This document shows positions 1-64,000 of a stretch of DNA of 64,000 nucleotides, one piece after another. Under the pieces are notes generated by a model. That model was given only the letters and a program-made list of their open reading frames with translations. It had not been told where the DNA came from and did no database searches. The stretch lies in NCBI GenBank assembly GCA_963758005.1, contig CAVWTR010000001.1, positions 7,737 to 71,736 of the forward strand, written 5' to 3'. The position numbers and the translations under genes are program-made. Position 1 is the stretch's first letter. Every line of letters starts with the position of its first letter. Source of the DNA: an uncultured Acidobacteriota bacterium (GTDB lineage Bacteria; Acidobacteriota; Terriglobia; Terriglobales; Acidobacteriaceae).

Positions 1-1
1 C

Positions 2-1216
2 GGGGTGTTTCAGGATAATGTTAAGGCTGCTTATTCGCAGGATTTCGGCCGCAGTTGGCAACTGGCTGAGAACGTGGACCCGAAAAACTATCGCGTGTCG
101 GGCGACGTGTCGGTGGCCTTCGATAACCAGGGCCACGCCTTCGTGTGCTACATCGCCTTCGACAAGCTGGGGAGTTTCAACTATTGGGCGCGCGGCGCGA
201 CGCGCAATGGCATTTTTGTGAGGCGCTCGCTCGACGGCGGTAAAACCTGGGAAGCCGAGCACTTGCCCGTCGCTGAACAAACGAGTACGCCGGGAATTCC
301 GTTTGAAGACAAACCGGTGATTGTCGCGGACAACACCAAGGGGCGTTACGCGGGCAACCTTTACGTTGGATGGACGCGATGGAGATTGGCCGATTCGCAG
401 ATGGTGCTGTCGCGTTCGACCGACGATGGCAAGACGTGGTCGCAGCCGATAGAGATCGATGCGCACCCCGGGTTGCCGCGCGATGATAATGGCGCCGTGG
501 AGGGATTCGACGGCGTGGTCAGTCCGGATGGGACGCTCTACGCTATCTGGAGCCAGGATGACAAGATCATGTTCACGACATCCCGTGATGGCGGCAAGAA
601 ATTCTCTCGGGCGCGCGCCGCGATTCGTACCGCGCCCATCATGTTCGCCATCGACACGCTCGAAAGGGCGAACGGATTCCCGCAGATTGCCATCGACCCG
701 AAGACCAAGCACTTATATGTGACCTGGAGCGATTATCGCAACGGCGATCTTGACGTGTTCCTCGCAAGTTCTGACGATAGCGGGAAACATTGGTCGGCGC
801 CGGTTCGCGTGAATAATGATCCCGTACATAACGGAGCTGAACAGTTTTTTCAGTGGCTCGCCGTGGACCCGACCGATGGCGCCATCAACGTAATTTTTTA
901 TGATCGGCGGCGCGATCCTGAGAACCGTAAGCAGATCGTGGTTCTGGCGCGGTCGACCGACCACGGAAACAGCTTCAACAATTACGCTTGGACCAACGAA
1001 CCCTTCGAAGCCGGCGGCGTCTTCTTCGGGGACTATAGCGGGATTGCGGCCTACGGCGGGCGCGTCTACGGCATGTGGACAGAGAAACCTGTACCCGCGC
1101 CGGAAGCAAAGGACAAACCTCCGGCAGATAAGGACTCTAAAGACGCGAAGCCACTGCCTCGTGGAACGGTCGTCAAGATTGGAACCGCGGACTTTACGCC
1201 GAACCGCGCCAAGTGA
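2..1216 (+). CDS. BNR/Asp-box repeat sialidase-like glycosyl hydrolase, 5' end outside window
   Basis: The frame is open to the window edge. Four Asp-box motifs are present (SRSTDDGKTW, TSRDGGKKF, SSDDSGKHW, RSTDHGNSF), spaced as in beta-propeller sialidase-fold proteins. Confidence 0.8.
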   Translation, partial: GVFQDNVKAAYSQDFGRSWQLAENVDPKNYRVSGDVSVAFDNQGHAFVCYIAFDKLGSFNYWARGATRNGIFVRRSLDGGKTWEAEHLPVAEQTSTPGIPFEDKPVIVADNTKGRYAGNLYVGWTRWRLADSQMVLSRSTDDGKTWSQPIEIDAHPGLPRDDNGAVEGFDGVVSPDGTLYAIWSQDDKIMFTTSRDGGKKFSRARAAIRTAPIMFAIDTLERANGFPQIAIDPKTKHLYVTWSDYRNGDLDVFLASSDDSGKHWSAPVRVNNDPVHNGAEQFFQWLAVDPTDGAINVIFYDRRRDPENRKQIVVLARSTDHGNSFNNYAWTNEPFEAGGVFFGDYSGIAAYGGRVYGMWTEKPVPAPEAKDKPPADKDSKDAKPLPRGTVVKIGTADFTPNRAK

Positions 1217-1223
1217 GAGATGC

Positions 1224-1257
1224 AAAAATGAAAAGGCGATCTCACGGGAGATCGCCT
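1224..1257 (-). terminator. Rho-independent terminator downstream of the cold-shock gene, in the gap shared with the convergent BNR gene
   Basis: Perfect 10-bp stem aggcgatctc/gagatcgcct (1234-1257, loop acgg). On the minus strand it is followed by a U-rich tract (plus-strand aaaaatgaaaa). Confidence 0.7.
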
Positions 1258-1291
1258 CTCGCATCATCGCTTTTTAAATCAGAGATGAGGG

Positions 1292-1495
1292 TTAGAGCGG
1301 CTGGACGTTCTCAGCCTGCCAGCCCTTGGGGCCCTTGGTCACGTCGAACTGCACGGACTGGCCCTCCTGCAGGCTCTTGAAGCCGCCCGCCTGGATCGCT
1401 GAGAAGTGCACGAAAACATCTTCGCCATTCTGTCGGCTGATAAAGCCATAGCCCTTGGCGTCATTGAACCACTTTACTGTTCCTTGTTCTGCCAT
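1292..1495 (-). CDS. cspA: Cold-shock protein, CspA family
   Basis: 67 aa with RNP1 KGYGFI and RNP2 VFVHF motifs. The whole length fits the cold-shock domain ([15 protein letters not shown]...). Confidence 0.97.
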
Positions 1496-1699
1496 ATAGA
1501 TCTGGTGTTCCTTTCAATCAGTTTGCAATTTAGTTTTTACGCTGGAGAGATTCGGAGGTACTGCTCGGCAGGTACTAGCTGATTCAGCGAGAACTGCTCA
1601 CGACCGACTCGGTCTAACGCACCTAGCGATGCTACGCCGCCGAGGTCCCGGTTAGCAAGCGAATTTGCTGCGGGCCGGTGAAGCGGTTCACTTGCAATT

Positions 1700-2008
1700 T
1701 TATCGTGAGGTTATGTTGCCGGGGGGTCCGCCGGCGTCCTGCGCGGCCTTGGACTCTCGCGTTTCCAGTTCCGCCTGGCGAAGCACGGTGGCTTCCGCGG
1801 GATCGGTTCCTGCTTTCAACGTGGTCTTTTCGAGGAAGTAGCGCCAGCCCTCATGCCGGTCGGCCGAGCTTTGGTTGTCTTCGAACTTTTTCAACGTGGA
1901 CTCCGCGTTGGTTCGTCCCTTGACGACTTCGACTACTCCCGCCGACTCGTAAGTTCGGACGTTGTGGCGGATGACAACGTAAGAAGCCTTAATTTCGTCG
2001 TTTGTCAG
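1700..2008 (-). CDS. Hypothetical protein with uncertain start (CTG at 2008 or TTG at 1894)
   Basis: The frame is open for 102 codons after a TGA and has protein-like composition upstream of the listed TTG start (TNDEIKASYVVIRHNVRTYESAGVVEVVKGR...). An AAGGGAG Shine-Dalgarno sits 6 nt upstream of the CTG at 2008. There is no in-frame ATG or GTG before 1894. Confidence 0.35.
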   Translation of the reverse strand: MTNDEIKASYVVIRHNVRTYESAGVVEVVKGRTNAESTLKKFEDNQSSADRHEGWRYFLEKTTLKAGTDPAEATVLRQAELETRESKAAQDAGGPPGNITSR

Positions 2009-2284
2009 ATGCGCTCCCTTTTCTCAGCCGAGAACCTTAGACCCTACTCTTCAGAGTATGCGCGGCAGGCATGATTAGCAAGTGACGGCGGTTTGCGGCG
2101 GGGCCCTAATTTGGCTTTCTTCACCACAGAGTTACAGAGTCGCAGAGAAAACCTTGAACCTGTAAAACCAAGAGGAAAGGGATTGCCAGGCATTTTTGTC
2201 TCTGTCTCTCTGTGACTCTGTGGTGGAAAGCAAACAGGTTTGAAACCGGCAGAATTTGCTTTCTTGACAGTGGCCAATCTATCT

Positions 2285-2299
2285 GTTACACATTGTAAC
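2285..2299 (+). promoter_or_regulatory. Candidate BlaI/MecI-type operator overlapping the blaI promoter
   Basis: Perfect dyad GTTACA-CAT-TGTAAC carries the TACA/TGTA half-sites used by BlaI/MecI/CopY-family repressors. A further TACA lies at 2302-2305 inside a TACAAT -10-like hexamer. A TTGACA -35-like hexamer lies at 2264-2269. The dyad is immediately upstream of the blaI ATG. Confidence 0.5.
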
Positions 2300-2317
2300 G
2301 CTACAATGACTAACATA

Positions 2318-2770
2318 ATGACAAACGTGAGGAAGGCACGTCTAAAGAACATGGGCGAAGTGGAGCAAGTCGTGATGGATTACATCTGGGCACATGGTCC
2401 CTCGTCGTCCGAAGCCTGCCGCGAAGGGCTGGCTGCATCGCGTCCAATGAAGGACTCGACCATTCGGACCGTGCTGCGCCGGCTGGAAGAAAAAGGGTTT
2501 CTCACCCATGAGACGCAGGGCCGCACGTTTATCTACCAAGCGTCGGACGCGCGCCAGAACGTTGCCGTCCGCGCGGTGAAGGCCATCATCGACCGCTTCT
2601 GTGGCGGGTCGGCCGAGCAACTGGTGCTTGGCATGGTGGACAATGCCGTGCTCAACCGTAAGCAATTGGAGCGCCTCGCGCGAAAGATTTCTGAGAAAAC
2701 AAATCCCGAACGAACGGCTTCGGAGAAAACTGCCAAGACAATCCGCAACAAGAAGGACGGAGAATCATGA
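2318..2770 (+). CDS. blaI: BlaI/MecI/CopY-family transcriptional repressor
   Basis: The N-terminus MTNVRKARLKNMGEVEQVVMDYIW parallels the BlaI/MecI N-terminal pattern (x-E-x-x-V-M-x-x-I-W). A winged-helix segment STIRTVLRRLEEKGFL is present. The stop overlaps the next ORF start (ATGA at 2767-2770). Alternative ATGs lie at 2306 and 2351. Confidence 0.85.
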   Translation: MTNVRKARLKNMGEVEQVVMDYIWAHGPSSSEACREGLAASRPMKDSTIRTVLRRLEEKGFLTHETQGRTFIYQASDARQNVAVRAVKAIIDRFCGGSAEQLVLGMVDNAVLNRKQLERLARKISEKTNPERTASEKTAKTIRNKKDGES

Positions 2771-4997
2771 CGCTTATCGCCACATTGTCAGCGTCCACAA
2801 GCGTACTTGCTCTGCTGGCGAATTCCGCCGTGCGCACTCTCGCGCTGAGTGGCGCGGTGGGTCTTGGGCTGGTAGCGTTCCGCGTGAAGTCCACCATGGT
2901 GCGCCTGTTCGCCTGGACTGCGGTTCTCTATGCGGGGCTCGCCATGCCCTTACTACAACGGGCGCTTCCAACTGTGCTAGTTACCACTCCTGCGTTTCTC
3001 CAGTCCGCGGAGGCGCAGCCATTTGCCAGTACGCTAGACGCTGCTAATGGCGAGGTTGTTCGGGCGCACGTGGCGGCCGAGACGGCATCGTCTGATGTGA
3101 TCGTCCATCGGACAGCATCTGTGTCTCGCGTGGACCGCGATTTACGGCCGAGCCGCGAGACGGTCAGCGTCGCAGCGAGCAAGGCAAGTTCGCCGCGGTT
3201 TCTGACTTCGAGGGGGACTTCCCTTCTGAGTTCGATTCCGTGGAGCGCAGTTGCCGCTGGGATTTATTTCGCTGTCGCGCTTCTGTTGCTGGTGCGCTTC
3301 TGCGTGGGGCTCGCGTTCGGCCGGCGTCTCCGGCAAGCATCGCAATGGATTGACGATCCGCGCATTACAGCGAGAATTACCTCGCGAGCACACGCCTATG
3401 GACTGACCTTGATTCCTCAGGCGGCTGAATCCGAATTGATTTCCGTGCCCCTGACCATGGGAGTGCTGCGCGCCAGCGATTCTACTGCCTGTGGGCTGGC
3501 GTGAATGGGATGACGCCAAGCTCGACGCCGTAATAGCACACGAAGTGTCGCATGTAGAGCGGCGGGATGCGCTCACCCAACGGCTCTCGCTTCTGCATCG
3601 AGCGATTTTCTGGTTCAGTCCGCTGGCCTGGTGGCTCGACTGGCATCTCGCTGACCTCGCGGAGCAGGCTAGCGACGAGGCCGCGTTAGCTTGCGGCGCG
3701 GGCCGCGAAGATTACGCCAGAACGTTGCTCGGATTCTTTGAAGCTCTGCAGGGCGCGCCCGGCCGGGTGTGGTGGCAAGGCGTTGCGATGGCCAAGGCTG
3801 GTCAGGCCGAAAAAAGATTGGAAAGAATTCTCTCCTGGAAAGGATCTGTTGCCATGCGTTTGAAAAAATCGATTGCTGTTGTGGTGCTCGCATTCGCGGT
3901 TCCTATGGTCTATCTCGCAGCCTCTGTGCATCCGGCTAACAAAGCCGACGACCTTCACGGCGTGGCCGCGCCCAGGAACGGACTCCGCCACCGGCCCTCG
4001 CCCGCGCCCGGGGCGACATACTCAGCCAGAGGCTACGCCAGTTGTACTCCGCAAGCGCTCCGCTCCGGATTCTGCTGAAATTGTTCCGCACCCCCGGCGA
4101 TCAGCGGAGGGGTTAGGGGTGGGATTGACGGAGGGGTTATCGGGGGCGTTGCAGTCGCCCGACCCGAGTCGCGCCCGTGGCAGGGGTTGTCGGAGTCCGG
4201 TGACCCTGTCGCGCTCTGTTCTGCGGTTTCGCGGACAGCGTGGCGAGCAGGCAATCCACTGGAAGCCGGGACCGTCGTCCTCGTATGGCGGATGACGCGT
4301 TCAGCCAAGCAAACGGCGTGGGACCTCCCCGTCCCAGGCGCGCGGTTATTCTTATTCCTACGGTTATGACGACGAACAACGCTTCGTCATCGTCAGCGGC
4401 AAGACTGACGCGCTGACCATGTCGGGCTCGACGGACGATGCCCGGCATGTCGAGAAATTAAGGAAATCGATCACGGGTGACTTCATCTGGTTCCAGCGCG
4501 ACGAGAAGTCTTATGTCATTCGCGACCAGGCTACGATCGATCGCGCCCGTAAACTCTGGGCTCCGCAGGACGAGATTGGCAAGAAACAGGAAGAACTTGG
4601 TAAGCAGGAAGAAGCCCTGGGAAAACAACAGGAGGAGTTGGGCGCGAAAATGGAACAGATTCACGTGAACGTTCCGGACATGACGGCCGAGTTGGACAAG
4701 CTGAAAGCGGAGTTGAAGAAACTCAGCGCCGGAGCCACTGCGGAGCAGATTGGCGACGTTCAATCAGAAATTGGAGATTTGCAGAGCAAGATTGGCGACA
4801 TTCAGTCGAAGGCTGGCGATCAGCAAAGCAGGCTCGGTGAGCAGATGAGTGCGCTTGGAGAAAAACAGGGGAAGCTTGGCGAGGAGCAAGGCAAGCTCGG
4901 CGAACAGCAGGGCCGACTGGCGCAGGAAGCTTCGCGGCAGATGAAGCAACTGCTCGACGAAGCGATCGCGAAGGGCACGGCACAACCCGAACTGTAA
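2767..4997 (+). pseudogene. blaR1: BlaR1-like M56 metallopeptidase/signal transducer with coiled-coil C-terminal domain, reading frame broken at several points
   Basis: ORF 2767-3504 gives the TM-rich N-terminus ending ...PLTMGVLRA. ORF 3491-4078, in another frame, continues with ILLPVGWREWDDAKLDAVIAHEVSHVERRD (HExxH). Skipping one base near 3469-3473 restores GVLR-PAILLP. That frame then hits TGA at 4076-4078. The C-terminal domain (GYSYSYGYDDEQRFVIVSGKTDALTMSGS..., then EELGKQ/IGDxQSK heptad repeats to 4997) is in a third frame. It is open only from 4296 and has no start codon before 4419. Confidence 0.7.
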
Positions 4998-5042
4998 CGC
5001 TCTCGGGCGTCCGCGGCGAAGTTCAGCTGGGCGATGTAACCT

Positions 5043-6675
5043 CTACCGACTGCCACGCAATCTGCGATACCGGCCGATCAGCGTGTTGGTCGAGCTGTCG
5101 TGCTTGAGCTGCGGTTCGGTGGAACTGTGCAACTCGGGAATGATGCGCTGGGCCAGCACTTTGCCAAGTTCCACTCCCCACTGATCGAAGGAATCGATGT
5201 TCCAGATTGCGCTTTGCGTGAAAACGCTGTGTTCGTAGAGGGCCACCAGCGAACCTACGACTCGCGGAGTTAGTTTCTCAGCGAGGATCAAGTTGGTTGG
5301 CCGGTTGCCTTCGCAAACGCGGAAGGGCGTTTGAAAATCCGGCGAGCCCTCGGCCTTCAATTCCTCGGCGGTCTTGCCGAAAGCTAAGGCTTCTGCCTGC
5401 GCGAACAGATTCGCCATCAGCAGATCGTGATGATCGGTGAACTCGCTGAGCGGCTGGCAGAATCCGATCAGGTCGCACGGGATAAGTTTCGTGCCCTGGT
5501 GAATGAGCTGGTAGAACGAGTGCTGGCCGTCGGTTCCCGGCTCACCCCAGATGATCGGCCCGGTCTGGTAGCTTACGATCTGGCGGTCAAGGTCCACGTG
5601 CTTGCCGTTACTTTCCATCTGCAGTTGTTGCAGGTACGCCGGAAAGCGCTTGAGATTATCGGCATAGGGCATGATGCCGATGGTTTGTGCTCCGAAGAAA
5701 TTGTTGTACCAGACGGTCAGCAGACCCAGCAGGACGGGAAGATTCTTCTCCAAGCGGCGTGGTGCGGAAGTGCTCATCCATGTCGTGGAATCCGCCGAGC
5801 AACTCGGAGAAACCATCGGGGCCGATCGCGATCATGGTGGAAAGTCCGATCGCGGAGTCCATGGAATAGCGGCCGCCGACCCAATCCCAAAATCCGAACA
5901 TGTTAGCGGTGTCGATGCCGAACTTGGCGACTCCTTCGGCGTTGGTTGAGACCGCCACGAAGTGTTTGGCGACAGCCGCATCGCTCTTGAGAGCATTCAC
6001 AATCCAGCGGCGAGCCGTGGCGGCGTTGGTCATGGTCTCGAGCGTGGTGAAGGTCTTTGATGACAGAATGAATAGCGTTTCCGCGGGATCGAGGTCATGC
6101 GTGGCTTCGGCAAATGCGGCGCCATCCACGTTCGCCACAAAACGAAATTTCATGCTGCGGTCGGTAAATGTGCGTAACGCGTCGAAAGCCATCTCAGGAC
6201 CCAGGTAAGAGCCGCCGATGCCGACATTGATCACATTCTTTATGGCTTTGCCGGTGTGGCCTTTCCATTCGCCGCTGCGAACACGCTTCGAGAATGCGGC
6301 CATCTTGTCGAGCACTGCATGCACTTCCGGGACAACGTCCTCGCCGTCGACTTTGATCTGTGTGCCTCGCGGGGCGCGCAGAGCAACGTGCAGCACCGCC
6401 CGATTTTCGGTGATGTTGATCTTCTCGCCGCGGAACATGGCATCGCGACGTTCGGCAACGCCACGCTCCTTAGCCAATTGAACGAGCAGCCGAAGGGTCT
6501 CATCGGTAATTCGGTTCTTCGAGTAGTCCAGGTAGAGACCGGCGCTTTCGGCAACCAGGCGCTCACCACGGCCGGAATCCTCGGCAAATAACCGCCGAAG
6601 TGAGACGCCCTTAATCGTTTCGTAATGAGTCTGCAGCGCACGCCATGACACGGTTTCGGTCAGTTGCTGGGTCAT
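5043..6675 (-). pseudogene. pgi: Glucose-6-phosphate isomerase with an apparent 1-nt frameshift (or assembly indel)
   Basis: The N-terminal ORF (MTQQLTE...GIGGSYLGP...[12 protein letters not shown]) and the C-terminal ORF ([24 protein letters not shown]...[10 protein letters not shown]...) are both full-length PGI-like. They abut at ccg-c-ttg (5757-5751), and removing one base gives [14 protein letters not shown]. An AGGAG Shine-Dalgarno lies before the ATG at 6675. Confidence 0.8.
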
Positions 6676-6996
6676 TCCCCGCTCCTTATTCATTTCTCGA
6701 TGCACAAACTCATGGGCGGTTATCGAAGCCGCCTCTGCATCATATTAAAACCGAATCGGCCCAGACCGATCACTCCAACTTAAATTTCATTAATCTCTGA
6801 ATCGCTGCCTGACGAAGAAGTGGTCGCCATCTTCCTCCAGGGTGATCTAACTGATTGCGCCTTCGTTAGTTCCGTGGCCTGCACCCGAAGGGACACGGCC
6901 CAAAAGCGCCATTTGCAGGGCGAGCGCCGGTCGGGGTGTTGGTCGTCTGGGCGGAGAGGGAGTACCTCTCCACTCAAGTCGCAATCCGGGCAGCCG

Positions 6997-8253
6997 ATGA
7001 CGGCTTTAGGCCCATACACAAGTCGCGCCGTCATGGTCGTGTCGGCAGATGGAGAACTGTGCGAATTGGAATGGCCTAATCAAACAGGAGGTTCAGTTAC
7101 GACGACTCTGGTTGCCGACGAAACAGTTGCGACGCAAATCCGGGACCAGAGCGGCAGCAAATTGCGCGTTTTGTTGGTCGAGGATGAACTGGCCGATGCG
7201 GAATTGATCTTACGCGCCTTGCGCCAGGCAGGTTTTGAAGTCATCGAAGACATCGCGCAGACCGCGAAGGCCTTCACCGAATTGGTGCGCAAGAACTCCT
7301 ACGACGTAATTCTGGCGGACTACAAACTGCCCAACTGGAATGGCATGGAATCGGTCGAATTGCTACGCCGGGAACAGCTCGACATTCCGGTCATCCTGGT
7401 ATCGGGAGCCCTGGGGGAGCTAACGGCGGTCGAATGCATCAAAGAGGGCGCCGCCGATTATGTCCTGAAGGACCAACTGGCGCGGCTTCCCGGTTCGGTG
7501 CGGCGGGCCATGCGCGAAAAAGAATTACGGCAGGAGAACAAACAAGGGCATGAGGATCTGGCCCGTTCGAATCAGGACCTCGAGCAGTTTGCCTACGTCG
7601 CTTCGCACGATTTGCAGGAACCCCTGCGCATGGTTGCGACCTATACACAACTGCTGGCGGAGCGTTACCGGGGCAAACTTGATGCCGACGCGGACAAATA
7701 CATTCACTACGCGGTCGACGGCGCTCTGCGCATGCAGAAGCTGGTGCAGGACCTGCTGACTTTTTCACGGGTGGGACGGCAACAGCTTTTGCTGCAGAGA
7801 ATCGACTGCAACATCGTGCTGCAGACGGCTTTGACAAATCTGGAGGCAGCGATTCAGGAAAGCCACGCAGTGGTTGAGCGCGCTGAACTTCCGGTAGTGA
7901 CGGCCGATGGTTCCCAGCTGGTGCAGGTATTGCAAAACCTGATTGGGAACGCCATTAAGTTTCGCGGCTCCGAAGCACCCGTAATTCGAGTCAGTGCAGA
8001 ATCGCAGACCAAGGAATGGGTTTTCTCGGTGGCAGACAACGGAATTGGCATCGCAGCCGAGTACGCGGAGGACGTGTTCGTCATTTTCCGGCGTCTGCAT
8101 ACCCGGGCCGAATACGTGGGGAACGGTATCGGGCTCGCGATTTGCAAGAAGATTATCGAGCAACACGGCGGCCGGATCTGGTTCGAATCCGAACCAGGCC
8201 ACGGTTCCACTTTCCGATTCACTCTTCCAACCAAGGTTAACGCCAAGGCGTGA
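6997..8253 (+). CDS. Receiver-histidine kinase (N-terminal REC, HisKA, HATPase; no sensor domain)
   Basis: REC segment LRVLLVEDE...DVILADYKLP. H-box FAYVASHDLQEPLR, N-box QNLIGNAIKF, G1 DNGIGI, G2 GNGIGLAICK. The track ORF starts at 6820, but the first ATG, at 6997, is the more plausible start. Confidence 0.85.
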   Translation: MTALGPYTSRAVMVVSADGELCELEWPNQTGGSVTTTLVADETVATQIRDQSGSKLRVLLVEDELADAELILRALRQAGFEVIEDIAQTAKAFTELVRKNSYDVILADYKLPNWNGMESVELLRREQLDIPVILVSGALGELTAVECIKEGAADYVLKDQLARLPGSVRRAMREKELRQENKQGHEDLARSNQDLEQFAYVASHDLQEPLRMVATYTQLLAERYRGKLDADADKYIHYAVDGALRMQKLVQDLLTFSRVGRQQLLLQRIDCNIVLQTALTNLEAAIQESHAVVERAELPVVTADGSQLVQVLQNLIGNAIKFRGSEAPVIRVSAESQTKEWVFSVADNGIGIAAEYAEDVFVIFRRLHTRAEYVGNGIGLAICKKIIEQHGGRIWFESEPGHGSTFRFTLPTKVNAKA

Positions 8254-8279
8254 GGCGAAAGCGAGGGGAAATAGAGGAT

Positions 8280-8720
8280 ATGAAAAGCGCATCTGAAATT
8301 CTGATGGTGGACGACAACCCGGCGGACATCGACCTGACCACCGAAGTCCTGGCTCAGATCGAAGGACGCTATCACATGAACTCGGTGAATGACGGCGAGG
8401 AGGCGATTTCTTTTCTGCGGCACCAGGGGAAATATGCCAAAGCGCCGGTGCCGGATCTGGTCGTTCTCGACTTGAACCTGCCGCGCAAGGATGGTTGCGA
8501 GGTGCTATCCAACATCCGGGCGGACCCCGCTCTGGCGCGGATTCCTGTGGTAGTTTTCACAACTTCCCAGGCCAATAGCGACATCAGCCGCAGTTACGAC
8601 GTAGGCGCCAACTGCTATTTGCGAAAGCCGGGAAACCTTGCGGAATTCGTGGCAGCGGTTCAATCGATGGCGGAGTTTTGGCTTGGCTTTGCCACTCTGC
8701 CGCAGAAGGAGAAAAGGTGA
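8280..8720 (+). CDS. Single-domain response regulator (CheY/Rcp1-like)
   Basis: ILMVDDNPADIDL...DLVVLDLNLPRKDG...VVVFTTS...YLRKP. A GAGGA Shine-Dalgarno precedes the ATG at 8280. No output domain. Confidence 0.9.
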   Translation: MKSASEILMVDDNPADIDLTTEVLAQIEGRYHMNSVNDGEEAISFLRHQGKYAKAPVPDLVVLDLNLPRKDGCEVLSNIRADPALARIPVVVFTTSQANSDISRSYDVGANCYLRKPGNLAEFVAAVQSMAEFWLGFATLPQKEKR

Positions 8721-10360
8721 AGGATCAACTAACCGAAGTTTTATTGATCGAGGACAACCCCGGAGACGCGGATCTGGTGCGGTTGCGGCTGGTGGAAGGC
8801 AAGTCCCTGGTCGACGTGAACTGCGTCAATCGTTTATCCGATGGACTCGCCTCGCTCAAGGAAAAATCGCCGGCAGTGATTTTGCTGGACCTCAATCTCC
8901 CCGACAGCCACGGAGCCGAAACCTATCGCAGAATCATGGAGAGCGCGCCGAATGTGCCGGTCGTAATCCTCTCCGGACAGGACGATGAAGCGCTGGCGAT
9001 CAAAGCCTTGCATCACGGCGTGCAGGATTACCTGGTGAAAGGCTCCATCTCCAGTGTCACTTTGGACCGGGCCATGCGCTACGCAGTCGAGCGCCAGGCT
9101 TTGCTGCGTTCGCTGGAGATGGGCCGGAAGCAGCAGCTGGAGTTCAAGAACCAGTTCCTGTCTCACGTCTCGCACGAGCTGCGCACGCCCCTGACCTGCA
9201 TTCATCAATATGTGACCATTTTGCTGGACGGCCTGGCCGGCGAAATTCAGCCGGAGCAGCGCGATCACCTCAAGACGATTCTGCGCAGCGTCAATCAGCT
9301 GGGTGCGATGGTTCGCGACCTGCTGGAAGCGACCCGCGCGGAGTCCGGAAAAATCCGGCTGGCGCCGCGCTGTATCGCAATCGGCGATCTGATTCAGTCG
9401 GCGGTGGCCATGATGCAGGCCACAGCCGGCCAGAAGGGGGTCGGACTGGAGGTGGGCCTGGACACGACTCTTCCCCTGGTTCATGCCGATCCCGACCGGA
9501 TACTCGGAATACTGATCAACCTTATTGACAATGCGGTGAAGTTTACTCCCGCGGGCGGAGCGGTGACGGTAAGGGCCTGTGCCGTGGCCTCCGATCCTGA
9601 GTTTGCCTACATCTCGGTGACGGACACGGGCTGTGGCATCGCCGCCGATGCAAAGCCGCTCATCTTTGAGCGGCTTTATCAGGATGTAAACGCGGCAGTG
9701 GACAGCAGCCGTAAAGGCCTGGGGCTGGGGTTGTTTATGGCGAAGGAGCTGGTGGGACTGCACGGAGGGCGCATCTGGTTCGTCAGCGAGCCGGGAGAAG
9801 GCACCATTTTTTCATTCACCTTGCCCTTGTATTCCCTGGCTAAGCTGCTTTTCCCCATCATCACTCATCAAGGTCGCTTGCGTGATGCCGTGGTTCTGCT
9901 CAAGGTGGTTCTGCGACCCCGGTCCGAAGCTTCCCGCGGACGATGGAAGGATATCTCCCAACGCTGTCTTGAAACCTTGCAGCGGTGCGTGTACCTCGAC
10001 AAGGACCTGGTTCTGCCTCCGATGGCAGCCGCGGGTTTGGAGGAAACCTTTCTGGTAGTAGCTTCGACGGATATGGAACGAGTGCAGACCATGATGACCC
10101 GTATTCGCGAGCAACTCGAGAAAGTCGCGGATGTGAATACCCACGTTCAACTGGAACTCTCGGCCGCACCCGTGACCCTGCCCGACCCTGGCGGCAGGGA
10201 TCCGGGCAGTGAGAATGGGAGCGAGCATGCCGGAAACCATGCTGGGATCGATGCCGGGAACGAAGACAGCTTGAAAAGCCAGGTGCAGGATGTCGCCAAT
10301 CGCGTAATCGAGATGGCGCGTCCTGCTCCGGCAGCGAGACGGAGTTCTAGATCGCACTAA
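8717..10360 (+). CDS. Receiver-histidine kinase with an uncharacterised C-terminal extension of about 170 aa
   Basis: The GTG start overlaps the upstream stop (GTGA at 8717-8720). REC segment VLLIEDNPGD...VILLDLNLPD. H-box [12 protein letters not shown]-box LINLIDNAVKFT, G1 TDTGCGI, G2 GLGLGLFMAKE. The sequence after the ATPase lid (from about 9840) has no motif I recognise. Confidence 0.85.
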   Translation: MKDQLTEVLLIEDNPGDADLVRLRLVEGKSLVDVNCVNRLSDGLASLKEKSPAVILLDLNLPDSHGAETYRRIMESAPNVPVVILSGQDDEALAIKALHHGVQDYLVKGSISSVTLDRAMRYAVERQALLRSLEMGRKQQLEFKNQFLSHVSHELRTPLTCIHQYVTILLDGLAGEIQPEQRDHLKTILRSVNQLGAMVRDLLEATRAESGKIRLAPRCIAIGDLIQSAVAMMQATAGQKGVGLEVGLDTTLPLVHADPDRILGILINLIDNAVKFTPAGGAVTVRACAVASDPEFAYISVTDTGCGIAADAKPLIFERLYQDVNAAVDSSRKGLGLGLFMAKELVGLHGGRIWFVSEPGEGTIFSFTLPLYSLAKLLFPIITHQGRLRDAVVLLKVVLRPRSEASRGRWKDISQRCLETLQRCVYLDKDLVLPPMAAAGLEETFLVVASTDMERVQTMMTRIREQLEKVADVNTHVQLELSAAPVTLPDPGGRDPGSENGSEHAGNHAGIDAGNEDSLKSQVQDVANRVIEMARPAPAARRSSRSH

Positions 10361-10426
10361 TTTAAATCGTAGTAGAGAGATCCGCGCCGAAAGCTGAGCG
10401 TGGACTTCGGAAAAGGGAGAAATACA

Positions 10427-10825
10427 ATGGCTAGCTCAAAAATCCTGATCGTGGACGACGACCCTGACTTAAGACAGGCTTTGAAACTGCGCCTGCGAGC
10501 CAATCACTATGACACCGTGCATGCCGGCGATGGATACTCGGCAATTGCCCAAGCCCACAAGGAACAGCCCAATCTGATCATTCTCGATCTGGGCCTGCCG
10601 GCGGGCGATGGCTATGTTGTCCTCGACCGGTTGCAGCACGACGACAAGCTCTCCAGCATCCCGGTCATCGTGTTGACGGCGCGCGACCCACAGAGCAGCG
10701 AGCAGCGCGCCTTGCAGGCGGGTGCGGCAGCGTTCTTTCAGAAGCCGGCCGACAATGCCGAGTTGCTGGAAGTGATTCGCGCGACACTGCCGCGGGCGGC
10801 GACGGTGACGCCTCTGCCGTCCTGA
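10427..10825 (+). CDS. Single-domain response regulator
   Basis: KILIVDDDPDL...LIILDLGLPAGDG...VIVLTARD...FFQKP. An AAGGGAGA Shine-Dalgarno lies upstream of the ATG at 10427. Confidence 0.9.
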   Translation: MASSKILIVDDDPDLRQALKLRLRANHYDTVHAGDGYSAIAQAHKEQPNLIILDLGLPAGDGYVVLDRLQHDDKLSSIPVIVLTARDPQSSEQRALQAGAAAFFQKPADNAELLEVIRATLPRAATVTPLPS

Positions 10826-10864
10826 TGACTCGCAACGGCAAGAGAGGAACATAGACGATAGGCG

Positions 10865-10916
10865 CTGGACGATTGGACTAGACGATCGAACTGGACGATC
10901 GAACTGGGCGATCGAG
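10865..10916 (+). repeat. 13-bp tandem repeat x4 in the RR-PilZ intergenic gap
   Basis: Units are ctggacgattgga / ctagacgatcgaa / ctggacgatcgaa / ctgggcgatcgag. Three of the four contain the CGATCG palindrome. A weaker fifth copy (tagacgatagg) lies just upstream. The array ends 22 nt before the PilZ ATG. Confidence 0.9.
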
Positions 10917-10938
10917 CCAGACGCCGGAGGACACCCCC

Positions 10939-11289
10939 ATGTCACTCAATCTGCAATCTGCACGTTCCGTGGACGCCGGACAACGGCCGCAACAGCGCTA
11001 CCCGCGCGCCTTGTTCAGCGTCCCGGTAAGGCTGCGACACCTGGAGGCAGGCGGAATTCGTTCGTCGAGCGGAATCAGCCTCGACATCAGCGAGGGCGGC
11101 CTCGGCGCCATGGTGCGTGGCGGCTTGCGGGCGGGCGAACTGGTCGAGATCGACGTCTGCATCGCGGGGTGTGCACTCACGGCGGTGGCCATTGTGCGTT
11201 ACACGAGCGACATGCGATCCGGATTCGAATTTGTCGGACTCACTCTGGAGGAACGGCAGCAAATCGTCGACTGCACCGCCCACGCCTGA
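10939..11289 (+). CDS. PilZ-domain protein (putative c-di-GMP receptor)
   Basis: Carries the RxxxR (QQRYPR) and D/NxSxxG (DISEGG) signature with correct spacing. A GGAGGA Shine-Dalgarno lies 6 nt before the ATG. Confidence 0.8.
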   Translation: MSLNLQSARSVDAGQRPQQRYPRALFSVPVRLRHLEAGGIRSSSGISLDISEGGLGAMVRGGLRAGELVEIDVCIAGCALTAVAIVRYTSDMRSGFEFVGLTLEERQQIVDCTAHA

Positions 11290-11352
11290 ACCGCGTGGAA
11301 TGTGCCAGTTCGACCAGCAAAGGCCAGTCCAACATTGCGCAGCGCAATCTTA

Positions 11353-13470
11353 ATGACAGATTCGTTTCCTGCCGATAACTCAAAGGACGTGCCCGGCCAC
11401 GTGCAACTGCTGGAACAGAATCGACGGCTTGAAGAGGAAATCGCGCACCGCCAGCAAGCCGAGGCGGCGACGAAACGCGTGCTCCGCGATTTGGCCGATC
11501 AGCAATTCGCTCTTGACCAGCACTCCATCGTGGCCGTCACCGACGTACAGGGGACCATCACCTATGTCAACGGGAAGTTCTGCGCCCTCAGTCAGTATTC
11601 GAAGGAAGAGCTGATCGGCCAGAACCACCGTATTCTCAATTCTGGCCACCACCCCAAAGAGTTTTTTCAGCAGATATACCGCGCTATCGCCACCGGCCAC
11701 GTGTGGCGAGGAGAGATTTGCGACCGGGCAAAAGATGGATCATTCTACTGGGTCGATACTACGATTGTGCCTTTCCTCGGGGACGATGGAGCGCCCCGCC
11801 AGTACATGGCGATCCGCACGGAAATCACGAAACGCAAGCGGGCGGAAGAAATGCGGGAACGTCTGGCCGCAGTGGTCGACTCCTCCGATGATGCCGTTAT
11901 CAGCAAGGACCTCAACGGAATGATTAACGCCTGGAATCGCGGGGCCGAGAAGGTGTTCGGCTACTCGGCAGCGGAGGTCATGGGCAAACCGATGCTGATG
12001 CTTTTTCCGCCGGAGCGCACCAACGAGGAGCCCGACATTCTTGAGCGCATCCGGCGGGGTGAGAACGTCGAACACTTCGAGACGGTTCGCATTCGCAAGG
12101 ACCATAAGCAGATCTCCGTTTCGGTGACGATTTCGCCCATCCGGGATGGCAGCGGCGCGATCGTGGGCGCTTCAAACATTGCCCGCGACAACTCTGAGCG
12201 CAAGCAGGCGGAAAAGGCGCTTCGCGACAGCACCGAGGAACTGTCACGGCAGGCTCAGGAATTGACCCGCTCCCGGCAAGCCTTGGAGACCCAGAAGATC
12301 ATGCTGCAGTCCGTACTGGATAGCATCTCCGAGGGATTGGTGGCGGCCGACGAGACCGGGAAATTCATTCTTTGGAATCCCGCCGCCACCAGGATCGTTG
12401 GTCTGGGTGCGGACAACATTCCGCCCGAGCTCTGGAACGATCACTACGGAGTGTATTTGTCCGACACGGTGACACCTTTCCCGCCTGAGCAAAATCCTCT
12501 GCTGCTCGCCATTCAGGGCCAGAGCAGCACGTCGGAAATGTATATACGCAACACGGAACTCGAGACTGGGGTATGGATCGAGGCCAGCGCCAACCCGCTC
12601 CGAAGCCAGGACGGCGTAGCCCGCGGCGGGGTGATCGCGTTTCGCGACATCACCCAAAGAAAAGAGGACGAGCGGGAGATCCGCAAGCTCAACGAAGAAC
12701 TGGAAGCGCGTGTGGTCGAGCGCACCGCTCAGTTGCAAACCGCGAATCAAGAGTTGGAGGCTTTTACTTACTCGGTGTCGCACGATCTGCGGGCTCCGCT
12801 GCGTCACATCAGCGGCTTCTCCAAGATCCTGAGCGAGGAATACTCTCCCAGCCTCCCGCCGGATGCGCAACGTCACTTGCAGCGCATTCAGGAGGGCACA
12901 CGGCGCATGGGCCAGTTAGTCGATGACCTGCTGAGCCTGGCGCGGTTGGGCCGCCGGGAGCTGAGCATGCGTGCATCACAACTTAGACCACTGGTCGACG
13001 AAGTGATCGAGGAGCTGGCGCCCGAGTGCGCGGGCCGGCAGATCGAATGGAAAATAGGCAACTTGCCCTTCGTGCAATGCGACCCCTCCCTGATCCGCCA
13101 GGTATTTCAGAATCTGGTCGGTAACGCGCTGAAATACTCGCGTCCCCGCTCCCCCGCCCTGATTGAGCTTGGTCAAATTAGCGAAAACGGCCACCCGGTG
13201 ATCTTCGTTCGCGATAACGGAGTGGGGTTCAGCATGAAATACGCCGATAAATTATTTGGTGTGTTCCAGCGCCTGCATCGGGCCGAAGACTTCGAAGGCA
13301 CAGGCGTCGGGCTGGCGACGGCCCAGCGCATCGTTCAGAAGCACGGGGGCCGCATTTGGGCTGAAGCCGAACTGGGCCAGGGAGCAACCTTTTACTTTTC
13401 TCTCGGGGAGTCTTTCGCAGGTTCCGAAAAAGGCAAAAGCAGAGCGGCCATCGCAGGAGAGCGAACATGA
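11353..13470 (+). CDS. Multi-PAS sensor histidine kinase
   Basis: Repeated PAS/PAC blocks are present (e.g. AVISKDLNGMINAWNRGAEKVFGY...; SISEGLVAADETGKFILWNPAA...). H-box YSVSHDLRAPLRHI, N-box QNLVGNALKYS, G1 DNGVGF, G2 GTGVGLATAQ. The start is uncertain (ATG 11353 or GTG 11302). Confidence 0.85.
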   Translation: MTDSFPADNSKDVPGHVQLLEQNRRLEEEIAHRQQAEAATKRVLRDLADQQFALDQHSIVAVTDVQGTITYVNGKFCALSQYSKEELIGQNHRILNSGHHPKEFFQQIYRAIATGHVWRGEICDRAKDGSFYWVDTTIVPFLGDDGAPRQYMAIRTEITKRKRAEEMRERLAAVVDSSDDAVISKDLNGMINAWNRGAEKVFGYSAAEVMGKPMLMLFPPERTNEEPDILERIRRGENVEHFETVRIRKDHKQISVSVTISPIRDGSGAIVGASNIARDNSERKQAEKALRDSTEELSRQAQELTRSRQALETQKIMLQSVLDSISEGLVAADETGKFILWNPAATRIVGLGADNIPPELWNDHYGVYLSDTVTPFPPEQNPLLLAIQGQSSTSEMYIRNTELETGVWIEASANPLRSQDGVARGGVIAFRDITQRKEDEREIRKLNEELEARVVERTAQLQTANQELEAFTYSVSHDLRAPLRHISGFSKILSEEYSPSLPPDAQRHLQRIQEGTRRMGQLVDDLLSLARLGRRELSMRASQLRPLVDEVIEELAPECAGRQIEWKIGNLPFVQCDPSLIRQVFQNLVGNALKYSRPRSPALIELGQISENGHPVIFVRDNGVGFSMKYADKLFGVFQRLHRAEDFEGTGVGLATAQRIVQKHGGRIWAEAELGQGATFYFSLGESFAGSEKGKSRAAIAGERT

Positions 13471-13949
13471 CTCAACGACCAATCGAGATTTTACTGGTTG
13501 AAGATAATCTGGATGACCTGGAGCTGACCTTGCATTCTCTACGCAAAGAGAACCTGGCCAACCACATTCACGTTGCTCGCGATGGCGAGGAGGCCCTGGA
13601 ATTCCTGTTTTCCGATGGCACCAACGGCAAAGACTCGTTGGAGAGTCCCCCGAAGCTTGTCTTACTGGATCTGAAGCTGCCCAAGGTGGACGGCATGGAA
13701 GTCCTCAGACGGATTAAAGCGGATGAGCGCACCCGGAATATTCCAGTGGTAATTTTGACCTCGTCGACCGAGGAGCGCGACTTGATCAAGGGTTACGGGC
13801 TGGGCGTTAACAGCTACATCCAAAAGCCGGTCGACTTCGACCAGTTCCGAGAAACAATCAAGCGAGTTGGACTCTACTGGCTGGTAATCAACCAGGCACC
13901 CATCCCGGACGGCACGCGCCAAACGATCACGGATGGGACCATCGCCTGA
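13467..13949 (+). CDS. Single-domain response regulator (CheY/Rcp1-like)
   Basis: ATGA overlap with the kinase stop. ILLVEDNLDDLEL...LVLLDLKLPKVDG...VVILTSS...YIQKP. Confidence 0.9.
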   Translation: MTQRPIEILLVEDNLDDLELTLHSLRKENLANHIHVARDGEEALEFLFSDGTNGKDSLESPPKLVLLDLKLPKVDGMEVLRRIKADERTRNIPVVILTSSTEERDLIKGYGLGVNSYIQKPVDFDQFRETIKRVGLYWLVINQAPIPDGTRQTITDGTIA

Positions 13950-14115
13950 TCGCTCCGCCGGCCCTCAAACCTCGCGGACGGAATTGAGGCTGCTCAAGTT
14001 TCTTCCCGACGTTCACCATGCAAGCCCCGGCTCCGTGCCGCTCATGCCCCACACGGACCGCTTCAAGAAAGCTACCTTCTTCGATTAGACTGGCTATCCA
14101 ACTAAGGATGGCCAA

Positions 14116-14160
14116 TTGTCCAAACTGAACTTATCCAAACTTGACTTGTCCAAATTAAGG
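14116..14160 (+). repeat. 15-bp imperfect tandem repeat x3 at the annotated start of the BNR gene
   Basis: Units are ttgtccaaactgaac / ttatccaaacttgac / ttgtccaaattaagg, which translate as SKLNL-SKLDL-SKLR. Confidence 0.8.
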
Positions 14161-17100
14161 TCGTGCTTCCACTATTGCGGCGTGGCGCTCTTTCTCATCT
14201 TGCTCGCGGTCTCGACGACAGAATCCTCGGCGATAGCCCAATCCGTTCCTACGGAACTCGTGAACGGACTGAAGTGGCGCCTGATTGGGCCATTCCGTGG
14301 AGGGCGCGCAGTCGCCGTGGCTGGTGTGCCGGGCGACTCCACTACTTTTTACTTTGGCGCAGTCAACGGCGGCATCTGGAAAACTACGGATAGCGGAACA
14401 GTCTGGATCCCGATTTTTGACGGGCAGCCGGTCGGGTCCATCGGGGCTATCGCCGTGGCGCCGTCCGACCCAAAGACCATTTATGCAGGAACCGGCGAGT
14501 CGGACATTCGATCGAGCCTGTCATCGGGGAACGGCGTCTACAAATCTACCGACGGCGGCGCTACGTGGACGCACATCGGCCTGGAGGACACGCGCCAGAT
14601 CAGCCGAATTGTGGTTGATCCGCGAGATGCGAAGGTTGTTTATGTCGGTGCGCTCGGTCACGCGTATGGGCCGAACGAACAACGCGGAGTTTATAAATCC
14701 GTCGATGGAGGAGCGAATTGGGTCAAGGTTCTGGATAAGGGACCGGAAATTGGGGTTTCAGATCTGGCGATCTGTTCTGGCAACCCGCAAATTTTGTTTG
14801 CCGGCACGTGGAAGACGCATCGTCCTCCCTGGAGCACTTATGCTCCGATCGATGGATCCGGCGGCAGCCTTTACCGCTCGCAAGATGGGGGAAAGACCTG
14901 GTCCGATTTAGGTAAGAACGGATTGCCGGAGAGCGATTGGGGCCGCGTTGGCGTTGACGTTGCTCCAGACGGCAAGCGCGTGTACGCGCTGATTCAAGCC
15001 AGGAAGGGTGGCCTGTATCGTTCGGATGACGGCGGGAGCACCTGGGTTCTTGCGAATGGGGACCCGCGTCTCACTAGTCGCGCCTGGTACTTCAACGGCA
15101 TCACCATCGATCCGCAAAATCCGGATGTTTTCTACGTGCCGAACGTTGCTCTGTATCGGTCCGAAGATGGAGGCAAGACGATTTCGATTGTGCGCGGCGC
15201 GCCCGGCGGTGATGACTACCACCAGATTTGGGTCGATCCCAAGAATTCCGCCAGCATGGTTCTTGGAACGGATCAGGGAACCACGATCAGCCTCGACCGC
15301 GGCCTGACCTGGACCTCTTGGTACAACCAGCCGACAGCGCAGCTTTATCACGTGATCACCGACAACGAATTTCCTTACGTCGTCTATGGCGCGCAACAGG
15401 ACAGCGGAAGCCTTGCCGTTCCCAGCCGCACCGACCATGGCCAGATCACGCCACGCGACTGGTTTACCGCGGGCGACAGCGAGAGCGGGTACCTGGCACC
15501 CGATCCCAAGGATTCGAACATCATCTACCTCAGCGGAACCTACGGCACCGTTGCCCGCTTCAACAAACGCACCGGGCTCAGCCAGGATATAACTCCGTGG
15601 CCGGCGCTGACATTTGGATCGGACATTAACAAGCGTAAGTACAGGGATCCATGGACTCCGGTTTTACTTTTTTCTCCCGCTGACTCAAGCACGCTTTACT
15701 TCGGTTCGCAGTATGTGATGAAGACCGTGGATGGAGGTCTGCACTGGCAGATTATCAGCCCTGATCTTACCGGGTCGACTCAAACGCCGGAGGCGAAATC
15801 ACAGACTGAATCGCATATTGAAACCCATATTGAATCACAAGGCCCTCCCACGATTGAGAATGCGAAGCAGCGGGGATATGGCGTGGTATTCACCATTGCG
15901 CCATCGGCTCTGAACCGTGATCTGATCTGGGCTGGAAGCGACACCGGACTCATTCACCTCACACGCGATGGCGGGACCACGTGGAAGGACGTCACTCCTC
16001 CCGGCCTCAGCGCCTGGAGCAAGATCTCGTTCATCGAAGCCTCACACTTCGATGCTGCTGTCGCTTATGCAGCAGTCGACCGCAGTCGACTCGACGACCG
16101 CACGCCTTATCTCTACCGAACTCGCGACTACGGAGCCACCTGGCAGTTGATTACGAACGGCATTGCGGCCGACGCTTTTCTGCGTGGTATTCGTCAAGAT
16201 ACAGTTCGCCACGATAACGTTCGCCAGGATCCAGAGAGGCCAGCATTGCTCTTTGCCGGAACCGAACTCGGCGTTTATGTATCGTTCGACGATGGCGACC
16301 ACTGGCAATCCTTGCAACTCAATCTCCCGGTCACTTCCGTTCGCGATCTAACCATTCACGGCGAAGACCTGGTCATTGGAACCCACGGACGTTCCTTCTG
16401 GATTCTGGACAACATCACGCCGCTGCGCCAGACCTCTGAGGCCGCGAAAGCGAATGCATTCTGGCTTTACCATCCCGCGCCAACATTTCGCGTTGATAAT
16501 GACGGTTTTGCAGGCACGCCGCTTCCGCCGGAGGAACCGACGGCCAAGAACCCTCCGGCCGGCGCCATGATTGATTACTTTCTCAAGGCCCCAGCTACCA
16601 CGGTCTTATTAGAGGTTTTCGACGCGCAACAGAAACTTGTTCATAAATTCTCCTCCGAAGATAAAAATCCGGAGAAGCGCCCACCTCTTCCCATCGCCGA
16701 GCGCTGGTTTCCTAAACCTGAAGCTCTCGAAACCAGCCCTGGGATGCACCGTTTTATCTGGAATCTTACCTGGAAGAGTTCGGGAGGACCGGGCTTGGAT
16801 GAAGAATCTGAATTCCGCAATCCTAGTGGTCCGAAAGTTGTGCCCGGGACCTACACCCTGAAACTCACAGTGGACGGAAAACCACAGACTCAGCCTTTAA
16901 CCGTTGTGATGGATCCTCGATCGGGCGCCACTCCCGAAACGCTGCGCCAGCAATTGGAAATCGGGCAACAGATGTTTGCTGAAACTATGGAAGCGCGCCG
17001 AGCGCTTGCCGAAATCACTTCCCTGCAGAAGCAACTGGCCGATCTTGCAAATAAGCTTGGCGAGAACAATTCGGATATTAAACCGTTGCTGACGGATGCT

Positions 17101-17409
17101 CAGGCTGAACTTGCAAAGATCCTAACGGACCCCGGAACGACCTCGGGGCAGGCCGGAGGACTGCAGGACGCATTCGCTGAACTGGCTTCAGCCCTGCGCG
17201 TGGTCCAGGGTGGAGATCGCGCTGTGCCTGCGCAGGCGATCGCTGTTTATGATGAGTCCAGCCATCGCATCAAGGCAGCTATCGCACAATGGAGCGAGTT
17301 CAAAACTACCAAACTTCCCCGGCTGAATCAGAAACTACGGGAGGGACATCTCGCTCCGATCACAATCTCGGAAATCGAACAGGAAGTAGAATTTTTGATG
17401 TCACGGTGA
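14116..17409 (+). CDS. Large secreted BNR/Asp-box (sortilin/VPS10-like) repeat protein
   Basis: Ten or more Asp-box-like motifs: KSTDGGATW, KSVDGGANW, RSQDGGKTW, RSDDGGSTW, RSEDGGKTI, KTVDGGLHW, TRDGGTTW, RTRDYGATW, SFDDGDHW. Hydrophobic N-terminal signal VALFLILLAVSTTESSAIAQ. The TTG start is uncertain because the first 45 nt form a 15-bp repeat. Confidence 0.85.
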   Translation: MSKLNLSKLDLSKLRSCFHYCGVALFLILLAVSTTESSAIAQSVPTELVNGLKWRLIGPFRGGRAVAVAGVPGDSTTFYFGAVNGGIWKTTDSGTVWIPIFDGQPVGSIGAIAVAPSDPKTIYAGTGESDIRSSLSSGNGVYKSTDGGATWTHIGLEDTRQISRIVVDPRDAKVVYVGALGHAYGPNEQRGVYKSVDGGANWVKVLDKGPEIGVSDLAICSGNPQILFAGTWKTHRPPWSTYAPIDGSGGSLYRSQDGGKTWSDLGKNGLPESDWGRVGVDVAPDGKRVYALIQARKGGLYRSDDGGSTWVLANGDPRLTSRAWYFNGITIDPQNPDVFYVPNVALYRSEDGGKTISIVRGAPGGDDYHQIWVDPKNSASMVLGTDQGTTISLDRGLTWTSWYNQPTAQLYHVITDNEFPYVVYGAQQDSGSLAVPSRTDHGQITPRDWFTAGDSESGYLAPDPKDSNIIYLSGTYGTVARFNKRTGLSQDITPWPALTFGSDINKRKYRDPWTPVLLFSPADSSTLYFGSQYVMKTVDGGLHWQIISPDLTGSTQTPEAKSQTESHIETHIESQGPPTIENAKQRGYGVVFTIAPSALNRDLIWAGSDTGLIHLTRDGGTTWKDVTPPGLSAWSKISFIEASHFDAAVAYAAVDRSRLDDRTPYLYRTRDYGATWQLITNGIAADAFLRGIRQDTVRHDNVRQDPERPALLFAGTELGVYVSFDDGDHWQSLQLNLPVTSVRDLTIHGEDLVIGTHGRSFWILDNITPLRQTSEAAKANAFWLYHPAPTFRVDNDGFAGTPLPPEEPTAKNPPAGAMIDYFLKAPATTVLLEVFDAQQKLVHKFSSEDKNPEKRPPLPIAERWFPKPEALETSPGMHRFIWNLTWKSSGGPGLDEESEFRNPSGPKVVPGTYTLKLTVDGKPQTQPLTVVMDPRSGATPETLRQQLEIGQQMFAETMEARRALAEITSLQKQLADLANKLGENNSDIKPLLTDAQAELAKILTDPGTTSGQAGGLQDAFAELASALRVVQGGDRAVPAQAIAVYDESSHRIKAAIAQWSEFKTTKLPRLNQKLREGHLAPITISEIEQEVEFLMSR

Positions 17410-17479
17410 ACGGTTTCACGATAAAGCCGAATTCATGAACGGCGTAGCGCAATCAAGGGAGAGTTATTCTACGAGAATC

Positions 17480-17650
17480 TCATCGGACTGCCGATAGAGT
17501 TTGCGCCGTTGATCTTCGACGTAGCCCGGGATTCTGGGCCTGAGGCAAAAATACCAGAGTGAGAATCCAGCCGAGCGCCAGCCCGCTGAACAGAAAGGTT
17601 ACCGCCGTGGGAAGGTCGTATTTCGGGTGAGTTCTGTTTTCAATCAGCAT
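17480..17650 (-). CDS. Possible small membrane protein (56 aa)
   Basis: ATG-initiated ORF below the track size cutoff: MLIENRTHPKYDLPTAVTFLFSGLALGWILTLVFLPQAQNPG..., with one clear hydrophobic helix. No other support. Confidence 0.25.
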   Translation of the reverse strand: MLIENRTHPKYDLPTAVTFLFSGLALGWILTLVFLPQAQNPGLRRRSTAQTLSAVR

Positions 17651-17758
17651 GTGATTGGCCTAGCCCCTTCTTAGCTTCTTCTTATTAGGCCGCAAATAGG
17701 CACTCGAGTCGCAGAGTTTCTGATGCTGCCCGATCCCGCACATTTCCAATATAGCACT

Positions 17759-18157
17759 CTAGCTCTCGGCGGAAATCGATGAGACCGTAATTGTGTTCCC
17801 GTTGAGCGTACCCAGAATGCGCGCACGCTGTCCGGCGATCCTTTTCAGGATACCCAAGTCGCCATCGAGCTGGTAGGTCACGTCTCCATCGACGAGGGCG
17901 AAAGCCGCTCCTCCATGTACGCAAGCGCGCGTACAGGTTGCGGCGGATTGGCCGAACGCCGAGGAATGCTTAGCCCCGCAGCGGGAACAGGTCACCATAC
18001 CGTTATAAGCCTGCTCCGTCCGCGTATCGTGCGGCGCTGCCACTTGACCCACGGCGACGCCAGCGGCCGCTCCCAGAGTTGCAAAAAGGAGAGCCAGCCC
18101 GAACGCGACCGCGGTACCGAGTACCAGAATCTCGATCCAGACACGGGTTGTTTTCAT
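17759..18157 (-). CDS. Small membrane-anchored Cys-rich protein with a DUF5818-like C-terminal beta domain
   Basis: An internal ATG gives MKTTRVWIEILVLGTAVAFGLALLFATLGAAAG (signal/anchor). A CSRC...C..AC cluster follows, then AFALVDGDVTYQLDGD...RARILGTLNGNTITVSSI. The upstream part of the 271-aa track ORF is not protein-like. Confidence 0.6.
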   Translation of the reverse strand: MKTTRVWIEILVLGTAVAFGLALLFATLGAAAGVAVGQVAAPHDTRTEQAYNGMVTCSRCGAKHSSAFGQSAATCTRACVHGGAAFALVDGDVTYQLDGDLGILKRIAGQRARILGTLNGNTITVSSISAES

Positions 18158-18458
18158 AGCGGCCACAGACCTCCCACTTACAAGCCTGACCTTACAAGAC
18201 CAACTATGGATGCTGCACACGCTCGTCGAGTTGGCTGTCAGACTTGATGCAACTGGCGTGCCAGTAACGTTACTCGGCGGGCCGTGTGATCTAAGTCGAT
18301 GATAGGAAGGCCCCAGAAGCGGAATCGCCCGAAAAGTGGGGCCCGGGGTAAAAATGGAAGAAGGAAGAAATTTCTCGATGTAGCGGAAATCACGGTAAGC
18401 AAAAAGCAGGAAGAGTGCCGGATCGACAGGAGCTGGCTCAGTCTTCGGATATAACCGC

Positions 18459-18983
18459 TCAGGCGGCCGCTTCCGCGGCCTTCGCCCTTCCCAGCCCTGC
18501 AGCTTCTCTCGCTCCCTCCCGGCGCAACAATTCGATGGCAGAGTTCGTCTTGCCTTTTTCGCGGCAGGACACATATACCATCGCTCCCACGTCGCAGAGC
18601 TGGTGGCCGAGTCTCTTGGCTTCGTCCTCGCAGAAACCGAGTCCCATCAGAGTCCGCGAGCCCCGCGACATCGAAGGGAAGTTTTGCTCGGTTACCAGTG
18701 CGTGGAAAAACGCCTGCGATCGAATGAAGAAACCAACCGTGGGGATAACCACCGCGCCGAATTCTGAAAACCATCCGATCATGCGGGCGCTGGTTGCGTT
18801 TTCTGCCCAGTCGGAATCGACAATCTTGGCATCGCGCACAACCGTCGCAACGGGATGGGCGGGGGACAATACCATGCAGATATCTTCGTTTTCGAATCCA
18901 GCACGATTCAGCGCGTGCACTACTTCGGGCAGAGCCACGGTGCGAGGGTACATTCCATAGGCGGCGGTTCCATTTATGCTCAT
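18459..18983 (-). CDS. Hypothetical protein, possibly a YflT/general-stress-like domain
   Basis: 174-aa ORF with balanced composition (...VHALNRAGFENEDICMVLS...GFCEDEAKRLGHQLCDVGAMVYV...). The two half-domains resemble each other. The family assignment is tentative. Confidence 0.55.
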   Translation of the reverse strand: MSINGTAAYGMYPRTVALPEVVHALNRAGFENEDICMVLSPAHPVATVVRDAKIVDSDWAENATSARMIGWFSEFGAVVIPTVGFFIRSQAFFHALVTEQNFPSMSRGSRTLMGLGFCEDEAKRLGHQLCDVGAMVYVSCREKGKTNSAIELLRREGAREAAGLGRAKAAEAAA

Positions 18984-19205
18984 GTTGTTGGTCTCCGGGC
19001 CGGATTGCCAGGAAGGGTGGGGTCCTTCCGCAGCACGACTGTTTTGGACTTTCCACCACCCTACGAGTTTCTCGATACAGGGGCACTAGGGTAGATCATG
19101 TAGAAATGACTGAACCCATGTTGAGTTGGGATTATTGAATTGAGACCTGCCACCGCGAAGCGCCGACGTATAGCGCCACCTTTCGCATCATCAGCGCTCC
19201 TGGCG

Positions 19206-19652
19206 TTAGGAGAGTAATTCAATCTTGACGATGTGAATGGTGTTGCTCTTGGTATCGAGCTCTCCGACGATCTTCACGTCCTGGTTCTCGTACTCTTTCA
19301 CGTCGCTTTCCGCATCCAGCTGATAGGCGGTACTGTTCGTCACCTTCAGGACATAATTGTTTCCGTCCTTCACGATTTTCCCCGTGAATGACTGAGTCGG
19401 CGTCTGTTGATTCTGGGAATTCGCGGGCTCCTTCGCTTGCTGGGGTTGGGGGGCTGGCTGCGGTATGGGCGTGTCCGGCGCCGGCAGCGGTTGCGGGGCG
19501 GGCTGAGGCTTCTGCATGCGCGACCAGGCTATGAGTTGCTGCATTGCCAGGCCATCCTCGGATCCCTGGGCTGTCGGTTGTGGCGCCTGTCCAAACACAA
19601 GAGGTGTCATTGCAAACAGGAAAGCAGCGAGGCAAGTCGTCGTTCGATTCAT
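19206..19652 (-). CDS. Secreted protein with a P/Q-rich linker and DUF5818-like C-terminal domain
   Basis: Signal peptide MNRTTTCLAAFLFAMTPLVFGQA, a PQPAPQP linker, and C-terminus FTGKIVKDGNNYVLKVTNSTAYQLDAESDVKEYENQDVKIVGELDTKSNTIHIVKIE. Confidence 0.7.
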   Translation of the reverse strand: MNRTTTCLAAFLFAMTPLVFGQAPQPTAQGSEDGLAMQQLIAWSRMQKPQPAPQPLPAPDTPIPQPAPQPQQAKEPANSQNQQTPTQSFTGKIVKDGNNYVLKVTNSTAYQLDAESDVKEYENQDVKIVGELDTKSNTIHIVKIELLS

Positions 19653-19985
19653 AAGTAAACCTCCCGAAAGACGAAGCGGCCACCAACTCTATGCGCAATT
19701 CGCCTGCCACGACGGTCCTTCATACCGCAGCACTTACAACATCTGGCGGCGGACCGCAGGCGAAGCTTCTACACCTGCTATAGCACTTTTACCTCGGTTG
19801 ATCTCACTCGATCCATCAAGCGTTTTCTGTAGGCTTTCTGTAGTCGGCGCGTTCGTGTATGTGCGATTTCGGTAAGGGAGCCAAGTGATCGTCCGACGCC
19901 AGACACAGCTCTGAGCCGCACGAATTGCGTACTACGCTGTATTCCTGCGTCGTGCGGATCGTCATATAAATGTGCAAGTCACGGC

Positions 19986-20026
19986 GGAACAAGTCAGGAC
20001 GAACAAGTCAGGACGAACAAGTCAGA
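19986..20026 (+). repeat. 14-bp tandem repeat x3 immediately upstream of a ribosome-binding site
   Basis: Units are gaacaagtcaggac / gaacaagtcaggac / gaacaagtcagac. They are followed by gataAGAGGAgccactATG (start at 20044). Confidence 0.9.
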
Positions 20027-20043
20027 CGATAAGAGGAGCCACT

Positions 20044-20283
20044 ATGTCGAATATACTTCCGAAGTCGCTATCCGCGTCAGAGGCGCATGATCTCCGGCGA
20101 ACATTCGAAACCGCAATCGCTCAGGTCCAGCAAGGGAAAGAACGTTGCCGTGCGAAAACTCCCATCTTCGTGCGCAAACAAACCACCATGCCGGGCGATC
20201 CGAACGCAGAAAAGCGGGCGTTGACGGACGCGGCGCGAGCCTTAGCCCAACTATGGAACATTTCTCCTACGCTGGTCCGCTGA
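20044..20283 (+). CDS. Small hypothetical protein (79 aa)
   Basis: An AGAGGA Shine-Dalgarno lies 7 nt before the ATG at 20044. The product is a charged, helical-looking sequence (MSNILPKSLSASEAHDLRRTFETAIAQVQQGK...). Confidence 0.55.
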   Translation: MSNILPKSLSASEAHDLRRTFETAIAQVQQGKERCRAKTPIFVRKQTTMPGDPNAEKRALTDAARALAQLWNISPTLVR

Positions 20284-20407
20284 GGACAGGCCGTCTGCCC
20301 GAGGTAATGTCGCCATGTTCCGGGCATTAGGCGGGTTCTTGTCGGTATTCTGACCCTTCAACCTGTTCGTGCATTTGAACGGAGTATTTGGCGTCGCTGC
20401 TCTGGCG

Positions 20408-20590
20408 TTATTCGCGACTGATTGCCTGCTGGCGAGCCTCGGCGAACCTTGCGAGGGGGTCCCGTTCCTTCCAGAGCGCGGAGAATGTCCCCCTCAGCTG
20501 AACAACTTCCGAAATCAATCTCAAAGAATTGCTTCCCAGCGGATTCTCGAACTGTTTGCGCGCAAACAATACGGGGGTAATCGGCAGCAT
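20408..20590 (-). CDS. Possible small protein (60 aa) downstream of csbD
   Basis: MLPITPVLFARKQFENPLGSNSLRLISEVVQLRGTFSALWKERDPLARFAEARQQAISRE looks protein-like. It competes with an overlapping plus-strand ORF, and no ribosome-binding site was seen. Confidence 0.25.
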   Translation of the reverse strand: MLPITPVLFARKQFENPLGSNSLRLISEVVQLRGTFSALWKERDPLARFAEARQQAISRE

Positions 20591-20639
20591 GTCGCATCCG
20601 ATTACCCCCGCGGGTCTAGGCTGACAATTCTGACCGCAA

Positions 20640-20882
20640 TTAGCGTCGAGAATGCCCAGCGTTTTCTGATTCCTGCTCAAAGTCAGCCGGATCCGTCTGG
20701 GGATTTTCAGACTCCCGCTTAGCGGCGTCTTTGACTTTGCCAATTGCATTCTGCAATTTGCCCTCGATTTGTTTCGCTGTTCCTTGTACTTGTTTCTTCG
20801 GATCGCCAGTCCACTCTCCTGCTTGCCGTTCAACCCGTCCCGCTATATCTTTGACTTTACCTTCAACTCGATCTCTATTCAT
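20640..20882 (-). CDS. csbD: CsbD-family stress protein
   Basis: MNRDRVEGKVKDIAGRVERQAGEWTGDPKKQVQGTAKQIEGKLQNAIGKVKD matches the CsbD pattern. An AAGGAGGA Shine-Dalgarno precedes the ATG at 20882. Confidence 0.9.
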   Translation of the reverse strand: MNRDRVEGKVKDIAGRVERQAGEWTGDPKKQVQGTAKQIEGKLQNAIGKVKDAAKRESENPQTDPADFEQESENAGHSRR

Positions 20883-20954
20883 GTCATCCTCCTTCGGAAT
20901 TTGAGTTCTTCTATGACTATGACCGTTCGAACCCCAGACCACTGACATCTTGCG

Positions 20955-21107
20955 TTAAGCCACCGGGTTTCGACCCTGAATGATCCGCACGAGAACCGCG
21001 ATCACCGCTATCACCAGGAGTATGTGAATCAATCCGCCCATAGTGTAGGAACTGACCATTCCCAGCAGCCATAGAATTAAAAGCAAGGCAACAATCGTCC
21101 AAAGCAT
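20955..21107 (-). CDS. lmo0937-family small membrane protein
   Basis: MLWTIVALLLILWLLGMVSSYTMGGLIHILLVIAVIAVLVRIIQGR is the typical two-helix peptide of about 50 aa. An AAGGA motif lies upstream of the ATG at 21107. Confidence 0.75.
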   Translation of the reverse strand: MLWTIVALLLILWLLGMVSSYTMGGLIHILLVIAVIAVLVRIIQGRNPVA

Positions 21108-21364
21108 TCGTGTCCATCCTTCCTGGCAGACGTCGAGCGGATAGAGGCGCCACTGCTGATGCGTGCTCAACTCAGGCTACGCAGGATCCAAGGAAGGATG
21201 AATCGAGTAAAGGCTTTAGTTGGCGGCAGGATCCACTCTACCTTTTGCGTCGGGCACAAGAAGGAACAAGCCGACGCGCCCCACGAGGAGCGGTCGGCTG
21301 GCGTTTAGTGCTGGCGGAACATAGTTTGTCCCACAGATGCAAATGACTTCGACGAACCACAACT

Positions 21365-22063
21365 CTAAGCTGCGGTCGGACCCGTGGGCGTTCTCGGTGG
21401 CGGGATCTCGATTTGAATCAGGTTGTTCTTAATGGCATACACAACAAGATCCCGGATGGAGTGAAAGCTCAATTTGCGCATGATGTTGCTGCGGTGAGTT
21501 TCGACGGTCTTTGTACTCAGGTTGAGCAGACACGCGACTTCTTTCGAACTATTGCCTTCCGCCAGTAGCTGTGTAATCTCGCGTTCGCGCGCGGTTAGCG
21601 TCGGCAGCTTAGGCGCTTCGTTTCTGGCCACGGTCTGTCCTTTTTCGAGGAAGCCGGCCAGTACCAAATCGTTGACCCGGGGCGTAAAAAACATGCGCTT
21701 GTTTTGCAGAGCTTCGACCGCAGCCACCAGGTCCCGCGCGGCGTCAGACTTCAACACAAACCCGCGAGCGCCCGCATCCAAAGCCTCACGAATGACTTGA
21801 TCGGAGTCGGTAATTGTCAGCACAATGACCTTGAAGTGAGGGTCATGCTGCAGGAGTTGGCGCGTGGTATCCAAGCCATTGAGACTGGGCATGCCGATGT
21901 CGACGATGACGACATCAGGTTTCAGCTCGAGGGCTTTTTCAAGCGCCTCGCGACCATCGCTGGCTTCGCCGCAGACTTCCCAGCCTTCGTGTTTTTCCAG
22001 GAGTGCGCGCAACCCGCGCCGCACAATTTCGTGGTCGTCGGCTAACAAGATTCGCAACTTCAT
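21365..22063 (-). CDS. NarL/LuxR-family response regulator (REC plus HTH)
   Basis: REC segment LRILLADDHEIVR...DVVIVDIGMPSLNG. LuxR HTH segment LTAREREITQLLAEGNSSKEVACLLNLSTKTVETHRSNIMRKL. Confidence 0.93.
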   Translation of the reverse strand: MKLRILLADDHEIVRRGLRALLEKHEGWEVCGEASDGREALEKALELKPDVVIVDIGMPSLNGLDTTRQLLQHDPHFKVIVLTITDSDQVIREALDAGARGFVLKSDAARDLVAAVEALQNKRMFFTPRVNDLVLAGFLEKGQTVARNEAPKLPTLTAREREITQLLAEGNSSKEVACLLNLSTKTVETHRSNIMRKLSFHSIRDLVVYAIKNNLIQIEIPPPRTPTGPTAA

Positions 22064-22115
22064 AATTCACCCCCAAGTAGATATAAAGCTGCCCGCAGTT
22101 TCCAATGTGCCGCCT

Positions 22116-22529
22116 TTAACACCGTCCTGTAGCATCCCGTCCAGTGAGCGCGGTAAATACGCGATGTTGGCTTACCGCCTCCACTGCCGCTAACAAATCG
22201 CGCGCTGCGTTCGACTTCACCACATAGCCCCTGGCCCCGGCGTCCAGAGCTTCGCGCATCATTTGCGGAGAATCGTGCTGAGTCACAAACAAGATCTCAA
22301 GGTGGGGGGCCTGTCGCCGAAGCAAGCGGCACGCTTCCAGTCCATTCATCTTTGGCATGGTGACATCCAATACCATGACGTCGGGGTTCAGATCCTTTGC
22401 TTTTTCCACTGCTTCGGCCCCATCCGACGCTTCTCCGATAACTTCCCAGCCCGAGTGCCCTTCCAACAGAGTTTTCAGCCCGTGCCTCACAACCGGATGG
22501 TCATCCACCAGCAATATGCGAATTGTCAT
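22116..22529 (-). CDS. NarL-type receiver protein lacking the HTH
   Basis: MTIRILLVDDHPVVRHGLKTLLE...DVMVLDVTMPKMNG...GYVVKS is collinear with the neighbouring NarL receiver. It stops right after the receiver fold (…VSQHRVFTALTGRDATGRC). Confidence 0.85.
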   Translation of the reverse strand: MTIRILLVDDHPVVRHGLKTLLEGHSGWEVIGEASDGAEAVEKAKDLNPDVMVLDVTMPKMNGLEACRLLRRQAPHLEILFVTQHDSPQMMREALDAGARGYVVKSNAARDLLAAVEAVSQHRVFTALTGRDATGRC

Positions 22530-22731
22530 GCAGTTTCCGTCTGTCTGGGCTAGACCGACCAGACTGTTCGTCACATGTTACCTCAGCACAGGGAGATACG
22601 CCCGACAGACTTAGAGCCATCGAGAACACCTGTCGAGATTACCTTCGGAATAAACAGGGTCCAATACAGAGAATCCTGTATTTCGGCTGGGGGCGCCGGA
22701 GTCGCCCCAAAACTCACAACAGCGTCCCCGG

Positions 22732-23124
22732 CTACCCAACCGAGGCCACGGGGAAATAGGTTTGATCGCGCAACAGCACCTCTACCGCTTCCACGATCGA
22801 ACCAATATCCTGCTTGGCGCATGCGCCGCGGACACCCGCCAGACGAGCAGCCTCAGATAACTGCTTGGACAGGTGAAGCGTTACCATCAGAATCGGAATC
22901 CTGGGAAAGAGTTCACAGATTTGCCTGGCGACATCAACGCCATTCAGATCGGGCATTTGATAGTCCAGGACAATAAGGTCGGGAGGGGATTCCAGCACCT
23001 TGTGCAGAGCTTCGGCGCCGGTTCGTGCTTCACCGGACACTTGCCATGAGGCCTGCTGCTCGAGAATTGCTCGCAGATAGTGTCGGACGGAGGGATTATC
23101 GTCGACTACAAGAATACGAACCAC
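22732..23124 (-). CDS. NarL-type receiver protein lacking the HTH
   Basis: A GTG at 23124 is preceded by a GGGAGG Shine-Dalgarno. VVRILVVDDNPSVRHYLRAILE...DLIVLDYQMPDLNG...ACAKQD. No HTH follows. The track ORF extends to 23226. Confidence 0.8.
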   Translation of the reverse strand: MVRILVVDDNPSVRHYLRAILEQQASWQVSGEARTGAEALHKVLESPPDLIVLDYQMPDLNGVDVARQICELFPRIPILMVTLHLSKQLSEAARLAGVRGACAKQDIGSIVEAVEVLLRDQTYFPVASVG

Positions 23125-23256
23125 GCGAGCCCTCCCGGCCAGAGTACGATTCGCAAATTCCGTCGAGCCAATGATCGAATGATCGATCGATTCGAACAAT
23201 GCAGCTCCTGTGCGGAAACATCTCAACAGAACCAGGTGCTCAGGAACTCGGTGGGC

Positions 23257-23427
23257 TTACTGTCCTGTGCGATGGCCCTTGGCTTTGTGCTGCTTCATCA
23301 CCGTACGCGCCGCCACTTCCTTTGCCCGACTGCCGTAGCGGCCAGATCGCTCAGCACTTTCCTTGATGTGCTCGTATTCACGCTGTTCTTTTGTCCCTAC
23401 TCCCCGCAGATGTCTTTTGCCTGGCAT
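23257..23427 (-). CDS. Small basic conserved-looking protein (56 aa)
   Basis: A GAGGA Shine-Dalgarno lies 7 nt before the ATG at 23427. The product is MPGKRHLRGVGTKEQREYEHIKESAERSGRYGSRAKEVAARTVMKQHKAKGH. Family not identified with certainty. Confidence 0.5.
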   Translation of the reverse strand: MPGKRHLRGVGTKEQREYEHIKESAERSGRYGSRAKEVAARTVMKQHKAKGHRTGQ

Positions 23428-23537
23428 CGGATTCCTCGCTGATTCCCGCTCGATCACTTAAAGTTAAGCCGTGCCCAGGAACAGGGGCTATCCGGTGAAG
23501 CCTGTAGGTTTACTAACTCGGCAACTCCGGATACCCG

Positions 23538-23582
23538 TGATCCTGCTACTTCTGACTCTGTTACTTCTGATCCTGTTACTTC
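23538..23582 (-). repeat. 15-bp tandem repeat x3 overlapping the sigma-factor stop codon
   Basis: Plus-strand units are tgatcctgctacttc / tgactctgttacttc / tgatcctgttacttc. On the minus strand this is GAAGTAACAGGATCA-like x3. The repeat lies between the ECF sigma gene and the small basic-protein gene. Confidence 0.85.
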
Positions 23583-24292
23583 GCTGGTAGTGCCGTCAGA
23601 CCGAGGAAGCCTGTGCCTTGGTCCCGTGTTCCTCGATCCTCGGACTGATTTTTCGTTGCGCGGCGCCGGATTTTCGTCTTGGGGAACAGCAGAGCGCGCA
23701 TCTTCATCTTCGCTTTGTGCAACTGCGATTTGGAGTTGCCGATGGAGCAATCCAGCAATTCCGCGATCTCATGATGCTGATATCCTTCGACCTCATGCAA
23801 AGCAAAAATCTTGCGGCAGCCTTCTGGAAGTTCTTGCAGCGCACGACGCAAAGCCAGGCGGTCGACCACGCCAGCCAGGTCGGGGTCGCTCTTGCCGAAA
23901 TCGCGGTGTAAAGACGGAGACTCCGGGTTGACCGGCTCGTCCAGTGAAACAGTGGGCGGAGCTTTACGCCGGCGCAGTTTCATCAGCACTGTATTGACCG
24001 CCACGCGATACAGCCAGGTCGAGAATGCAGCATCGCCGCGAAACGAGCCGACGGTGCGGAAAACCTGCAAGAAAGCTTCCTGAGTCAGATCCTCTGCCTC
24101 AGCAACATCTTTGGTCATGAGCAAACACACGGAATAGACGCGGCTCTTATTCTGTTGAAACAGAGTTGCAAAAGCTTGTTCGTCGCCTGCCTGCGCGCGC
24201 TTTACCAGACTGGCCTGAGAATCGTCGCGGACCTGAACACTGGTCGCCGGAATCACGTTCGCTTCTGTCGCAGAAATCGCACAAGTTGCCAC
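23576..24292 (-). CDS. ECF-type RNA polymerase sigma-70 family factor
   Basis: Region 2 reads AFATLFQQNKSRVYSVCLLMTKDVAEAEDLTQEAFLQVF...WLYRVAVNTVL. Region 4 reads LPEGCRKIFALHEVEGYQHHEIAELLDCSIGNSKSQLHKAK. A basic C-terminal tail is present. Confidence 0.9.
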   Translation of the reverse strand: MATCAISATEANVIPATSVQVRDDSQASLVKRAQAGDEQAFATLFQQNKSRVYSVCLLMTKDVAEAEDLTQEAFLQVFRTVGSFRGDAAFSTWLYRVAVNTVLMKLRRRKAPPTVSLDEPVNPESPSLHRDFGKSDPDLAGVVDRLALRRALQELPEGCRKIFALHEVEGYQHHEIAELLDCSIGNSKSQLHKAKMKMRALLFPKTKIRRRATKNQSEDRGTRDQGTGFLGLTALPAK

Positions 24293-24555
24293 GTTGGATC
24301 TCCTTTTCGGGTGCCAGAACGTTTATGGCTCGTCACTAACGTTTGCGAGCATTGATCACGATGACAGAGTAAGAAAATGGCTAGGAACCTTGTATCGGGT
24401 CACATCTGTAAACGAGTGCAGGAGACGCTGTAAGACTGTTGACTAACGTCACAAGGCGGGAATCCGCACCCCGTGCGAATCCCCGCCTTGGATTTTCCTG
24501 CCTGATACTTGCTTGCGCAGCACCAGGGAAAATGCTTCCCTTCATCAGTCACGCA

Positions 24556-25530
24556 TCAGTAAAGACGGAACTGTACTTCCACAGTGATCTGGACGTCCAC
24601 CGGCCTTCCGTCTTTGAGAGAGGGCTGGAAGGTCCATTGCCGTACAGCTTCGATCGCCTTTTCGTCGAGACCGAGGCCCAAGCCTCGAACCACGCGGAGA
24701 TTCCTGGGATGTCCGGTCGAGTCGACGATCAGCGAAAGAACGCAGGTTCCCTGCTTGTTGGCCCGGCGTGCCTCTTCCGTATAGTTGGGATCGGGAGTAG
24801 AGAGCGCCTGAGGCGCCGAAATGCCGCCTCCAACCTTGTAAACACCGCCACCGATTCCTCCACCACTACCAGCCCCAACCCCGGCTCCTTGCCCTACACC
24901 TATGCCGCCGCCCGAACCAGAGCCAATGCCACCGCCCGAACCAGTTCCGTTCGATGGCGGCGCAGATGGCATCGCCACGGATGCCGCCCCCAGATTCGGC
25001 ATGTGATTGTCGGCCAGGTGTACCTGTGGCGGAATCACAACGGTTGGCTCAACCGCGAGTTTCGGCTTTTCATTGCGCACAACGATTGCGGGCGGCGTGA
25101 TCTGCTGCAACGCAAGTTTGGGCAAGCGTCCTTTCGGCGCGGGGAGCTTGTCATGATCACCACCTCCGCCTCCGCCGCTGATTACTTTGCGGGCTGTCGG
25201 CAGAGCATAGGAATCCGGCGAGGGCGCAATCAACGTCACTACTTGCCGCGGCGCAATCTGTTGCACAATTGTGTGACCGAAGAAAACGCCGCTCAGGAGC
25301 GCGCAAAGCAGAACACCGTGAACAATCGCCGACATCAAGACGCCGTTGGTGCGGTAATTGTTGTATTTACCCCATATTTCATCAGGCGCAGCATACGAAG
25401 TCCGCACGCTCGGCTTCGGTGGCTGATATTTAGCGGGCGAACTCACTTGATATCGGCCGACGGAAAGACTTGCCGGTGCTAGCTGCAACGCGGACTGACC
25501 GTCGAAGGCCGAATTCTGATGACTCGACAT
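24556..25530 (-). CDS. TonB-family energy-transducer C-terminal domain protein
   Basis: One TM helix (VLMSAIVHGVLLCALLSGVFF), a Gly-rich linker, and a TonB-C domain PDPNYTEEARRANKQGTCVLSLIVDSTGHPRNLRVVRGLGLGLDEKAIEAVRQWTFQP. Confidence 0.88.
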   Translation of the reverse strand: MSSHQNSAFDGQSALQLAPASLSVGRYQVSSPAKYQPPKPSVRTSYAAPDEIWGKYNNYRTNGVLMSAIVHGVLLCALLSGVFFGHTIVQQIAPRQVVTLIAPSPDSYALPTARKVISGGGGGGDHDKLPAPKGRLPKLALQQITPPAIVVRNEKPKLAVEPTVVIPPQVHLADNHMPNLGAASVAMPSAPPSNGTGSGGGIGSGSGGGIGVGQGAGVGAGSGGGIGGGVYKVGGGISAPQALSTPDPNYTEEARRANKQGTCVLSLIVDSTGHPRNLRVVRGLGLGLDEKAIEAVRQWTFQPSLKDGRPVDVQITVEVQFRLY

Positions 25531-25655
25531 AACCCCCTCCTCAAAACCGGGGAGCTAATCCCCGAAAAAGCAAATGGCGGGATACATCCGGTTCCCACCA
25601 TTTGGGCCAGAAGCTAGTTCTCGGTGCGCGGCCAAGCTAAGATGCGACTCTGCGG

Positions 25656-25808
25656 TCATATGCGACCGGCGAGAACCAGGACAAGCAGCACCACGACAAT
25701 GAGCCCTAGTCCGCCGCTCGGGTAATATCCCCAGGACCGGCTGTAGGGCCATGCCGGCAAAGCGCCCAGCAACATCAAGATCAGGATCACTAGAAGAATG
25801 GTGAACAT
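25656..25808 (-). CDS. DUF3309-family small membrane protein (50 aa)
   Basis: Below the track cutoff. MFTILLVILILMLLGALPAWPYSRSWGYYPSGGLGLIVVVLLVLVLAGRI contains the family hallmark P-x-WPYSR-x-WGYYPSGG. An AAGGAGGA Shine-Dalgarno precedes the ATG. Confidence 0.8.
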   Translation of the reverse strand: MFTILLVILILMLLGALPAWPYSRSWGYYPSGGLGLIVVVLLVLVLAGRI

Positions 25809-25903
25809 GCTTCCTCCTTAAGTTGAACGCTCGTTTTCGATCGTTGTGATTGTGCCGGCTCCCTTAGGAGCCGGCGGCAGCGCGCTCCAAAATAGCCGAG
25901 CCT

Positions 25904-26665
25904 TTAATTCGAACCCGACGTTGTTGCACCGGGCGCGTCGTTCCTGCTCGATTCTTTGCTCTGAAAGGAATATCTCCTGACGGCCGCCAGGAATGGTGCG
26001 CTGACGCCGGTGGGACGAACCTTTCCACCCAAAATATCTGCGAAGGGTACGAAGCTGCCGTAGAGCAGACGGGTTTCATCTTTGTCCTGAGAAATCGCCG
26101 CTCCGCTCAGATCGATCCCGGCAAAAAGGCCACGCGCACGCGAGTACGTCAGCACTTCGGCTCTCATTTTGATGTCGGTATCGGCGGCTGCATCGCGGCC
26201 AACTGGGCCAGCAGCAGCGGAAGCGTCACCGCCAAGCTTGAAATGACTGGAGAGCAGGTGCTGCATGCCGTCCTCGTTGGTCACAACCATCACAATGTCA
26301 ACGGCCTGACCACCGAGTTGCAGACCCCAACTTCCGCCGGTAATGGTGATGGGAGCAGGAGCGCTCCAACCCGCCTCTGTGCGGCATGTGGCGACGCCCT
26401 TCCCGTGGTTTCCTCCGAAGCCGACCGCGATCTTCACCATGGAAGGAATCACAGCGATACACTTCGCATCGCGCATGACTTTGTCGGGAATTGCTTTATC
26501 CGGAGTCGCCATAATTTCGGTCAGGACCTTGGCGGACGCATCAATGCGCTTGGCGATGTCAGATTGTTCCTTGTCGCCATCGGCCGACCAGGCCACGCTC
26601 ATAAAGATGGAGCAGATGCTCAACACCAAGAGAAATTTGAGCCATACCGATGAATGTCGTTTCAT
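25904..26665 (-). CDS. Ysc84/SYLF (DUF500) lipid-binding domain protein, secreted
   Basis: Signal peptide MKRHSSVWLKFLLVLSICSIFMSVAWSA. Core reads AKCIAVIPSMVKIAVGFGGNHGKGVATCR...GGSWGLQLGGQAVDIVMVV...KLGGDASAAAGPVGRDA...SRARGLFAGIDLSGA. A GAGGA Shine-Dalgarno precedes the ATG at 26665. Confidence 0.8.
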   Translation of the reverse strand: MKRHSSVWLKFLLVLSICSIFMSVAWSADGDKEQSDIAKRIDASAKVLTEIMATPDKAIPDKVMRDAKCIAVIPSMVKIAVGFGGNHGKGVATCRTEAGWSAPAPITITGGSWGLQLGGQAVDIVMVVTNEDGMQHLLSSHFKLGGDASAAAGPVGRDAAADTDIKMRAEVLTYSRARGLFAGIDLSGAAISQDKDETRLLYGSFVPFADILGGKVRPTGVSAPFLAAVRRYSFQSKESSRNDAPGATTSGSN

Positions 26666-27110
26666 TTTCAGTCCTCTTCCGTGCCCCATGTTCCGTTCCC
26701 CATGTGAGCACCTGCTGGTTATGCTTGCGATTACCAAGCTAATCGCAGAGTGCAATTCGTTCTATCCAGCGGAGGCAGTAAAGAACCTGAGGAGTTTCCT
26801 GAGAAATCGGTGCAAATTCCGACGCCGTAATGCGATAGAGGGTTTTCCGGGCAGGCTCTACAGGGTGGAGGGTATTGTGAGTTCAGGATCAGCGAATTAG
26901 GCTGCGGTTCTCTACTCGAAACACGCCCCCCGGCGGGTGCCGGTCTTCTGGGACAGACCGGCACCCGCTCCTCCAAGAACTCAAGAATCTGAGGTGATGA
27001 TCGCGAATGTACTGGGAGAATGCCCGCCAAATACAGGCTCACAAGGATTTCTCGAACAGAGCTTGGCATTTATCTTCGCGGAGGACGTAATTCAAACTTG
27101 GAGGCAAACC

Positions 27111-27287
27111 ATGCTTTACTGGGCTTTAGTGTTCCTGGTGGTGGCGCTGATCGCTGGAGTATTAGGTTTTGCGGGCGTAGCCGTCGCGGCTGCTGGCGTC
27201 GCAAAGATCCTGTTTTTTGTCTTCCTCGTGCTGTTCGTGATTTCGCTGGTCGCCCATCTCGGAAGCGGCAGCAGGTCGCTGAACTAG
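27111..27287 (+). CDS. DUF1328/UPF0391 (YtjA-like) small membrane protein
   Basis: [47 protein letters not shown] matches the family pattern. A GGAGG Shine-Dalgarno precedes the ATG and a strong terminator follows. Confidence 0.85.
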
Positions 27288-27302
27288 GGACTAGCACAAT
27301 GA

Positions 27303-27339
27303 CAGGGCCCTCCATAACGGAGGCCCTGTTTTTATTTTT
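27303..27339 (+). terminator. Rho-independent terminator
   Basis: Stem cagggcc(c)tcc / ggaggccctg with loop ataac, followed by tttttattttt. Confidence 0.85.
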
Positions 27340-27374
27340 GTTTTCTCCCAGGCCGTACTTACTTGTTCCCCTAC

Positions 27375-28790
27375 TTAGTTATTCCCCAGAGCGCCAATTC
27401 CGATTGGATCCTGCAAAGGCTCTTTGCTAACCCGCGTGCCAAGCGGGATCACGGCTTCTACCACCGATCCCCCGCTCGACGAGTCCACCCGGATCTCGCC
27501 GCCGAACTCCGCCAGTCTTTCTCTCATCCCGCCCAGACCGATGCCGGGCGCCGCACCAGCGCGAAAAAGCGCCAGAATCTCCGGCGGAATGCCTCTTCCG
27601 TCATCTGCAACTGTTAGGGTGACGTGTCCATCGCGAGAACAGATTCGAACATGCACGGATTGGGCCGCCGCGTGACGGTACACATTGGTCAGCGCCTCCT
27701 GCAAAACACGAAACAATGCGATCTCGATCTCTCTGGGTAGGCGTTCAATAGGCTCGACTATTAACAGCGACACCTTGACCTGGCTGCGTTTTCCAAACTC
27801 GTCCACATACCAACGCGCCGCCGGAAGGAATCCTAAATCTTCCAGCAATGGCGGATGGAGGAGATGCGAAATTGTCCGTACCTCCTGAAGAGCATAGTCA
27901 GTGAGTTCGATAGTCTCAAGAATCAACCTGCAATTCTCGATACGTGGTCCGCCGTCGATCTGACTAAGACTAATCTTGAGTCCTGCCAGATACTGACCGA
28001 CGCTGTCGTGGAGTTCTCGCGCGATGCGCCGCCGTTCCGCGTCCTGCAATTCCAGAATCCTGGCGCTCATCAGGCGATAGGAGTCCGCATTAGCACGCGA
28101 CTGCTTCTCCGTATCCTGGGTCAGAGCGACCTCACTCAAAAGGGTTCGAAAATGGTACGCCAGCATCAGGGTCACGACCGTAAAAGCTAATCCCAGCATA
28201 AATACATTGCGCCTGAACACGCGGTCCCAGGCCTTCAGGCTTCGCTCGAGCTGCGTATCCTCTTCATCTTGCATGCTCTTTACGATGGCGGTAATTTGCT
28301 GGTTGCGAGCGTCAATATTATTTTGTTGTCTCGGCTGGCGAGGCGAAATCTGCGTTCGAGTCCTTGCCGAATCCTGCCGACTCTCAACGCGAGACACGTT
28401 CTCCTTGAGTAGCTGGCCAAGCTGATACAGGCGTTGTCGCTGCCCAGGATTGTCCGCAGTGAGCCTGCGGAGTTCGTCCAGCGTTTGAAACGCCAATTCA
28501 GACCGCTCACGGAATTGCAGGAGTTGTTGCTTTCCCGGTCGCAAGATATCGGTGGTTTCGCCGACCTCGGTGCGCGTGAGTTCCAACTGCAGATCGCTCA
28601 ATTGAGATCGCACCTGATAGGTGTGAATGATCCAGTCGCGGCTGACCACAATGCCACGTTCCGTGAAATAGGCCACAGCACCGAGTGCGATGATGGTAAT
28701 AAATACCAGAGTCAGAGAGACGAAGCGGATAGTGAGAGACGAGGCTTTTACGCTCGGTGGCTTGCAATCTGGATTCCTCGCGATTCTCAT
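27375..28790 (-). CDS. CHASE3-domain sensor histidine kinase (HisKA_3/NarX type)
   Basis: TM helix, then a CHASE3-like segment VVSRDWIIHTYQVRSQLSDLQLEL...LDELRRLTADNPGQRQRL, then a second TM helix. H-box RRRIARELHDSVGQ, N-box LQEALTNVYRHA, G1 DDGRGI, G2 GIGLGGMRERL. The ATG at 28790 is preferred over the track start at 28895. Confidence 0.85.
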   Translation of the reverse strand: MRIARNPDCKPPSVKASSLTIRFVSLTLVFITIIALGAVAYFTERGIVVSRDWIIHTYQVRSQLSDLQLELTRTEVGETTDILRPGKQQLLQFRERSELAFQTLDELRRLTADNPGQRQRLYQLGQLLKENVSRVESRQDSARTRTQISPRQPRQQNNIDARNQQITAIVKSMQDEEDTQLERSLKAWDRVFRRNVFMLGLAFTVVTLMLAYHFRTLLSEVALTQDTEKQSRANADSYRLMSARILELQDAERRRIARELHDSVGQYLAGLKISLSQIDGGPRIENCRLILETIELTDYALQEVRTISHLLHPPLLEDLGFLPAARWYVDEFGKRSQVKVSLLIVEPIERLPREIEIALFRVLQEALTNVYRHAAAQSVHVRICSRDGHVTLTVADDGRGIPPEILALFRAGAAPGIGLGGMRERLAEFGGEIRVDSSSGGSVVEAVIPLGTRVSKEPLQDPIGIGALGNN

Positions 28791-29164
28791 ATTCGTCCTG
28801 GCCCGCCTCGTCCTGCCCGCCACCGATCGACTGACCCGACCGAATCCGGCTCGACGACCTTCACTAACTGTCCCTCTTGTCTGGCCCGGTCGCAATGGAC
28901 TCGACCCCGTAGACGTTCGGAGGATCTCTGGTAGGTGGCGCTAACTCAATCAGCAGAAGGTGGATCCGGCGACCAAGGATGGCTTCCAAGCGGTCAAACT
29001 GCAAAGGCCCGGCTCGGGCCATCGTGTGCAGTCACTCCGAAATGGACGTGGCCGCCGGCATCCGGCCACGCACAGGATAAAAAACGGGCGGCGATGTGTG
29101 GAATCGGTGAAAGCGTGTATGGGAAGGTTTTGATTCCCTGATTGCTTTTGCTGACTCGTGACCC

Positions 29165-29584
29165 TTGTTCTCACAAGTGCATCCAAACGTCCGCATGATG
29201 ACATTGGGTTTTCAAGTCGCCTCGCTTCTGGTGCTGGGCATCCCGGTGGCCTGTGTCGCGTGGACCGTGACGCACGAAGAGGTATTCCGCGAACCGCGCC
29301 AATACTGCCAGAAGGAATGTGCGCGAGCTCAGTCCTTTGTCCGGCGAAAGTTCTTTTATTTGTTCACCTGCGAATATTGCTTCAGCCACTATGTCGCGGC
29401 GGGAGTTCTCGCTGTCGCGCGCTACAGATTGCTCTTTCCGGACTGGCGGGGATACGTTGTGGCCTTCTTTTCCTTAGTATGGATCGCCAACCTGTACATG
29501 AGTATTTACAACCGTTTGCGGCTCGACATCAAGCATGAACAGGTTGCAATCAAGACTGACGAGCAGAAAGTCATCAGTGATTAA
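29165..29584 (+). CDS. Hypothetical integral membrane protein (possibly DUF1360-like)
   Basis: Three to four hydrophobic helices and a CxxxC/CxxC-containing loop (YCQKECARAQ...FTCEYCFSHY). The start is uncertain (TTG 29165 or ATG 29195). Confidence 0.55.
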   Translation: MFSQVHPNVRMMTLGFQVASLLVLGIPVACVAWTVTHEEVFREPRQYCQKECARAQSFVRRKFFYLFTCEYCFSHYVAAGVLAVARYRLLFPDWRGYVVAFFSLVWIANLYMSIYNRLRLDIKHEQVAIKTDEQKVISD

Positions 29585-29600
29585 TTAGAAGCGTGATTGG

Positions 29601-31205
29601 TTAGACCGTGACAGGGACTTGCGTCGGTTCATGCCGCCGGGAAGGGATAATTACTTCAACGATCGTTCCGGGATTGGCATTCGCCAATCGGAGATGGCCG
29701 CCAAGTTCTGACACTCGTTGCCTCATTCCGCCGATGCCCACTCCGACGCTCTCGGGCCGCAATTGAATCACCCGCTCTTCGACTCCTTTACCATCGTCGG
29801 TCACAGTCACAAAGATGCGGCCGTCAATTTCCTTGAGGCTCACCTGCCCGTGCCGAGCTCCGGAGTGCCGAAACATGTTGGTCAGAGCCTCCTGAATGAT
29901 GCGGAAGATGGCGGTCTCCAGCTCCGATGTCAGCCGCCCAAGATTCGGTGGATCGACTTCTAAGTGAATCTCAATTCCGCTGCGTTCCGAAAGTCCCTCT
30001 AAGTACCAGCGAAGGGCAGAGACCAGACCAACCTCGTCGAGCAGAGGAGGGTGAAGAAGATGGGAAATCGTTCGGACCTGCTTGATGGCGCGGTCGACCA
30101 ATTGGCTCGCGTCAGCAGCCGCTTCACGCGTGGAAGGTGAGCCATCCTTGGAGAGAAATCCGTCCAGGATCATTTTCGCCGCAGCGAGTTCTTGCCCCAG
30201 ACCATCATGAATTTCGCGCGCGATTCTGCGCCGCTCCTCGTCCTGCATGGTCATCAAGCGGCCGGAAAGTCGCCTAAGTTCAGCAGTCCTGATATCGACC
30301 ATCCTCTCCAATTCAATCGCGCTATCGCGAATCGATTGTTCGAGGACCTTACTGTCGTGAATATCTGAACAAGTCCCATACCACTTAACGATGCTTCCTT
30401 TCGGATCTCGAAGCGGGACGGCACGCGCCCGGAACCAGCGGTACTGTCCGTCGACGCCGCGCATACGGTATTCAGATTCGTACCCTGCCCCGGACTGCAC
30501 GCATCGCAACCACTCCGCCGGGCTCCTCTCTTTGTCGTCAGGGTGCAGAAATTCCATCCAGCCAAATCCAACGGCGGTACCCGGCGGAGCACCGGTGTAT
30601 TCATAAAATCTGCTGCTGATGTAATCCCTCGCGCCGTCCGATTGCCGGCTGAAGATGATATCGGGAGCGGTCTGCACAATAGCATCCAGTTCCTGGTTTT
30701 TCTGCGCGAGGTCAAGATTAAGTCTCTGCAGCGCCAATGCCTTTTGTTCCAGCTCAAGCGTCCGATCAGCGACACGCTGTTCGAGTTCATTGTTTAGCCG
30801 CTCAAGCTGCAGTTTCTTTCGGTGGAGCTCGGTGAAGACTCTCACCTTGGCGCGTAAAACTTCCGGCACGATCGGCACCGAAAGATAATCCACCGCGCCG
30901 TGCTGATATCCCTTGAGCCGGTCGAAGTCGGTCAAATGAACGGCGGAGACAAAGATGATGGCAGTTTTTTGAAAGCGCGGGTGTTGTCGAATAATCTCGG
31001 CGAGTTCGAAGCCGTCGATTTCCGGCATGCTCACGTCCATCAGAACGACGGCGACATCCGTCTTGAGCAACTTCTCGAGAGCATCCTTGGCAGAAGTCGC
31101 CTTGATGAGGTTCTCCCCCAGATCGGCCAGAATTGCTTCATAACTGAGCAATTTGCCCGGTTGATCATCGACCATGAGAATGTTCATTCGTTCGTGCATG
31201 CTCAT
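29601..31205 (-). CDS. Receiver-PAS-histidine kinase (HisKA_3 type)
   Basis: N-terminal REC segment NILMVDDQPGKLL...VVLMDVSMPEIDG, then a coiled coil, then PAS/PAC (IIFSRQSDGARDYISSRFYEYTG...YRMRGVDGQYRWF). H-box RRRIAREIHDGLGQ, N-box IQEALTNMFRHS, G1 DDGKGV, G2 GVGIGGMRQRV. Confidence 0.88.
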   Translation of the reverse strand: MSMHERMNILMVDDQPGKLLSYEAILADLGENLIKATSAKDALEKLLKTDVAVVLMDVSMPEIDGFELAEIIRQHPRFQKTAIIFVSAVHLTDFDRLKGYQHGAVDYLSVPIVPEVLRAKVRVFTELHRKKLQLERLNNELEQRVADRTLELEQKALALQRLNLDLAQKNQELDAIVQTAPDIIFSRQSDGARDYISSRFYEYTGAPPGTAVGFGWMEFLHPDDKERSPAEWLRCVQSGAGYESEYRMRGVDGQYRWFRARAVPLRDPKGSIVKWYGTCSDIHDSKVLEQSIRDSAIELERMVDIRTAELRRLSGRLMTMQDEERRRIAREIHDGLGQELAAAKMILDGFLSKDGSPSTREAAADASQLVDRAIKQVRTISHLLHPPLLDEVGLVSALRWYLEGLSERSGIEIHLEVDPPNLGRLTSELETAIFRIIQEALTNMFRHSGARHGQVSLKEIDGRIFVTVTDDGKGVEERVIQLRPESVGVGIGGMRQRVSELGGHLRLANANPGTIVEVIIPSRRHEPTQVPVTV

Positions 31206-31278
31206 GATTGTCTCAATACTCCGATCTGGCCCCTCACACTTCTACGCCTGCGATGACGAATCAAACCGATCCTCTATC

Positions 31279-34200
31279 TTATCTGTGCAACCACATGCGA
31301 AGCGCCGAAAGCAGTTGCTCGGTATTAACTGGTTTGGCCAAATACTCTGAAGCTCCCGCTTCCAGGCACTTTTCGCGATCGCCCTTCATCGCTTTCGCAG
31401 TTAGAGCAATAATCGGCAACCTTCGGAAGGACGGATTCTGCCGAATCACCTGCATGGTCGCATATCCATCCATCTCGGGCATCATGATGTCCATCAAAAC
31501 AATCGCCACATCCGGAGTTGACTCCAGTATGGAGATTGCTTCGCGGCCGGTTCCAGCCGTCAAGACGGTCATTCCGCGGCGCTCCAGAACGCTGCTGAGA
31601 GCGAAGATGTTGCGCATGTCGTCGTCCACGACCAGCACTTTCTTCGCTACCAGGGCCTCATCGGAGCGATGCAGTCGATCCAGCATCCTTTGTTTTTCCT
31701 GCGGCAGATCCGCCACTACCCGATGCAGGAAGAGTGCCGTCTCGTCGAGCAGGCGCTCCGGCGATTCCACGCCTTTCACGACCACGCTGCGGGCCAGCAT
31801 GTGCAGTCGCGCGTCCTCCTCCGGAGACAATTCTTTTCCCGTAAATACAACGACGGGAAGATCGTTCACCGCAGGGATATCGCGCATGCGTTCGAGGACG
31901 TCAAAGCCCGTCATGTCGGGTAATCGCAAGTCCAGCACGACGCAGTCGAACGTCTCGCGGGTCACCAGGTCGAGAGCTTCCGCGCCGCTGGAGACAACAA
32001 AGACGTCGATGTCGTCATAACCCAGCAGCTCGCGGATGCTCATTTGCTCCGCCGGATTGTCCTCGACAATCAGCAGCCGCTTGCGCCGAGGTGAGGCGTA
32101 GTCCTTGATGCGGCCCAGCGCAGAATCGAGATCCTCGGGGCTTGTCGGCTTGTTCACAAAAGCAAACGCGCCTCGAGCCAATCCGTGATGCCGGTCTTCG
32201 TCCAGAGTCAGCATTTGTACCGGAATGTGCCGGGTGGCCGGATCTTGTTTCAAGTGATTGAGTACCGTCCAACCCAGCATGTCAGGCAAGAACACGTCCA
32301 ACGAAACCGCCGTGGGATGGAACTCGCGAGCCAGCGCGAGAGCCTCCGCTCCTCGCAGCGCGACAAGAACTTTGAATCCCTTGTCGCGCGACAAATCGCA
32401 GAGCACGCGGGCATAATGCGGATCGTCCTCGACAATGAGCAGCACGGCATCGTCCGGCTGCAGATTGTCGCGGTCGTCCACAATCCGGTCGACTGGAAGT
32501 TCCGACACGACGATATTCGACAGTTGAAGAGGCGTGGTCGTCGCCGATGTGCGCCAGTCGGAAGTGGTCAGCTTCGACGCCGACGGTCCGACGTAGTTAA
32601 GCGGCAGATAAAGTATGAACGTGCTGCCTTGACCGGGCGTGCTGCGGAGCTGAATCTCGCCGCCCAAAAGGCTTGCAAGTTCACGGCTGATGGCCAGCCC
32701 CAGGCCCGTTCCGCCGTATTTGCGGCTGGTGCTGGCATCTGCCTGCTGGAAGGCCTCGAAGATGATGCGCTGCTTATCGAGAGCAATTCCGATTCCTGAA
32801 TCGGTGACCTCAAAGGCGACCACTGAAGCCCCACCGCTGAGAATGGGATGATCTTCGCTCCATCCCTTTGTGGCCACCGACACGGCAAGCCGGACCGACC
32901 CATGCTCGGTGAACTTGAACGCGTTCGACAACAGATTTTTCAGCACCTGTTGCAGACGCTTCGAGTCGGTTACCAGACTGCGGGTAAGTTGCGGATCGGT
33001 CTGTACCTCGAAAGCCAGCCTGCGATTCTCCGCCTCGTGCCGGAAAGGCCGGGCCACCATTTCGAGCAGGTTGGTAAAGAATACTTCCTGCGCCTCGACC
33101 GATACCGTTCCGGACTCGATCTTCGAGAGATCGAGAATGTCGCTGATCAGGTTCAGCAAGTCAGTGCCGGCACCGTGAATCGTTCGTGCAAACTCCACCT
33201 GCTTGGCCGTCAGATTGTGGTCAGGATTCTCGCTGAGCTGCTGGCCGAGCACAAGAATGCTGTTCAGCGGCGTTCGCAATTCGTGCGACATGTTGGCGAG
33301 GAATTCTGATTTGTATTTGGAAGTTAGTGCAAGTTCCTTTGCCTTCTCTTCCAGAGCGCGACGGGCTTGCTCAATTTCCTGGTTCTTGCGTTCTACTTCC
33401 ACGTTCTGCTCGGCAAGTTGCTGGGCTTTTTGTGCGAGCTGCTCGTTGGTCTGTTGCAGTTCTTTTTGCTGGGTTTGCAGTTCGGCGGCAAGTTGCTGAG
33501 ACTGTTTGAGAAGTCCTTCTGTCTGCATCGTCGCTTCAATACTGTTCAGCACGATGCCGATGCTGGCAGTGAGCTGCTCGAGGAATGCCAGGTGAGAAGC
33601 CGTGAATGCGTTCAAAGAGGCGAGTTCAATTACCGCTTTCACGCGATCTTCAAAAAGCACCGGGAGGACAATCACATTTCGCGGAACTGACTCAAATAAA
33701 CCGGAACGAATGGGAACTGTCTGCTCCGGCAGGTCTGAAATCAACATGCGGCGCTTTTCCGACGCAACCTGCCCTACCAGCCCTTCGCCGATTCGCAGCC
33801 GGCGCAGGTGTCCCTTTTCGCCGTCATCGGCAAATGCTGACAGCAGCACCATGCCCGCCGTTTCTTCGGTTTCCATCTGATAAATCACGCCCTGCTGTGC
33901 GTTCACCAGCGGAGCGAGTTCGGAAAGCAACATGCGACCTACGGTCGCCAGATCGCGCTGGCCCTGCAACATTCCGGTAAAGCGAGCCAGATTTGTTTTG
34001 AGCCAGTCTTGTTCCGTGTTGCGGTCCGTGGTGAGCCGAAGGTTGTCGATCATGGTGTTGAGGTTGTCCTTCAAGTCCGCAACCTCGCCGCTCGCCTCCA
34101 CCTGAATCGAGCGGGTCAGATCACCTTTCGTGACGGCGGTCGCAACCTCGGCAATGGCGCGCACTTGATTGGTCAAGTTGTCAGCCAACAGGTTGACATT

Positions 34201-37200
34201 GCCGGTTAGATCTTTCCACGTTCCGGCTGCGCCGGGAACGTTCGCCTGTCCACCCAGTCTGCCTTCGACGCCCACTTCGCGCGCGACGGTCGTGACCTGG
34301 TCGGCAAACGTTGCCAGCGTATTCGTCATGTTGTTGATGGTCTCGGCTAGTGCCGCGACTTCGCCCTTGGCATTCACCGTGAGCTTCTGGGTGAGGTCTC
34401 CGTTGGCAACAGCCGTCACGACCTTCACGATGCCGCGTACCTGCTCGGTGAGGTTGACTGCCATGACGTTGACGTTGTCGGTAAGATCCTTCCACGTTCC
34501 GGCCACGCCGGGCACCTGCGCCTGGCCACCCAGCTTGCCGTCAGTGCCGACTTCGCGCGCCACGCGCGTGACTTCAGCGGCGAACGCGTTCAACTGGTCC
34601 ACCATCGTATTGATAGTGTTCTTGAGTTCGAGAATTTCACCTTTTACGTCGACCGTGATTTTGCGCGACAAATCGCCGCGGGCCACAGCCGTTGTGACTT
34701 CGGCGATATTTCGCACCTGACCCGTTAAGTTGCCAGCCATCGCATTGACGGAGTCGGTGAGATCTTTCCAAGTGCCAGCGACTCCCGGGACGTTGGCCTG
34801 TCCGCCCAACCGGCCTTCGCTACCGACTTCGCGGGCCACACGCGTGACTTCGGCGGCGAATGATCGCAGCTGCTCGACCATCGTATTCAGCGTTTCTTTG
34901 AGCTGCAAAATTTCGCCGCGTACGTCGACCGTAATCTTCTTCGAAAGATCGCCGTTCGCGATTGCGGTTGCGACCTCGGCGATGTTTCGAACCTGGCCAG
35001 TGAGATTGCTGGCCATGAAGTTGACGTTGTCGGTGAGATCCTTCCACGTACCTGCAACGCCGGGCACTTGCGCTTGCCCTCCCAGCTTGCCGTCGGTGCC
35101 GACTTCGCGCGCGACGCGCGTTACTTCGCCGGCGAACGCATTGAGCTGGTCGACCATCGTATTGATGGTGTTCTTGAGCTCGAGAATTTCGCCCTTCACG
35201 TCGACCGTGATCTTGCGTGACAAATCGCCGCGCGCCACAGCCGTCGTGACTTCCGCGATGTTTCGCACTTGGCCGGTGAGGTTTCCGGCCATGGAGTTTA
35301 CGGAATCAGTGAGATCCTTCCACGTACCAGCCACACCCGGGACCTGAGCCTGACCGCCGAGTTTGCCTTCCGAACCGACTTCGCGGGCCACACGGGTGAC
35401 TTCGGCGGCGAACGCGTTCAGTTGGTCCACCATCGTATTGATGGTTTCCTTGAGTAGCAGAATCTCGCCGCTCACGTTGACCGTGATCTTCTTGGAAAGA
35501 TCGCCGCTGGCAATGGCCGTCGATACCTCGGCGATGTTACGCACCTGGCCAGTCAAGTTGCTGGCCATGGAATTCACCGAGTCAGTAAGGTCCTTCCACG
35601 TTCCGCCGACACCAGGTACGAGAGCTTGGCCGCCCAGCTTGCCGTCGGTGCCGACTTCGCGAGCCACGCGTGTAACTTCTGACGCGAATGATCGCAATTG
35701 GTCCACCATGGTGTTCATGGTGTCTTTCAGCTCAAGAATTTCACCTTTCACGTCGACTGTGATCTTGCGCGACAAATCGCCGCGCGCCACGGCCGTCGCG
35801 ACTTCCGCAATGTTTCGCACCTGACCAGTGAGGTTGTTGGCCATGAAGTTGACGTTGTCCGTGAGATCCTTCCACGTACCGGCCACTCCGGGCACCTGCG
35901 CCTGACCGCCCAGCTTGCCTTCCGTGCCTACCTCGCGAGCCACACGCGTTACTTCACCAGCGAATGCATTCAGCTGATCCACCATCGTATTAATGGTGTT
36001 CTTGAGTTCGAGAATTTCGCCTTTCACATCGACGGTGATCTTGCGCGACAAATCGCCGCGGGCCACGGCCGTTGTGACCTCTGCAATGTTTCGTACCTGG
36101 CCAGTCAAGTTACCGGCCATGGAGTTCACCGAGTCGGTGAGATCTTTCCAGGTTCCGGCGACGCCAGGGACGTTCGCCTGTCCGCCCAACCGGCCTTCGG
36201 TACCGACTTCGCGGGCCACGCGCGTCACTTCACCGGCGAAGCGGTTCAGCTGATCGACCATCGTGTTAAGAGTTTCTTTGAGCTGTAGAATCTCGCCGCG
36301 GACATCAACCGTGATTTTGCGCGACAAGTCGCCGCTGGCGATGGCCGTTGCAACTTCCGCGATGTTACGCACCTGGCCCGTCAAGTTGCTGGCCATGAAG
36401 TTCACGTTATCGGTAAGATCTTTCCACGTGCCACCGACTCCGGGCACTTGTGCCTGGCCGCCCAGCTTGCCTTCCGTGCCAACTTCGCGAGCTACGCGCG
36501 TAACTTCACCGGCAAACGCGTTCAGCTGATCGACCATCGTGTTGATGGTGTCTTTGAGTTCGAGAATTTCGCCTTTCACGTCGACCGTGATCTTGCGCGA
36601 CAAGTCGCCGCGGGCCACAGCCGTTGTAACCTCTGCGATGTTACGGACCTGAGCCGTGAGGTTGCCGGCCATGGCGTTCACGGAATCCGTTAAATCTTTC
36701 CAGGTGCCGGCGACGCCGGGCACAACCGCCTGGCCACCGAGCTTTCCGTCGGTACCGACTTCTCGAGCGACGCGCGTTACTTCCGATGCGAACGACCGCA
36801 ATTGATCGACCATCGTGTTGATGGCTTCTTTGAGCTGCAGAATCTCGCCACGCACATCAACGGTAATTTTGCGGGATAAGTCACCGCTGGCCACGGCTGT
36901 GGCCACTTCAGCAATGTTGCGCACCTGACCAGTCAGATTGCTGGCCATGAGGTTGACGTTGTCGGTGAGATCTTTCCACGTACCGGCCACGTCCGGCACT
37001 TGCGCCTGGCCGCCCAGTTTTCCTTCGGTTCCTACTTCGCGCGCGACGCGTGTTACTTCCGCGGTGAACACGCCGAGCTGCTGAATCATCGTATTGACGA
37101 GGTTTGCGGATCGCAGGAACTCGCCTTCCAGTGGGCGCCCATCCACATCGAGTCGGACGGTCTGCGTAAGGTCGCCTTGCGCGACAGCTGCGATGGCACG

Positions 37201-37626
37201 CGTAACTTCGGCCGTCGGCCGGAGCAAGTCTTCGACCAGCGTGTTGACGGAGACTTCCATTTCGCCCCAGGCGCCGCGCGACTCATGAAACCGGGTACGC
37301 TCGCGGGTCTTGCCCTGCTTGCCAACGACGTGGCCGACCCGCTTCAATTCCTGCGCCATGTGTTGATTGGCAGCGACGATTTCGTTAAAAGTGTCGGCAA
37401 CTTTTCCCGCCAGCCCAACCCAAGTCCCCGGAAGGCGCACGGTGAAGTCGCCGTCGCGCATGGTCTGCAGGCTGGTCAGGATAACGGTGAGGTCGAGCGA
37501 CCCATCCCCGGCTTTGGGTTTGCCGTTATTCTTGGCACCGTTCTTGGCGCCATTGCTCTTCGCAATGGAGGAAGGAAGGTTCTCGGTGCCGTCGGGCACG
37601 ATTTCGTTCAGCGTGGATCTTTTCAT
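31279..37626 (-). CDS. Soluble giant hybrid histidine kinase: poly-HAMP array (11 x 92 aa), GAF, HisKA, HATPase, 3 x REC
   Basis: Uninterrupted 2115-codon ORF with no TM segment. Eleven tandem units each contain [10 protein letters not shown]..[20 protein letters not shown]. A GAF-like block follows (VIYQMETEE...[16 protein letters not shown]...). H-box [17 protein letters not shown]-box [13 protein letters not shown]1 TDSGIGI, G2 [12 protein letters not shown]. Three receivers are present ([10 protein letters not shown].., [10 protein letters not shown].., [10 protein letters not shown]..). Confidence 0.93.
34033..37068 (-). repeat. Coding tandem repeat: 276-bp (92-aa) unit x11 inside the giant kinase
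   Basis: Units begin at residue 187 ([13 protein letters not shown]) and run head to tail to residue 1198. Units 1-9 are near-identical in protein, while units 10-11 are more diverged. Confidence 0.9.
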
Positions 37627-37959
37627 CGTCTCTCCCAGAAAGTAAGGAGTTCTTCAAGGAAATCCATAACAGGGTTAGACACACTACCCGGGGAGGCTCG
37701 GCCATCAAGCCCGCGGGATTCTCTGACAGGTATTCGTACCACGATCGCTGGAGGGAGGCTCTAAGGTATTTCCTGTAGGAATGTTCGCAAGCGTAGCTGC
37801 ATACACAAAATTACCCAGGCCAGGGGGGAAATGCCCAGTGGGAATCGATGAGGGTTTTTGTAAGCCGTTCCGCTAACGTGCTTTCTGGGTCTGGCAATTC
37901 GCCTGCACTCAGCTCAACCCGACAGCTCGTCCGAATCTCGATTTCACCGGAGGCACCTC

Positions 37960-38178
37960 ATGAACGAGGAGCGCACTGAAGATCGCACTAAGGACTGGCG
38001 GGAACTCTGCAAAGCAGCCTCGAAGGAACTCGATCCCGCAAAGCTAATGGATTTGATTGCCGAGTTGAACCGAGCTCTGGACGAGCGCGATAAGAGACGA
38101 CGGAAAATGGCCGGACTGGATCCCCCGATAAGAGCTGAAGTGCAATATCTTTCCGGGGTGAACCGGAATGTGAGTTGA
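37960..38178 (+). CDS. Small hypothetical protein (72 aa)
   Basis: ATG preceded by a GGAGG motif. The N-terminal half looks helical (DWRELCKAASKELDPAKLMDLIAELNRALDERDKRRRK). Confidence 0.5.
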   Translation: MNEERTEDRTKDWRELCKAASKELDPAKLMDLIAELNRALDERDKRRRKMAGLDPPIRAEVQYLSGVNRNVS

Positions 38179-38235
38179 TTCCGAATGAACAGCCTAGAGG
38201 AATCAGCTGGAAGAAAGGGCGATTCCTCGCCCGCG

Positions 38236-38265
38236 TGGGACTGAACATCCTGGGACTGAACATGA
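38236..38265 (+). repeat. 15-bp tandem duplication (intergenic)
   Basis: Units are tgggactgaacatcc / tgggactgaacatga. Confidence 0.85.
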
Positions 38266-38445
38266 GTGAAGATTTGGGAAGGCTCCTGCGAGGCGCAGGT
38301 CAACATGCTTCACTGGCCTAATCGGTTCCAATATTCAGATTCAATATCGGTTCAATGCTGCAGCTACGGCATTCGCCGTATTGCTGTACGCGCTGCCTGT
38401 CCGTTAAGTTGGCACTGCGTAACCAAAATGAACTTGGTAGTCATG

Positions 38446-38471
38446 GGTTAGCGTCGATGGTTAGCATCGAT
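38446..38471 (+). repeat. 13-bp tandem duplication (intergenic)
   Basis: Units are ggttagcgtcgat / ggttagcatcgat. Confidence 0.85.
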
Positions 38472-38563
38472 TATCAGCTTTCGGCATTCGGACCCTCACG
38501 ACTATCCGCCTCGGACTGGCGATGTGCCGGGCGGGAGCTAGTTCGCACAAAGGAGACCACTCA

Positions 38564-38896
38564 ATGAGAAAACTGATAACGATCCTCTTCGCGCTTAGCC
38601 TGCTTACTTTCTTTAGCCTGGCGGCTCAAGACGCCACGCAGCAGGACAACGTGCAATCCGGTACCACGACTACCGCGACGAAAGTCGCGCACATCACCGG
38701 TAAAATCAGCGATGACGGCAAGACGTTCGTGAGCGACAGCGACGGCAAAAGCTATACCATCAACAACCCGGATGCTGTTAAAGGTCACGAGGGGCACCAT
38801 GTCACGCTGAAGGCCAACGTTTCTTCCGATCAGACCTCGGTCGACGTTGTCTCGCTGAAGATGGCAGGAAACAGCATGAAGAACTCGCAGAATTGA
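38564..38896 (+). CDS. Small secreted protein with a DUF5818-like beta domain
   Basis: An AAAGGAGA Shine-Dalgarno precedes the ATG at 38564. Signal peptide MRKLITILFALSLLTFFSLAAQ. Domain reads ITGKISDDGKTFVSDSDGKSYTINNPDAVKGHEGHHVTLKANVSSDQTSVDVVSLKM. A terminator follows. Confidence 0.75.
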   Translation: MRKLITILFALSLLTFFSLAAQDATQQDNVQSGTTTTATKVAHITGKISDDGKTFVSDSDGKSYTINNPDAVKGHEGHHVTLKANVSSDQTSVDVVSLKMAGNSMKNSQN

Positions 38897-38936
38897 CAGT
38901 TTGGAAACTGATTGATCCTGCAGCAGAATTAATCCT

Positions 38937-38964
38937 GGGCCAGCATTCTTGCTGGCCCTTTTTT
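38937..38964 (+). terminator. Rho-independent terminator
   Basis: Stem gggccagca / tgctggccc with loop ttct, followed by tttttt. Confidence 0.85.
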
Positions 38965-39031
38965 ACAATCCGCACGTTAACAGATGTTCCACACAACTCG
39001 CAACAATCGCATGCCTGAGGCTTCATCCACT

Positions 39032-39334
39032 TCACCCCTTAGATCTTGAAGCCTTCTTAAACACATAAAAATTCTTCTCGTCCGCCAGGGTCTCGATTTC
39101 CAGAGCCCTTGCGGTAGCGCCTCGGTGAACAGCCGAGCGAATATTCGGCAAGCCGATCTCGACGTCAACCAGAGGAATCTCCAAGGCCGAACCTGGAGGC
39201 ACGGTTTCGAGCTCCTGCAAAATCCTTTCTACTAGATCGTGATGCTTCCCGCGTCGGCCCTTCACCAGAGTAGAGAGTTTGACCTGGCGGTATTTGGGAT
39301 TGTCCGGCACACCCGGCTTTCCGGATCTGGCCAT
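39032..39334 (-). CDS. Hypothetical protein (100 aa)
   Basis: A GGAGG Shine-Dalgarno lies 9 nt before the ATG at 39334. The product is MARSGKPGVPDNPKYRQVKLSTLVKGRRGKHHDLVERILQELETVPPGSALEIPL... No family recognised. Confidence 0.55.
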   Translation of the reverse strand: MARSGKPGVPDNPKYRQVKLSTLVKGRRGKHHDLVERILQELETVPPGSALEIPLVDVEIGLPNIRSAVHRGATARALEIETLADEKNFYVFKKASRSKG

Positions 39335-39608
39335 CTTCAAAACCTCCGTTGACAACGAGCCTAACAAACGATAATAATCTGTGTCAATTGAACGATACGC
39401 GCCCCATACGATAATGATATTTATACTATAATACTTTCAGGATTAATTGTTCGCGGGCGCTTGTGTCCGGCAAATAACTTGAATATTCCTGCTCATTTTT
39501 AGTAGAAGGCTTATGCTCGAACTACGGCGTTGAAAAAATCCCGTCCAGCGTAACAATACAGTTCGGGAGTAGCGTTTTCGTCTGTTCGAATCCTGACAGG
39601 TAATTTAG
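39335..39608. promoter_or_regulatory. AT-rich divergent intergenic region (likely promoters for 39334<- and 39609->)
   Basis: This is the only markedly AT-rich stretch in the window. It contains three ACGATA(A/C) motifs (acgataataat, acgatacgcg, acgataatgat) and tatactataatac -10-like sequences. Confidence 0.45.
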
Positions 39609-40748
39609 ATGAAGATGCCACGAACGTCATTCGCGGAGAATGTGCGCGGTTATGGCGTGGCCCTGCTGGCTGCGATCGCAGCTCTGCTCCTTCGCAGACT
39701 GTTGACCCCGGTGTTGGGAGCTCAGAACCCTTACCACACTGCGTGGGCCGCGGTGGTTTTCTCGGTGTGGTATTGCGGAGTGGGCCCGTCCATCCTCACC
39801 ATTCTGGTTGATCTCATCGGCATCTGGTACTGGTTCCTGCCGCCGACTGGCTCCTTTGCCCTTGCCAACCCAAGAGCGGACATCGCCGGAATGGTGGGCT
39901 TCGTAATCTTTTCCGGATGTATCGCTGTATTCGGAGAATCCACTCGCCGTTCTCTGGCAAGAAGCCGCTGGGCCGAAGATCAGCTGCGAGTTGCGCACTC
40001 CGGCCTGGAGCGCAAGGTTCAGGAGCGAACCACAGAATTGAGAATGGCCAACGAAAATCTGGAGGAACTGTCTCACCACCTGCAGCAACTTCGAGACGAG
40101 GAACGGAAACAGATTGCCCGCGAATTGCACGACAGCGTCGGACAGATGCTGGCAGCCTTGAGCATGAATATTGCAAAGGTGCAGTCTCAATCCGACAAGC
40201 TGGACTCAGCGGCGGCCCGCGCGGTCGCAGAAAACGCGGTCCTGGTTCAACAAATCAGCAAGGAGATTCGCACCATTTCGCATCTGCTGCATCCGCCTCT
40301 GCTCGACGTGGCCGGACTGGCATCGGCTGTCCGCTGGTATGCCGACGGTTTTTCGGAGCGAAGCAAGATCAATGTCGAGACTGAGATTCCGGAAGAGTTT
40401 CGCCGGCTTTCCGATGAGATGGAGATCGCAATTTTCCGCATGGTGCAGGAGTGTCTCACCAATATTCATCGTCACTCTGGCAGCGATACTGCGATCGTTT
40501 CGATTCGGGAGGAGGACCACAGCATTATTGTGGAGGTCAAAGACGCGGGCAAGGGCATCCCTCCGGAAAAACAGATGGAGCTGCGTTCCGATCGAACAGG
40601 CGTGGGTTTTCGCGGCATGCGAGCGCGATTGCGACAGTTTGGTGGAGAACTGGACATTCAATCGGACGGTGGTGGGACGTCTGTCACGGCCAAACTCCCT
40701 CTTCAGCCGACTTCGATATCCGTCGTCGATCGGGGAAACGCTTCGTGA
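39609..40748 (+). CDS. Membrane sensor histidine kinase (DUF4118-like TM bundle plus HisKA_3 plus HATPase)
   Basis: Four N-terminal hydrophobic helices. H-box RKQIARELHDSVGQ, N-box VQECLTNIHRHS, G1 KDAGKGI, G2 GVGFRGMRARL. Confidence 0.88.
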   Translation: MKMPRTSFAENVRGYGVALLAAIAALLLRRLLTPVLGAQNPYHTAWAAVVFSVWYCGVGPSILTILVDLIGIWYWFLPPTGSFALANPRADIAGMVGFVIFSGCIAVFGESTRRSLARSRWAEDQLRVAHSGLERKVQERTTELRMANENLEELSHHLQQLRDEERKQIARELHDSVGQMLAALSMNIAKVQSQSDKLDSAAARAVAENAVLVQQISKEIRTISHLLHPPLLDVAGLASAVRWYADGFSERSKINVETEIPEEFRRLSDEMEIAIFRMVQECLTNIHRHSGSDTAIVSIREEDHSIIVEVKDAGKGIPPEKQMELRSDRTGVGFRGMRARLRQFGGELDIQSDGGGTSVTAKLPLQPTSISVVDRGNAS

Positions 40749-41010
40749 ACGACTTCGCGATCCGTTCGATCGTTCAACAGAAATGCAGGATGACGCACAG
40801 TACTTCTCGACACCGTGCCCCACATTGCTGACGAATTCTTTTTTTAGTTTGTATTTTCTTTTCCTTCTCTGCCTTTCTCGCTGACAATCGGAAGTAGTTC
40901 AACGGTTCACATTGCTTTCCAACCCACTCCCCTTCCGCGGCAACTAACTTTAGGAAGTGACTTAAATTGAGAGTCCGCCAAGTCGCGTGCTCTAAAGGGA
41001 GGACTATTTC

Positions 41011-41229
41011 ATGGCAGACGATATGGAAAAGAACCGACAGCAGGGTGGACAGACTGGTCAGCGCAACGATCAGACTGGACAACAGAACAACCAACCCGGA
41101 CAGCAGGGTCAAAACCGTCAGACTGGCCAAACTGGTCAGCAGAGCGGACAGCAGCCCGGACAGAAAAAGGGCGGTCAAGGTCAGAATGAAGAAGACGACA
41201 ATCTTGACAAGCAGCGCCGCGCCTCCTAG
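41011..41229 (+). CDS. Q/G-rich intrinsically disordered small protein (hydrophilin-like)
   Basis: AAAGGGAGG Shine-Dalgarno, then an ATG. The 72-aa product is dominated by GQ(T/Q)GQ repeats (GGQTGQRNDQTGQQNNQPGQQGQNRQTGQTGQQSGQQPGQ). A perfect terminator lies 27 nt downstream. Confidence 0.7.
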   Translation: MADDMEKNRQQGGQTGQRNDQTGQQNNQPGQQGQNRQTGQTGQQSGQQPGQKKGGQGQNEEDDNLDKQRRAS

Positions 41230-41255
41230 TCCAGGGGCCAGTGGCCCTCGATAAT

Positions 41256-41290
41256 GAAGTCCCGGCCTCGCTGCCGGGACTTCTTTTTTC
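41256..41290 (+). terminator. Rho-independent terminator
   Basis: Perfect 11-bp stem gaagtcccggc / gccgggacttc with loop ctcgct, followed by tttttt. Confidence 0.9.
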
Positions 41291-41620
41291 TTTCGAAATA
41301 GAGTCAGGAACCACGGAGAATTTTCCGTTTACCCGTCATCCTTGCATTGTGCGAATTCTGGCGTGTCCGGATAAACAACGGGCATTCCATGAGTTAGCTC
41401 TTGACCCATCCTTGGAAGAGAACTTGCACTAGCTTCCCAAGGACGCAATGCGTCGCCGAGCCTGTGATGGCCAGATTCTTTCATGGGATAGGGCGGTGTC
41501 TACTTCCATCCGCAGCCAGCCGTGGCAACCGGACGATCAGAAACAGCATCTGAAACAGACCTTTCGCTGGAACAATCGTGAAAGCTGCGTGCTCATTCTT
41601 CGCCGCCGGATCGATGATCG

Positions 41621-43948
41621 ATGACCGATGCATCACAGATTGCTGAGGGAGGTCCATGGATGCGCTTGCTGAGTGTTCGGCTGATTGTGTCTCTGATCGT
41701 AGGCATAACGCTGGTGTCGCTGGCGTTCTCCTATTATCAGGTCGTGCAAGAGAAGCGCACACTCCGCGGCGATCTGGAGCGGCGGGCCGAGGTCCTCGGC
41801 GAGAGTCTGGCCGGCAATGTCGAGAAGATAGTGGGAACCGGCTCGAACCAGGCGCTGCAACGACTGGTGCAACGCTTTAGCAATCGGGAAAACTTGATTG
41901 GAGTTGCAGTCTACGACCGGAACGCTGACCTCGTAGCGATGACCCCGGAGCTAGCGAAAATGCTGACTGGGAGTCCGGCAGCGCTGACCCAGGCGCTTCG
42001 CGACAATCACAATGAGAGTTCTTTCGTTAAGTTCGGAAACGACCGCATACTGATTTTCGCCTTGCCCCTGCACCGCGACAGCGAGCTAGCGGGGGCGTTG
42101 GTGATTGTGCATGACGCGGACTACATCCAGGCACAGATGCTTCGGGTGTGGCGGGAAACATTTTTCCGGGTGCTGGTGCAGGTCTTTCTGGTGGTTTTTA
42201 TCACGCTCCTGATCGTACGCTCCAGCATCAGCGGGCCGATTGTGCGCGCCGCGCAATGGATGAGAGCCATGCGCACCGGCGGAATCGCCTCATCCCAGAA
42301 GATGCCGAACCTCGACATGTTCCGTCCGCTAGCCGACGAAGTTGCCACCATGGCTGCAAGCCTGAGCCTGGCACGCAATGCTGCCGAAAACGAGGCTCGT
42401 CTGCGGGAAGCCAGCGAGTCGATGTGGACCGCGGACCGGCTCTCCGTACACATCCAAAGCCGCCTCGCCGGTACGCGGCTCTTCGTCGTTTCGAATCGCG
42501 AACCTTACATTCACCAGCGAGATGGAAAGTCCTTGAACGTGATCGTACCCCCGAGCGGCTTGGTAACTGCTCTGGAACCTGTGCTCAACGCTTGCGATGG
42601 AACCTGGATCGCGCACGGTAGCGGCGATGCTGATCTGGAAACAGTTGATGCTCACGATCGCCTTCGTGTTCCGCCCGATGATCCTCGCTACACTTTGCGG
42701 CGCGTATGGCTAAACAAGCAGGAAGAGGAAGGCTACTACTACGGTTTTGCCAACGAAGGGCTGTGGCCTCTGTGCCATATCGCTCATACTCGACCCATCT
42801 TTCGCGCGTCCGACTGGCAGTCCTATCAGGAAGTCAACCGTAAGTTTACGGTGGCGCTGCTCGAGGAGATCGAAGATATACCCAGTCCGGTAATTCTGGT
42901 CCAGGACTATCACTTCGCTTTGTTGCCGCGGATGATTAAGGAGAAGAGGCCGGACGCGCGGGTGGCTATCTTCTGGCACATTCCATGGCCAAACCCCGAA
43001 GCCTTTGGAATCTGTCCCTGGCAGCGGCAGTTGGTAGACGGCCTGCTAGGGGCTGATCTTGTCGGTTTTCACGTACAGTCGCACTGCAACAACTTCCTGC
43101 AGACCGTCGACCGGGTTGTCGAATCGCGTGTGGATTGGGAGCACTTTTCCGTTCTGCGCAAGGAGCACCGCACCATCGTCCGCCCCTTCCCTATTAGCGT
43201 GGACCTGACCGACGATGAACCTGCGGGAGGCAGCGACAGCGAGTCCAGGTATCTCGAGCGAGCGTCTTTGACCCGCAGTATTGGCTCAGAGGCAACGTTC
43301 CTCGGGATCGGCGTCGATCGGGTTGACTACACAAAAGGAATTCTGGAGCGCTTCCTGGCGATCGAGCGCTTTCTGGAGAAATATCCAGCCTATCAGGGAA
43401 AATTCACCTTCGTTCAGATTGGGGCTCCCAGCCGGACGCACCTGAAGCGCTATCACGACCTGCTGGCCGAGGTGGAAGCAGAGGCCGACCGCATCAACTG
43501 GCGCTTTCAATCAGACCGATGGAAGCCCATCGCGTTTCTGAAACGGCAGCATAGCCACAAGGAGATCACGCCGTATTATCGCGCAGCCGATCTCTGCATG
43601 GTCACGTCGCTGCACGATGGGATGAACCTGGTGGCCAAGGAATTTCTGGCGGCGCGCCAGGACGAACGTGGAGTGCTGATCCTGAGCCAGTTCACCGGCG
43701 CCGCGCGCGAACTGCGCGATGCCCTGCTGGTGAATCCCTACGACATCGATCAGTCGGCGGAAGCCATCCGGGTTGCACTCGAGATGGAACCTGAAGATAA
43801 GCAGCTGCGGATGCACCGAATGCGCCGAACGATAAAAGAACACAACATTTACCGCTGGGCCAGCAATCTAATAAGTGAACTCTGTGAGGTCCGATTGGAC
43901 GCCACGGAAGAAGAACCCGCCAGGCTCCACGCGAGCGCGAGCATCTAG
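41621..43948 (+). CDS. otsA: Trehalose-6-phosphate synthase (GT20) fused to an N-terminal TM-loop-TM-HAMP-like sensor module
   Basis: GT20 motifs are present: [57 protein letters not shown]. The N-terminal ~280 aa contain TM1 [24 protein letters not shown], a loop of ~140 aa, TM2 [19 protein letters not shown], then [18 protein letters not shown]...[15 protein letters not shown]. Confidence 0.88.
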
Positions 43949-43995
43949 TGTCTTTAGATTGGATGACTAACGGATTGGATGAATAACGGATAAGA

Positions 43996-44676
43996 ATGAT
44001 GAGCATAGCCGACACAACTCAACCACGCACTCAGGTGAAGCCATTCTTTTTCAACACTTCGACTCACCTGCTGCGCATCACGAAGTACAAGGCCAATACT
44101 CTGTCGGAACTTCTCGATGGCTTGCGCGAGTGTCCCGAAGAATCGATCTTTCAGCACACCTTCCGAACCTTGCAGGATCATCATTTTCTTTCCACTGGTT
44201 TTTCCAACGACTTCGCGCACTGGACGCTGACGGCCTGCAACGAACCGAAACTGGCTGAAGCGCTGGCAGGCGTCGATGTGCGCGAGTTCACTTCGGTGGC
44301 CGAGTTGCGCGCCCGATTCGTTGAGATCGTGGAAAGATATTTGCAGGACAATCCGGAATCCAGAACCAGCGTCGCGGATGAGGCGTTTTATTTTTGCGCG
44401 GCCGACATTATCGTCATGCCCACGAGCTCTCAGGCGCACACGCTGCACGAATTCACAGAAGGCATCAGAAACGTCAGCGTGCACTCGATTCATCATCATT
44501 TTATCGAGGCCCGGCTGCGGATCAAGCTCATGTCCAATGATTTCTCCCTGTGGCTGCACGAGGATGCTGGCCTGACTGACACTGCGCGCAACTTGAACCG
44601 GATCGATATTTACACCTCGACTCTTGAAAACGTACGGCAACAGATCGTGCGGATCATCGAAAGAGCGTTGACCTAG
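43996..44676 (+). CDS. DUF5752-family protein (trehalose-cluster associated)
   Basis: The 226-aa product reads FFFNTSTHLLRITKYKANTLSELLDGLRECPEESIFQHTF...HHHFIEARL... Family recognition is from memory of DUF5752 proteins that sit next to GT20/GT4 trehalose genes. Confidence 0.65.
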   Translation: MMSIADTTQPRTQVKPFFFNTSTHLLRITKYKANTLSELLDGLRECPEESIFQHTFRTLQDHHFLSTGFSNDFAHWTLTACNEPKLAEALAGVDVREFTSVAELRARFVEIVERYLQDNPESRTSVADEAFYFCAADIIVMPTSSQAHTLHEFTEGIRNVSVHSIHHHFIEARLRIKLMSNDFSLWLHEDAGLTDTARNLNRIDIYTSTLENVRQQIVRIIERALT

Positions 44677-44722
44677 AAAGAGCGTTGACCTAAATGTTCT
44701 CAGCTTATGGTGTTGCCTGATT

Positions 44723-46063
44723 ATGCATCCAGTGAAATCTGAATCCGTAGCCACCTCAACAGTGTCGGAGACAACCTCCGCTCAACCTGTACCCTTGCGA
44801 ACGGAGCGGCGGAAGTCGCCTCGAACCTGGGAGAAACCGCCCGCACCGGTTCCGCCGCCACACTTAGACGACTACCGGAGCGTCGTGGGTTCGGCTGCGA
44901 TTGACGAACTTCACTTCCTTGCCCGCAACCTCAAGGGCAAGACGCTCAAGATGGTTAACTCCACGGCGGTCGGCGGAGGGGTCGCCGAGATCCTGAACCG
45001 CCTGGTGCCGCTGCTCGGAGAATTGGAAGTGGTCACCCACTGGGATGTCATCACCGGAGGCAACGATTTCTTCGAGGTGACGAAGGCATTTCACAATGCC
45101 CTGCAGGGCAGTACGTACGAACTAACGCGCCAGGCGCAGGAAATCTTCCTGACCTGTAACGAGCAAAATCGGCAGCGCATGCAATTTAACGAGGACATTG
45201 TGGTAATTCACGATCCGCAGCCCGCCGCGCTCATTCGTGCCCGGCAGGACTCGCCGGCGCACTGGATTTGGCGATGCCACATCGATCTCTCGAATCCTAA
45301 TCCGCAGGTGTGGCAGTTTCTACGACCGTTCGTAGAGCAATATGACGCGGCAATTTTCTCGTCGCAATCATTTACGCGTCAGCTGTCGATTCCTCAGTAC
45401 TTGTTTTATCCATGCATTGACCCGTTATCCGAGAAGAACAAAACGCTCGACGACAGCTTTGTTCAAAAGGTTTGCGACGAGTTTGGAATCGACCGATCCC
45501 GGCCCATCGTCACCCAAGTCTCGCGCTTCGATCGCTTCAAAGATCCGGTCGGCGTGGTGCAGGCTTTCAAACTTGCCAGCAAATACGTGGATTGTCAATT
45601 GGTACTGGCGGGCGGGGGAGCCAGCGATGATCCCGAGGGTGCGACTGTTCTGGCCGAGGTAAAAGAAGCTGCGGGGGACGATCCCAACATCATCATTCTC
45701 GACCTTCCACCGTGGTGCGCACTGGAGATCAATGCCCTGCAACAGGCTTCGACTCTGGTGATTCAGAAATCGATCCGGGAAGGCTTCGGACTGACCGTAA
45801 CCGAGGCGCTGTGGAAGGGCAAACCTACGATCGCCGGCGCCGTAGGTGGAATTCCCAATCAGGTAATCGATAAGCTCACCGGCGTACTCGTGCACACGGT
45901 GGAAGGCTGCGCCTACCAGATCCGTTATCTCTTGACGCATCCCGAATTCGCCGCTCAGCTGGGCCGTAACGGACGTGAGCACGTGAAGGAAAACTTTCTC
46001 ATGACCACTAACGTGCGGCGATGGCTGTTGCTGATGCAGATTTTACTGGGCAAAACGGGTTGA
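44723..46063 (+). CDS. treT: GT4 glycosyltransferase, TreT-like trehalose synthase
   Basis: N-terminal motif VNSTAVGGGVAEILNRLVPLL...FFEVTKAFHNALQG is typical of TreT-type enzymes. The GT4 C-terminal E-x7-E motif is present (REGFGLTVTEALWKGKP). Confidence 0.75.
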   Translation: MHPVKSESVATSTVSETTSAQPVPLRTERRKSPRTWEKPPAPVPPPHLDDYRSVVGSAAIDELHFLARNLKGKTLKMVNSTAVGGGVAEILNRLVPLLGELEVVTHWDVITGGNDFFEVTKAFHNALQGSTYELTRQAQEIFLTCNEQNRQRMQFNEDIVVIHDPQPAALIRARQDSPAHWIWRCHIDLSNPNPQVWQFLRPFVEQYDAAIFSSQSFTRQLSIPQYLFYPCIDPLSEKNKTLDDSFVQKVCDEFGIDRSRPIVTQVSRFDRFKDPVGVVQAFKLASKYVDCQLVLAGGGASDDPEGATVLAEVKEAAGDDPNIIILDLPPWCALEINALQQASTLVIQKSIREGFGLTVTEALWKGKPTIAGAVGGIPNQVIDKLTGVLVHTVEGCAYQIRYLLTHPEFAAQLGRNGREHVKENFLMTTNVRRWLLLMQILLGKTG

Positions 46064-46288
46064 ATAACAAACTGAGTCGGACCCCTCACCTTCGAGCGGC
46101 TGTGTTCGCCGGTTGCGGGATCCTCTGACCGACTGAGGCCGAAGACTTCGGGACCCTCTTACCCTTCCCCGTCGCTCTCCCTTGTCATTCTCGAAGGTCT
46201 TACTGTCAGTTTTGCCAGTTCGCATTTTCTCGTGAGTGCTCGAAGATCAGGCAGCCGCGATTCCCATGCAGACACGCAGGAGAAATGG

Positions 46289-47281
46289 ATGAAAAGCTAC
46301 AAGACTGTTATCGGATTGTTGGGAGCTTTGTGTGCCCTGATTTTGGCTACGTCGATTGTCTACGCACAAGAAAAGAGCGCCCAGAGCACGGTTCAAGTGC
46401 ACCTGGTCATCACGAATGAGGCCGTACGCGGCGACAGTGAGGTTCCGACGCTGCAGTCAGGTGACGTGAAAGTAAAACAGGGGAAGACTCCTCTGCAAGT
46501 CACCCAATTGATCCCGGCCCAGGGAGATAACGCCGCCCTGCAGCTGTTTATCTTGATTGACGATACGCTCGACTCAGGTGTTGGAAACAATCTCAACGAC
46601 CTTCGAGATTTCATCAACGCCCAGCCCGCACCAACAGCGATCGCAGTGGGTTATATGTCGAATGCGACGGTCAACCTCGTTCAGAATTTCACCACCGACC
46701 ATGCGCTCGCCGCTAAAGCGGTCCGCTTGCCTGTCGGGAGATTGTCGACGATGGATAGTCCCTATCTGTCGCTGATCAGCCTGGTAAAAGGGTGGTCTCA
46801 ACAGAAGGTGCGGCGTGAAGTTGTCATGGTGAGCGATGGCGTCGACCGTCTTCGCGGAGTGGACCCCGCACGCGTAGGACCCAACTTTGGCCCCGTGTAC
46901 CACAGTATGCCCACCATGAGCCCGGATGTAAACTCGGCGAGCGAGATCAGCCAGCGCTATAACGTGCTGGTCTACTCGCTATACGCACTGGGCGTGGGAC
47001 GAGCCGCCCGAAGTTCCTGGGATCTGCAGATCGGCCTCTCGGGACTGGCAAAGCTTGCAGATGAAACTGGCGGTGACTGTTATTCCCTCGGCACTTCCAG
47101 TCTGGTTAGTTTTAAACCTTACCTGGACCGTCTGCAGAAGAGTCTCAACAACCAGTATTACGTGGTATTCCGGGCAATTCCGAAAAAGAAGGCCGGGCTC
47201 CAGCGAGTGAATGTAAGTACCGAAGCTTCGAATTCCGAGATATCCGCTCCCGACAATGCCTGGGTTGATCCCGGCAAATAG
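46289..47281 (+). CDS. VWFA-related acidobacterial-type domain protein (TIGR03436-like), secreted
   Basis: Signal peptide MKSYKTVIGLLGALCALILATSIVYAQE. Body reads VQVHLVITNE...LQLFILIDDT...VVMVSDGVDRL...ADETGGDCYSLG. Confidence 0.7.
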   Translation: MKSYKTVIGLLGALCALILATSIVYAQEKSAQSTVQVHLVITNEAVRGDSEVPTLQSGDVKVKQGKTPLQVTQLIPAQGDNAALQLFILIDDTLDSGVGNNLNDLRDFINAQPAPTAIAVGYMSNATVNLVQNFTTDHALAAKAVRLPVGRLSTMDSPYLSLISLVKGWSQQKVRREVVMVSDGVDRLRGVDPARVGPNFGPVYHSMPTMSPDVNSASEISQRYNVLVYSLYALGVGRAARSSWDLQIGLSGLAKLADETGGDCYSLGTSSLVSFKPYLDRLQKSLNNQYYVVFRAIPKKKAGLQRVNVSTEASNSEISAPDNAWVDPGK

Positions 47282-47426
47282 AATGCTTTCTTGTGACCGA
47301 CAGCTCATTCAACCAGGATCTCGTTATGTTCGAGACGAATCTTGGGGAAAACACGCAGACTTGGCCGAGGCTGTCGTAGAATTCAAGCCTGACGATACTT
47401 GGAAACCTGCGGACCAGGCCTTCTCT

Positions 47427-48848
47427 ATGCGAAAGACAACTCTGACGGCGATTGTTTTATTAGTCGCTATGCTGGTTCCCCAGGACTTTGGGCTCGTGCT
47501 CTCGGCCCAGTCGACCATCCCCACGGCGCAGCAACTGGATCAATTGCTGGCTCCGGTAGCGCTATACCCTGATTCCCTGCTGGCGCAAATCACAACCGCC
47601 TCGACGAATCCGCAGGAAATTCTCGACGTGGATAACTGGCTACAGCAGAATGCCGGGCTCACGGGTAGCGCGCTCACCGATGCGGCTCAAAGCCAGGGAT
47701 TCGATCCGGCATTTATTGCGCTGACAAATTTTCCGCAAGTGCTCGACATGATGGCGCAAAACATCGACGATTATGCCGCCATCGGGCAAGCCTTTTCGGC
47801 TGATCAAGGAGCGGTCACTGCCTCCATTCAGCGATTGCGAGCTCAGGCGTATGCGGCCGGGACGTTGCAGAGCAATTCCCAGCAGCAGGTGGAAGTGCAG
47901 CAGCCGGCGGGTCAGACGATTTATGTAATTCAACCGGCGAACCCGCAGGTGGTTTATGTCCCGGTCTATAACCCTACGGTGGTTTACGTCAAGCCGAGCA
48001 CGAGCACGGTCGTCGTAACATCGCTCGTCACTTTCGGAGCGGGAATCGCGATTGGGGCTCTGGTGGCTAGCAACCAGCCGTGGGGATGGGGCGGATGGGG
48101 TTGGGGATGGTCATCGGGACGGGTCTATTACAATCGCACCGTCTTTGTCGCCTGGGGAAATCCGTATCGTCCGCCGACAGTGTGGTACCGTCCGCGGCCC
48201 GTTCACTATAACAGCCGTCCGGGTTACGGTGGCAATTGGCACTATCGTCCGCCGAACTATCGGCCGCCAGCCCCGGCACCCCGTCCGCCTAATCGTAAGC
48301 CCTGGGGTCCGAATAACCCTCCGGGATATAGACCTCCTACGGGGGGCACTCGGCCGCCAGCTCATAAGCTACCCGGCACGCCTACTCAGCCGATAGCTAA
48401 GCCCACGCCCAGACCGCCGAGTGGGACAAGGCCGCCGTCGCAAGGCAAGCCAAATCCACCGTCGCAGGGCAAATCGAACCCACCCAGCACAAATCGGCCG
48501 CAAGCCAACGGCACGAAACCGCCTGCACCGAACCGGCCAGTCCTGCAACCGAAACCCGCGCAGCCGAGCCAAGGGCGACCGCAGACGAAGCCGAACCCGC
48601 CGAGCACAAATCGACCACCGGCAGAGGGCTCGAAGCCGCCTGCCACCACTCGGCCCGCTCCCACTCCCAAACCCGGAACTCCTAGTCGCGAGCCTCAAAC
48701 AAAACTAATGACGAATCCGGCTGCTGGAACGCGGCCTACACAGCAGCCAAAACCTGCTGCCCCACAGAACCGTCCTCAGCCGCAGCAAAAGCCGCCTTCG
48801 CAATCGAAGCCAGGTCCGAAACCTGTGCCGAAGACGCAGCCGCAGTAA
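47427..48848 (+). CDS. DUF3300-domain protein with a long Pro-rich C-terminal tail
   Basis: Signal/anchor MRKTTLTAIVLLVAMLV. DUF3300 hallmark LDQLLAPVALYPDSLLAQI. The C-terminal ~200 aa are P-rich with an internal duplication (NPPSTNRPQANGTKPPAPNRP / NPPSTNRPPAEGSKPPATTRP). Confidence 0.8.
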   Translation: MRKTTLTAIVLLVAMLVPQDFGLVLSAQSTIPTAQQLDQLLAPVALYPDSLLAQITTASTNPQEILDVDNWLQQNAGLTGSALTDAAQSQGFDPAFIALTNFPQVLDMMAQNIDDYAAIGQAFSADQGAVTASIQRLRAQAYAAGTLQSNSQQQVEVQQPAGQTIYVIQPANPQVVYVPVYNPTVVYVKPSTSTVVVTSLVTFGAGIAIGALVASNQPWGWGGWGWGWSSGRVYYNRTVFVAWGNPYRPPTVWYRPRPVHYNSRPGYGGNWHYRPPNYRPPAPAPRPPNRKPWGPNNPPGYRPPTGGTRPPAHKLPGTPTQPIAKPTPRPPSGTRPPSQGKPNPPSQGKSNPPSTNRPQANGTKPPAPNRPVLQPKPAQPSQGRPQTKPNPPSTNRPPAEGSKPPATTRPAPTPKPGTPSREPQTKLMTNPAAGTRPTQQPKPAAPQNRPQPQQKPPSQSKPGPKPVPKTQPQ

Positions 48849-49076
48849 TTTAGAAAAGGCTATCGTCCTGTCATATCTGACAGGTTCCAGTTGTTCTCCT
48901 GCGAAGTATTCTGAGCATGCAGCCGCAAGAATGAGCGAACGTGCGACCCGGGGTGGATGAATCCAATGTCGCTCATTCCCTAAATATCCGTCGGAGAAGA
49001 CGGGTAAGTCTGGCGGGAAAACAACGACTAACGCAAAGGAACCTCGTCATAGGACGAGCATAGGAGAAGATAAACA

Positions 49077-50006
49077 ATGAACAGGCACATGAAAGTAGTA
49101 ACTGGTTTATTGGCCGTGTGTTTTCTGGCCTTCGGGTCGGCCCTTGCCAGCGATAAGGTAAAAGGCAAAGGGGTGATCACCCAAAGTTCCGGAGGCACTC
49201 TGACCGTGGAGACTGACGAAGGAACTACGACCGTAACTGTCACGTCTGACACGAAAGTCCAACACCCGATCGGACTTGGGGCCCGGAAAAAACAAGTGGG
49301 TCAAGAGAACCTGATTCCGGGACTCAGGCTAAAGTACGAGGGAACGGGTAGTGAGAGCCAGGTGACGGCCGAAACGATCACCTTCGACCAAGATGATCTC
49401 AGCTTGGCCAAAGTGATCCAGGCTGGTTTGAACCCCGTCGCTCAACAACAGGCCATGAACATGGCGAAATACACGGCCAATAAGGAGGCGACGGACGCCG
49501 AGCTCGCGGCCAACAAGGCGGACATCGCTGCTCACCAACAGGAGATTGAGGCATCCAAGCAAGAGATCGCGGCCAACCAACAGGGCATTCAAGAAGTTGC
49601 GCAGTCGACCCAGAAGCGCTTCTCCGATCTGGCCACGTGGTATGTGAAGGGTGAAACAACCGTGCGCTTCGCGGTCGGAGATTCTGCTATTTCGGGCGCC
49701 GACCAGCAAGCAATCGCGAACCTGGCTCAACATGCGCTCACCTACACGGGGTTTGTGATCGAAGTCAGAGGGTATGCTGACTCCACTGGCAAACTGGAAG
49801 ACAACCAACAACTCAGCAAGGAGCGTGCTCAAGCCGTGGTCGCCTATTTACTGCAGGATTGTCATGTTCCCACAAAGAACATCACTGCGCCCGGTGCAAT
49901 GGGTATAGCGAATCCGGCGGCATCGAACGAGGACGCGAGCGGACGAGCCGAAAACCGGAGAGTCGATCTTAAACTTCTTGTCAACAAAGGCGTGGCTGGC
50001 CAGTAA
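49077..50006 (+). CDS. OmpA-family peptidoglycan-binding protein with N-terminal beta domain and coiled coil
   Basis: Signal peptide VVTGLLAVCFLAFGSALA. OmpA_C motifs VRGYADSTG...NQQLSKERAQAVVAYL...NRRVDLKLL. Confidence 0.88.
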   Translation: MNRHMKVVTGLLAVCFLAFGSALASDKVKGKGVITQSSGGTLTVETDEGTTTVTVTSDTKVQHPIGLGARKKQVGQENLIPGLRLKYEGTGSESQVTAETITFDQDDLSLAKVIQAGLNPVAQQQAMNMAKYTANKEATDAELAANKADIAAHQQEIEASKQEIAANQQGIQEVAQSTQKRFSDLATWYVKGETTVRFAVGDSAISGADQQAIANLAQHALTYTGFVIEVRGYADSTGKLEDNQQLSKERAQAVVAYLLQDCHVPTKNITAPGAMGIANPAASNEDASGRAENRRVDLKLLVNKGVAGQ

Positions 50007-50076
50007 GGCTTTGGTTCGCAGAAGCTGTCCGCTTCGGAGGTGAGTCTTAAGTCAAGATTTCTTCCGCTTGTTACAA

Positions 50077-50117
50077 TAGGCTGATCACCTTGTTATAGGT
50101 GGTCAGCCTATTTTTTT
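50077..50117 (+). terminator. Rho-independent terminator
   Basis: 14-bp stem taggctgatcacct / aggtggtcagccta (one G-U pair) with loop tgttat, followed by ttttttt. Confidence 0.85.
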
Positions 50118-50691
50118 GGAGTTTTCTTTGCCTTCATTGCCAAGAAGTCTGTGCAGTCTATTTTTTTCGACCTTGATCCTTGCACTCGGGATTGTCCCGA
50201 CTATCGCAGCCGAGCCAAAATTGCCGGGCGCTCAGGACAGTCCCTACCGGCTTCATTTTTTCCACACCCATACTGGGGAACGCTTGAATATCGTCTACCG
50301 CGATGGCGAAGGCTATGGCTACGATCAGGATTCCCTGGCGCTCCTGAGCCATTACCTGCGGGACCACCGCACCGGCGAAGTTCGCGAGTACGATCCCCGG
50401 GTATTCGATCTTCTGCACGACTTGACCACTGCGCTGGGGAACCCCGACCTCGAGATTGACGTTGTTTGTGGCTATCGCACGCCCTGGAGCAATGAGTTCC
50501 TGCGCACACATGGGCACGGTGTGGCCCGTCAGAGTCTGCACATGCAGGCCATGGCGATTGACATCCGGATACCCGGCGTTCCCACCTCACAATTGAGGGA
50601 TGCGGCGTTGGCACTGCATCGCGGCGGTGTGGGCTACTATGCTGCGTCAAACTTTGTGCACGTCGACGTGGGCCGCGTCCGCCGCTGGTAG
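50116..50691 (+). CDS. DUF882/YcbK (MepK-like) M15-family peptidoglycan peptidase
   Basis: YRLHFFHTHTGERLNIVY...DVVCGYRTPWSNE...SLHMQAMAIDIRIPG...SNFVHVDVG. The listed TTG start overlaps the upstream terminator T-run, so a downstream TTG (50128 or 50137) is more likely. Confidence 0.8.
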   Translation: MEFSLPSLPRSLCSLFFSTLILALGIVPTIAAEPKLPGAQDSPYRLHFFHTHTGERLNIVYRDGEGYGYDQDSLALLSHYLRDHRTGEVREYDPRVFDLLHDLTTALGNPDLEIDVVCGYRTPWSNEFLRTHGHGVARQSLHMQAMAIDIRIPGVPTSQLRDAALALHRGGVGYYAASNFVHVDVGRVRRW

Positions 50692-50706
50692 GTTTGGGAG
50701 ACTAGG

Positions 50707-52377
50707 CTACGGGTACGGATATCCCTTGGCGAGCGCAGCCGCCAGCTTGGCATCGTGTCCGTAAATATCATCGCTGAAGTGAACGTCGCCGTTTTCGTAG
50801 GCGAGCGCCGTTCCGTAAACGATGAACACCGGAACCCGCTTTGCGAGGTTCACGGTAACATCGTCTTTTCCGCTCTGCATGCCTTCCTTTACTCGCTCCA
50901 GTGTCCATCCTGGATTATTGCGCAGCGCCCATGCGGCGAGTTCGGCTGGTTTTTCAACTCGAATGCAGCCGTGGCTAAAGTCACGGCGGGAGCGCGAGAA
51001 CAACTGCGGAGCAGGCGTGCTATGAAGGTAGACGTTATATTCATTCGGGAAAATCAGTTTGACCAGACCAAGGGCGTTGGTCGGGCCCGGCTTCTGCCGC
51101 ACCGCGAGCTTCCCTGCGCGCAATTGCGCCAACACATCATCGGAAATATCCCCTGAGGTAACAACTTTGCCGCCCTGTGTAGTGACTTCGTAATTCTTGC
51201 GGGCAATGTAGCCGCGGTCGCGCTGAATGGCGGGAACAATCTCGCTGCGGAGAATGCTGGGAGGCACATTCCAGTAAGGGCGCAGAACCAGGTAAACCAT
51301 ATCCCGTGAGAAAACAGGCGTCTGAGTGCGCATCGACTTCCCGACCACGACGCGCATGTCCAGAGCCACATTGTTATTTTCATCGAGGGCGCGCAAACGG
51401 AAATCGGGAATGTTCACGATGATGGGTGGTGCGGAAAACTCCGCCGGCAACCATCGCCAGCGCTCCAACGTGAGCTGCAATTGGCGCACCCGTTCTTGCA
51501 GAGGCACGTTGAGCTGTTTTATTGTGCCGGGACCGAGGCGACCATCCTCATCGAGCCCGTGGCGGCGCTGAAAACGTTTTACTGCATCCACCAGCGGCCC
51601 ACCGTAGGTTTGGGCATCTCCCGTCAAGACAGCATCCGCCGGCAGGTCACCCACAAGTCGTAAGAAACGCGTCAGGCGCGGTACGCCAGCATAGGTCTGG
51701 CCCGGGTCGATGGGCTTCGTGACTTCGGGTAGCTTCTCCCCGTCGTCGGCGCGTGCCAGTTCGATGTAGCGGGCAAGTGCCGCCTCGGTGCGGCGATAGG
51801 CGGCAAACGGAGGTTCCACTCCGTCCATGAGAGCTGGCAGATTCGAACTAGTGAGGATCCGGTCGCGCAAAAACTGGGCTAGATCGTACTTTTTTTGCTC
51901 AACGCTCAGTCCGACATGGAAATGTGCTGGATTGATCCGCCCAATACGCAAGTCGGACACATAGCGCATGGTGCAGACAGTGAGGGCTACGTCAAAACGC
52001 GCAACTTCCGTTCCGTTCGCAGAGCCCTGGAGCGCGCGGAGTCTTTCCTCCCAGCGCGAGGCGTCGTAATCCTCCGGGTCCAGCCCTTTTTTTCCGGCAT
52101 CCCTGAAAAGCTGAATCATCGCTGCAGCCTGCGGTACCGGCTGCTGCCCCTGGATCCACGCGGGCGCGTATCCTGCAGGCTCGTAAAACTTCTGCAGCCA
52201 GGTCCGATAATCGCTAGAGTTCGGCCAGCGCATGCCCTCCAGGTTCCCACTTGCGACCAGTTTCTGGATGTCGGCGGGTTGTTGGCCGGGTAGGAAAGTT
52301 GTCAACACCGCCACAAGGACGGTGCAGTTCAATGCGAAGCGGAGCCGATGGCAAGCACTATGCATCTTAACTTTCAC
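50707..52377 (-). CDS. YcbB/LdtD-like L,D-transpeptidase (PG_binding_1 plus YkuD)
   Basis: PG-binding repeat LVDAVKRFQRRHGLDEDGRLGPGTIKQL. YkuD catalytic motif YLHSTPAPQLFSRSRRDFSHGCIRV. Confidence 0.88.
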   Translation of the reverse strand: MKVKMHSACHRLRFALNCTVLVAVLTTFLPGQQPADIQKLVASGNLEGMRWPNSSDYRTWLQKFYEPAGYAPAWIQGQQPVPQAAAMIQLFRDAGKKGLDPEDYDASRWEERLRALQGSANGTEVARFDVALTVCTMRYVSDLRIGRINPAHFHVGLSVEQKKYDLAQFLRDRILTSSNLPALMDGVEPPFAAYRRTEAALARYIELARADDGEKLPEVTKPIDPGQTYAGVPRLTRFLRLVGDLPADAVLTGDAQTYGGPLVDAVKRFQRRHGLDEDGRLGPGTIKQLNVPLQERVRQLQLTLERWRWLPAEFSAPPIIVNIPDFRLRALDENNNVALDMRVVVGKSMRTQTPVFSRDMVYLVLRPYWNVPPSILRSEIVPAIQRDRGYIARKNYEVTTQGGKVVTSGDISDDVLAQLRAGKLAVRQKPGPTNALGLVKLIFPNEYNVYLHSTPAPQLFSRSRRDFSHGCIRVEKPAELAAWALRNNPGWTLERVKEGMQSGKDDVTVNLAKRVPVFIVYGTALAYENGDVHFSDDIYGHDAKLAAALAKGYPYP

Positions 52378-52418
52378 AGGCTAAATCCTGGCGCCATAGT
52401 CATCGAACTGTCAAGAGT

Positions 52419-52574
52419 CACAGTTGGGTACGGAACGTTTTGGACCCTCGGCCGAGCTGCCTCCTCTTGACACCGACAGCGGCGAGAAAGAGCACGGCGG
52501 CAAAGGCTGACCCAACGATGGCAAGCGATTTGACAACAACGAGCGTTAAGGCGGTTTCCGTGGGTGAAGTCATG
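52419..52574 (-). CDS. Possible small membrane protein (51 aa) upstream of the L,D-transpeptidase
   Basis: MTSPTETALTLVVVKSLAIVGSAFAAVLFLAAVGVKRRQLGRG... has one helix and a basic tail. A GGAG motif lies 8 nt before the ATG. The ORF is below the track cutoff. Confidence 0.25.
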
Positions 52575-52731
52575 ACGGACTCCAGTCGCATGAAAGTTGA
52601 ACAGAGCTATTCTGAATGAATCACTCCGAAGCGGGAAACTGTAAGAACTGACAGTGACGTGAGCAACTCTTGCCCCCTGTAATATCTGACAGTTCATCGT
52701 CCATCGAAGCTGCATTACCATCGTTGGATTC

Positions 52732-52956
52732 GTGATCGAGGGGAGCGCCTTGATGTTCATTACCGGGGGCACCAATCGGCAGACTGCCATACCGCAACTG
52801 AGAGGGACCTATTGGCATTGCGAGAAATGCGGCTTGTTTGTCTCAATTCATTCCGCCGGAATCGTTTATGAACTAAGGTGCCCGCTCTGCCTAAGCGAAC
52901 TTGAATTTTGCGCCGCATTCGACAGCGGCTTGGAACGTACGCTAGAGGACGCCTAA
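52732..52956 (+). CDS. Possible small zinc-ribbon protein
   Basis: CEKC...(17 aa)...CPLC pair within 74 codons. The start is uncertain (GTG 52732 or internal ATG). Confidence 0.3.
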   Translation: MIEGSALMFITGGTNRQTAIPQLRGTYWHCEKCGLFVSIHSAGIVYELRCPLCLSELEFCAAFDSGLERTLEDA

Positions 52957-52976
52957 AATCTGTTTACTAGTAGCAG

Positions 52977-53675
52977 TCAATGACAGGATCCATCGTCCTG
53001 AAATTGTCCGCTTGCGGCCATCGATGCCAGAGAGCGCGCGCAACTGAGTATCTGCTGATTCAAGGGATCGTCTCGCAACGCATCGGTGGAGATGTAATTC
53101 ATATTTTGGCGCGAGGCCAAAATCTTATCGCTTAACTTTTGCATGTTCTCGAACACACTGCTGAGCAATTGAAATGCGCTGCGATCAGAATCGGTTGACA
53201 CTGCTACCGATGCGAGTCTGAGACTTGTTACAGCCTGGCCCTGGTAACGGGCTACGAAATCATCTGTAACCGGGTATCCATTTTGAACGGCGCTGGAAAG
53301 CGCCGTGCGCCATTCCCTGATCGTGGACCCTGCCTCAATGCCAGCCTTCAGGAAGTCCTTCGAGAATCCGGAACTGGCGGGCTGGCTTGCAGGAACAACG
53401 GTCGCGGGGGCGCTTGCGGCGGAGGACGGCAACGTCAATGTAACTTGATTCCCTTTGAAGCTGAGGGAACCACTCGCAAGCCGTGCTAGGGCTTCGATGT
53501 CTACATAGGACCTGCCATCGATCTGGAGGAGCGGCGTTTGCCCCGGCTGACCGCTCACAGTGAGGGCGCCCTTCTGCTGCACTGCCTGCGATAGACCGAG
53601 CCCCGGCGTTGCCAGGAGCGCTGCCAAGATTAATCCTGCGGTCGACAATTTACTGATCATCGATTTACTGATCAT
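52977..53675 (-). CDS. Secreted hypothetical protein with a copper-amine-oxidase-N-like (stalk) segment
   Basis: Signal LSTAGLILAALLATPGLGLSQA. Segment LLQIDGRSYVDIEALARLASGSLSFKGNQVTLTLP. The first five codons are duplicated (MISKS-MISKL) by a 15-bp tandem repeat. Confidence 0.65.
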   Translation of the reverse strand: MISKSMISKLSTAGLILAALLATPGLGLSQAVQQKGALTVSGQPGQTPLLQIDGRSYVDIEALARLASGSLSFKGNQVTLTLPSSAASAPATVVPASQPASSGFSKDFLKAGIEAGSTIREWRTALSSAVQNGYPVTDDFVARYQGQAVTSLRLASVAVSTDSDRSAFQLLSSVFENMQKLSDKILASRQNMNYISTDALRDDPLNQQILSCARSLASMAASGQFQDDGSCH

Positions 53676-53677
53676 CG
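53648..53677 (-). repeat. Perfect 15-bp tandem duplication spanning the start codon
   Basis: The unit atttactgatcatcg occurs twice (53648-53662 and 53663-53677). This creates two in-frame ATGs, at 53675 and 53660. Confidence 0.95.
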
Positions 53678-53719
53678 AATCCCCGTCTCAGTTTTGCATT
53701 TCTCTTTGCTTATTCCCGG

Positions 53720-54205
53720 CTAGGGGATCAGTGGGATTTCATCCGTCAGTTGCAGATTGATGATTAGCGAGATCCGGTTATCTACCTGATAGAACTTGGC
53801 GGCTCGTTTCGCCCCGAGAGCGTTCATGAATTTCGGCCAATAATCCTCGCGCACGTTCAAGTTCCGGTCCTCAATGCTGATCATGCGCTGCATCATGTCT
53901 TTGGCTTTCGGGTCATCCAAGCTGTCGTAATTCTTGGCGTAATCACTGATCAACTGCACTCGATCGTCACCGATCAGCTGCTGGTCGCGCGCGTAGTCCC
54001 GATAGACTGGCCAGAATACCTTCGATTCGGCGTCGGTGAATTGCATCGTGTCAGCAATAATCTGGTTCTTGACGGACTGCACGTCGGAACGCAGCAATTG
54101 GATATCGGTGTCACTCAGGGGTTTCGCAGTCACTTGCGCCGTCTGAGCGAAAACAGTTGCGCTTATCAGAACGATCGCAGCAAAGATTACGATTCGCGTT
54201 CGCAT
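53720..54205 (-). CDS. Periplasmic hypothetical protein
   Basis: Signal peptide MRTRIVIFAAIVLISATVFAQ followed by a helical, charged body. No family recognised. Confidence 0.6.
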   Translation of the reverse strand: MRTRIVIFAAIVLISATVFAQTAQVTAKPLSDTDIQLLRSDVQSVKNQIIADTMQFTDAESKVFWPVYRDYARDQQLIGDDRVQLISDYAKNYDSLDDPKAKDMMQRMISIEDRNLNVREDYWPKFMNALGAKRAAKFYQVDNRISLIINLQLTDEIPLIP

Positions 54206-54675
54206 AATAGCCCTCCGATCAGTTTTTCAAATTGAATTTCTTTTTCGATTCCATTTCAAGAGCACGGCGGCGCTGAAACACTTTCTCCCATTCACTTTTC
54301 AGTGCGTTTTGGCAGGAACGGTCACATCAGGGCTCTTAACGCCGGTGTCATTAGACCGAGCATCCGTGGGCATCCATGCAGGGAGAAAAGGCCCGCTTGA
54401 ATGAATTGAATAGCGTCTTGATACTCCCCGGGCCTTGGGTTGTTACTGACTTTGCGCTGTTTGTCGGGTTGTTTGTTGCGCTACTTGCGCTGTGTCCTCA
54501 TCTTCTTTTCTTGCTCGATTCCGGGGAGAAAAGGGAGTTGCCGACTCATAAGTAGCAGCCCGCGACTTTGGCACTCTGGACATTCTTTCGATTCGAGGCG
54601 TCCTGCTTTGGATAAGCCCCGTTTCGAAACAATGCACCAACGCCGCGTAAACCCTTTTCTCCCCGAACCGAAATG

Positions 54676-55458
54676 CTAGCGACTCTTCCGAGCCATTCGC
54701 AGGCCAGCCGAAGAAGCTAACGCCAGAAATCCGAGCAGCCCGATCAAAGGCAGCTCACTTCCGGTCTTCGGAAGTTCCGGCGCTGGCGCAGCGTCAGCAA
54801 CCGCTGCGGGAGCCGGAGCGGGAGCGGGTACATAGACAACCAGAATCGGCACGTCTGGTGGCGGAGGCGGTGGCGGCGGCATCTGACCTGTTACGGTCCG
54901 GCTTTGTGAAACGTCCACAATGGGCTCCTCCACCACTTTGGTGGCCGAGACTTTCATGCCTTTCTTCAGACCCCAGGCATCGACCATCTGTCCATCGATA
55001 TTGAACTTTTGACCCTTGGGAATCGTGAACTTCTGGTTGCTTCCGTCATCCAGCTTCAAGATCACGGTGCTTGGCGGACTGATGTACCACACCGTTCCGG
55101 TGACGCTCTTCACGACGGTGATGGTCTTTGGGGTGGTGGTGGTGGTGATGGTACGTTGAAGTTTCATGCCCGGCTTCAGGTCGTGAATTCCGAGTTGCTG
55201 GCCATCAACCGTGACTCTGGCACTTTCCGGCACATTGGCAAAATGCCGGATGCTGCCATCGGACGCCTTGACCAGCAGATCGTTGCCCGAAACATATACC
55301 ACTACGCCACTTTCGACTGTGGTTTGTACCGAGGCTTTGTGGGCGGTTGTCGTTGTTGTGGTTTCAACCTGCGCGCTCGCGCTCAGGGTAAGGGCCAGGC
55401 CAACAGTCCCTACCACGAGCGCAAGCCATGCACGCGTCCAACTTGCTTTTGAGTTCAT
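54676..55458 (-). CDS. LPXTG-motif surface protein (sortase substrate)
   Basis: An AGGAG Shine-Dalgarno precedes the ATG at 55458. A signal peptide is followed by two ~75-aa repeats, each opening with a poly-Thr run. A PPPPPPPP and PAPAPAPA stalk follows. The C-terminus is LPKTG (54760-54774) + SELPLIGLLGFLALASSAGL + RMARKSR. Confidence 0.85.
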   Translation of the reverse strand: MNSKASWTRAWLALVVGTVGLALTLSASAQVETTTTTTAHKASVQTTVESGVVVYVSGNDLLVKASDGSIRHFANVPESARVTVDGQQLGIHDLKPGMKLQRTITTTTTPKTITVVKSVTGTVWYISPPSTVILKLDDGSNQKFTIPKGQKFNIDGQMVDAWGLKKGMKVSATKVVEEPIVDVSQSRTVTGQMPPPPPPPPDVPILVVYVPAPAPAPAAVADAAPAPELPKTGSELPLIGLLGFLALASSAGLRMARKSR

Positions 55459-55515
55459 TTTGTTTTCTCCTTTGTCCATTTTCGGAATCGTATTCTTGGA
55501 TCCTTCAGCTTTGCT

Positions 55516-56490
55516 TCAATCAAAAATCAAAACAGATTCGTCGTGTAAGTACTGCGCTAAAGCTCCTGGCTCGGATCCGGTCCGCACGGCAGCATGTTGG
55601 TTCGCCTCAGCAGACCCAGACTCCGATGCTTGAACGATGTAACGTTGTGGGGCGCTGCCGATGAAATAAAAGGGGTAGCACGTTATCAATGTTAGAGATG
55701 GCCGCGAGCGTGGCTGCAGCACGGAAAGGTCGGTGCGCTCGACGATCGTGATGCGATCGATGGTGTACGTCAGTGACTGCTGCAGCGTAGCGATTTCAAT
55801 TTGGTCGCCGACCGCGATGTCCTTCAGCCCACGGAAGAACCCGTCTCGATGTCCAGCAATCGCCACATTGCCTTGCTCACCGGGGTTGGCCGTGCCTGCC
55901 ACGTGTCCCACTCCCCGATTCAAGGTGAGGTCGTCGGTTCCTTCAAGGATGGGAACTTCAACGCTAATCTTGGGTATGCGAAGAATTCCAATAGCAGGGG
56001 AGAAGTGTTCAGCCAAGCTCTCCTGGTATTCCTTGATACGTTTCTCCGACCACAAACTAAAGTCTGGGGCCCCGGTGGTCAGAGCCACTCCGTGCGGCCC
56101 TGCGACCGAAACCATTTGCTGAGACTTGAACCTCTGCACCTCGGCCTTGGACAATACCGTCCTGTGGATGCGAGCCGCCACATAGAAGGCCAGCATGCAG
56201 CACTCCCACGACCAGCAGCAGACGTTCGAGTATTGCGTAGCCAGCTCATTCGGTTTTACCCAAGCCACTCGCCCCAACCAGCTAAGGATGTGCCTGCTTC
56301 GCGAGTACCTGCTTAACCATAAGGAGCGAAATGAATATGGCATAACTGTCATTACTAACGTCCCCAGCGTGGTAAGCAATAGACAGTCCCACCTGAACTG
56401 TGACAACGGGCGGGTCGGTCCGCTACTATGCCCTGAAGCCGTAGGAAAGCCGAGCATGTACGCGAGTGCCGAATTTCCCGCCCAGCCCAT
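55516..56490 (-). CDS. Sortase-family transpeptidase (N-terminal boundary uncertain)
   Basis: The catalytic domain has VAIAGHRDGFFRGL (His), TLITCYPF (TLxTC Cys) and PQRYIVQA (Arg). The region upstream of residue 99 is not sortase-like in this frame (see finding). Confidence 0.8.
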   Translation of the reverse strand: MGWAGNSALAYMLGFPTASGHSSGPTRPLSQFRWDCLLLTTLGTLVMTVMPYSFRSLWLSRYSRSRHILSWLGRVAWVKPNELATQYSNVCCWSWECCMLAFYVAARIHRTVLSKAEVQRFKSQQMVSVAGPHGVALTTGAPDFSLWSEKRIKEYQESLAEHFSPAIGILRIPKISVEVPILEGTDDLTLNRGVGHVAGTANPGEQGNVAIAGHRDGFFRGLKDIAVGDQIEIATLQQSLTYTIDRITIVERTDLSVLQPRSRPSLTLITCYPFYFIGSAPQRYIVQASESGSAEANQHAAVRTGSEPGALAQYLHDESVLIFD

Positions 56491-56497
56491 TTGAGAT

Positions 56498-56929
56498 TTA
56501 CACCGAGTCGTTCACGCTTTCGCCGGGGGCATATAACAACGTCGGCGATACGAAGAACTTATTGGAAAGCACCGCATCGATGGCACAGAGCAGATCCATG
56601 CTCAACCGCGATTTCACAACGTAGGCCGACGCGCCCGCCCCCATGGCGGCGTTTACAAAGTCCGAGTCTTCGTGGACTGAGAGGAAAATGATCTTGGCAC
56701 TACACCCGGAATCTCGCAGCTGCCGGGCTATATCGATTCCGCTCACTGCTCCCATGGAAATATCAAGGGAGACGACAGTGGGCCGGAGGCGGAAATATTC
56801 GCGGACGACCGCTGCCCCGTCGGAGATGGCGGCAACGACCTTGCAATCCGTTTCCCTTTCCAGCATCGTGCGAACATGGTCGAGTACAGCGACGTTGTCG
56901 TCGGCCAGAAGGACGGTTTTTCTTGGCAC
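56498..56929 (-). CDS. NarL-type receiver protein lacking the HTH
   Basis: TVLLADDNVAVLDHVRTML...TVVSLDISMGAVSG...AYVVKS. It ends without an output domain. Its stop is 7 nt from the sortase ORF start. Confidence 0.85.
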   Translation of the reverse strand: MPRKTVLLADDNVAVLDHVRTMLERETDCKVVAAISDGAAVVREYFRLRPTVVSLDISMGAVSGIDIARQLRDSGCSAKIIFLSVHEDSDFVNAAMGAGASAYVVKSRLSMDLLCAIDAVLSNKFFVSPTLLYAPGESVNDSV

Positions 56930-57105
56930 AGACCCGCCTCTCGATGGCTGGAGGTGATTGCACCCTGCGGTTTAGCGGTCGCCGTTTGGGGTTGCCTGAG
57001 ACCCACAGGCCCATCGGCCAGTCTTCACTAACTTGGTCATGGTATTTTGACCTAGAACTGGTCGGCTACTGTCAAAATTGACAATCGCGCAATAGCAGCT
57101 AAACC

Positions 57106-60072
57106 CTAGTCAGCCGCGGAATCCGCCACCCCGCGAACCACTTTCTTGGTAACCGGAACACGGCCTTCCACCTGTGTGCCAAGGGATGGTTTCGACCAGA
57201 CTGCAAATTCGCCGCCCACCGACCGCAGACGCTCCTTCATGCTGACCAGTCCAAGTCCGTGCTTACTTCGCAGGTCCTCCGGATTGAAGCCATTTCCGTC
57301 GTCGGAAACCCGTAACTGGACAACACTCGATCGGCAGGTCATTTCCACCTTCACATGACGGGCATGGCTGTGCTTGACCGCATTGCGCAGCGACTCCTGA
57401 GCCGTCCGGAACAAGCTCAGCGATATATTTTCCTCGAGATCCTGGGGCAGATCCTGCACTACACACTCGATTTTGATCTTGTGCTGCTGCGAAAACTCAC
57501 GGCAGAGATCGCGCACGGCTGCTGCGAGCCCAAGGTAGTGCAGCTTTGATGGATGCAACTGATGAGATATGTGCTGGATGTCAGTTGCGATTTCGTTGGT
57601 CAGCTGCCAAAGTTCCTGCAGTCCCTTCTGAGGGACAGATGCGTTGTGGGCCGACATGGCCTGTTCAAATTCCTGGAGTCCGTTCGCCAGCAACGCCAGC
57701 CTCTGGTTGATGTCGTCGTGCAACTCGCGGGCAATTCGGCTCCGCTCTTCTTCTTGTGCTTCCATTAGCCTCCGGCCCACGGTGGAAAGAGCCTCTTCGG
57801 CGAGCTTGCGATCCGTGATGTCGATACAAGAACCGATGTAGCCGGCAAAAGAATTGTCGGAGTTGAATCTCGGCACGCCGGCATCGAAGATCCAGCGATA
57901 CTCGCCGTCATGTCGCCGGAGACGATACTGCATCTCGAACGGCTGACGTGCATCGAACGCCCTGGTATACGTATCCAGGCACGCCGTGAAGTCGTCAGGA
58001 TGAACTCCTTCTGTCCATCCGTTTCCAAGCTCCGCCCCCAGAGGTCTGCCCGTAAATTCGAGCCAGGGCTGATTGAAGTAATCGCACAGCTTGTCGAGAC
58101 CGGACGTCCAGATCATCACTGGAGCGGTGTTCGCCACCAGTCTGAACCGCCTCTCGCTCTCTAGCAGAGCCTGTTCTCCCCGCATGCGATCGGTAATATC
58201 GCGAGCAATCTCGGAAGCGCCCACGATCTTGCCCGTCCCATCTCTCACTGGAGATATGGTGAGTGAGACATCAATCTTTTTTCCCTCCTTGGTGGCCCTG
58301 AGCGTTTCGTAGCGCTCAACATTCTCCCCCGCTCTGGCTTTTTGCAGAATTGCTTTCTCTTCCTCCCGAAGCTCGGGCGGGATAAGAATCGTAATGGGTT
58401 GACCCAGCGCTTCCGCTTCGCGGAATCCGAAGATTTGCTCTGCGCCCCGATTCCAACTCACGATGATTCCGTCCAGGTTCTTGGAGATAATCGCATCGTC
58501 AGAGGATTCCACAATCGAAGCCAGCCGCGATCGAGCCTCCTCGGCGCGCTTGCGCTCGGTGATGTCCTGGATTGTGCCGCGAAGGAAGGACACGCGATCC
58601 CTGAGATCTCGAACCGCCACCGCACGAACGCTGACCCAGCCATGACTGCCATCGGCGCGCACCAATCCCAAATCAAGTTCCCGAAACGAGCCAGATCGCG
58701 AAGCCTCTTCCATCGCGGTACTCAGTCGATGCCAGCTTTCTGGGCTCAGCAGCTGTGCGAGTTCCTCGTAGGATGGAGCGGGCGAACTGGAATCGCGTCC
58801 GAAGATGCGATAAATCTCGTCTGACCAGGATAGGGTCTTACTCTTGGTATCCCAAAGCCAGTTGCCCATGTGCGCGATACCTTGCGCTTCCGCGAGTTCC
58901 GCTTCCTTTCGGCGCAGGGTTTCCTGAGCGCGCTTGCGCTTGCTGACATTGCGCGCCAGCAAAATGATCAGCACTGTCTGGATGAGCAGAATCGCGGAAA
59001 GCCCCAGGATTCTCCAACCGTAAAGCTCCCACGGGGAGTATTGCCAGTAGCGTACTTCGCCTTCCTTGGGAAGCTCGCTCTCCGGGATTCCCCAGCGGTG
59101 CGATTCACGCCAGTCGATCGCGTAGTGCTGAAAATCGCCAGTGGCAACGGGGATTTTCTCCGGCTTCTCGCCCTTCAGAATGCGCAGTCCATCATCTCCC
59201 AGGATTCGTCCCACCTCGCCGAGATCGGCTACGCTTCCCCCCACCACTCCCGCGCCTACCACGGAAGAAAACGTTCCGTAGATCGGGCGGTTTGCCGCCT
59301 TTGAAATCGCTGGCAGAATACGAGCAGGAATAAACCGCTCCCCATGAGAGTCCGTTACGAAATCGAGGAACACAATGATGGTGTCAGCCTGCACGTTTCC
59401 CAGCCGAGGGCCCAGTTCTGAAAACTGCAGGTCGGTCCAGTATTGAAAATCCGGATTCGACTCATACGAGCGATACTGCTCGCGCGCTTTCTTTACATCG
59501 AGTTTCTCGGCGTCCGAGCTGCCCGAAATGACGATCACGTGCGAAGTGCCAGGATTTTGACGCAAAGCCAGCTGCAGGGTGGGAAGATAATTCGCATTTC
59601 GGATTACACCGGTTCTGCCCCGTTCGTTATTTAGCCAACTTGAAGGCTTCTGAGGATCCGTCACAAAGAAGACGAGCCCAGCGTCTGGGAACAGCTTCGC
59701 TCGAATCTTTTCCGCGAAAGCTACGGTATCTTCGTCGATAGCAATCACCAGGTCGAAGGTCTGTCCGTGGTACTTCTGGAGCAGATACGAAGCCGTTGCT
59801 CGCTGGTGTGACGGATCCTCGAAAGATGAGGAACCTTCGAGATATTCAAAACTGAAATGAACCGGCCTGTTGGAGCCATCAAGAATGTGGGTTTCGGTCT
59901 GCTCGATCATCGCGGCGACGTCGGGCAAGTCCGGATCCGCGGAGGAAAGGAAAAGCACTTCGATTTCTTGTCCCGAGCGGCGGGGATCGCTGGAGGTATT
60001 CGCTGCCACGCTCGTTAATACGACGAAACAAAGAACAAGAATGTAGAGCGCCGCAAACCGCGAAGTAACCAC
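57106..60072 (-). CDS. Sensor histidine kinase: periplasmic ABC-substrate-binding-like domain, TM, 3 x PAS, HisKA_3, HATPase
   Basis: A signal/anchor is followed by a periplasmic domain of ~330 aa (VLFLSSADPDLPD...VIVISGSSD...IIVFLDFVTD...), then TM helix ILGLSAILLIQTVLIILLA, then PAS/PAC blocks. H-box RSRIARELHDDINQ, N-box AQESLRNAVKHS, G1 SDDGNGF, G2 GLGLVSMKERL. Confidence 0.88.
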   Translation of the reverse strand: MVTSRFAALYILVLCFVVLTSVAANTSSDPRRSGQEIEVLFLSSADPDLPDVAAMIEQTETHILDGSNRPVHFSFEYLEGSSSFEDPSHQRATASYLLQKYHGQTFDLVIAIDEDTVAFAEKIRAKLFPDAGLVFFVTDPQKPSSWLNNERGRTGVIRNANYLPTLQLALRQNPGTSHVIVISGSSDAEKLDVKKAREQYRSYESNPDFQYWTDLQFSELGPRLGNVQADTIIVFLDFVTDSHGERFIPARILPAISKAANRPIYGTFSSVVGAGVVGGSVADLGEVGRILGDDGLRILKGEKPEKIPVATGDFQHYAIDWRESHRWGIPESELPKEGEVRYWQYSPWELYGWRILGLSAILLIQTVLIILLARNVSKRKRAQETLRRKEAELAEAQGIAHMGNWLWDTKSKTLSWSDEIYRIFGRDSSSPAPSYEELAQLLSPESWHRLSTAMEEASRSGSFRELDLGLVRADGSHGWVSVRAVAVRDLRDRVSFLRGTIQDITERKRAEEARSRLASIVESSDDAIISKNLDGIIVSWNRGAEQIFGFREAEALGQPITILIPPELREEEKAILQKARAGENVERYETLRATKEGKKIDVSLTISPVRDGTGKIVGASEIARDITDRMRGEQALLESERRFRLVANTAPVMIWTSGLDKLCDYFNQPWLEFTGRPLGAELGNGWTEGVHPDDFTACLDTYTRAFDARQPFEMQYRLRRHDGEYRWIFDAGVPRFNSDNSFAGYIGSCIDITDRKLAEEALSTVGRRLMEAQEEERSRIARELHDDINQRLALLANGLQEFEQAMSAHNASVPQKGLQELWQLTNEIATDIQHISHQLHPSKLHYLGLAAAVRDLCREFSQQHKIKIECVVQDLPQDLEENISLSLFRTAQESLRNAVKHSHARHVKVEMTCRSSVVQLRVSDDGNGFNPEDLRSKHGLGLVSMKERLRSVGGEFAVWSKPSLGTQVEGRVPVTKKVVRGVADSAAD

Positions 60073-60339
60073 GGCAGCCTTACAACATCGCGGATTTCGC
60101 GCTGTAGACGTATTAAATACTCTTTCATTTCAATCGAGTTTGCACTTTAGAACAACCGCGCCCGAGACCGGGCCGACTTTGGTACCGATTTACCGGTGCC
60201 CGATCACCGTGATCCATACCACATTTGGCTCCAGTCCTTAATCGCTTACCGGATGATGAATTCCATGGTGCGATGGGGGGCGACGTGTCACTACTGTCAG
60301 TCTTGACAGTGCGCCCAGTAAAGCAATGTCGGCAAATTA

Positions 60340-60367
60340 AGGCCCGGCAAACAAGGCCCGGCAAACA
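60340..60367 (+). repeat. 14-bp tandem duplication (intergenic)
   Basis: The unit aggcccggcaaaca occurs twice. A partial cggcaaa lies just upstream. Confidence 0.9.
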
Positions 60368-60498
60368 ACGAACGCTAATCATAGCGCTCTCGGGTTGAAG
60401 AAGAAAATCTGGAGGGAAAGTACCAGACCGCAATATGAGACGGCCCCAACGTTTCTCTGGATGGCCTCAATGCACCGTTGCGGTGCTCATCGCCACGC

Positions 60499-61128
60499 TC
60501 ACATTGCCTCCTCTTTCTGCATTCTTGTGACGACGAGCTTAACCAATCCTCTGATGGCTTTGTGAACATCGGACGGGTCGAAGGTGTCGGTGATCCCGGT
60601 CCAAACCAACTGCCCATCCGGCGCAGACGTAACATAGAGGTTGGTTTCAATGCGTACTTTTTTCTCTTGTTGCAGGTAGCCGGGCGAGTAAACAACCGGA
60701 TACAACGTGCCGTAATAGCCATAGAAGGTGTTGTAGTAAGGAAAAGCTACCGTATACGGTATACCTGGAACGTAGGTGACAGTATTGTCCACTTTGATCA
60801 GGCGAGAGACGACCACGGCTTCGATGTGGTTCGCCCGGATCTGCTCCTTCAGAGTGTTCAAATCCAGCCGCGCTCCCGGCGGGCGAAGCAGAATCGTATT
60901 CCCAGGAACCGCCTCGTACCCTTTACTGGAGAGCTCTGCCGCCAGTGCATCCTCAAAGTCGGCGCGAATCTCTGTCCTGTCGCTCAGACCCAACGCCAAT
61001 ACCCGATGGAACTTTGTCGTGGGAGCGTAATCGGGATTTCTCCAGCTCATGATCAGCTTGCTGGACTTGCCGAAGAGTAACGTAGCCGCCGATAAAACGA
61101 TGGCGATCGCCAGAAGTTTACGATACAC
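60499..61128 (-). CDS. Secreted hypothetical protein (distantly DUF4136-like)
   Basis: GTG start. Signal LLAIAIVLSAATLLFG. The layout of alternating beta-like segments is similar to the two DUF4136 neighbours. The assignment is weak. Confidence 0.55.
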   Translation of the reverse strand: MYRKLLAIAIVLSAATLLFGKSSKLIMSWRNPDYAPTTKFHRVLALGLSDRTEIRADFEDALAAELSSKGYEAVPGNTILLRPPGARLDLNTLKEQIRANHIEAVVVSRLIKVDNTVTYVPGIPYTVAFPYYNTFYGYYGTLYPVVYSPGYLQQEKKVRIETNLYVTSAPDGQLVWTGITDTFDPSDVHKAIRGLVKLVVTRMQKEEAM

Positions 61129-61173
61129 AGTGCCTCAGTTCCCGATTGCGAGCGTTATTCACTTTTCGGCCCC

Positions 61174-61647
61174 TCAAGCGTCTGCCTTTACATGTTTTGG
61201 CGACTGCCGCTCGAAATAAAAAGCAATCGCCAAGGCAAGAATCAGGGCCGCGATTCCTAACAGAGTCAAGCTCGGCACCACATTGGGTTCTTCAATAATA
61301 ACCTTGCGCGCCATGGCGATGAGCGCAACTTCGAGCACAACGCGCACATGAATGGCGTCTTTCTTAAGGTACGCCTTCAGCGTCTCCAGCAACTCGACTC
61401 CGATCAGCACCAGCAGAAAATATCCAAAGATCTCGAGTAGCCCTTGCACCCGAATGAGAAAACGAGGCGGCGTCCAGACTTCCTCGGCAATCAGCATCCC
61501 CAAGTGCAGCGCGGAAAGCACTACGACGAGAGCGAGCATTCCAGCCAGAACTACAACGACGAACTTCTGTACTTTGGTGAGCAGCGTTTCCAACAGAGCT
61601 CCTTCATGTTCATCGCGGTTCGGCAGGCGCGTTCGCTGAACTGACAC
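61174..61647 (-). CDS. PsiE-like (phosphate-starvation-inducible E family) membrane protein
   Basis: Four helices. Central motif GVELLETLKAYLKKDAIHVRVVLEVALIAMARKVI is typical of PsiE-family proteins. Confidence 0.65.
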   Translation of the reverse strand: MSVQRTRLPNRDEHEGALLETLLTKVQKFVVVVLAGMLALVVVLSALHLGMLIAEEVWTPPRFLIRVQGLLEIFGYFLLVLIGVELLETLKAYLKKDAIHVRVVLEVALIAMARKVIIEEPNVVPSLTLLGIAALILALAIAFYFERQSPKHVKADA

Positions 61648-61652
61648 TTCCC

Positions 61653-62207
61653 TTACTTGCCCGGCTTCGGCGGGAAATCCTTAAGAAGCTTGGCCATCGC
61701 TTTGTTCAGACGATCCTGGTTCTTGTTCGGATCCTTGCTCGGGTTTAAGGTCTTGGTTGCTTGACCTCGCCAGAGCAGCTTTTGCGACGACGGATCGTAG
61801 AAATCGAGCCCCAGTGTGCCAATTTGAATCGTGGTACTCGTGAGGGTAGCCATGCCCCCACTCATGCGCCAACCTCCGCCCGTACCGTAAGCGTTCCACT
61901 GTTGCTCATGCGTGATGGACAATTGGTAGCCGACATACAGATCGGCCTTGTCGTCACCGGTTTTCGTCATCCCTTTCAAAACTAATTGGGCATCAATCGC
62001 TTGCTTGATTTGCTGGTCCAGAATCTGATCCGGTTGCTCGACCCCTTGGATTGCAACCCACTTGTACGTCTTGAACCTTGAGAAGTCGGTTCCCGGCATG
62101 TAATTAGTCTTGATATCCTGTGCCGCCGTCGTTCCCGCCGCAAGCAGAATAAACGCCATGGCTACAGCCGTTCCAACCACTCCATTTTTCAATCTGCAAA
62201 TCATCAC
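61653..62207 (-). CDS. DUF4136-domain secreted/lipoprotein
   Basis: Signal VGTAVAMAFILLAAGTTAAQ. Body reads DFSRFKTYKWV...DLYVGYQL...GTLGLDFYDPSSQKLLWRGQATKTL...AMAKLLKDFPPKP. Confidence 0.75.
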   Translation of the reverse strand: MMICRLKNGVVGTAVAMAFILLAAGTTAAQDIKTNYMPGTDFSRFKTYKWVAIQGVEQPDQILDQQIKQAIDAQLVLKGMTKTGDDKADLYVGYQLSITHEQQWNAYGTGGGWRMSGGMATLTSTTIQIGTLGLDFYDPSSQKLLWRGQATKTLNPSKDPNKNQDRLNKAMAKLLKDFPPKPGK

Positions 62208-62285
62208 AATGCTCCTTCAGGTTGCTGCTGTTGTCCAAACTAACTGCCGACCCTCGCAAGAGACGGGAAGTGAATCACTGGACTT

Positions 62286-62315
62286 TTTTTTGTCGTTATC
62301 TTTTTTGTCGTTATC
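62286..62315 (+). repeat. 15-bp tandem duplication in the divergent intergenic region
   Basis: The unit ttttttgtcgttatc occurs twice (62286-62300 and 62301-62315). Confidence 0.9.
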
Positions 62316-62553
62316 TAAGGAAGTCGTCAGACTCTCGGTCGGCTTCTCATGAACGGAATTTGTCCTCCCTAGCGTAGTCGAGCGCCAGTGCCTCCTGAAC
62401 TGTAAGTTCTGCCAGTCTTTGATTATGAATGCCTGGCTGCATTCCCGAAGGCATTCGCCAAAGCTGTAAGTTATGACAGTTTCGTTCCACGTAGCCCGTC
62501 CGTAGTGTCGAGGAGACATCCACGTCCGGCGTGCTGAATGCAGGAGAGCAGAA

Positions 62554-63081
62554 ATGACAAGTGGTCGCGGTTGGTTCTTGGCGCTACTGATTTTGGCTGT
62601 TCTCACAAATGTTGGCACAGCCCAGAAAATCAAGGTCGGATACGACAAGAGCGCGGATTTCTCAAAATACAAGACCTACACGTGGGCAAAAGCCGACCAT
62701 CCCATCGAACGGCCACAGCTGTACCAGCTCGTGGTGCAGACGATTGACCAGGATCTGACTGCAAGGGGACTGGCACGGGTTGAATCGAACGGTGACCTTA
62801 CCCTGACCGCCGGCGGAGGAATCGACTTTGGCTACAACATGCCCGCAACGGCAGGTTTGGATACAGGCATGGTGTACGGGACAGACGTAGCTCCTGTCCT
62901 GTTAGCGCCGCTCGTAGCGAAGGGAACGCTCGTTTTACAGTTCGTGGATCGAAGCGCCACCAAGACAGTATGGCGAGGAACGGTCATGCAGAAGCTGGAC
63001 CCGGAGCAAAAAGACCAAGCCGTGATTCTGGCACAAAAGGCGATTGACAAGTTGCTGAAGGACTTCCCGCCCAAGCATTAA
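62554..63081 (+). CDS. DUF4136-domain secreted/lipoprotein
   Basis: An AGGAG Shine-Dalgarno precedes the ATG. Signal WFLALLILAVLTNVGTAQ. Body reads DFSKYKTYTWA...GTLVLQFVDRSATKTVWRGTVMQKL...AIDKLLKDFPPK, paralogous to 61653-62207. Confidence 0.78.
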   Translation: MTSGRGWFLALLILAVLTNVGTAQKIKVGYDKSADFSKYKTYTWAKADHPIERPQLYQLVVQTIDQDLTARGLARVESNGDLTLTAGGGIDFGYNMPATAGLDTGMVYGTDVAPVLLAPLVAKGTLVLQFVDRSATKTVWRGTVMQKLDPEQKDQAVILAQKAIDKLLKDFPPKH

Positions 63082-63181
63082 GGACGACCAACCGGAGAGG
63101 GAAAGCTGTACTTCAACCCAGAACAGCTCTGCCTCGCAATCCTGATATTCCGCACCGATGACCCGCGATCATTCCTGGCAA

Positions 63182-64000
63182 TTATTCGCTGACGACGGTC
63201 CACGTATTATCGGGATCAAACTCAGTCATCGCGGTGGCCGTTTCGTTCGTGGTTTTTCCTAAGTCCTTTTGGAGCAGAACGCCGTCCTGGTTGATGATGA
63301 AGGTCATCACTCCCGAGTTGCCGTATTCGGCGGGGTAGGCGACGAAAGCAAATCCACCGGACATCTTCCCATCGGCCACATACTCCTTCGCGCCGCCTGG
63401 CGCGTGACTTCCCTGCCCTTTGAGCATGCGAAAGTTGTAGCCGTGGAATGGTACGTGCGAGTTTGGCTTCACGGTGTAGCCTTCGTCGGTTGCGAATGCC
63501 GCCAAGGGTCCGAGCGGGCTTTTGGGTTGACCTTCTGCCGACTCCCAGTACAAGCCGTTCTGCTTGCCCGTGTCGCTGATGAACTTCAGAGCGTATTGTT
63601 TTGTGCTTCCACCATCGTGAACCTGTGAAAAGTATTCGGCTTGAGCATCGGCCAGCGCTCCACAAATGTCGATGACTGCCAGTTCATTCCGGCCCACCCG
63701 GCGCGCCAGAATCTCGTCTCTGCCTGCAGCCGTATCAAAGAACCACTGCCCGGCAGGATTTTTCTTCAGTGGAATCGGGAAGGGGAAATTATCGGCCCCT
63801 ACCACTAAGATTTGAGCCCCATCGGGCATCTTGCGCCAGCGATGCATGACTCCATAGGCCGCCACAAAAGCGTCGACTGTGGCCTTGTCCTGCACGGCAT
63901 CGCCAGAGAGGATGATCGCTTTCGAGTCCGAACCAAAAATTGCGAGCAGCGCATTTTGATCGCCCGACTTCGCCGCTTCCAGAAGCCCGTTGCCCGCGTC
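63182..64000 (-). CDS. DUF2950-family protein, 5' end outside window
   Basis: The frame stays open from 63895 to the window edge (DAGNGLLEAAKSGDQNALLAIFG...). DUF2950-like blocks are present: FPFPIPLKK..GQWFFDT, GRNELAVIDICGALADAQAEYF, GLYWES, GGFAFVAYPAEYGNSGVMTFIINQDGVLLQKDLG. Confidence 0.8.
   Translation of the reverse strand, partial: DAGNGLLEAAKSGDQNALLAIFGSDSKAIILSGDAVQDKATVDAFVAAYGVMHRWRKMPDGAQILVVGADNFPFPIPLKKNPAGQWFFDTAAGRDEILARRVGRNELAVIDICGALADAQAEYFSQVHDGGSTKQYALKFISDTGKQNGLYWESAEGQPKSPLGPLAAFATDEGYTVKPNSHVPFHGYNFRMLKGQGSHAPGGAKEYVADGKMSGGFAFVAYPAEYGNSGVMTFIINQDGVLLQKDLGKTTNETATAMTEFDPDNTWTVVSE

What the first reader, a model, noticed from the sequence alone, without database searches (positions are those of the whole stretch)
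31279..37626. Soluble 2115-aa hybrid kinase carrying an 11-unit array of fungal Nik1/Os-1-type 92-aa HAMP repeats
After a degenerate lead-in of ~186 aa with no TM segment, the ORF has eleven head-to-tail 92-aa units. Their consensus is [92 protein letters not shown]. GAF, HisKA, HATPase and three receivers follow. From memory, a 92-aa periodic HAMP/HAMP-like array with nearly this wording ([17 protein letters not shown]..V.G.W.DLT.NVN.MA.NLT.QVR.IA.VT.AVA.GDL..KI...GEI..LK.TIN.MVD.L) is the signature of fungal group III hybrid kinases. These are the Nik1/Os-1 osmosensors targeted by fludioxonil and iprodione, and they have only about five to six units. Here the array is about twice as long and is wired to GAF plus three receivers. 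That makes it a candidate prokaryotic relative of the fungal sensor and an extreme case of a poly-HAMP rod. The signal it senses is unknown.
Basis: partly seen in the sequence, partly recalled or inferred. Interest (0 to 1): 0.8.

Follow-up and report, generated by a model that had tools for sequence, protein, structure and literature searches.

The report
Known bacterial poly-HAMP hybrid kinase
This gene encodes a soluble bacterial sensor kinase built on a rod of 25 HAMP domains and is a true relative of the fungal Nik1/Os-1 osmosensor, but this family (AskA/AskB type) is already described, is widespread, and often has longer arrays, so the finding is real but ordinary.

Summary
ORF 31279-37626 (-) encodes a 2115-aa protein with no TM segment. 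It has eleven in-register 92-aa units (aa 187-1198), then GAF, HisKA, HATPase and three receivers. The "degenerate lead-in" is not junk: it is a capping HAMP plus a twelfth, diverged di-HAMP unit, giving 25 HAMPs in all.

The fungal link is also real. Units of a genuine fungal OS-1 orthologue are 64-72% identical to the window consensus without gaps. They score 127-147 bits on a unit HMM, against under 8 bits for unrelated ORFs.

None of this is new, however. Residues 41-324 align without gaps (67% identity, E 1.6e-114) to the crystallised Myxococcus xanthus AskA poly-HAMP (PDB 9TRK/9TRJ). The architecture is exactly the "kinase-associated poly-HAMP" family of Coles et al. 2026 and Marcos-Torres et al. 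2020.

The array is not extreme either. Eleven regular units is the commonest count among the relatives sampled here, across 8 phyla. AskB has 31 HAMPs, and a Coemansia fungal kinase has 32 units.

Assembly error is unlikely: units are at most 86% identical in DNA and dS is at least 0.83. The sensed signal remains unknown. Verdict: an uncharacterised acidobacterial member of a known family, of low interest.

The parts
31279..37626 (-). Whole ORF: 2115-aa soluble hybrid histidine kinase of the kinase-associated poly-HAMP (AskA/AskB-like) family
37495..37626 (-). N-terminal low-complexity tail, aa 1-44, net charge +3
   Evidence: Sequence and charge count. It lies outside the region aligned to AskA.
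37345..37494 (-). Capping canonical HAMP ('D1' type), aa 45-94
   Evidence: Ungapped alignment to AskA construct 9TRK, 50% identity in this segment. Pfam HAMP scores only 13.7 bits. D1 nomenclature follows Coles et al..
37069..37344 (-).
   Evidence: In register with the array. 55% identical to the matching AskA segment. The D half scores 19.7 bits on Pfam HAMP and the C half gives no hit.
34033..37068 (-). Eleven regular 92-aa di-HAMP modules (22 HAMPs), aa 187-1198. Units 1-9 are homogenised; units 10 and 11 are distinct and positionally orthologous across phyla.
33958..34032 (-). Linker helix from the last HAMP into GAF, aa 1199-1223, carrying the conserved motif [13 protein letters not shown]
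   Evidence: Helix at residues 2-25 of the AlphaFold2 model. Invariant columns in alignment A2.
33547..33957 (-). GAF domain, aa 1224-1360
   Evidence: Pfam GAF_2, 64.4 bits. Model pLDDT 86.9. Foldseek finds a generic GAF fold at 13-19% identity to PtsP, Lcd1 and fRMsr GAFs.
33313..33546 (-). Long Q/E-rich signalling helix (coiled coil) joining GAF to DHp, aa 1361-1438
   Evidence: Continuous helix from model residue 148 to the model's end, i.e. aa 1343-1407. Beyond aa 1408 the assignment is an inference from the sequence.
33109..33312 (-). HisKA (DHp) with phospho-acceptor His1448 ([14 protein letters not shown])
32599..32967 (-). HATPase_c catalytic domain; N, G1, F and G2 boxes intact (aa 1568, 1609, 1623, 1638)
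32119..32457 (-). Receiver 1, aa ~1724-1836, Asp1777
31741..32088 (-). Receiver 2, aa ~1847-1962, Asp1899 (boundaries approximate)
31300..31638 (-). Receiver 3, aa 1997-2109, Asp2046
29601..31205 (-). Downstream same-strand partner gene (73-nt gap): REC-PAS-HisKA_3-HATPase kinase; positional analogue of AskC
   Evidence: Domains. A same-strand ORF follows within -55 to +251 nt in 78 of the 80 related loci, and 66 of those 78 neighbours begin with a receiver. No terminator-like site in the gap. AskC context.

Best explanation
**What it is.** The gene encodes an uncharacterised acidobacterial member of the kinase-associated poly-HAMP hybrid histidine kinase family. The source is probably Candidatus Sulfotelmatobacter or a related member of Terriglobales. 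This is the family of Myxococcus xanthus AskA/AskB and Sorangium Amb07, and fungal and amoebozoan group III kinases (Nik1/Os-1/Drk1/TcsC) also belong to it.

**Anatomy (shown here).**
- A short basic tail.
- A capping canonical HAMP, followed by 12 di-HAMP modules of 92 aa each (one non-canonical plus one canonical HAMP). That gives 25 HAMPs.
- A linker helix, a GAF domain and a long coiled-coil helix.
- DHp with His1448, and an intact ATPase domain.
- Three receivers with their phospho-acceptor Asp residues.

**How it most likely works (inferred from the AskA crystal structures and the published model, not tested here).**
- The protein is a cytoplasmic homodimer. Its HAMPs stack into one continuous four-helix rod.
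- Canonical and non-canonical HAMPs alternate between opposite helix-rotation states. A conformational bias set anywhere in the rod can therefore be relayed through the GAF and the signalling helix.
- This switches DHp/CA between kinase and phosphatase modes.
- Phosphoryl groups go to the C-terminal receivers.
- Signalling continues through the co-transcribed REC-PAS-HisKA_3 kinase immediately downstream. This partner is AskC-like, and in M. xanthus its receiver contacts Rec3 of AskA.

**Input.** It is not identified. There is no upstream sensor domain, so the candidates are the rod itself and the GAF domain.
For: **Family membership**
- Residues 41-324 align without gaps to PDB 9TRK/9TRJ (AskA poly-HAMP fused to GCN4): E 1.6e-114, 66.9% identity.
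- A single 92-aa unit scores 255 bits on AskA, against 24 bits on the next PDB hit, Aer2.
- The architecture matches the published definition: D1 plus n x (C-D2), then GAF, DHp/CA and one or more receivers, with no TM segment and no upstream input domain.
- The interface Trp and the junction Gly residues are invariant in all 11 units.
- Pfam detects only the canonical half of each unit (47 bits). The other half has no hit at E<=10, as expected for a 'divergent' HAMP.

**Homology to fungal kinases**
- Shown with real sequences: locus L081 and NIK1-annotated fragments.

**Catalytic competence**
- The H, N, G1, F and G2 boxes and all three receiver Asp residues are present.

**Selection on the array**
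- dN/dS is about 0.07 between units.
- The array is 80-90% identical across phyla, more conserved than the catalytic core.

**Partner gene**
- A receiver-first kinase gene sits immediately downstream on the same strand in most related loci.
- AskC is likewise the gene after askB, and its receiver binds AskA Rec3.

**Taxon**
- From the names in the protein's 90% cluster and from the nearest loci.
Against: - No experiment or structure exists for this protein. Dimerisation, helix-rotation relay and phosphotransfer order are carried over from AskA and from single-HAMP systems.
- Coles et al. themselves state that the role of signalling through poly-HAMP arrays remains unclear.
- No HPt domain was found among the window ORFs scanned, which covered most but not all of the window. 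How phosphate would move from the receivers to the partner's receiver is therefore unexplained.
- The partner here has a HisKA_3 DHp, whereas most relatives have HisKA or HWE. Partner orthology to AskC is positional only.
- The Myxococcus readouts (fruiting-body development, ambruticin response) have no obvious counterpart in Acidobacteriota.
Confidence: 0.9

Rival explanations
1. It works as a Nik1/Os-1-like osmotic or water-stress sensor. The rod senses cytoplasmic water activity or crowding and controls compatible-solute (trehalose) synthesis. This is a claim about the input, and it is compatible with the family assignment.
For: - The units are homologous to those of fungal osmosensor kinases.
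- M. xanthus Ask mutants change their response to 0.3-0.5 M glycerol.
- A GT20 trehalose-6-phosphate synthase (41621-43948) and a TreT-type trehalose synthase (44723-46063) lie 4-8 kb upstream.
- GT20 is also near the kinase in three acidobacterial loci and one Prosthecobacter locus.
Against: - The trehalose neighbourhood occurs in only 4 of 80 loci, and the genes are divergently oriented with another kinase gene in between.
- Even in fungi, direct osmosensing by the array is unproven.
- Marcos-Torres et al. consider direct glycerol sensing by the Ask kinases unlikely.
Confidence: 0.2
2. The GAF domain is the real sensor and binds a small cytoplasmic ligand. The poly-HAMP rod is then only a modulator, scaffold or spacer whose length tunes the set-point.
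For: - GAF is the only classical sensor fold in the protein, and it is inserted in the helical backbone between the array and DHp.
- Many GAF columns are invariant across relatives.
- Coles et al. call it 'the sensory GAF domain' and raise the modulator idea.
Against: - Fungal relatives lack the GAF entirely yet still signal, and their HAMP mutations give the phenotypes.
- The array, not the GAF, is the most conserved region: 80-90% against 57-79% identity across phyla.
- The fold search gives only generic GAF similarity at 13-19% identity, with no ligand clue.
Confidence: 0.3
3. It is a DNA-associated kinase. The basic N-terminal tail and/or the array bind DNA, as reported in vitro for AskB and AskA, so that signalling takes place at promoters.
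For: - AskB and AskA bound PmrpC DNA in vitro.
- The tail, aa 1-44, is Lys-rich with net charge +3.
- The FrzCD precedent is cited by Coles et al..
Against: - The 'HTH' signals are sub-threshold, repeat-driven Pfam matches. Here HTH_6 scores 18.1 bits against a cut-off of 28.3, with 0 stretches.
- The array is net acidic, -17 overall.
- The tail is not conserved: cap identity across phyla is 35-55%.
- The DNA-binding mechanism of AskB is not established.
Confidence: 0.08
4. The 11-unit array is an assembly artefact, that is, a repeat expansion or collapse.
For: - Several short-read MAG contigs of relatives break inside the array, for example L018, L023, L031 and L040.
Against: - Units are only 62-86% identical at the DNA level, and no two units share an exact run of 30 nt or more.
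- dS between units is at least 0.83.
- The frame is intact over 6.3 kb.
- The same 11+1 organisation occurs in 38 of 59 intact relatives, including the complete Bradyrhizobium ganzhouense chromosome.
- An acidobacterial relative matches unit for unit at 96-100%.
- The named full-length members listed for the 90% cluster are all 2104-2121 aa.
Confidence: 0.02
5. The similarity to fungal kinases is only generic HAMP similarity, or reflects convergence, as for chemoreceptor-type poly-HAMP arrays.
For: - Coles et al. argue that chemoreceptor-type and kinase-type arrays converged on similar features.
Against: - Fungal and bacterial units are on average 61% identical, the same as fungal units from different proteins are to each other (59%). 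The maximum to a window unit is 78%.
- The 92-aa register and motifs are identical in both halves.
- Generic HAMP proteins score under 8 bits on the unit HMM.
Confidence: 0.01

Closest known systems
Myxococcus xanthus AskA (MXAN_0712, UniProt Q1DEE3; PDB 9TRK/9TRJ), its paralogue AskB (MXAN_6735) and Sorangium Amb07
   Same: - Soluble, with the same order of parts: D1 cap, then C-D2 di-HAMP modules of 92 aa, then GAF, DHp/CA and multiple receivers (AskA has a Rec3).
- 67% identity without gaps over the crystallised N-terminal 284 residues.
- The same interface Trp and junction Gly residues.
- A receiver-containing kinase gene directly downstream, as AskC is for askB.
   Different: - Array length: 25 HAMPs here, 21 in AskA and 31 in AskB.
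- The host is an acidobacterium with no fruiting-body development.
- The partner kinase has a HisKA_3 DHp.
- No functional data exist for this protein.
Fungal group III hybrid histidine kinases (N. crassa Os-1, C. albicans Nik1, Blastomyces Drk1, A. fumigatus TcsC)
   Same: - Homologous 92-aa di-HAMP units in the same register: central units are 64-72% identical and score 127-147 bits.
- The same D1 + n x (C-D) logic.
- No TM segment and no upstream sensor.
- The RNT motif after the last HAMP.
- Homologous DHp/CA.
   Different: - In fungi the array joins DHp directly. Here a GAF plus a roughly 80-aa coiled coil is inserted.
- Fungal kinases have one true receiver feeding Ypd1. Here there are three receivers and no HPt domain among the window ORFs scanned.
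- The array here has no Cys, so a Drk1 C392-type sentinel thiol cannot exist.
- Dikarya have about 5 units, but Circinella has 17-18 and Coemansia has 32.
Chemoreceptor-associated poly-HAMP arrays (HAMP types A/B) and multi-HAMP Aer2/FrzCD
   Same: - Soluble proteins with concatenated canonical and non-canonical HAMPs and a zig-zag rotation pattern.
   Different: - A different HAMP sequence family: Aer2 scores only 24 bits.
- The output is a methyl-accepting domain, not GAF-HK-REC.
- Coles et al. consider them to be of independent origin.

Membership tests
Kinase-associated poly-HAMP hybrid kinases (AskA/AskB type; HAMP groups C/D of Coles et al. 2026) | Soluble: no TM segment and no upstream sensor domain before the array | tested here: met
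   Maximum KD19 is 1.44 and lies in the GAF domain. No Pfam domain precedes the first HAMP.
Kinase-associated poly-HAMP hybrid kinases (AskA/AskB type; HAMP groups C/D of Coles et al. 2026) | N-terminal D1 canonical HAMP followed by repeated di-HAMP modules (non-canonical C plus canonical D2) at fixed spacing | tested here: met
   There are 12 modules: the 11 regular units at exactly 92 aa, preceded by a diverged lead unit that the unit HMM places 97 aa before the first of them. The canonical half scores 47 bits on PF00672 and the other half gives no Pfam hit. The cap aligns to AskA D1.
Kinase-associated poly-HAMP hybrid kinases (AskA/AskB type; HAMP groups C/D of Coles et al. 2026) | Sequence homology to the AskA array | tested here: met
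   E 1.6e-114 and 66.9% identity over 284 ungapped residues to 9TRK. A single unit scores 255 bits.
Kinase-associated poly-HAMP hybrid kinases (AskA/AskB type; HAMP groups C/D of Coles et al. 2026) | [quoted passage not shown] | tested here: met
   Trp at unit position 31 and Gly at positions 13, 16, 19-20, 62 and 74 are invariant in all 11 units. Which of these Gly residues are the structural junction ones was not mapped onto 9TRK.
Kinase-associated poly-HAMP hybrid kinases (AskA/AskB type; HAMP groups C/D of Coles et al. 2026) | Array followed by GAF, DHp + CA and one or more receivers | tested here: met
   GAF_2, HisKA, HATPase_c and 3 x Response_reg. All catalytic motifs are intact.
Kinase-associated poly-HAMP hybrid kinases (AskA/AskB type; HAMP groups C/D of Coles et al. 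2026) | Dimeric stack of parallel four-helix HAMP bundles | not tested
   Inferred from 67% identity to the crystallised AskA segment. No dimer model was computed here.
Kinase-associated poly-HAMP hybrid kinases (AskA/AskB type; HAMP groups C/D of Coles et al. 2026) | Functional coupling to an adjacent receiver-containing kinase (AskC-like) | tested here: inconclusive
   A REC-PAS-HisKA_3 gene lies 73 nt downstream. A receiver-first neighbour is found in 66 of the 78 downstream ORFs of related loci.
Fungal group III hybrid histidine kinases (Nik1/Os-1) | N-terminal array of 92-aa HAMP repeat units of the group III sequence type | tested here: met
   64-72% identity and 127-147 bits to units of fungal locus L081. 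90-121 bits to the terminal units of NIK1-annotated fragments.
Fungal group III hybrid histidine kinases (Nik1/Os-1) | Array connected directly to DHp, with no intervening sensor domain | tested here: not met
   A GAF plus coiled coil (aa 1199-1438) is inserted here. Fungal sequences run ...NLRDSIQRNT..[19 protein letters not shown].
Fungal group III hybrid histidine kinases (Nik1/Os-1) | Single C-terminal receiver feeding an HPt protein (Ypd1) and the HOG MAPK pathway | tested here: not met
   There are three receivers. No HPt domain was found among the window ORFs scanned. The organism is a bacterium.
Fungal group III hybrid histidine kinases (Nik1/Os-1) | Confers osmosensing and sensitivity to phenylpyrrole/dicarboximide/ambruticin | not testable with these tools
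   This needs genetics or heterologous expression. The HAMP-located sentinel Cys proposed for Drk1 is absent here: there are 0 Cys in aa 1-1198.
Chemoreceptor-associated poly-HAMP arrays (groups A/B) | Array followed by a methyl-accepting signalling domain | tested here: not met
   No MCPsignal domain is present; the output is GAF-HK-REC.

The most novel reading that the evidence does not exclude
The rod length and surface are themselves the functional determinant. The 25-HAMP form keeps exactly the same unit count and 92-aa spacing in 8 phyla. The array is the most conserved part of the protein (80-90% identity, dN/dS about 0.07), more so than the catalytic core. It travels with a receiver-first kinase gene. 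This could mean the rod is a calibrated physical sensor (for crowding, water activity or mechanical state), or a docking platform contacted along its whole length by a conserved partner. In that case it would not be a passive relay, and the bacterial two-kinase module would be the ancestral form of the fungal osmosensor. In this acidobacterium it might control trehalose synthesis.
Probability: 0.1. Interest if true: 0.6.

Novelty: new member of a known kind. Interest (0 to 1): 0.2.

Why it matters
Group III poly-HAMP kinases are the route by which fludioxonil, iprodione and ambruticin kill fungi, yet what the HAMP rod senses is still unknown. Bacterial relatives are tractable models for that question.

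This particular gene adds only another uncharacterised member to a family already defined structurally (AskA, PDB 9TRK/9TRJ) and genetically (AskA/B/C).

The comparative by-products of this check are modestly useful:
- There is a dominant 25-HAMP length class shared across phyla.
- The array is unusually conserved relative to the catalytic core.
- Only the two terminal units are positionally orthologous across phyla.
- A receiver-first kinase gene is conserved as the downstream neighbour.
- Some early-diverging fungi carry very long arrays.

Tried and rejected
1. **Protein search with a recalled N. crassa OS-1 HAMP region.** It returned only bacterial array fragments, at 62-70% identity, because summed repeat scores favour long arrays. 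I did not use it as evidence, since the query came from memory. Instead I used a search with a recalled kinase core only as bait to pull out real fungal database entries. I then recovered a real fungal genomic locus, L081. All fungal comparisons rest on those real sequences.
2. **The look-up of encoding contigs for the window protein.** Not on record. The organism was inferred from cluster names instead.
3. **GAF ligand assignment.** Profile-vs-PDB and Foldseek searches showed only a generic GAF fold at 13-19% identity, with no ligand inference possible.
4. **Search for an HPt domain or an obvious cognate output in the window.** No HPt was found. There are many two-component genes, but no specific link to this kinase.
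5. **Promoter and terminator scan.** Nothing above shuffled expectation. The only point of note is that there is no terminator between the kinase and the downstream gene.
6. **Trehalose-gene linkage as a family-wide clue.** It is present in only 4 of 80 loci, so I rejected it as general.
7. **Monomer structure prediction of 2-3 units.** Not run. A crystal structure of a 67%-identical segment exists, and a monomer model of a dimeric four-helix bundle would not be informative.
8. **Sub-threshold Pfam hits in the array** (GatB_Yqey, DUF1759, Laminin_II, HTH_6, RHH_6). They show 0 stretches, and most also fall below their curated cut-offs, so I treated them as repeat-driven noise.


Full report
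**1. Observation**

The minus-strand ORF 31279..37626 starts with ATG and encodes 2115 aa. Cutting the protein every 92 residues from aa 187 gives eleven units in perfect register with no indel. They span aa 187-1198, which is window 34033..37068. Tandem Repeats Finder independently reports a 276-nt period.

No segment is hydrophobic enough for a TM helix; the best 19-residue Kyte-Doolittle mean is 1.44 and lies inside the GAF domain. Pfam finds HAMP (11 stretches), HAMP_2 (12), GAF_2 at 1224-1360, HisKA at 1439-1506, HATPase_c at 1554-1676 and three receivers.

**2. Anatomy in more detail**

The 186-aa lead-in is part of the array. It aligns without gaps to the N-terminus of the AskA constructs and has three parts:
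- a Lys-rich tail, aa 1-44;
- a capping canonical HAMP, aa 45-94;
- a diverged twelfth di-HAMP unit, aa 95-186.

Each regular unit has two halves. The C-terminal half is a canonical HAMP, scoring 47 bits on PF00672. The N-terminal half gives no Pfam hit even at E<=10. This is the behaviour of the 'divergent/non-canonical' HAMP described in the literature. The total is 1 + 12x2 = 25 HAMPs.

Other sequence features:
- The Trp at unit position 31 and six Gly positions are invariant in all units.
- The array contains no Cys and no His.
- His1448, the N, G1, F and G2 boxes, and Asp1777, Asp1899 and Asp2046 are all present.

An AlphaFold2 model of aa 1196-1408 was built on 34 homologues and has pLDDT 86.9. 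It shows a helix entering a GAF fold and a long helix leaving it toward DHp. Foldseek finds only generic GAF relatives at 13-19% identity.

**3. What it is**

A sequence search of the PDB puts two entries far above everything else: 9TRK and 9TRJ, 'histidine kinase, Gcn4p'. The match is E 1.6e-114, covers query residues 41-324 without gaps, and is 66.9% identical. These are the six-HAMP and four-HAMP constructs of M. xanthus AskA from Coles et al. 2026 (PMC13446029).

That paper defines two poly-HAMP families. The kinase-associated one has these features:
- HAMP groups C and D, with a D1 cap;
- the array lies upstream of a GAF domain, DHp/CA and one or more receivers;
- no upstream input domain;
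- it is present in bacteria, fungi and Amoebozoa.

AskA has 21 HAMPs and AskB has 31. Marcos-Torres et al. 2020 (PMC7643160) had already described AskA, AskB and Sorangium Amb07 as bacterial group III-like hybrid kinases with extended poly-HAMP regions compared with Nik1. The window protein meets every sequence-testable feature of this family (see the membership table).

**4. The fungal link, tested with real sequences**

I baited the protein database with a kinase core recalled from memory. This returned fungal fragments annotated 'osmolarity two-component system sensor histidine kinase NIK1' or 'histidine kinase osmosensor'. From one of them I recovered an intron-containing fungal locus, L081. 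It carries a D1-like HAMP and five di-HAMP units, and the last unit is joined directly to DHp.

Results with an HMM built only from the window's eleven units:
- The central fungal units score 127-147 bits over the full 91-92 positions, and the terminal units of other fungi score 90-121 bits.
- Ungapped identity to the window consensus is 64-72% for central units. That is as high as fungal units are to each other.
- In 1.69 Mb of bacterial DNA (the window plus 80 loci), no ORF other than the poly-HAMP kinases themselves exceeds 8 bits.
- In the PDB, the best non-AskA hit to one unit is Aer2, at 24 bits.

The refutation condition 'only generic HAMP similarity' is therefore not met. The homology is specific.

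The differences from fungal kinases are:
- the inserted GAF and coiled coil;
- three receivers instead of one;
- no HPt domain among the window ORFs scanned;
- no cysteine in the array, whereas Drk1 C392 lies in a HAMP.

**5. Is it extreme? No**

They span Acidobacteriota, Pseudomonadota, Cyanobacteriota, Bacteroidota, Planctomycetota, Gemmatimonadota, Myxococcota, Verrucomicrobiota, Eremiobacterota and others.

Of the 80 best loci, 59 have an intact cap and an intact C-terminal module of roughly 917 aa. Their regular-unit counts are:

| Regular units | Loci |
|---|---|
| 11 | 38 |
| 9 | 8 |
| 14 | 4 |
| 12 | 4 |
| 10 | 2 |
| 8 | 2 |
| 15 | 1 |

Spacing is exactly 92 aa throughout in 72 of the 80 loci. 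This sample is biased toward proteins like the query. Even so, it shows that the 25-HAMP form is common rather than exceptional. It occurs in 8 phyla, including the complete Bradyrhizobium ganzhouense chromosome.

An exhaustive HMMER scan of 1.84 billion cluster representatives found 7352 clusters at E<=1e-3 and 985 at E<=1e-30. The longest arrays there are fungal:
- Coemansia sp. KAJ2256297.1, 4598 aa, with 32 units at exact 92-aa spacing;
- Circinella umbellata KAI7855641.1, with 17-18 units.

**6. Not an assembly artefact**

- Units are 62-86% identical in DNA, and no two share an exact run of 30 nt or more.
- Between units 1-9, dS is at least 0.83 (mean 1.4), dN is about 0.10 and the median dN/dS is 0.07.
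- An acidobacterial relative, L013, matches unit for unit at 96-100%.
- The exact protein is in the public collection. The named full-length members listed for its 90% cluster are all 2104-2121 aa and are named 'HAMP domain-containing protein [Candidatus Sulfotelmatobacter sp.]'. That genus belongs to Terriglobales, Acidobacteriota.

**7. Evolutionary pattern**

Units 10 and 11 find their positional counterparts in Bradyrhizobium, Nostoc, Nannocystis, Chitinophagaceae and Planctomycetaceae. Units 1-9 are homogenised and show an alternating a/b flavour.

Identity of the window protein to relatives in other phyla, by region:

| Region | Identity across phyla |
|---|---|
| Array (aa 187-1198) | 80-90% |
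| GAF + coiled coil | 57-79% |
| DHp + CA | 57-80% |
| Receivers | 39-71% |
| Cap (aa 1-186) | 35-55% |

The array is thus the best-conserved region. Fungal terminal units are orthologous among fungi but not to bacterial terminal units. Fungal-bacterial unit identity averages 61%, about the same as fungal-fungal identity between different proteins, which is 59%.

**8. Context**

The next gene on the same strand begins 73 nt downstream, with no terminator-like site in the gap. It encodes REC-PAS-HisKA_3-HATPase at 29601-31205.

In 78 of the 80 related loci a same-strand ORF follows within -55 to +251 nt. One search scanned these 78 downstream ORFs together with the window's own downstream gene, 79 sequences in all. 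Of the 79:
- 67 begin with a receiver; excluding the window's own gene, that is 66 of the 78 related-locus neighbours;
- most carry a kinase core (HisKA 38, HWE 14, HisKA_2 12, HisKA_3 10);
- 8 carry CheR instead.

In M. xanthus, AskC is the hybrid kinase immediately downstream of askB, and its receiver interacts with Rec3 of AskA. The window gene is a positional analogue; its homology to AskC was not tested.

The window as a whole is dense in two-component genes. No HPt domain was found among the ORFs scanned. Trehalose synthesis genes (GT20 and TreT) lie 4-8 kb upstream, but that neighbourhood recurs in only 4 of 80 loci.

**9. Mechanism**

Shown here:
- family membership;
- an intact catalytic apparatus;
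- strong purifying selection on the array;
- a conserved neighbouring receiver-kinase gene.

Inferred from the literature:
- a homodimeric stacked four-helix rod;
- alternating helix-rotation states that relay a conformational bias to DHp;
- kinase/phosphatase switching as in fungal Drk1.

Unknown: the input. My estimates, which are not mutually exclusive, are:
- the GAF domain as ligand sensor with the rod as modulator, about 0.3;
- an osmotic or water-activity cue, about 0.2;
- DNA association, below 0.1.

**10. Verdict**

The 'extreme' claim is wrong, and the prokaryotic-relative idea is already published. This is an uncharacterised member of a known, widespread family.

Noticed in passing
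Related proteins P0526/P0530 (Coemansia sp., KAJ2256297.1, 4598 aa) and P0361 (Circinella umbellata, KAI7855641.1, 2344 aa): The longest arrays of this 92-aa unit are in early-diverging fungi, not bacteria. Coemansia has 32 units at exact 92-aa spacing (about 65 HAMPs) and Circinella has 17-18. Both lack a GAF domain and have the fungal-type junction to DHp.
   Followed up: partly
window 34033-37068 compared with L011, L012, L025, L034, L036, L046, L055: The poly-HAMP array is the most conserved part of the protein across phyla: 80-90% identity, against 57-80% for DHp+CA and 39-71% for the receivers. Overall identity to Bradyrhizobium is 79%, which is unusually high between Acidobacteriota and Alphaproteobacteria. 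This suggests strong constraint on the rod surface, horizontal transfer, or both.
   Followed up: partly
window 34033-34584 (units 10-11) versus 34585-37068 (units 1-9): Only the last two units (and the cap) have clear positional orthologues in distant phyla. Units 1-9 are homogenised. They show an alternating a/b pattern (units 2, 4, 7 and 9 versus units 1, 3 and 8), which amounts to a 184-aa super-period.
   Followed up: partly
window 29601-31205 (-) and the gene downstream of the kinase in L001-L080: A receiver-first kinase gene directly follows the poly-HAMP kinase in most loci. Of 79 downstream ORFs scanned (78 from related loci plus the window's own), 67 start with a receiver. The DHp type varies (HisKA, HWE, HisKA_2, HisKA_3). 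In 8 loci the neighbour carries CheR methyltransferase domains instead.
   Followed up: partly
window 41621-43948 (+) and 44723-46063 (+): Two trehalose synthesis genes lie 4-8 kb upstream of the kinase. One is a GT20 trehalose-6-phosphate synthase with a roughly 285-aa N-terminal extension that matches no family. The other is a TreT-type trehalose synthase. GT20 also neighbours the kinase in L049, L002 and L019 (Acidobacteriota) and in L047 (Prosthecobacter), but not in the other loci.
   Followed up: partly
window 6820-13949, 21365-24292, 27375-28895, 39609-40748, 56498-60072: The window is unusually dense in two-component genes:
- two REC-HisKA kinases;
- a triple-PAS kinase;
- a PilZ protein;
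- five single-domain receivers;
- a NarL-type regulator (21365-22063);
- an ECF sigma factor (23576-24292);
- CHASE3-, DUF4118- and PAS-HisKA_3 kinases.

No HPt domain was seen among the ORFs scanned.
   Followed up: no
window 31279-37626, array region: Sub-threshold, repeat-driven Pfam matches occur inside the array: HTH_6/RpiR at 18.1 bits against a cut-off of 28.3, plus GatB_Yqey, DUF1759 and Laminin_II, each with 0 stretches. Matches of the same kind (HTH_6/RpiR) were read as 'partial DNA-binding domains' in AskA/AskB by Marcos-Torres et al.; here they are not significant.
   Followed up: partly
window 2240-4078 (+): This looks like a BlaI/BlaR1-like pair. A Penicillinase_R repressor (2240-2770) is followed by two overlapping ORFs. 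ORF 2767-3504 matches no family. ORF 3491-4078 matches only the C-terminal part of Peptidase_M56. This could be one gene split by a frameshift.
   Followed up: no
window 5656-6705 (-): A 349-aa ORF matches only positions 1-260 of the 486-position phosphoglucose isomerase profile. It may be truncated or a short PGI form.
   Followed up: no

Follow-up and report, generated by a model that had tools for sequence, protein, structure and literature searches.

A trehalose-6-phosphate synthase fused to a WalK-type transmembrane input module in Acidobacteriota

We found that a single gene in the window (the whole 64-kb stretch of DNA analysed here) encodes a trehalose-6-phosphate synthase (TPS) joined to a membrane-spanning module that resembles the input half of WalK (YycG/VicK). 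The fusion is genuine and is not a gene-call artefact. We propose that the protein is a one-chain transmembrane receptor-enzyme in which the WalK-type input module would gate a competent OtsA-type synthase in response to a signal, a reading to which we give a probability of roughly 55%. We counted relatives in at least 548 GTDB species representatives, and matches at E ≤ 1e-3 formed 1,698 clusters at 50% identity; almost all of the best 80 relatives inspected were labelled Acidobacteriota (Terriglobales, Ca. Sulfotelmatobacter). For a divergent clade (P0263-like), a further homologue search yielded 13 fragments, and one contig supplied gene context without a lineage. Databases label these proteins 'trehalose-6-phosphate synthase' only, so about 270 sensor residues go unmentioned, and our search of the open-access literature turned up no account of a TPS with a fused sensor. 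The coordinates of the gene, its parts and its neighbours are collected in Table 1.

Table 1 Features of the sensor-TPS gene and its surroundings (positions in the window; residues in the 762-aa form).
Feature	Position	Strand	Remarks
Upstream histidine kinase	39609..40748	+	DUF4118-HisKA_3-HATPase_c (Pfam)
Intrinsic-terminator-like hairpin and T-run	41256..41293	+	11-bp stem, 8 GC pairs
Shine-Dalgarno-like GAGGGAGG	41645..41652	+	7 nt 5' of ATG 41660
Sensor-TPS gene, revised start	41660..43948	+	762 aa plus stop
TM1	41666..41734	+	residues ~3-25; R2 and R7 before it, cytoplasmic side
Periplasmic single-Cache/PDC domain, WalK-like (predicted)	41735..42157	+	residues ~26-166
TM2	42158..42226	+	residues ~167-189
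HAMP-like helix-connector-helix	42227..42379	+	residues ~190-240
Helical linker from HAMP-like segment to GT20 strand beta-1	42380..42475	+	residues ~241-272, roughly 30
GT20 (OtsA-type) trehalose-6-phosphate synthase domain	42476..43882	+	PF00982; residues 273 on
DUF5752 gene	43996..44676	+	Pfam PF19027, E 3.7e-60; 47 nt downstream
TreT-type trehalose synthase gene	44723..46063	+	Pfam TreT_GT1, E 8e-57, plus Glycos_transf_1

The initial annotation had described the N-terminal part as two transmembrane segments flanking an extracytoplasmic loop of about 140 residues. This topology held up: over the full protein, Kyte-Doolittle hydropathy gave two segments of TM grade and no more, and these lie within residues 1-205 (TM1, peak 2.37 at aa 16-38 of a longer 775-aa reading; TM2, peak 2.73 at aa 180-202 of the same form). 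In an AlphaFold model of the N-terminal module (pLDDT 78), TM1 is a helix and TM2 lies in a helix spanning residues 154-191. The same model predicts that what separates them is a folded domain and not a plain loop, in which a long N-terminal helix leads into an antiparallel sheet with flanking helices, as in Cache domains (pLDDT 80-91 across this region). Foldseek comparisons gave TM-scores of 0.74-0.77 to WalK extracellular structures, 0.75 to DcuS and 0.69 to CitA; the best overall match, which covered 256 columns, was to a full-length WalK model, with the WalK-YycH model 9a5d as the top fold match. When a family profile was searched against the PDB, the WalK extracellular domain was again recovered (5is1, E 5.5e-6), along with 4ywz and 7dud (E to 1.2e-4). 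Pfam sCache_3_2 stayed below threshold in the window protein (19.2 bits vs 28.4) and reached E 4.7e-6 in the best orthologue, some orthologues carry precomputed PF17203 annotations, and Cache_WalK matched 3 of 68 diverse members.

The resemblance to WalK extends over the order and spacing of TM1, an extracellular single-Cache/PDC domain, TM2 and HAMP, and positions 14-258 of the NCBIfam WalK model align, at E 5e-9, with residues 22-260 in the 775-aa reading. It is a distant one, with only 15-17% sequence identity, and the HAMP-like segment of the window protein is divergent, with a longer connector. WalK is a protein of Firmicutes, whereas the present one belongs to Acidobacteriota, and in place of the PAS, DHp and HATPase_c domains of WalK it carries a GT-B glycosyltransferase. 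HisKA and HATPase_c had no Pfam match in the protein and the GT20 domain occupies the kinase-core position, which agrees with the earlier proposal that an enzyme sits where a kinase core would be expected after such an input module. The first 272 residues correspond to the input half of a sensor kinase, but the protein itself is not a kinase of this type.

Directly after TM2, the model shows a helix (residues 193-206), a loop (207-221, pLDDT below 50) and a long helix (222-270). P193, at the start of the first helix, is invariant and G207, at the junction of this helix with the connector, is nearly invariant among the 68 diverse members (26-79% identity); both occupy HAMP-type positions. Pfam HAMP (PF00672) gave no match to the window protein at E ≤ 0.1, and no family member examined reached its gathering score of 25 bits, although sub-threshold matches (E ≤ 1) occurred in 5 of 25 and 13 of 68 relatives, those in the 13 at the expected place; the highest score was 19.7 bits, with E 0.0011. 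We also compared a diverse family profile with 177,635 PDB sequences. Af1503 HAMP entries came first, aligned end to end at weak E values of 0.087-0.9, and 9 of the 14 matches at E ≤ 10 were HAMP proteins; a narrow profile built from 15 close orthologues retrieved no HAMP match from the PDB. In the profile alignment the connector exceeds that of Af1503 by a few residues, and it is also longer than that of the Pfam model. An hhalign comparison with the 23 HAMP units of a 2115-aa kinase in the window was uninformative because sequence diversity was too low: the positive control, two bona fide unit types, failed to align. Position, the proline and glycine, and the helix-connector-helix pattern agree with the HAMP-like segment that had been annotated, and the missing above-threshold Pfam match keeps the name at HAMP-like; membership of the HAMP family is probable.

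The linker that follows contains the most conserved motif of the family, AAExEARLR...WT.(D/E)RL, in which W256 is invariant and A242, E245, A246, L248, R249, T257, R260 and L261 are nearly invariant across the 68 members. More generally, the most conserved residues of the N-terminal module fall in the HAMP-like/linker segment, even though these members are only 26-79% identical. In its position, predicted helicity and strong conservation the linker recalls the signalling helix (S-helix), a parallel coiled coil of some 40 residues, polar in its central heptad, that joins sensor to catalytic domains. A full-length AlphaFold model built with 48 orthologues was poor (mean pLDDT 59.8, pTM 0.39) and broke the linker helix at residues 251-257 with low confidence; it was used neither for mechanistic statements nor for fold searches.

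How such a protein might work can be outlined. It would form a parallel homodimer in the inner membrane, as Cache/HAMP receptors do, and a periplasmic or membrane cue would change how the TM and HAMP-like helices pack. The conserved linker helix continues directly into strand beta-1 of the GT20 N-domain and could relay this change in packing to the two GT-B domains, altering where they sit or how far they open, and trehalose-6-phosphate synthesis would rise or fall in seconds, without transcription. OtsB would then yield trehalose; its gene adjoins that of the synthase in most relatives and would lie elsewhere in this genome, if present. We infer dimerization, regulation rather than anchoring, the direction of regulation and the cue itself. 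By analogy with receptor cyclases and kinases, the direct control of the enzyme by an envelope or osmotic signal that the initial annotation had proposed is plausible. To our knowledge, no small-molecule ligand has been established for WalK, so homology offers no guess at the cue; given the context of trehalose, TreT and a hydrophilin-like protein, water or osmotic stress or the state of the envelope is our leading guess.

Receptor enzymes with HAMP domains or signalling helices, such as sensor kinases, HAMP adenylate cyclases, membrane diguanylate cyclases and PP2C phosphatases, likewise combine an extracytoplasmic sensor, TM helices, a helical element and a catalytic domain in one chain. The outputs recorded for them are signalling enzymes, which produce or remove a messenger or phosphoryl signal, whereas here the output domain is a metabolic enzyme that makes the precursor of a protective solute. 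Judged from its sequence, the sensor-TPS appears to be a receptor enzyme of a known type but with a new output. We know of no GT-B enzyme that is driven through an N-terminal coiled coil. Among the outputs in a survey of S-helix proteins (Anantharaman et al. 2006; PMC1592074) are kinases, cNMP cyclases, PP2C, NtrC-type ATPases and diguanylate cyclases; the word glycosyltransferase is absent from the survey. More tentatively, the protein might found a class of transmembrane receptor-glycosyltransferases, in which Cache/HAMP signalling, previously known to act on signalling enzymes alone, controls a metabolic enzyme of the GT-B fold. If the module is a regulator, Cache/HAMP modules would gain a biosynthetic glycosyltransferase as an output beside messenger-making enzymes, and the protein would offer a simple system, read out as enzyme activity, for linker control of the GT-B fold. 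Few bacteria in soil are more abundant than Acidobacteriota, and trehalose serves as a main protectant when soil dries and is rewetted. Were the proposal true, much of soil Acidobacteriota would adjust trehalose synthesis within seconds to the state of the envelope, be it water potential, osmolality or a periplasmic ligand. This would amount to a rapid response to drought that needs no transcription, shared by at least 548 species, and could be tested by combining metatranscriptomes with metabolomes.

The N-terminal module might instead be a membrane tether or localization device, leaving activity independent of any periplasmic signal and serving local protection of the membrane, hand-over of the product to an exporter or glycolipid pathway, or assembly with partners. 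That the two TM segments are certain while the HAMP assignment is sub-threshold suits this explanation, as does the fact that WalK-type extracellular domains, including that in the top fold match 9a5d, are known mainly as protein-interaction sites. However, one TM helix would suffice for a tether, and here purifying selection acts on the 140-residue periplasmic domain, the second TM segment and some 80 residues of helix-connector-helix alike. For the N-terminal module dN/dS was 0.11-0.18; by segment it was 0.06-0.18 for the HAMP-like/linker part, 0.02-0.13 for TM1 (in most comparisons below every other N-terminal segment) and 0.04-0.06 for GT20. Across distant members it is the cytoplasmic juxtamembrane segment that is most conserved, and such a peak in the HAMP-like/linker segment fits a transmission element and not a passive tether. 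We therefore regard a pure tether as rather unlikely and prefer the signal-gated receptor-enzyme.

A sub-case of the receptor-enzyme explanation, and compatible with it, is that the Cache domain acts as a feedback or nutrient sensor for a periplasmic sugar such as trehalose, maltose or glucose, so that synthesis would follow supply and not stress. Its fold class includes the small-molecule-binding Cache/PDC sensors DcuS, CitA, PctC and Tlp3, the domain contains invariant (R76, E77) and nearly invariant (H151, D152) polar residues, and the TreT encoded in the locus uses free glucose. Against this stand the closest sequence matches, which were WalK-type domains and included no sugar-binding Cache domain, and loop lengths within the domain that differ between orthologues; a sugar as the cue is improbable.

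The catalytic half matched Pfam PF00982 over nearly its entire length (397.7 bits vs a cut-off of 32.5, E 9e-119; positions 2-471 of the 473 in the model, aligned to aa 286-754 in the 775-aa form), and the domain boundary this gives lies within a few nucleotides of the start near 42478 that had been annotated. The best PDB match was the OtsA of Mycolicibacterium thermoresistibile (5jij, E 1.3e-82, full length); together with E. coli OtsA (1gz5/1uqt), full-length GT20 matches ranged from E 1e-82 to 6e-64. These known enzymes are cytosolic, begin at the strand that follows residue 272 here and have no fused receptor. Alignment to 5jij and 6jbi showed that SNR, (S/G)GLV, LWPLxH, QDYH, HIPWP, VDRx and SQFTGAA are kept, motifs whose functions we take to be those assigned from the E. 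coli OtsA structures. On this basis we predict an OtsA-type, catalytically competent enzyme with intact active-site motifs. The GgpS model scored 308 bits, under the 430-483 bits of OtsA models.

Class II plant TPS proteins raise the thought that the GT20 domain is non-catalytic or regulatory and the whole protein a signalling scaffold. All NCBIfam OtsA scores were below their equivalog cut-offs (TIGR02400, 429.8 vs 564.85; PRK14501, 483.3 vs 634; PRK10117, 263.2 vs 759) and Ser replaces the first Gly of the GGL loop, which would suit an inactive domain. Yet the loop retains GG in some family members (P0125), the remaining active-site motifs align with active OtsA over the full length, the GT20 domain has the dN/dS of 0.04-0.06 given above, and in 49 of 72 relatives the fusion gene is immediately followed by otsB, which encodes the LDYDGTL phosphatase. 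A non-catalytic domain is thus highly improbable.

Other compatible-solute systems provide points of comparison for the receptor-enzyme. ProP, BetP and OpuA sense and respond within one membrane protein, and solute accumulates immediately without transcription; they differ from the sensor-TPS in importing solutes, in sensing on the cytoplasmic or lipid-facing side, and in having neither a Cache/HAMP input nor a biosynthetic output, and homology with it is not to be expected. E. coli OtsA is controlled by osmotic and RpoS-dependent induction and is stimulated by potassium glutamate. Mycobacterial OtsA is reported to be under allosteric control by the metabolites 2-oxoglutarate and 2-phosphoglycerate (PMC6879718). 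GgpS, the GT20 glucosylglycerol-phosphate synthase of Synechocystis, is freed by salt from inhibitory nucleic acid binding (PMC6753628). Like the protein proposed here, GgpS is a compatible-solute synthase with a post-translational, stress-driven switch and follows a transcription-independent logic, but its mechanism is electrostatic and cytoplasmic and involves no sensor domain.

The open reading frame is continuous from 41621 to 43948 on the forward strand and yields 775 aa when read from ATG 41621, the start initially annotated. Comparison with 80 orthologous loci moved this start. ATG stands at the aligned MRLLS position in 78 of them and GTG in the other 2, an in-frame stop often lies a few codons 5' of it, and a GGAG, GAGG or AGGA motif occurs within 18 nt of it in 59. 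Full-length orthologues of 760-763 aa begin with MRLLS, the closest orthologue lacks the stretch containing ATG 41621, and public collections contain both the 775-aa and the 762-aa forms. Translation most likely starts at ATG 41660, judging from these alignments, and 41621-41659 is an open frame that is probably untranslated. The change costs 13 residues only and leaves the architecture untouched.

A start close to the GT20 domain, which had been raised as the alternative to a fused sensor, fared worse against the orthologues, which favour the long form. The notion that two adjacent genes, a small membrane sensor and otsA, have been read as one, or that translation begins near GT20, draws on the many 270-450-aa database entries with the N-terminal module only, some of them on long contigs, and is scarcely credible: these short entries stem from contig ends or from long-read assemblies in which a frameshift has added a junk tail, the fusion is a single ORF (759-977 aa, MRLLS start) in 77 of 80 related loci, 120 full-length orthologues of 760-795 aa were among the matches listed, a conserved internal start is absent, and conservation is highest in the linker. 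In addition, contigs from soil metatranscriptomes span 41346-41919 as well as the GT20 part, with comparable depth on the two. We had considered stand-alone sensor proteins as a separate group; the N-terminal-only entries on long contigs proved to be frameshifted assemblies.

Upstream of the sensor-TPS unit, a terminator-like hairpin separates it from a small gene whose RNA contig ends at 41237. A riboswitch or leader in the 5' region of about 370 nt found no Rfam support: the whole window gave no match at gathering score, and this region a chance-level match only. A 90-nt conserved stretch within it is common to the closest orthologue only. The histidine kinase further upstream (at least 60% identity) lies directly upstream in 18 of 72 relatives, and its conservation suggests that transcriptional control may exist too.

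No otsB was found within the 64-kb window (best tblastn E 0.024). Downstream, the DUF5752 gene is probably cotranscribed with the sensor-TPS. We found no paper mentioning DUF5752 in the open-access literature. In 37 of 72 relatives the sensor-TPS is likewise succeeded by DUF5752 and TreT genes, and one metatranscriptome contig links the 3' end of the TPS, DUF5752 and TreT. The TreT gene scored 384.7 bits with NCBIfam TreT, below the cut-off of 775, and represents a second trehalose route in the locus, with free glucose as its substrate.

Over its whole length, the protein that we call sensor-TPS contains only two transmembrane-grade segments by hydropathy, TM1 and TM2, at residues 3–25 and 167–189 of its 762-aa form. 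The initial annotation had described a trehalose-6-phosphate synthase (TPS) fused to a TM–loop–TM–HAMP input module. The two membrane segments held, but profile searches, AlphaFold and Foldseek showed that what lies between them is a folded Cache sensor domain and no mere loop. A profile built from 25 orthologues matched the extracellular Cache domain of the sensor histidine kinase WalK (5is1, E = 5.5e-6; also 4ywz and 7dud), and positions 14–258 of the NCBIfam WalK model, from TM1 to HAMP, aligned to the N terminus of sensor-TPS (E = 5e-9). In the AlphaFold model (mean pLDDT of 78 for the N-terminal part and 80–91 for the periplasmic domain), a single long helix runs from TM1 into the periplasmic domain and is followed by a PDC-type sheet and a helix that returns through TM2; beyond it lie a short helix (193–206), a low-confidence loop (207–221) and a long helix (222–270). 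The top fold match in the PDB (Foldseek) was a full-length WalK model (256 columns aligned, E = 3e-9), ahead of WalK extracellular domains (TM-score 0.74–0.77) and then Cache domains of DcuS, CitA and chemoreceptors. By anatomy, the N-terminal 272 residues are the input half of a WalK-type sensor kinase. One homologous family protein (P0125, 913 aa, from a Logan assembly) carries two tandem copies of the Cache domain ahead of TM2, a double-Cache-like variant.

The HAMP part of the earlier description was borne out in part. Pfam detected no HAMP in the window protein. Among relatives, its HAMP matches sat at the correct position and below threshold; they came from 5 of 25 close members and from 13 of the 68 diverse ones (highest score 19.7 bits, in P0125, where the cut-off is 25). 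A PDB search with a close-orthologue profile returned nothing. A 40-member diverse profile ranked the Af1503 reference HAMP first of 177,635 PDB sequences, with an end-to-end alignment at an E value of just 0.09–0.9, and 9 of the 14 matches at E ≤ 10 were HAMP proteins. Among diverse members at just 26–79% identity, P193 is invariant and G207 nearly so, and the two occupy the positions of the HAMP proline and the helix-1/connector glycine; the connector exceeds the usual length by a few residues. The juxtamembrane segment is probably a divergent HAMP.

Pairwise dN/dS against nine orthologues was 0.11–0.18 for the N-terminal module (TM1, 0.02–0.13; HAMP-like and linker part, 0.06–0.18) and 0.04–0.06 for the catalytic GT20 domain. 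Across the diverse members, conservation within the module is highest at residues of the HAMP-like segment and the following linker (P193, R205, G207, P223, E227, A238, A242, E245, A246, L248, R249, W256, T257, R260 and L261), and this linker stops four residues short of strand beta-1 of the GT20 N-domain. The best-supported model, to which we give a probability of about 0.55, is a dimeric receptor-enzyme. The architecture, how well it is conserved and the pattern of selection are established; dimerization, regulation and a cue are what we infer. The TM and HAMP-like helices of the dimer would change conformation, and this change, relayed through the conserved linker, would alter the catalytic competence of GT20. 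The initial observation of a sensor–TPS fusion is confirmed, and direct control of TPS by the input module, as first proposed, is plausible by analogy. The main rival, a membrane tether without signalling, is unlikely but the strongest of the alternatives; tethering would call for no conserved Cache domain, no second TM segment and no highly conserved juxtamembrane segment, which counts against this reading.

HAMP and signalling-helix sensor fusions with kinases, cyclases, PP2C phosphatases and diguanylate cyclases are well known from a survey that leaves glycosyltransferases unmentioned (PMC1592074), and a full-text search of the open-access literature found no description of a sensor–TPS fusion. 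Sensor-TPS would be a receptor-enzyme, a known class, with a new metabolic output. In cyanobacterial GgpS, a GT20 relative, salt turns the enzyme on post-translationally through its release from nucleic acid and not through a receptor (PMC6753628), and a study on mycobacterial OtsA describes allosteric regulation by metabolites (PMC6879718). Orthologues are publicly annotated as 'trehalose-6-phosphate synthase', to which 'uncharacterized membrane protein affecting hemolysin expression' is appended in a few JGI entries; pipelines have thus picked up the additional N-terminal part and left it uninterpreted.

The GT20 domain is complete (Pfam, E = 9e-119, aa 286–754 of the 775-aa ORF product) and begins at the residues where the initial annotation placed it. 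NCBIfam models for OtsA and TPS–TPP scored 430–483 bits, under their equivalog cut-offs, and that for glucosylglycerol-phosphate synthase far lower, at 308 bits. Over the whole domain, the closest solved structure was Mycolicibacterium thermoresistibile OtsA (5jij, E = 1.3e-82), and fungal Tps1 and Escherichia coli OtsA also aligned in full. These alignments showed that the motifs lining the active site are retained (SNR, GLV, LWPLxH, QDYH, HIPWP, a VDRx-type motif and SQFTGAA), the sole motif change being in the GGL loop, whose first Gly is replaced by Ser. A non-catalytic GT20 domain is very improbable and largely excluded.

A gene-call artefact is hardly credible, and likewise largely excluded: 41621–43948 (+) is a single ORF of 775 aa, and sensor and GT20 share one ORF of 759–977 aa in 77 of 80 related loci. 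The ATG at 41621 chosen initially is 39 nt too far upstream, which leaves the architecture unaffected. Full-length orthologues (n = 120) are mostly 760–763 aa, and those read begin MRLLS; 78 of the 80 loci have ATG at the aligned start, in-frame stops are frequent 1–10 codons 5' of it, and 59 loci have a Shine–Dalgarno (SD)-like motif. As a 17-nt stretch bearing ATG 41621 is also missing from the closest orthologue (L006) and GAGGGAGG sits 7 nt ahead of ATG 41660, we place the start at the latter.

Sensor-TPS is widespread in soil Acidobacteriota. With one genome per GTDB species, at least 548 loci encode a relative, and nearly all of the best 80 carry an Acidobacteriota label (Terriglobales, Ca. 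Sulfotelmatobacter and Acidoferrum); an exhaustive profile search gave 1,698 clusters at 50% identity (E ≤ 1e-3). A few of the best 80 bear other labels at 65–77% identity to the window's sensor module, among them metagenome-assembled genomes labelled Dormiibacterota, Verrucomicrobiia and Aquilonibacter (L008, L025 and L055), which are probably binning or labelling errors and not spread to other phyla, because the surrounding synteny matches Acidobacteriota loci. Some short database entries comprise the N-terminal part alone although their contigs are long; these were rejected as stand-alone sensors, being frameshifted assemblies. In two soil or rhizosphere metatranscriptomes, contigs over the 5' leader and sensor part and over the GT20 part had similar low depth, and one contig spans the 3' end of TPS, DUF5752 and the beginning of TreT. 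At one related locus (L037, 8001–10931), a 977-aa ORF continues from sensor-TPS into the C-terminal two thirds of OtsB, either a sensor–TPS–TPP triple fusion or an assembly error.

Features of the sensor-TPS region
Feature	Position	Strand	Remark
Hybrid histidine kinase	31279–37626	-	2,115 aa
DUF4118-HisKA_3-HATPase_c histidine kinase	39609–40748	+	directly upstream; KdpD-like membrane domain (Pfam)
Small Gln/Gly-rich gene	41011–41229	+	72 aa; strong SD, own terminator
Strong terminator-like hairpin	41256–41293	+	terminator of the small gene; precedes sensor-TPS unit
Conserved leader stretch	about 41515–41600	+	~90 nt
Sensor-TPS	41660–43948	+	
DUF5752	43996–44676	+	47-nt gap after sensor-TPS
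TreT-type trehalose synthase	44723–46063	+	46-nt gap after DUF5752

Downstream context was classified in the 72 relatives whose loci extend far enough 3' of sensor-TPS. The phosphatase gene otsB lies directly 3' of sensor-TPS in 49, with DUF5752–TreT next in 28 of these (for example, otsB at 10324–11157 of locus L004); nine share the window's order, DUF5752–TreT straight after sensor-TPS, and 14 have neither. The 64-kb window contains no otsB, and only 43949–43995 separate sensor-TPS from DUF5752. DUF5752 is directly upstream of TreT in the window and 37 of these loci, neither ever occurring without the other; it had no mention in the literature searched and may be an accessory or regulatory subunit of TreT. 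Read from ATG 44723, TreT has a Pro/Ser/Thr-rich N-terminal extension of ~55 residues; the JGI call is 392 aa and so starts 54 codons further in.

Upstream, the DUF4118-HisKA_3 kinase recurs in 18 of the 72 relatives, and no response regulator gene adjoins it in the window. The leader stretch is >90% identical to L006 amid diverged intergenic DNA. A search ahead of the gene at the other 78 loci did not find it, and Rfam gave no match; it may act as a promoter/operator or as a leader element. The very hydrophilic 72-aa protein (MADDMEKNRQQGGQTGQRNDQTGQQNNQPGQQ...) has no Pfam match, is 75% conserved at L006 and is called in JGI records; its contig depth in one soil metatranscriptome was 470, versus 4–16 for the neighbouring sensor-TPS, and it looks like a candidate hydrophilin or general-stress protein. 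By motif count, the poly-HAMP array of the hybrid kinase comprises 23 units that alternate between GDL[ST] (12) and LGGQA (11); in it Pfam recognized 11 HAMP and 11 HAMP_2 domains, followed by GAF, HisKA, HATPase_c and three receiver domains.

Follow-up and report, generated by a model that had tools for sequence, protein, structure and literature searches.

What does a sortase gene do in a presumably diderm Acidobacteriota genome, when a gene for a single LPKTG-bearing protein stands beside it and genes for a two-component system stand ahead of it? The earlier note read these four genes as one module for the signal-controlled covalent attachment of one protein to peptidoglycan. The window, meaning the whole 64,000-nt stretch of DNA analysed from an uncultured Acidobacteriota bacterium, does contain the proposed set, and all four genes (kinase, regulator, sortase, LPKTG protein) were found as ORFs on the minus strand. 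The features discussed below are as follows:

57106..60072, minus strand: sensor histidine kinase, 988 aa (ORF; Pfam and NCBIfam domains)
59053..59985, minus strand: periplasmic sensor of the kinase, PF04392/ABC solute-binding type (about residues 30-340, approximate boundaries)
56498..56929, minus strand: receiver-only response regulator, 143 aa (ORF; PF00072 only)
56250..56497, strand not given: regulator-sortase intergenic region (alignment of alleles)
55516-56490, minus strand: artefactual 324-aa sortase ORF, opened by an ATG at 56490
55516..56249, minus strand: sortase gene from the conserved ATG at 56249 (family N-termini)
55624..56046, minus strand: sortase catalytic domain (PF04203), with His in AGHRDGFF, Cys in TLITCYP and Arg in QRYIV
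54676-55479, minus strand: substrate ORF, 267 aa; from the second ATG 54676..55458, minus strand, 260 aa
54880..55347, minus strand: tandem beta-barrel core of the substrate (residues 45-200 of the 267-aa ORF)
54760-54774, minus strand: LPKTG sorting motif (translation), predicted to be cleaved between Thr and Gly

Kinase and regulator are separated by 176 nt, regulator and sortase by about 250 nt, and sortase and substrate by 57 nt. Indirect grounds point to a diderm host, namely an OmpA-family gene in the window, about 5 kb from the cassette and on the other strand, and the staining of relatives: the related loci belong to Acidobacteriaceae and Terriglobales, and Gram-negative staining is recorded for the Terriglobales isolates covered by one report (PMC12935467). 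As to the envelope functions said to surround the module, OmpA and L,D-transpeptidase genes do lie nearby, but TonB was not found among the window ORFs scanned.

Gene start and reading frame of the sortase

The sortase had been described as starting 7 nt after the receiver stop codon, which is wrong. The 324-aa ORF is a read-through from upstream; homologues are about 240 aa long with the N-terminus MxWLRxxERLLL, and the conserved ATG lies at 56249, about 250 nt downstream of the regulator. The window copy has two +1 insertions in the region coding for the membrane anchor, one near 56230 and one near 56196, so that start codon, transmembrane helix and catalytic domain each lie in a frame of their own (in order, MSWLRN, ILERLLLVVGVL and MLAFYVAARIHR), and the catalytic part shares the frame of the 324-aa ORF. 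The N-terminal anchor, split here, is read in one frame with the catalytic domain in every relative examined as well as in L001 and L005, both of which carry an intact 243-aa gene.

The two insertions represent either a pseudogene or an assembly error. That the window strain holds a recently inactivated relic of a cassette still working in its relatives is a serious possibility, although we lean slightly against it. Besides the three broken frames, contig L003 has lost the frame through a different 1-nt deletion within the same stretch of roughly 50 nt. Furthermore, the window and L001, which are 99.5-99.95% identical elsewhere, differ by indels only at two hotspots, a clustering that speaks against random noise in the sequencing. 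Set against this, the catalytic domain of the window sortase is 100% identical at the protein level to that of L001, whose gene is intact; the Logan run assembly L005 has an intact gene as well. To judge from their names, the contigs may come from long-read assemblies. Frameshifts abound in L002, a sister contig, and the insertions adjoin a strain-variable stretch, a setting in which polishing a consensus from mixed strains can go wrong. If the indels are real, the frameshifted anchor means that the system is possibly inactive in this strain, and a pseudogene sortase, named beforehand as evidence against the proposed module, may be what the window copy is. The regulator-sortase intergenic region is itself hypervariable among otherwise near-identical contigs, with three alleles in the alignment. 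No second copy of the variable stretch was found in the window or in the compared loci, no Rfam family matched the region, and promoter and terminator scans of it did not rise above chance.

Sortase class and the paired substrate

The sortase matched PF04203 with an E-value of 5e-32 (110.6 bits, cut-off 26.6) and TIGR01076 with 98.2 bits (cut-off 39.35). The His, TLITC and Arg catalytic motifs noticed earlier are present, and His214, Cys271 and Arg283 are invariant across 15 homologous sequences. Judged by HMM scores, a check that the earlier note had suggested, and by solved structures, the sortase is nearest to class D and not to the proteobacterial class GN. The class D model NF058671 ('LPxTATN-specific') scored 157.7 bits, above its cut-off of 140, while the general class D model NF033746 scored 145.1 bits, short of the 165 required; for each of the 15 family members tested, class D ranked first, and the closest solved structures were 2ln7 (3e-23) and 4d70 (2e-16). 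The models for class GN (TIGR03784, 87 bits against a cut-off of 158.25) and class C (94 bits against 160) stayed far short of their cut-offs. The LPxTATN specificity named in the best-scoring NCBIfam model differs from the LPKTGSE of the neighbouring protein, and among adjacent substrates TN followed the motif in none of the 12 seven-residue contexts seen more than once.

The substrate gene most likely starts at its second ATG (55458), with AAGGAG 8 nt upstream, and a 260-aa gene is called in L001. The protein consists, in order, of a Sec signal peptide (without a lipobox Cys), tandem small beta-barrels, a Pro-rich stalk, LPKTG, a hydrophobic helix and the tail RMARKSR. The last four elements make up the Gram-positive-type sorting signal that had been recognised at the outset, and they pass TIGR01167 (19.2 bits, cut-off 15.9), with PF00746 scoring 16.6 bits, below its cut-off of 20. 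It is the one LPXTG-type sorting signal in the 64-kb window. Among 120 close homologues the motif is LPKTG in 75, LPKTA in 26 and LPHTG in 14, with Ser as the following residue in adjacent substrates (LPKTG-S, LPKTA-S, LPHTG-S), and the signal across the family can be written as LP[KHEAQ]T[GA]. The core is an internal duplication, its halves being 35% identical (E=2e-9) with conserved Thr-rich strands (RTITTTTTPKTIT). No Pfam domain matched it even at E<=10. The AlphaFold2 model (pLDDT 85) is all-beta with unusually long beta-strands, and Foldseek returned only weak matches (E about 1e-3, TM-score <=0.3) to TOBE/Mop/OB tandem barrels, so that neither Pfam nor Foldseek offered an informative homologue of the fold. 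Two distant family members, P0354 and P0373, carry a plain C-terminal transmembrane anchor instead of a sorting signal, which fits a domain that works while tethered in the envelope by its C-terminus. At least 5571 homologues of the substrate exist, many of them named 'LPXTG-motif cell wall-anchored protein' by JGI.

The dedicated pairing of sortase and substrate that the earlier note suggested is, at the level of the loci compared, strongly supported by comparative genomics. A homologue of about 260 aa with an LP[KE]T[GA] motif lies directly downstream of a homologous sortase, on the same strand, at 64 of the 76 evaluable loci; these represent other species, nearly all of them Acidobacteriota. 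In the roughly 7 kb flanking the sortase on each side, the substrate is usually the only LPXTG-type ORF (one per 14-kb locus); 'dedicated' in the sense of Haft 2011 refers to a single target protein per whole genome, and the counts given here refer to the window and to 14-kb loci. The conserved unit, as seen in these gene neighbourhoods, is a two-gene cassette of sortase followed by substrate, typical of Acidobacteriota. In a collection with one genome per species, at least 470 stretches matched the cassette, of which the best 80 loci came from 79 different assemblies, and at least 7995 database entries belong to the sortase family. Granulicella sp. L46 and Acidobacteriaceae KBS 83 are among the carriers in culture. 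To call the arrangement unusual was therefore too strong, given its occurrence across the phylum and the thousands of proteins in each family; moreover, the combination of kinase, regulator, sortase and single target in diderms has already been defined as the proteobacterial dedicated sortase system. The cassette is thus widespread in Acidobacteriota and belongs to a kind of system with precedent. No experimental study of it was found in the literature, where a gene count for Solibacter was all that turned up on acidobacterial sortases.

Could the substrate instead be a pilin-like building block of a fibre assembled by the sortase? The unusually long beta-strands of the model would suit such a role, as would low-probability Foldseek matches to a spore appendage and a phage tail-tube protein. 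Nevertheless, the sortase scores far under the class C model, no pilin-like (YPKN) motif was seen when the substrate sequence was read by eye, and each locus holds one sortase and one substrate, with a second pilin or a housekeeping sortase absent nearby. A pilin-like role is accordingly very improbable.

The adjacent two-component system

The kinase is composed of a signal/transmembrane segment, a periplasmic solute-binding-like domain, a second transmembrane segment, three PAS domains, HisKA_3 (PF07730, 38.8 bits) and HATPase_c (PF02518, 50.4 bits), which places it with the HisKA_3 kinases of the NarX/LiaS type. An identical 988-aa gene is present in L001, L003 and L004. The substrate-binding-like sensor and the three PAS domains claimed for it were all matched; for the sensor, the single sequence reached PF04392 at E=0.026 only, and a profile of 12 sequences found 6hni (2.5e-7), 3lkv (4.6e-6) and 3lft (9e-4) in the PDB.

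The regulator contains PF00072 (E=7e-20) and, in NCBIfam, is matched best by the receiver halves of MctR and NarL. A GerE domain is absent, the protein stopping 20-30 residues past the receiver. The regulator is thus a lone receiver domain of NarL-like sequence, in agreement with the earlier description of a NarL-type protein lacking the helix-turn-helix. A NarL/FixJ-family transcription factor was ruled out by the missing C-terminal GerE/LuxR helix-turn-helix. Relatives of 131-165 aa have similarly short C-terminal tails (for example KLFVSS, RFFIS and TFISPS), and this recurrence indicates that the short form is not a truncation. Models specific to the pds system (compared below) were absent from the best 25 NCBIfam matches of the kinase and the regulator.

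Whether these two genes belong to the cassette is less clear-cut. The window is unusually rich in signalling genes, with at least eight kinases and at least four receiver-only regulators within 64 kb, so that adjacency in the window alone means little. Since the regulator lacks an output domain and is set off from the kinase by 176 nt and from the sortase by about 250 nt, co-transcription is not implied. Across the family, a same-strand regulator within 1.5 kb upstream of the sortase is limited to 12 of 80 loci, a kinase whose sensor is homologous is likewise found at only 12, rearranged layouts included, and most loci lack an adjacent two-component system. It is quite conceivable, if in our judgement somewhat short of an even chance, that the two-component system is a mere neighbour, kept beside an independent sortase-substrate pair by inherited synteny amid crowded signalling genes. 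However, 16 of 74 loci have a regulator-like match in the first 1-kb bin upstream of the sortase, whereas each other bin has one at 1-11 loci (mostly 2-5), an enrichment of about fourfold. The association is also seen in separate clades and where the genes are rearranged, on the same strand (L041, L085), divergently (L037, L046, L047, L074) or convergently downstream (L042, L076), and the proteobacterial analogue is demonstrably controlled by its adjacent kinase (PMC11580497). The claim of a linked sensory system thus holds in part: in several separate clades the cassette adjoins either a receiver-only regulator or a kinase of the same sensor type, but most loci show no such link.

Proposed function and comparison with known systems

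The reading that we favour, and hold to be fairly probable, is that the sortase covalently tethers the tandem beta-barrel substrate to periplasmic peptidoglycan, under two-component control in some lineages. The substrate would be exported by Sec and kept in the inner membrane by its C-terminal helix and basic tail. The sortase, as a predicted type II membrane protein, would face the periplasm with its Cys-His-Arg domain, cut LPKT|G to form a thioacyl intermediate and pass the Thr carboxyl to an amine, most likely, by analogy with the class D enzyme of B. anthracis, the meso-diaminopimelate side chain of lipid II or peptidoglycan. The expected product is a tandem beta-barrel protein on a Pro-rich stalk of roughly 45 residues, covalently bound to the thin periplasmic wall. 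The kinase and the receiver-only regulator, which stand ahead of the cassette in the window lineage and in several others, probably modulate expression or activity indirectly.

Alternatively, the acceptor may be something other than peptidoglycan (a lysine of an outer-membrane protein, a lipid or a polysaccharide amine), or the sortase may act mainly as a protease that releases the substrate from its membrane anchor. The acceptor has been demonstrated for no diderm sortase, the Pro-rich stalk might extend as far as the outer membrane, and some distant family members seem to stop just past the barrel domain, though many such records are gene fragments. We consider this alternative unlikely, as the nearest characterised sortases are of class D and use wall diaminopimelate (PMC8225981), and the sorting signal has the complete three-part architecture of a wall anchor.

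The cassette can be compared with three known systems. The proteobacterial dedicated sortase system consists of pdsS, pdsR, pdsO, a target and a sortase (PMC3237569, PMC11580497), with a class GN sortase (TIGR03784) in Shewanella, Colwellia and others. In Shewanella algae, mutation of the pdsS kinase raised the expression of the sortase, the target and pdsO by 126- to 799-fold (PMC11580497). Like the acidobacterial cassette, it occurs in diderm hosts, places one sortase beside a single LPXTG-type target with an adjacent kinase and regulator (in the cassette, in some lineages only), and has no known biochemical role. In contrast, the acidobacterial sortase belongs to a different clade (87 bits against the TIGR03784 cut-off of 158), and its target is a tandem beta-barrel without a Pfam domain rather than a vWA/inter-alpha-trypsin protein. 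The gene order is kinase, regulator, sortase and target. The cassette contains no counterpart of the OmpA-like pdsO, and the neighbours that recurred at more than 15 of 81 loci did not include any gene of the OmpA family. Unlike that of the pds system, the acidobacterial regulator lacks an output domain.

The class D sortases of Firmicutes, B. anthracis SrtC (2ln7), C. perfringens SrtD (4d70) and B. subtilis YhcS, gave the best HMM and structure-sequence matches. They are small enzymes with an N-terminal anchor, few substrates that are often encoded nearby, and diaminopimelate as acceptor; SrtC of B. anthracis joins LPNTA proteins to diaminopimelate cross-bridges (PMC8225981). The present host, by comparison, is presumably diderm and not known to sporulate, the NF033746 score of 145 is below the cut-off of 165, the neighbouring motif is LPKTG-S-E and not LPxTA(TN), and the substrate family is unrelated.

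The predicted end product resembles Braun's lipoprotein Lpp, which one report describes as a periplasmic protein covalently bound by its C-terminus to wall diaminopimelate through an L,D-transpeptidase (10.1101/2021.02.21.432140). In contrast to Lpp, the substrate lacks a lipid anchor. The enzyme is a sortase and not a YkuD-type transpeptidase, and the linkage is predicted to run through Thr instead of Lys.

Conservation of the sortase-substrate pair

ORF calling placed the four minus-strand genes of the module where the earlier note had claimed them, namely a kinase, a receiver-only regulator, a sortase and a substrate with an LPKTG motif. The kinase and regulator are separated by 176 nt, the regulator and sortase by about 250 nt and the sortase and substrate by 57 nt, and only the last two are tightly packed. 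The first two genes are as follows.

57106-60072, minus strand: kinase with three PAS stretches, HisKA_3 and HATPase_c
56498-56929, minus strand: regulator with a receiver domain only

The sortase domain is clear (PF04203, E=5e-32), and His214, Cys271 and Arg283, the catalytic residues of the motifs recognized in the earlier note, are invariant among the homologues. NCBIfam puts class D models first, with NF058671 at 157.7 (cut-off 140) and NF033746 at 145 (cut-off 165), while class C and E models scored about 93 and the class GN model TIGR03784 scored 87 (cut-off 158). All 15 family members tested had class D as their top-ranked family, and the nearest solved structures are also class D sortases, from B. 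anthracis (2ln7, E=3e-23) and C. perfringens (4d70). NF058671 is named for an 'LPxTATN' specificity, which does not match the adjacent LPKTG-S signal.

The C-terminal part of the substrate consists of a Pro-rich stalk, the LPKTG motif (54760-54774), a hydrophobic helix and the tail RMARKSR, and the protein passes TIGR01167 (19.2 bits, cut-off 15.9), so that the textbook sorting signal described earlier is present; it is the only LPXTG-type signal within the 64-kb window. A PEP-CTERM/exosortase signal was rejected on the grounds of the LPKTG motif, the TIGR01167 score above its cut-off and the true sortase next door.

Database searches returned at least 7995 homologues of the sortase and at least 5571 of the substrate, and in a collection with one genome per species, relatives are encoded in at least 470 stretches. 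The best 80 of these are nearly all from Acidobacteriota (Acidobacteriaceae, Terriglobales, Acidoferrales, Thermoanaerobaculia, and Holophagales); among their sources are the isolates Granulicella sp. L46 and Acidobacteriaceae KBS 83. The pair is conserved across species: a substrate homologue lies directly 3' of the sortase on the same strand in 64 of the 76 evaluable loci, typically at a distance of a few tens of nt, and upstream in one more. The substrate is usually the sole LPXTG-type ORF of its locus, with the motifs LPKTG, LPKTA, LPETG, LPATG, and LPQTG; among 120 close substrate homologues, LPKTG occurs in 75, LPKTA in 26, and LPHTG in 14. When all ORFs of 81 loci were clustered, no further neighbour was conserved in more than 15 loci, except for two-component genes and antisense shadow ORFs; NCBI records gave no names for the members of the clusters. 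Because the pair is conserved and shares no other neighbour besides two-component genes, the conserved functional unit, as judged from gene neighbourhoods, is the sortase with one substrate, a probable 'dedicated' pair in Haft's sense (PMC3237569), as the earlier note had proposed. That note had also called the arrangement unusual, but it is less so than was thought: the cassette is genuine, occurs widely, and is experimentally untouched.

Two subclades depart from this layout. In four genomes of an LPETG subclade, sortase and substrate are encoded in one ORF of 489-584 aa with no stop between them (L040:6872-8341, L048:6947-8539, L053:6811-8433, and L079:3860-5614, contigs from other samples or species), which makes the signal-peptide-like segment of the substrate internal. 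In the sister loci L075 and L084, the two genes occupy different frames, and the one-ORF loci could represent a real fusion or recurrent loss of the stop codon. In a high-GC subclade (L060, L061, L064, L070, and L082, sortase at about 7000 in each), the sortase has a different fixed context, with an ORF of about 530 aa upstream and a polytopic membrane ORF of about 430 aa downstream. No LPXTG protein is adjacent, and the substrate, if any, would therefore be encoded elsewhere.

The sortase and substrate genes in the window

Homologous sortases are about 240 aa long, and begin with MxWLRxxERLLL..., where a short cytoplasmic tip precedes a transmembrane helix. The corresponding conserved ATG in the window is at 56249, about 250 nt past the regulator stop. 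The start previously placed 7 nt after that stop is not the true one, as that ATG opens just an upstream read-through ORF. When the window is compared with near-identical contigs of other samples (L001 and L005, the latter a Logan run assembly), it shows two insertions of a single base, near 56230 and 56196, so that the segments MSWLRN, ILERLLLVVGVL and MLAFYVAARIHR... fall in three separate frames. The window and L001 are 99.5-99.95% identical elsewhere, and their indels all lie in two hotspots: the anchor-coding stretch of the sortase with the adjoining intergenic region, and the tail of a DUF3300 protein (48370-48550). A third near-identical contig, L003, has another 1-nt deletion in the same anchor-coding stretch. 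The window sortase may be a real pseudogene or may reflect a consensus error in a strain-variable region, and this copy of the cassette may thus be defective. The second hotspot is within the C-terminal tail of the DUF3300 protein (47256-48848), a Pro-rich segment of low complexity that contains a 24-nt tandem repeat.

The regulator-sortase intergenic region is present as three very different alleles (window 56250-56497, L001:10433-10614, and L003:10433-10733) in contigs that are otherwise 99.5-99.9% identical, and the L003 allele has a small ORF encoding 33 hydrophobic aa from an ATG 7 nt past the regulator stop. A mobile element or repeat was rejected, as no further copy was found in the window or the loci, and no mobile-element signature was found in this region. 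An RNA element was likewise rejected, with no Rfam family match anywhere in the window. Promoter and terminator scans gave no excess over shuffled expectation and were uninformative.

The substrate most likely starts at its second ATG (55458), which has AAGGAG 8 nt 5' of it; the gene call in L001 is 260 aa. The protein carries a Sec signal peptide that lacks a lipobox and a pair of homologous units, each about 55 residues long (35% identity, E=2e-9), with conserved Thr-rich strands on either side of them. No Pfam family was matched, even at E<=10. AlphaFold2 gave a pLDDT of 64 for the full-length protein and of 85 for an all-beta core, and Foldseek with both models found only a weak likeness to the tandem small barrels of TOBE, Mop, and OB proteins (E about 1e-3, low TM-scores). 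A published survey of isopeptide bonds had no bearing on this protein.

A search of 1.84 billion cluster representatives recovered 681 substrate relatives. Most of those with complete C-termini have LPXTG-type signals, and a few distant ones have a plain transmembrane anchor. In four of the latter (P0314, P0347, P0354, and P0373), the C-terminus is a plain transmembrane helix with a basic tail and no LPXTG, and the putative tandem-barrel domain is therefore apparently sometimes membrane-anchored instead of sortase-processed. This fits a domain that would work while held C-terminally in the envelope. Just downstream of the substrate, the window encodes two secreted proteins without a Pfam family (53720-54205 and 52977-53675); the 161-aa secreted protein again follows the substrate in L006, L007, and L010 and is found elsewhere in a few other loci.

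The kinase, the regulator and their possible link to the cassette

The N-terminal 340 residues of the kinase gave only a faint PF04392 match in a single-sequence search (E=0.026). With a profile of 12 homologous sensor domains (A4), matches to solute-binding proteins of the ABC type with solved structures were obtained (6hni, E=2.5e-7; 3lkv, 4.6e-6; 3lft, 9e-4), and the earlier reading of a substrate-binding-like sensor therefore holds. The regulator, described as a NarL-type receiver without a helix-turn-helix (HTH), fits that description, its best NCBIfam matches being the receiver halves of MctR and NarL. A truncated NarL with an HTH decayed into intergenic DNA was rejected. Relatives of the regulator are equally short (131-165 aa) and have a similar short tail (e.g. 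KLFVSS, RFFIS, TFISPS), and no HTH-like sequence was recognizable by eye in three-frame translations of the intergenic region. Since the relatives keep the same form, the regulator is a genuine stand-alone receiver.

The window encodes at least eight kinases, four receiver-only regulators, and one NarL-type regulator, so adjacency to the cassette could here easily arise by chance. Two-component genes are exceptionally dense at 6820-13949, 21365-22574, and 27375-40748, and one kinase of 2115 aa (31279-37626) has 11 HAMP stretches, a GAF domain, and three receiver domains. Of 74 loci, 16 have regulator-like matches in the first 1-kb bin upstream of the sortase, compared with 1-11 (mostly 2-5) for each other bin, and a kinase whose periplasmic sensor is homologous is encoded in 12 loci. 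The layouts vary: the genes share one strand in L006-L010, L041, and L085, the receiver gene is divergent in L037, L046, L047, and L074, and in L042 and L076 a kinase gene lies downstream in the opposite orientation. The linked sensory system of the earlier note is thus upheld in part: on these gene neighbourhoods, the two-component association appears recurrent but optional, and the window itself is rich in signalling genes. As the regulator lacks an output domain, any control of the cassette would be indirect.

Possible envelope role and comparison with known systems

The substrate would be exported by Sec and retained in the inner membrane by its C-terminal helix. The periplasm-facing sortase would then cleave between Thr and Gly and probably transfer the protein to the amine of diaminopimelate in lipid II or peptidoglycan, by analogy with the nearest characterized sortase class, which has this activity (PMC8225981). 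In a diderm, the product would be a periplasmic wall-bound protein on a Pro-rich stalk of about 45 residues. A broader joint reading, which we consider unlikely as a whole, is that in Acidobacteriota a sortase, and not an L,D-transpeptidase, installs a phylum-specific protein covalently on periplasmic peptidoglycan, the stalk and tandem barrels serving as an envelope spacer or wall-to-outer-membrane connector with a Braun-lipoprotein-like function of independent origin, adjusted in some lineages by a kinase sensing periplasmic solutes.

The OmpA and L,D-transpeptidase envelope genes noted earlier are present at 49077-52377, a few kb from the cassette, as an OmpA-family protein, a Peptidase_M15_2/DUF882 protein, and a YkuD L,D-transpeptidase with PG_binding_1. 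Among the other-species loci searched, an L,D-transpeptidase lies near the sortase in just two, L026 and L083. Unrelated to the cassette, the regions 2240-4078 and 41621-46063 hold a BlaI-type repressor beside an ORF with a BlaR1 M56 peptidase domain, and a trehalose-synthesis pair of GT20 OtsA-like and TreT-like genes.

Acidobacteriota are among the most abundant soil phyla, and in the literature library searched, nothing on their sortases was found except for a Solibacter gene count. Some carriers are available in culture (Granulicella sp. L46 and Acidobacteriaceae KBS 83), and the fate of the substrate is therefore directly testable.

Among the sortases of outer-membrane bacteria, the proteobacterial dedicated sortase system (pds) is to our knowledge the sole defined case, and its data are on expression and not on biochemistry. 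It is also the closest described system. It comprises the kinase pdsS, the regulator pdsR, the OmpA-like pdsO, a single vWA-type LPXTG target, and a class GN sortase (PMC3237569, PMC11580497), and mutation of pdsS in Shewanella algae raised the expression of target, sortase, and pdsO 126- to 799-fold (PMC11580497). The window's system has the same logic. However, its sortase clade, target family, and gene order are all different, the cassette lacks pdsO, and the regulator has no output domain; the pds membership tests placed it outside that system. It is therefore a variant of a pds-like kind and not a categorically new system. The cassette combines a sortase of class D-like type with a substrate that bears a textbook LPXTG signal, and it represents a second, independent, and much more widespread example beside the proteobacterial one. 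If the protein is wall-linked, it would be a new type of covalent tether in the diderm envelope and bear on how sortase anchoring relates to the monoderm/diderm split.
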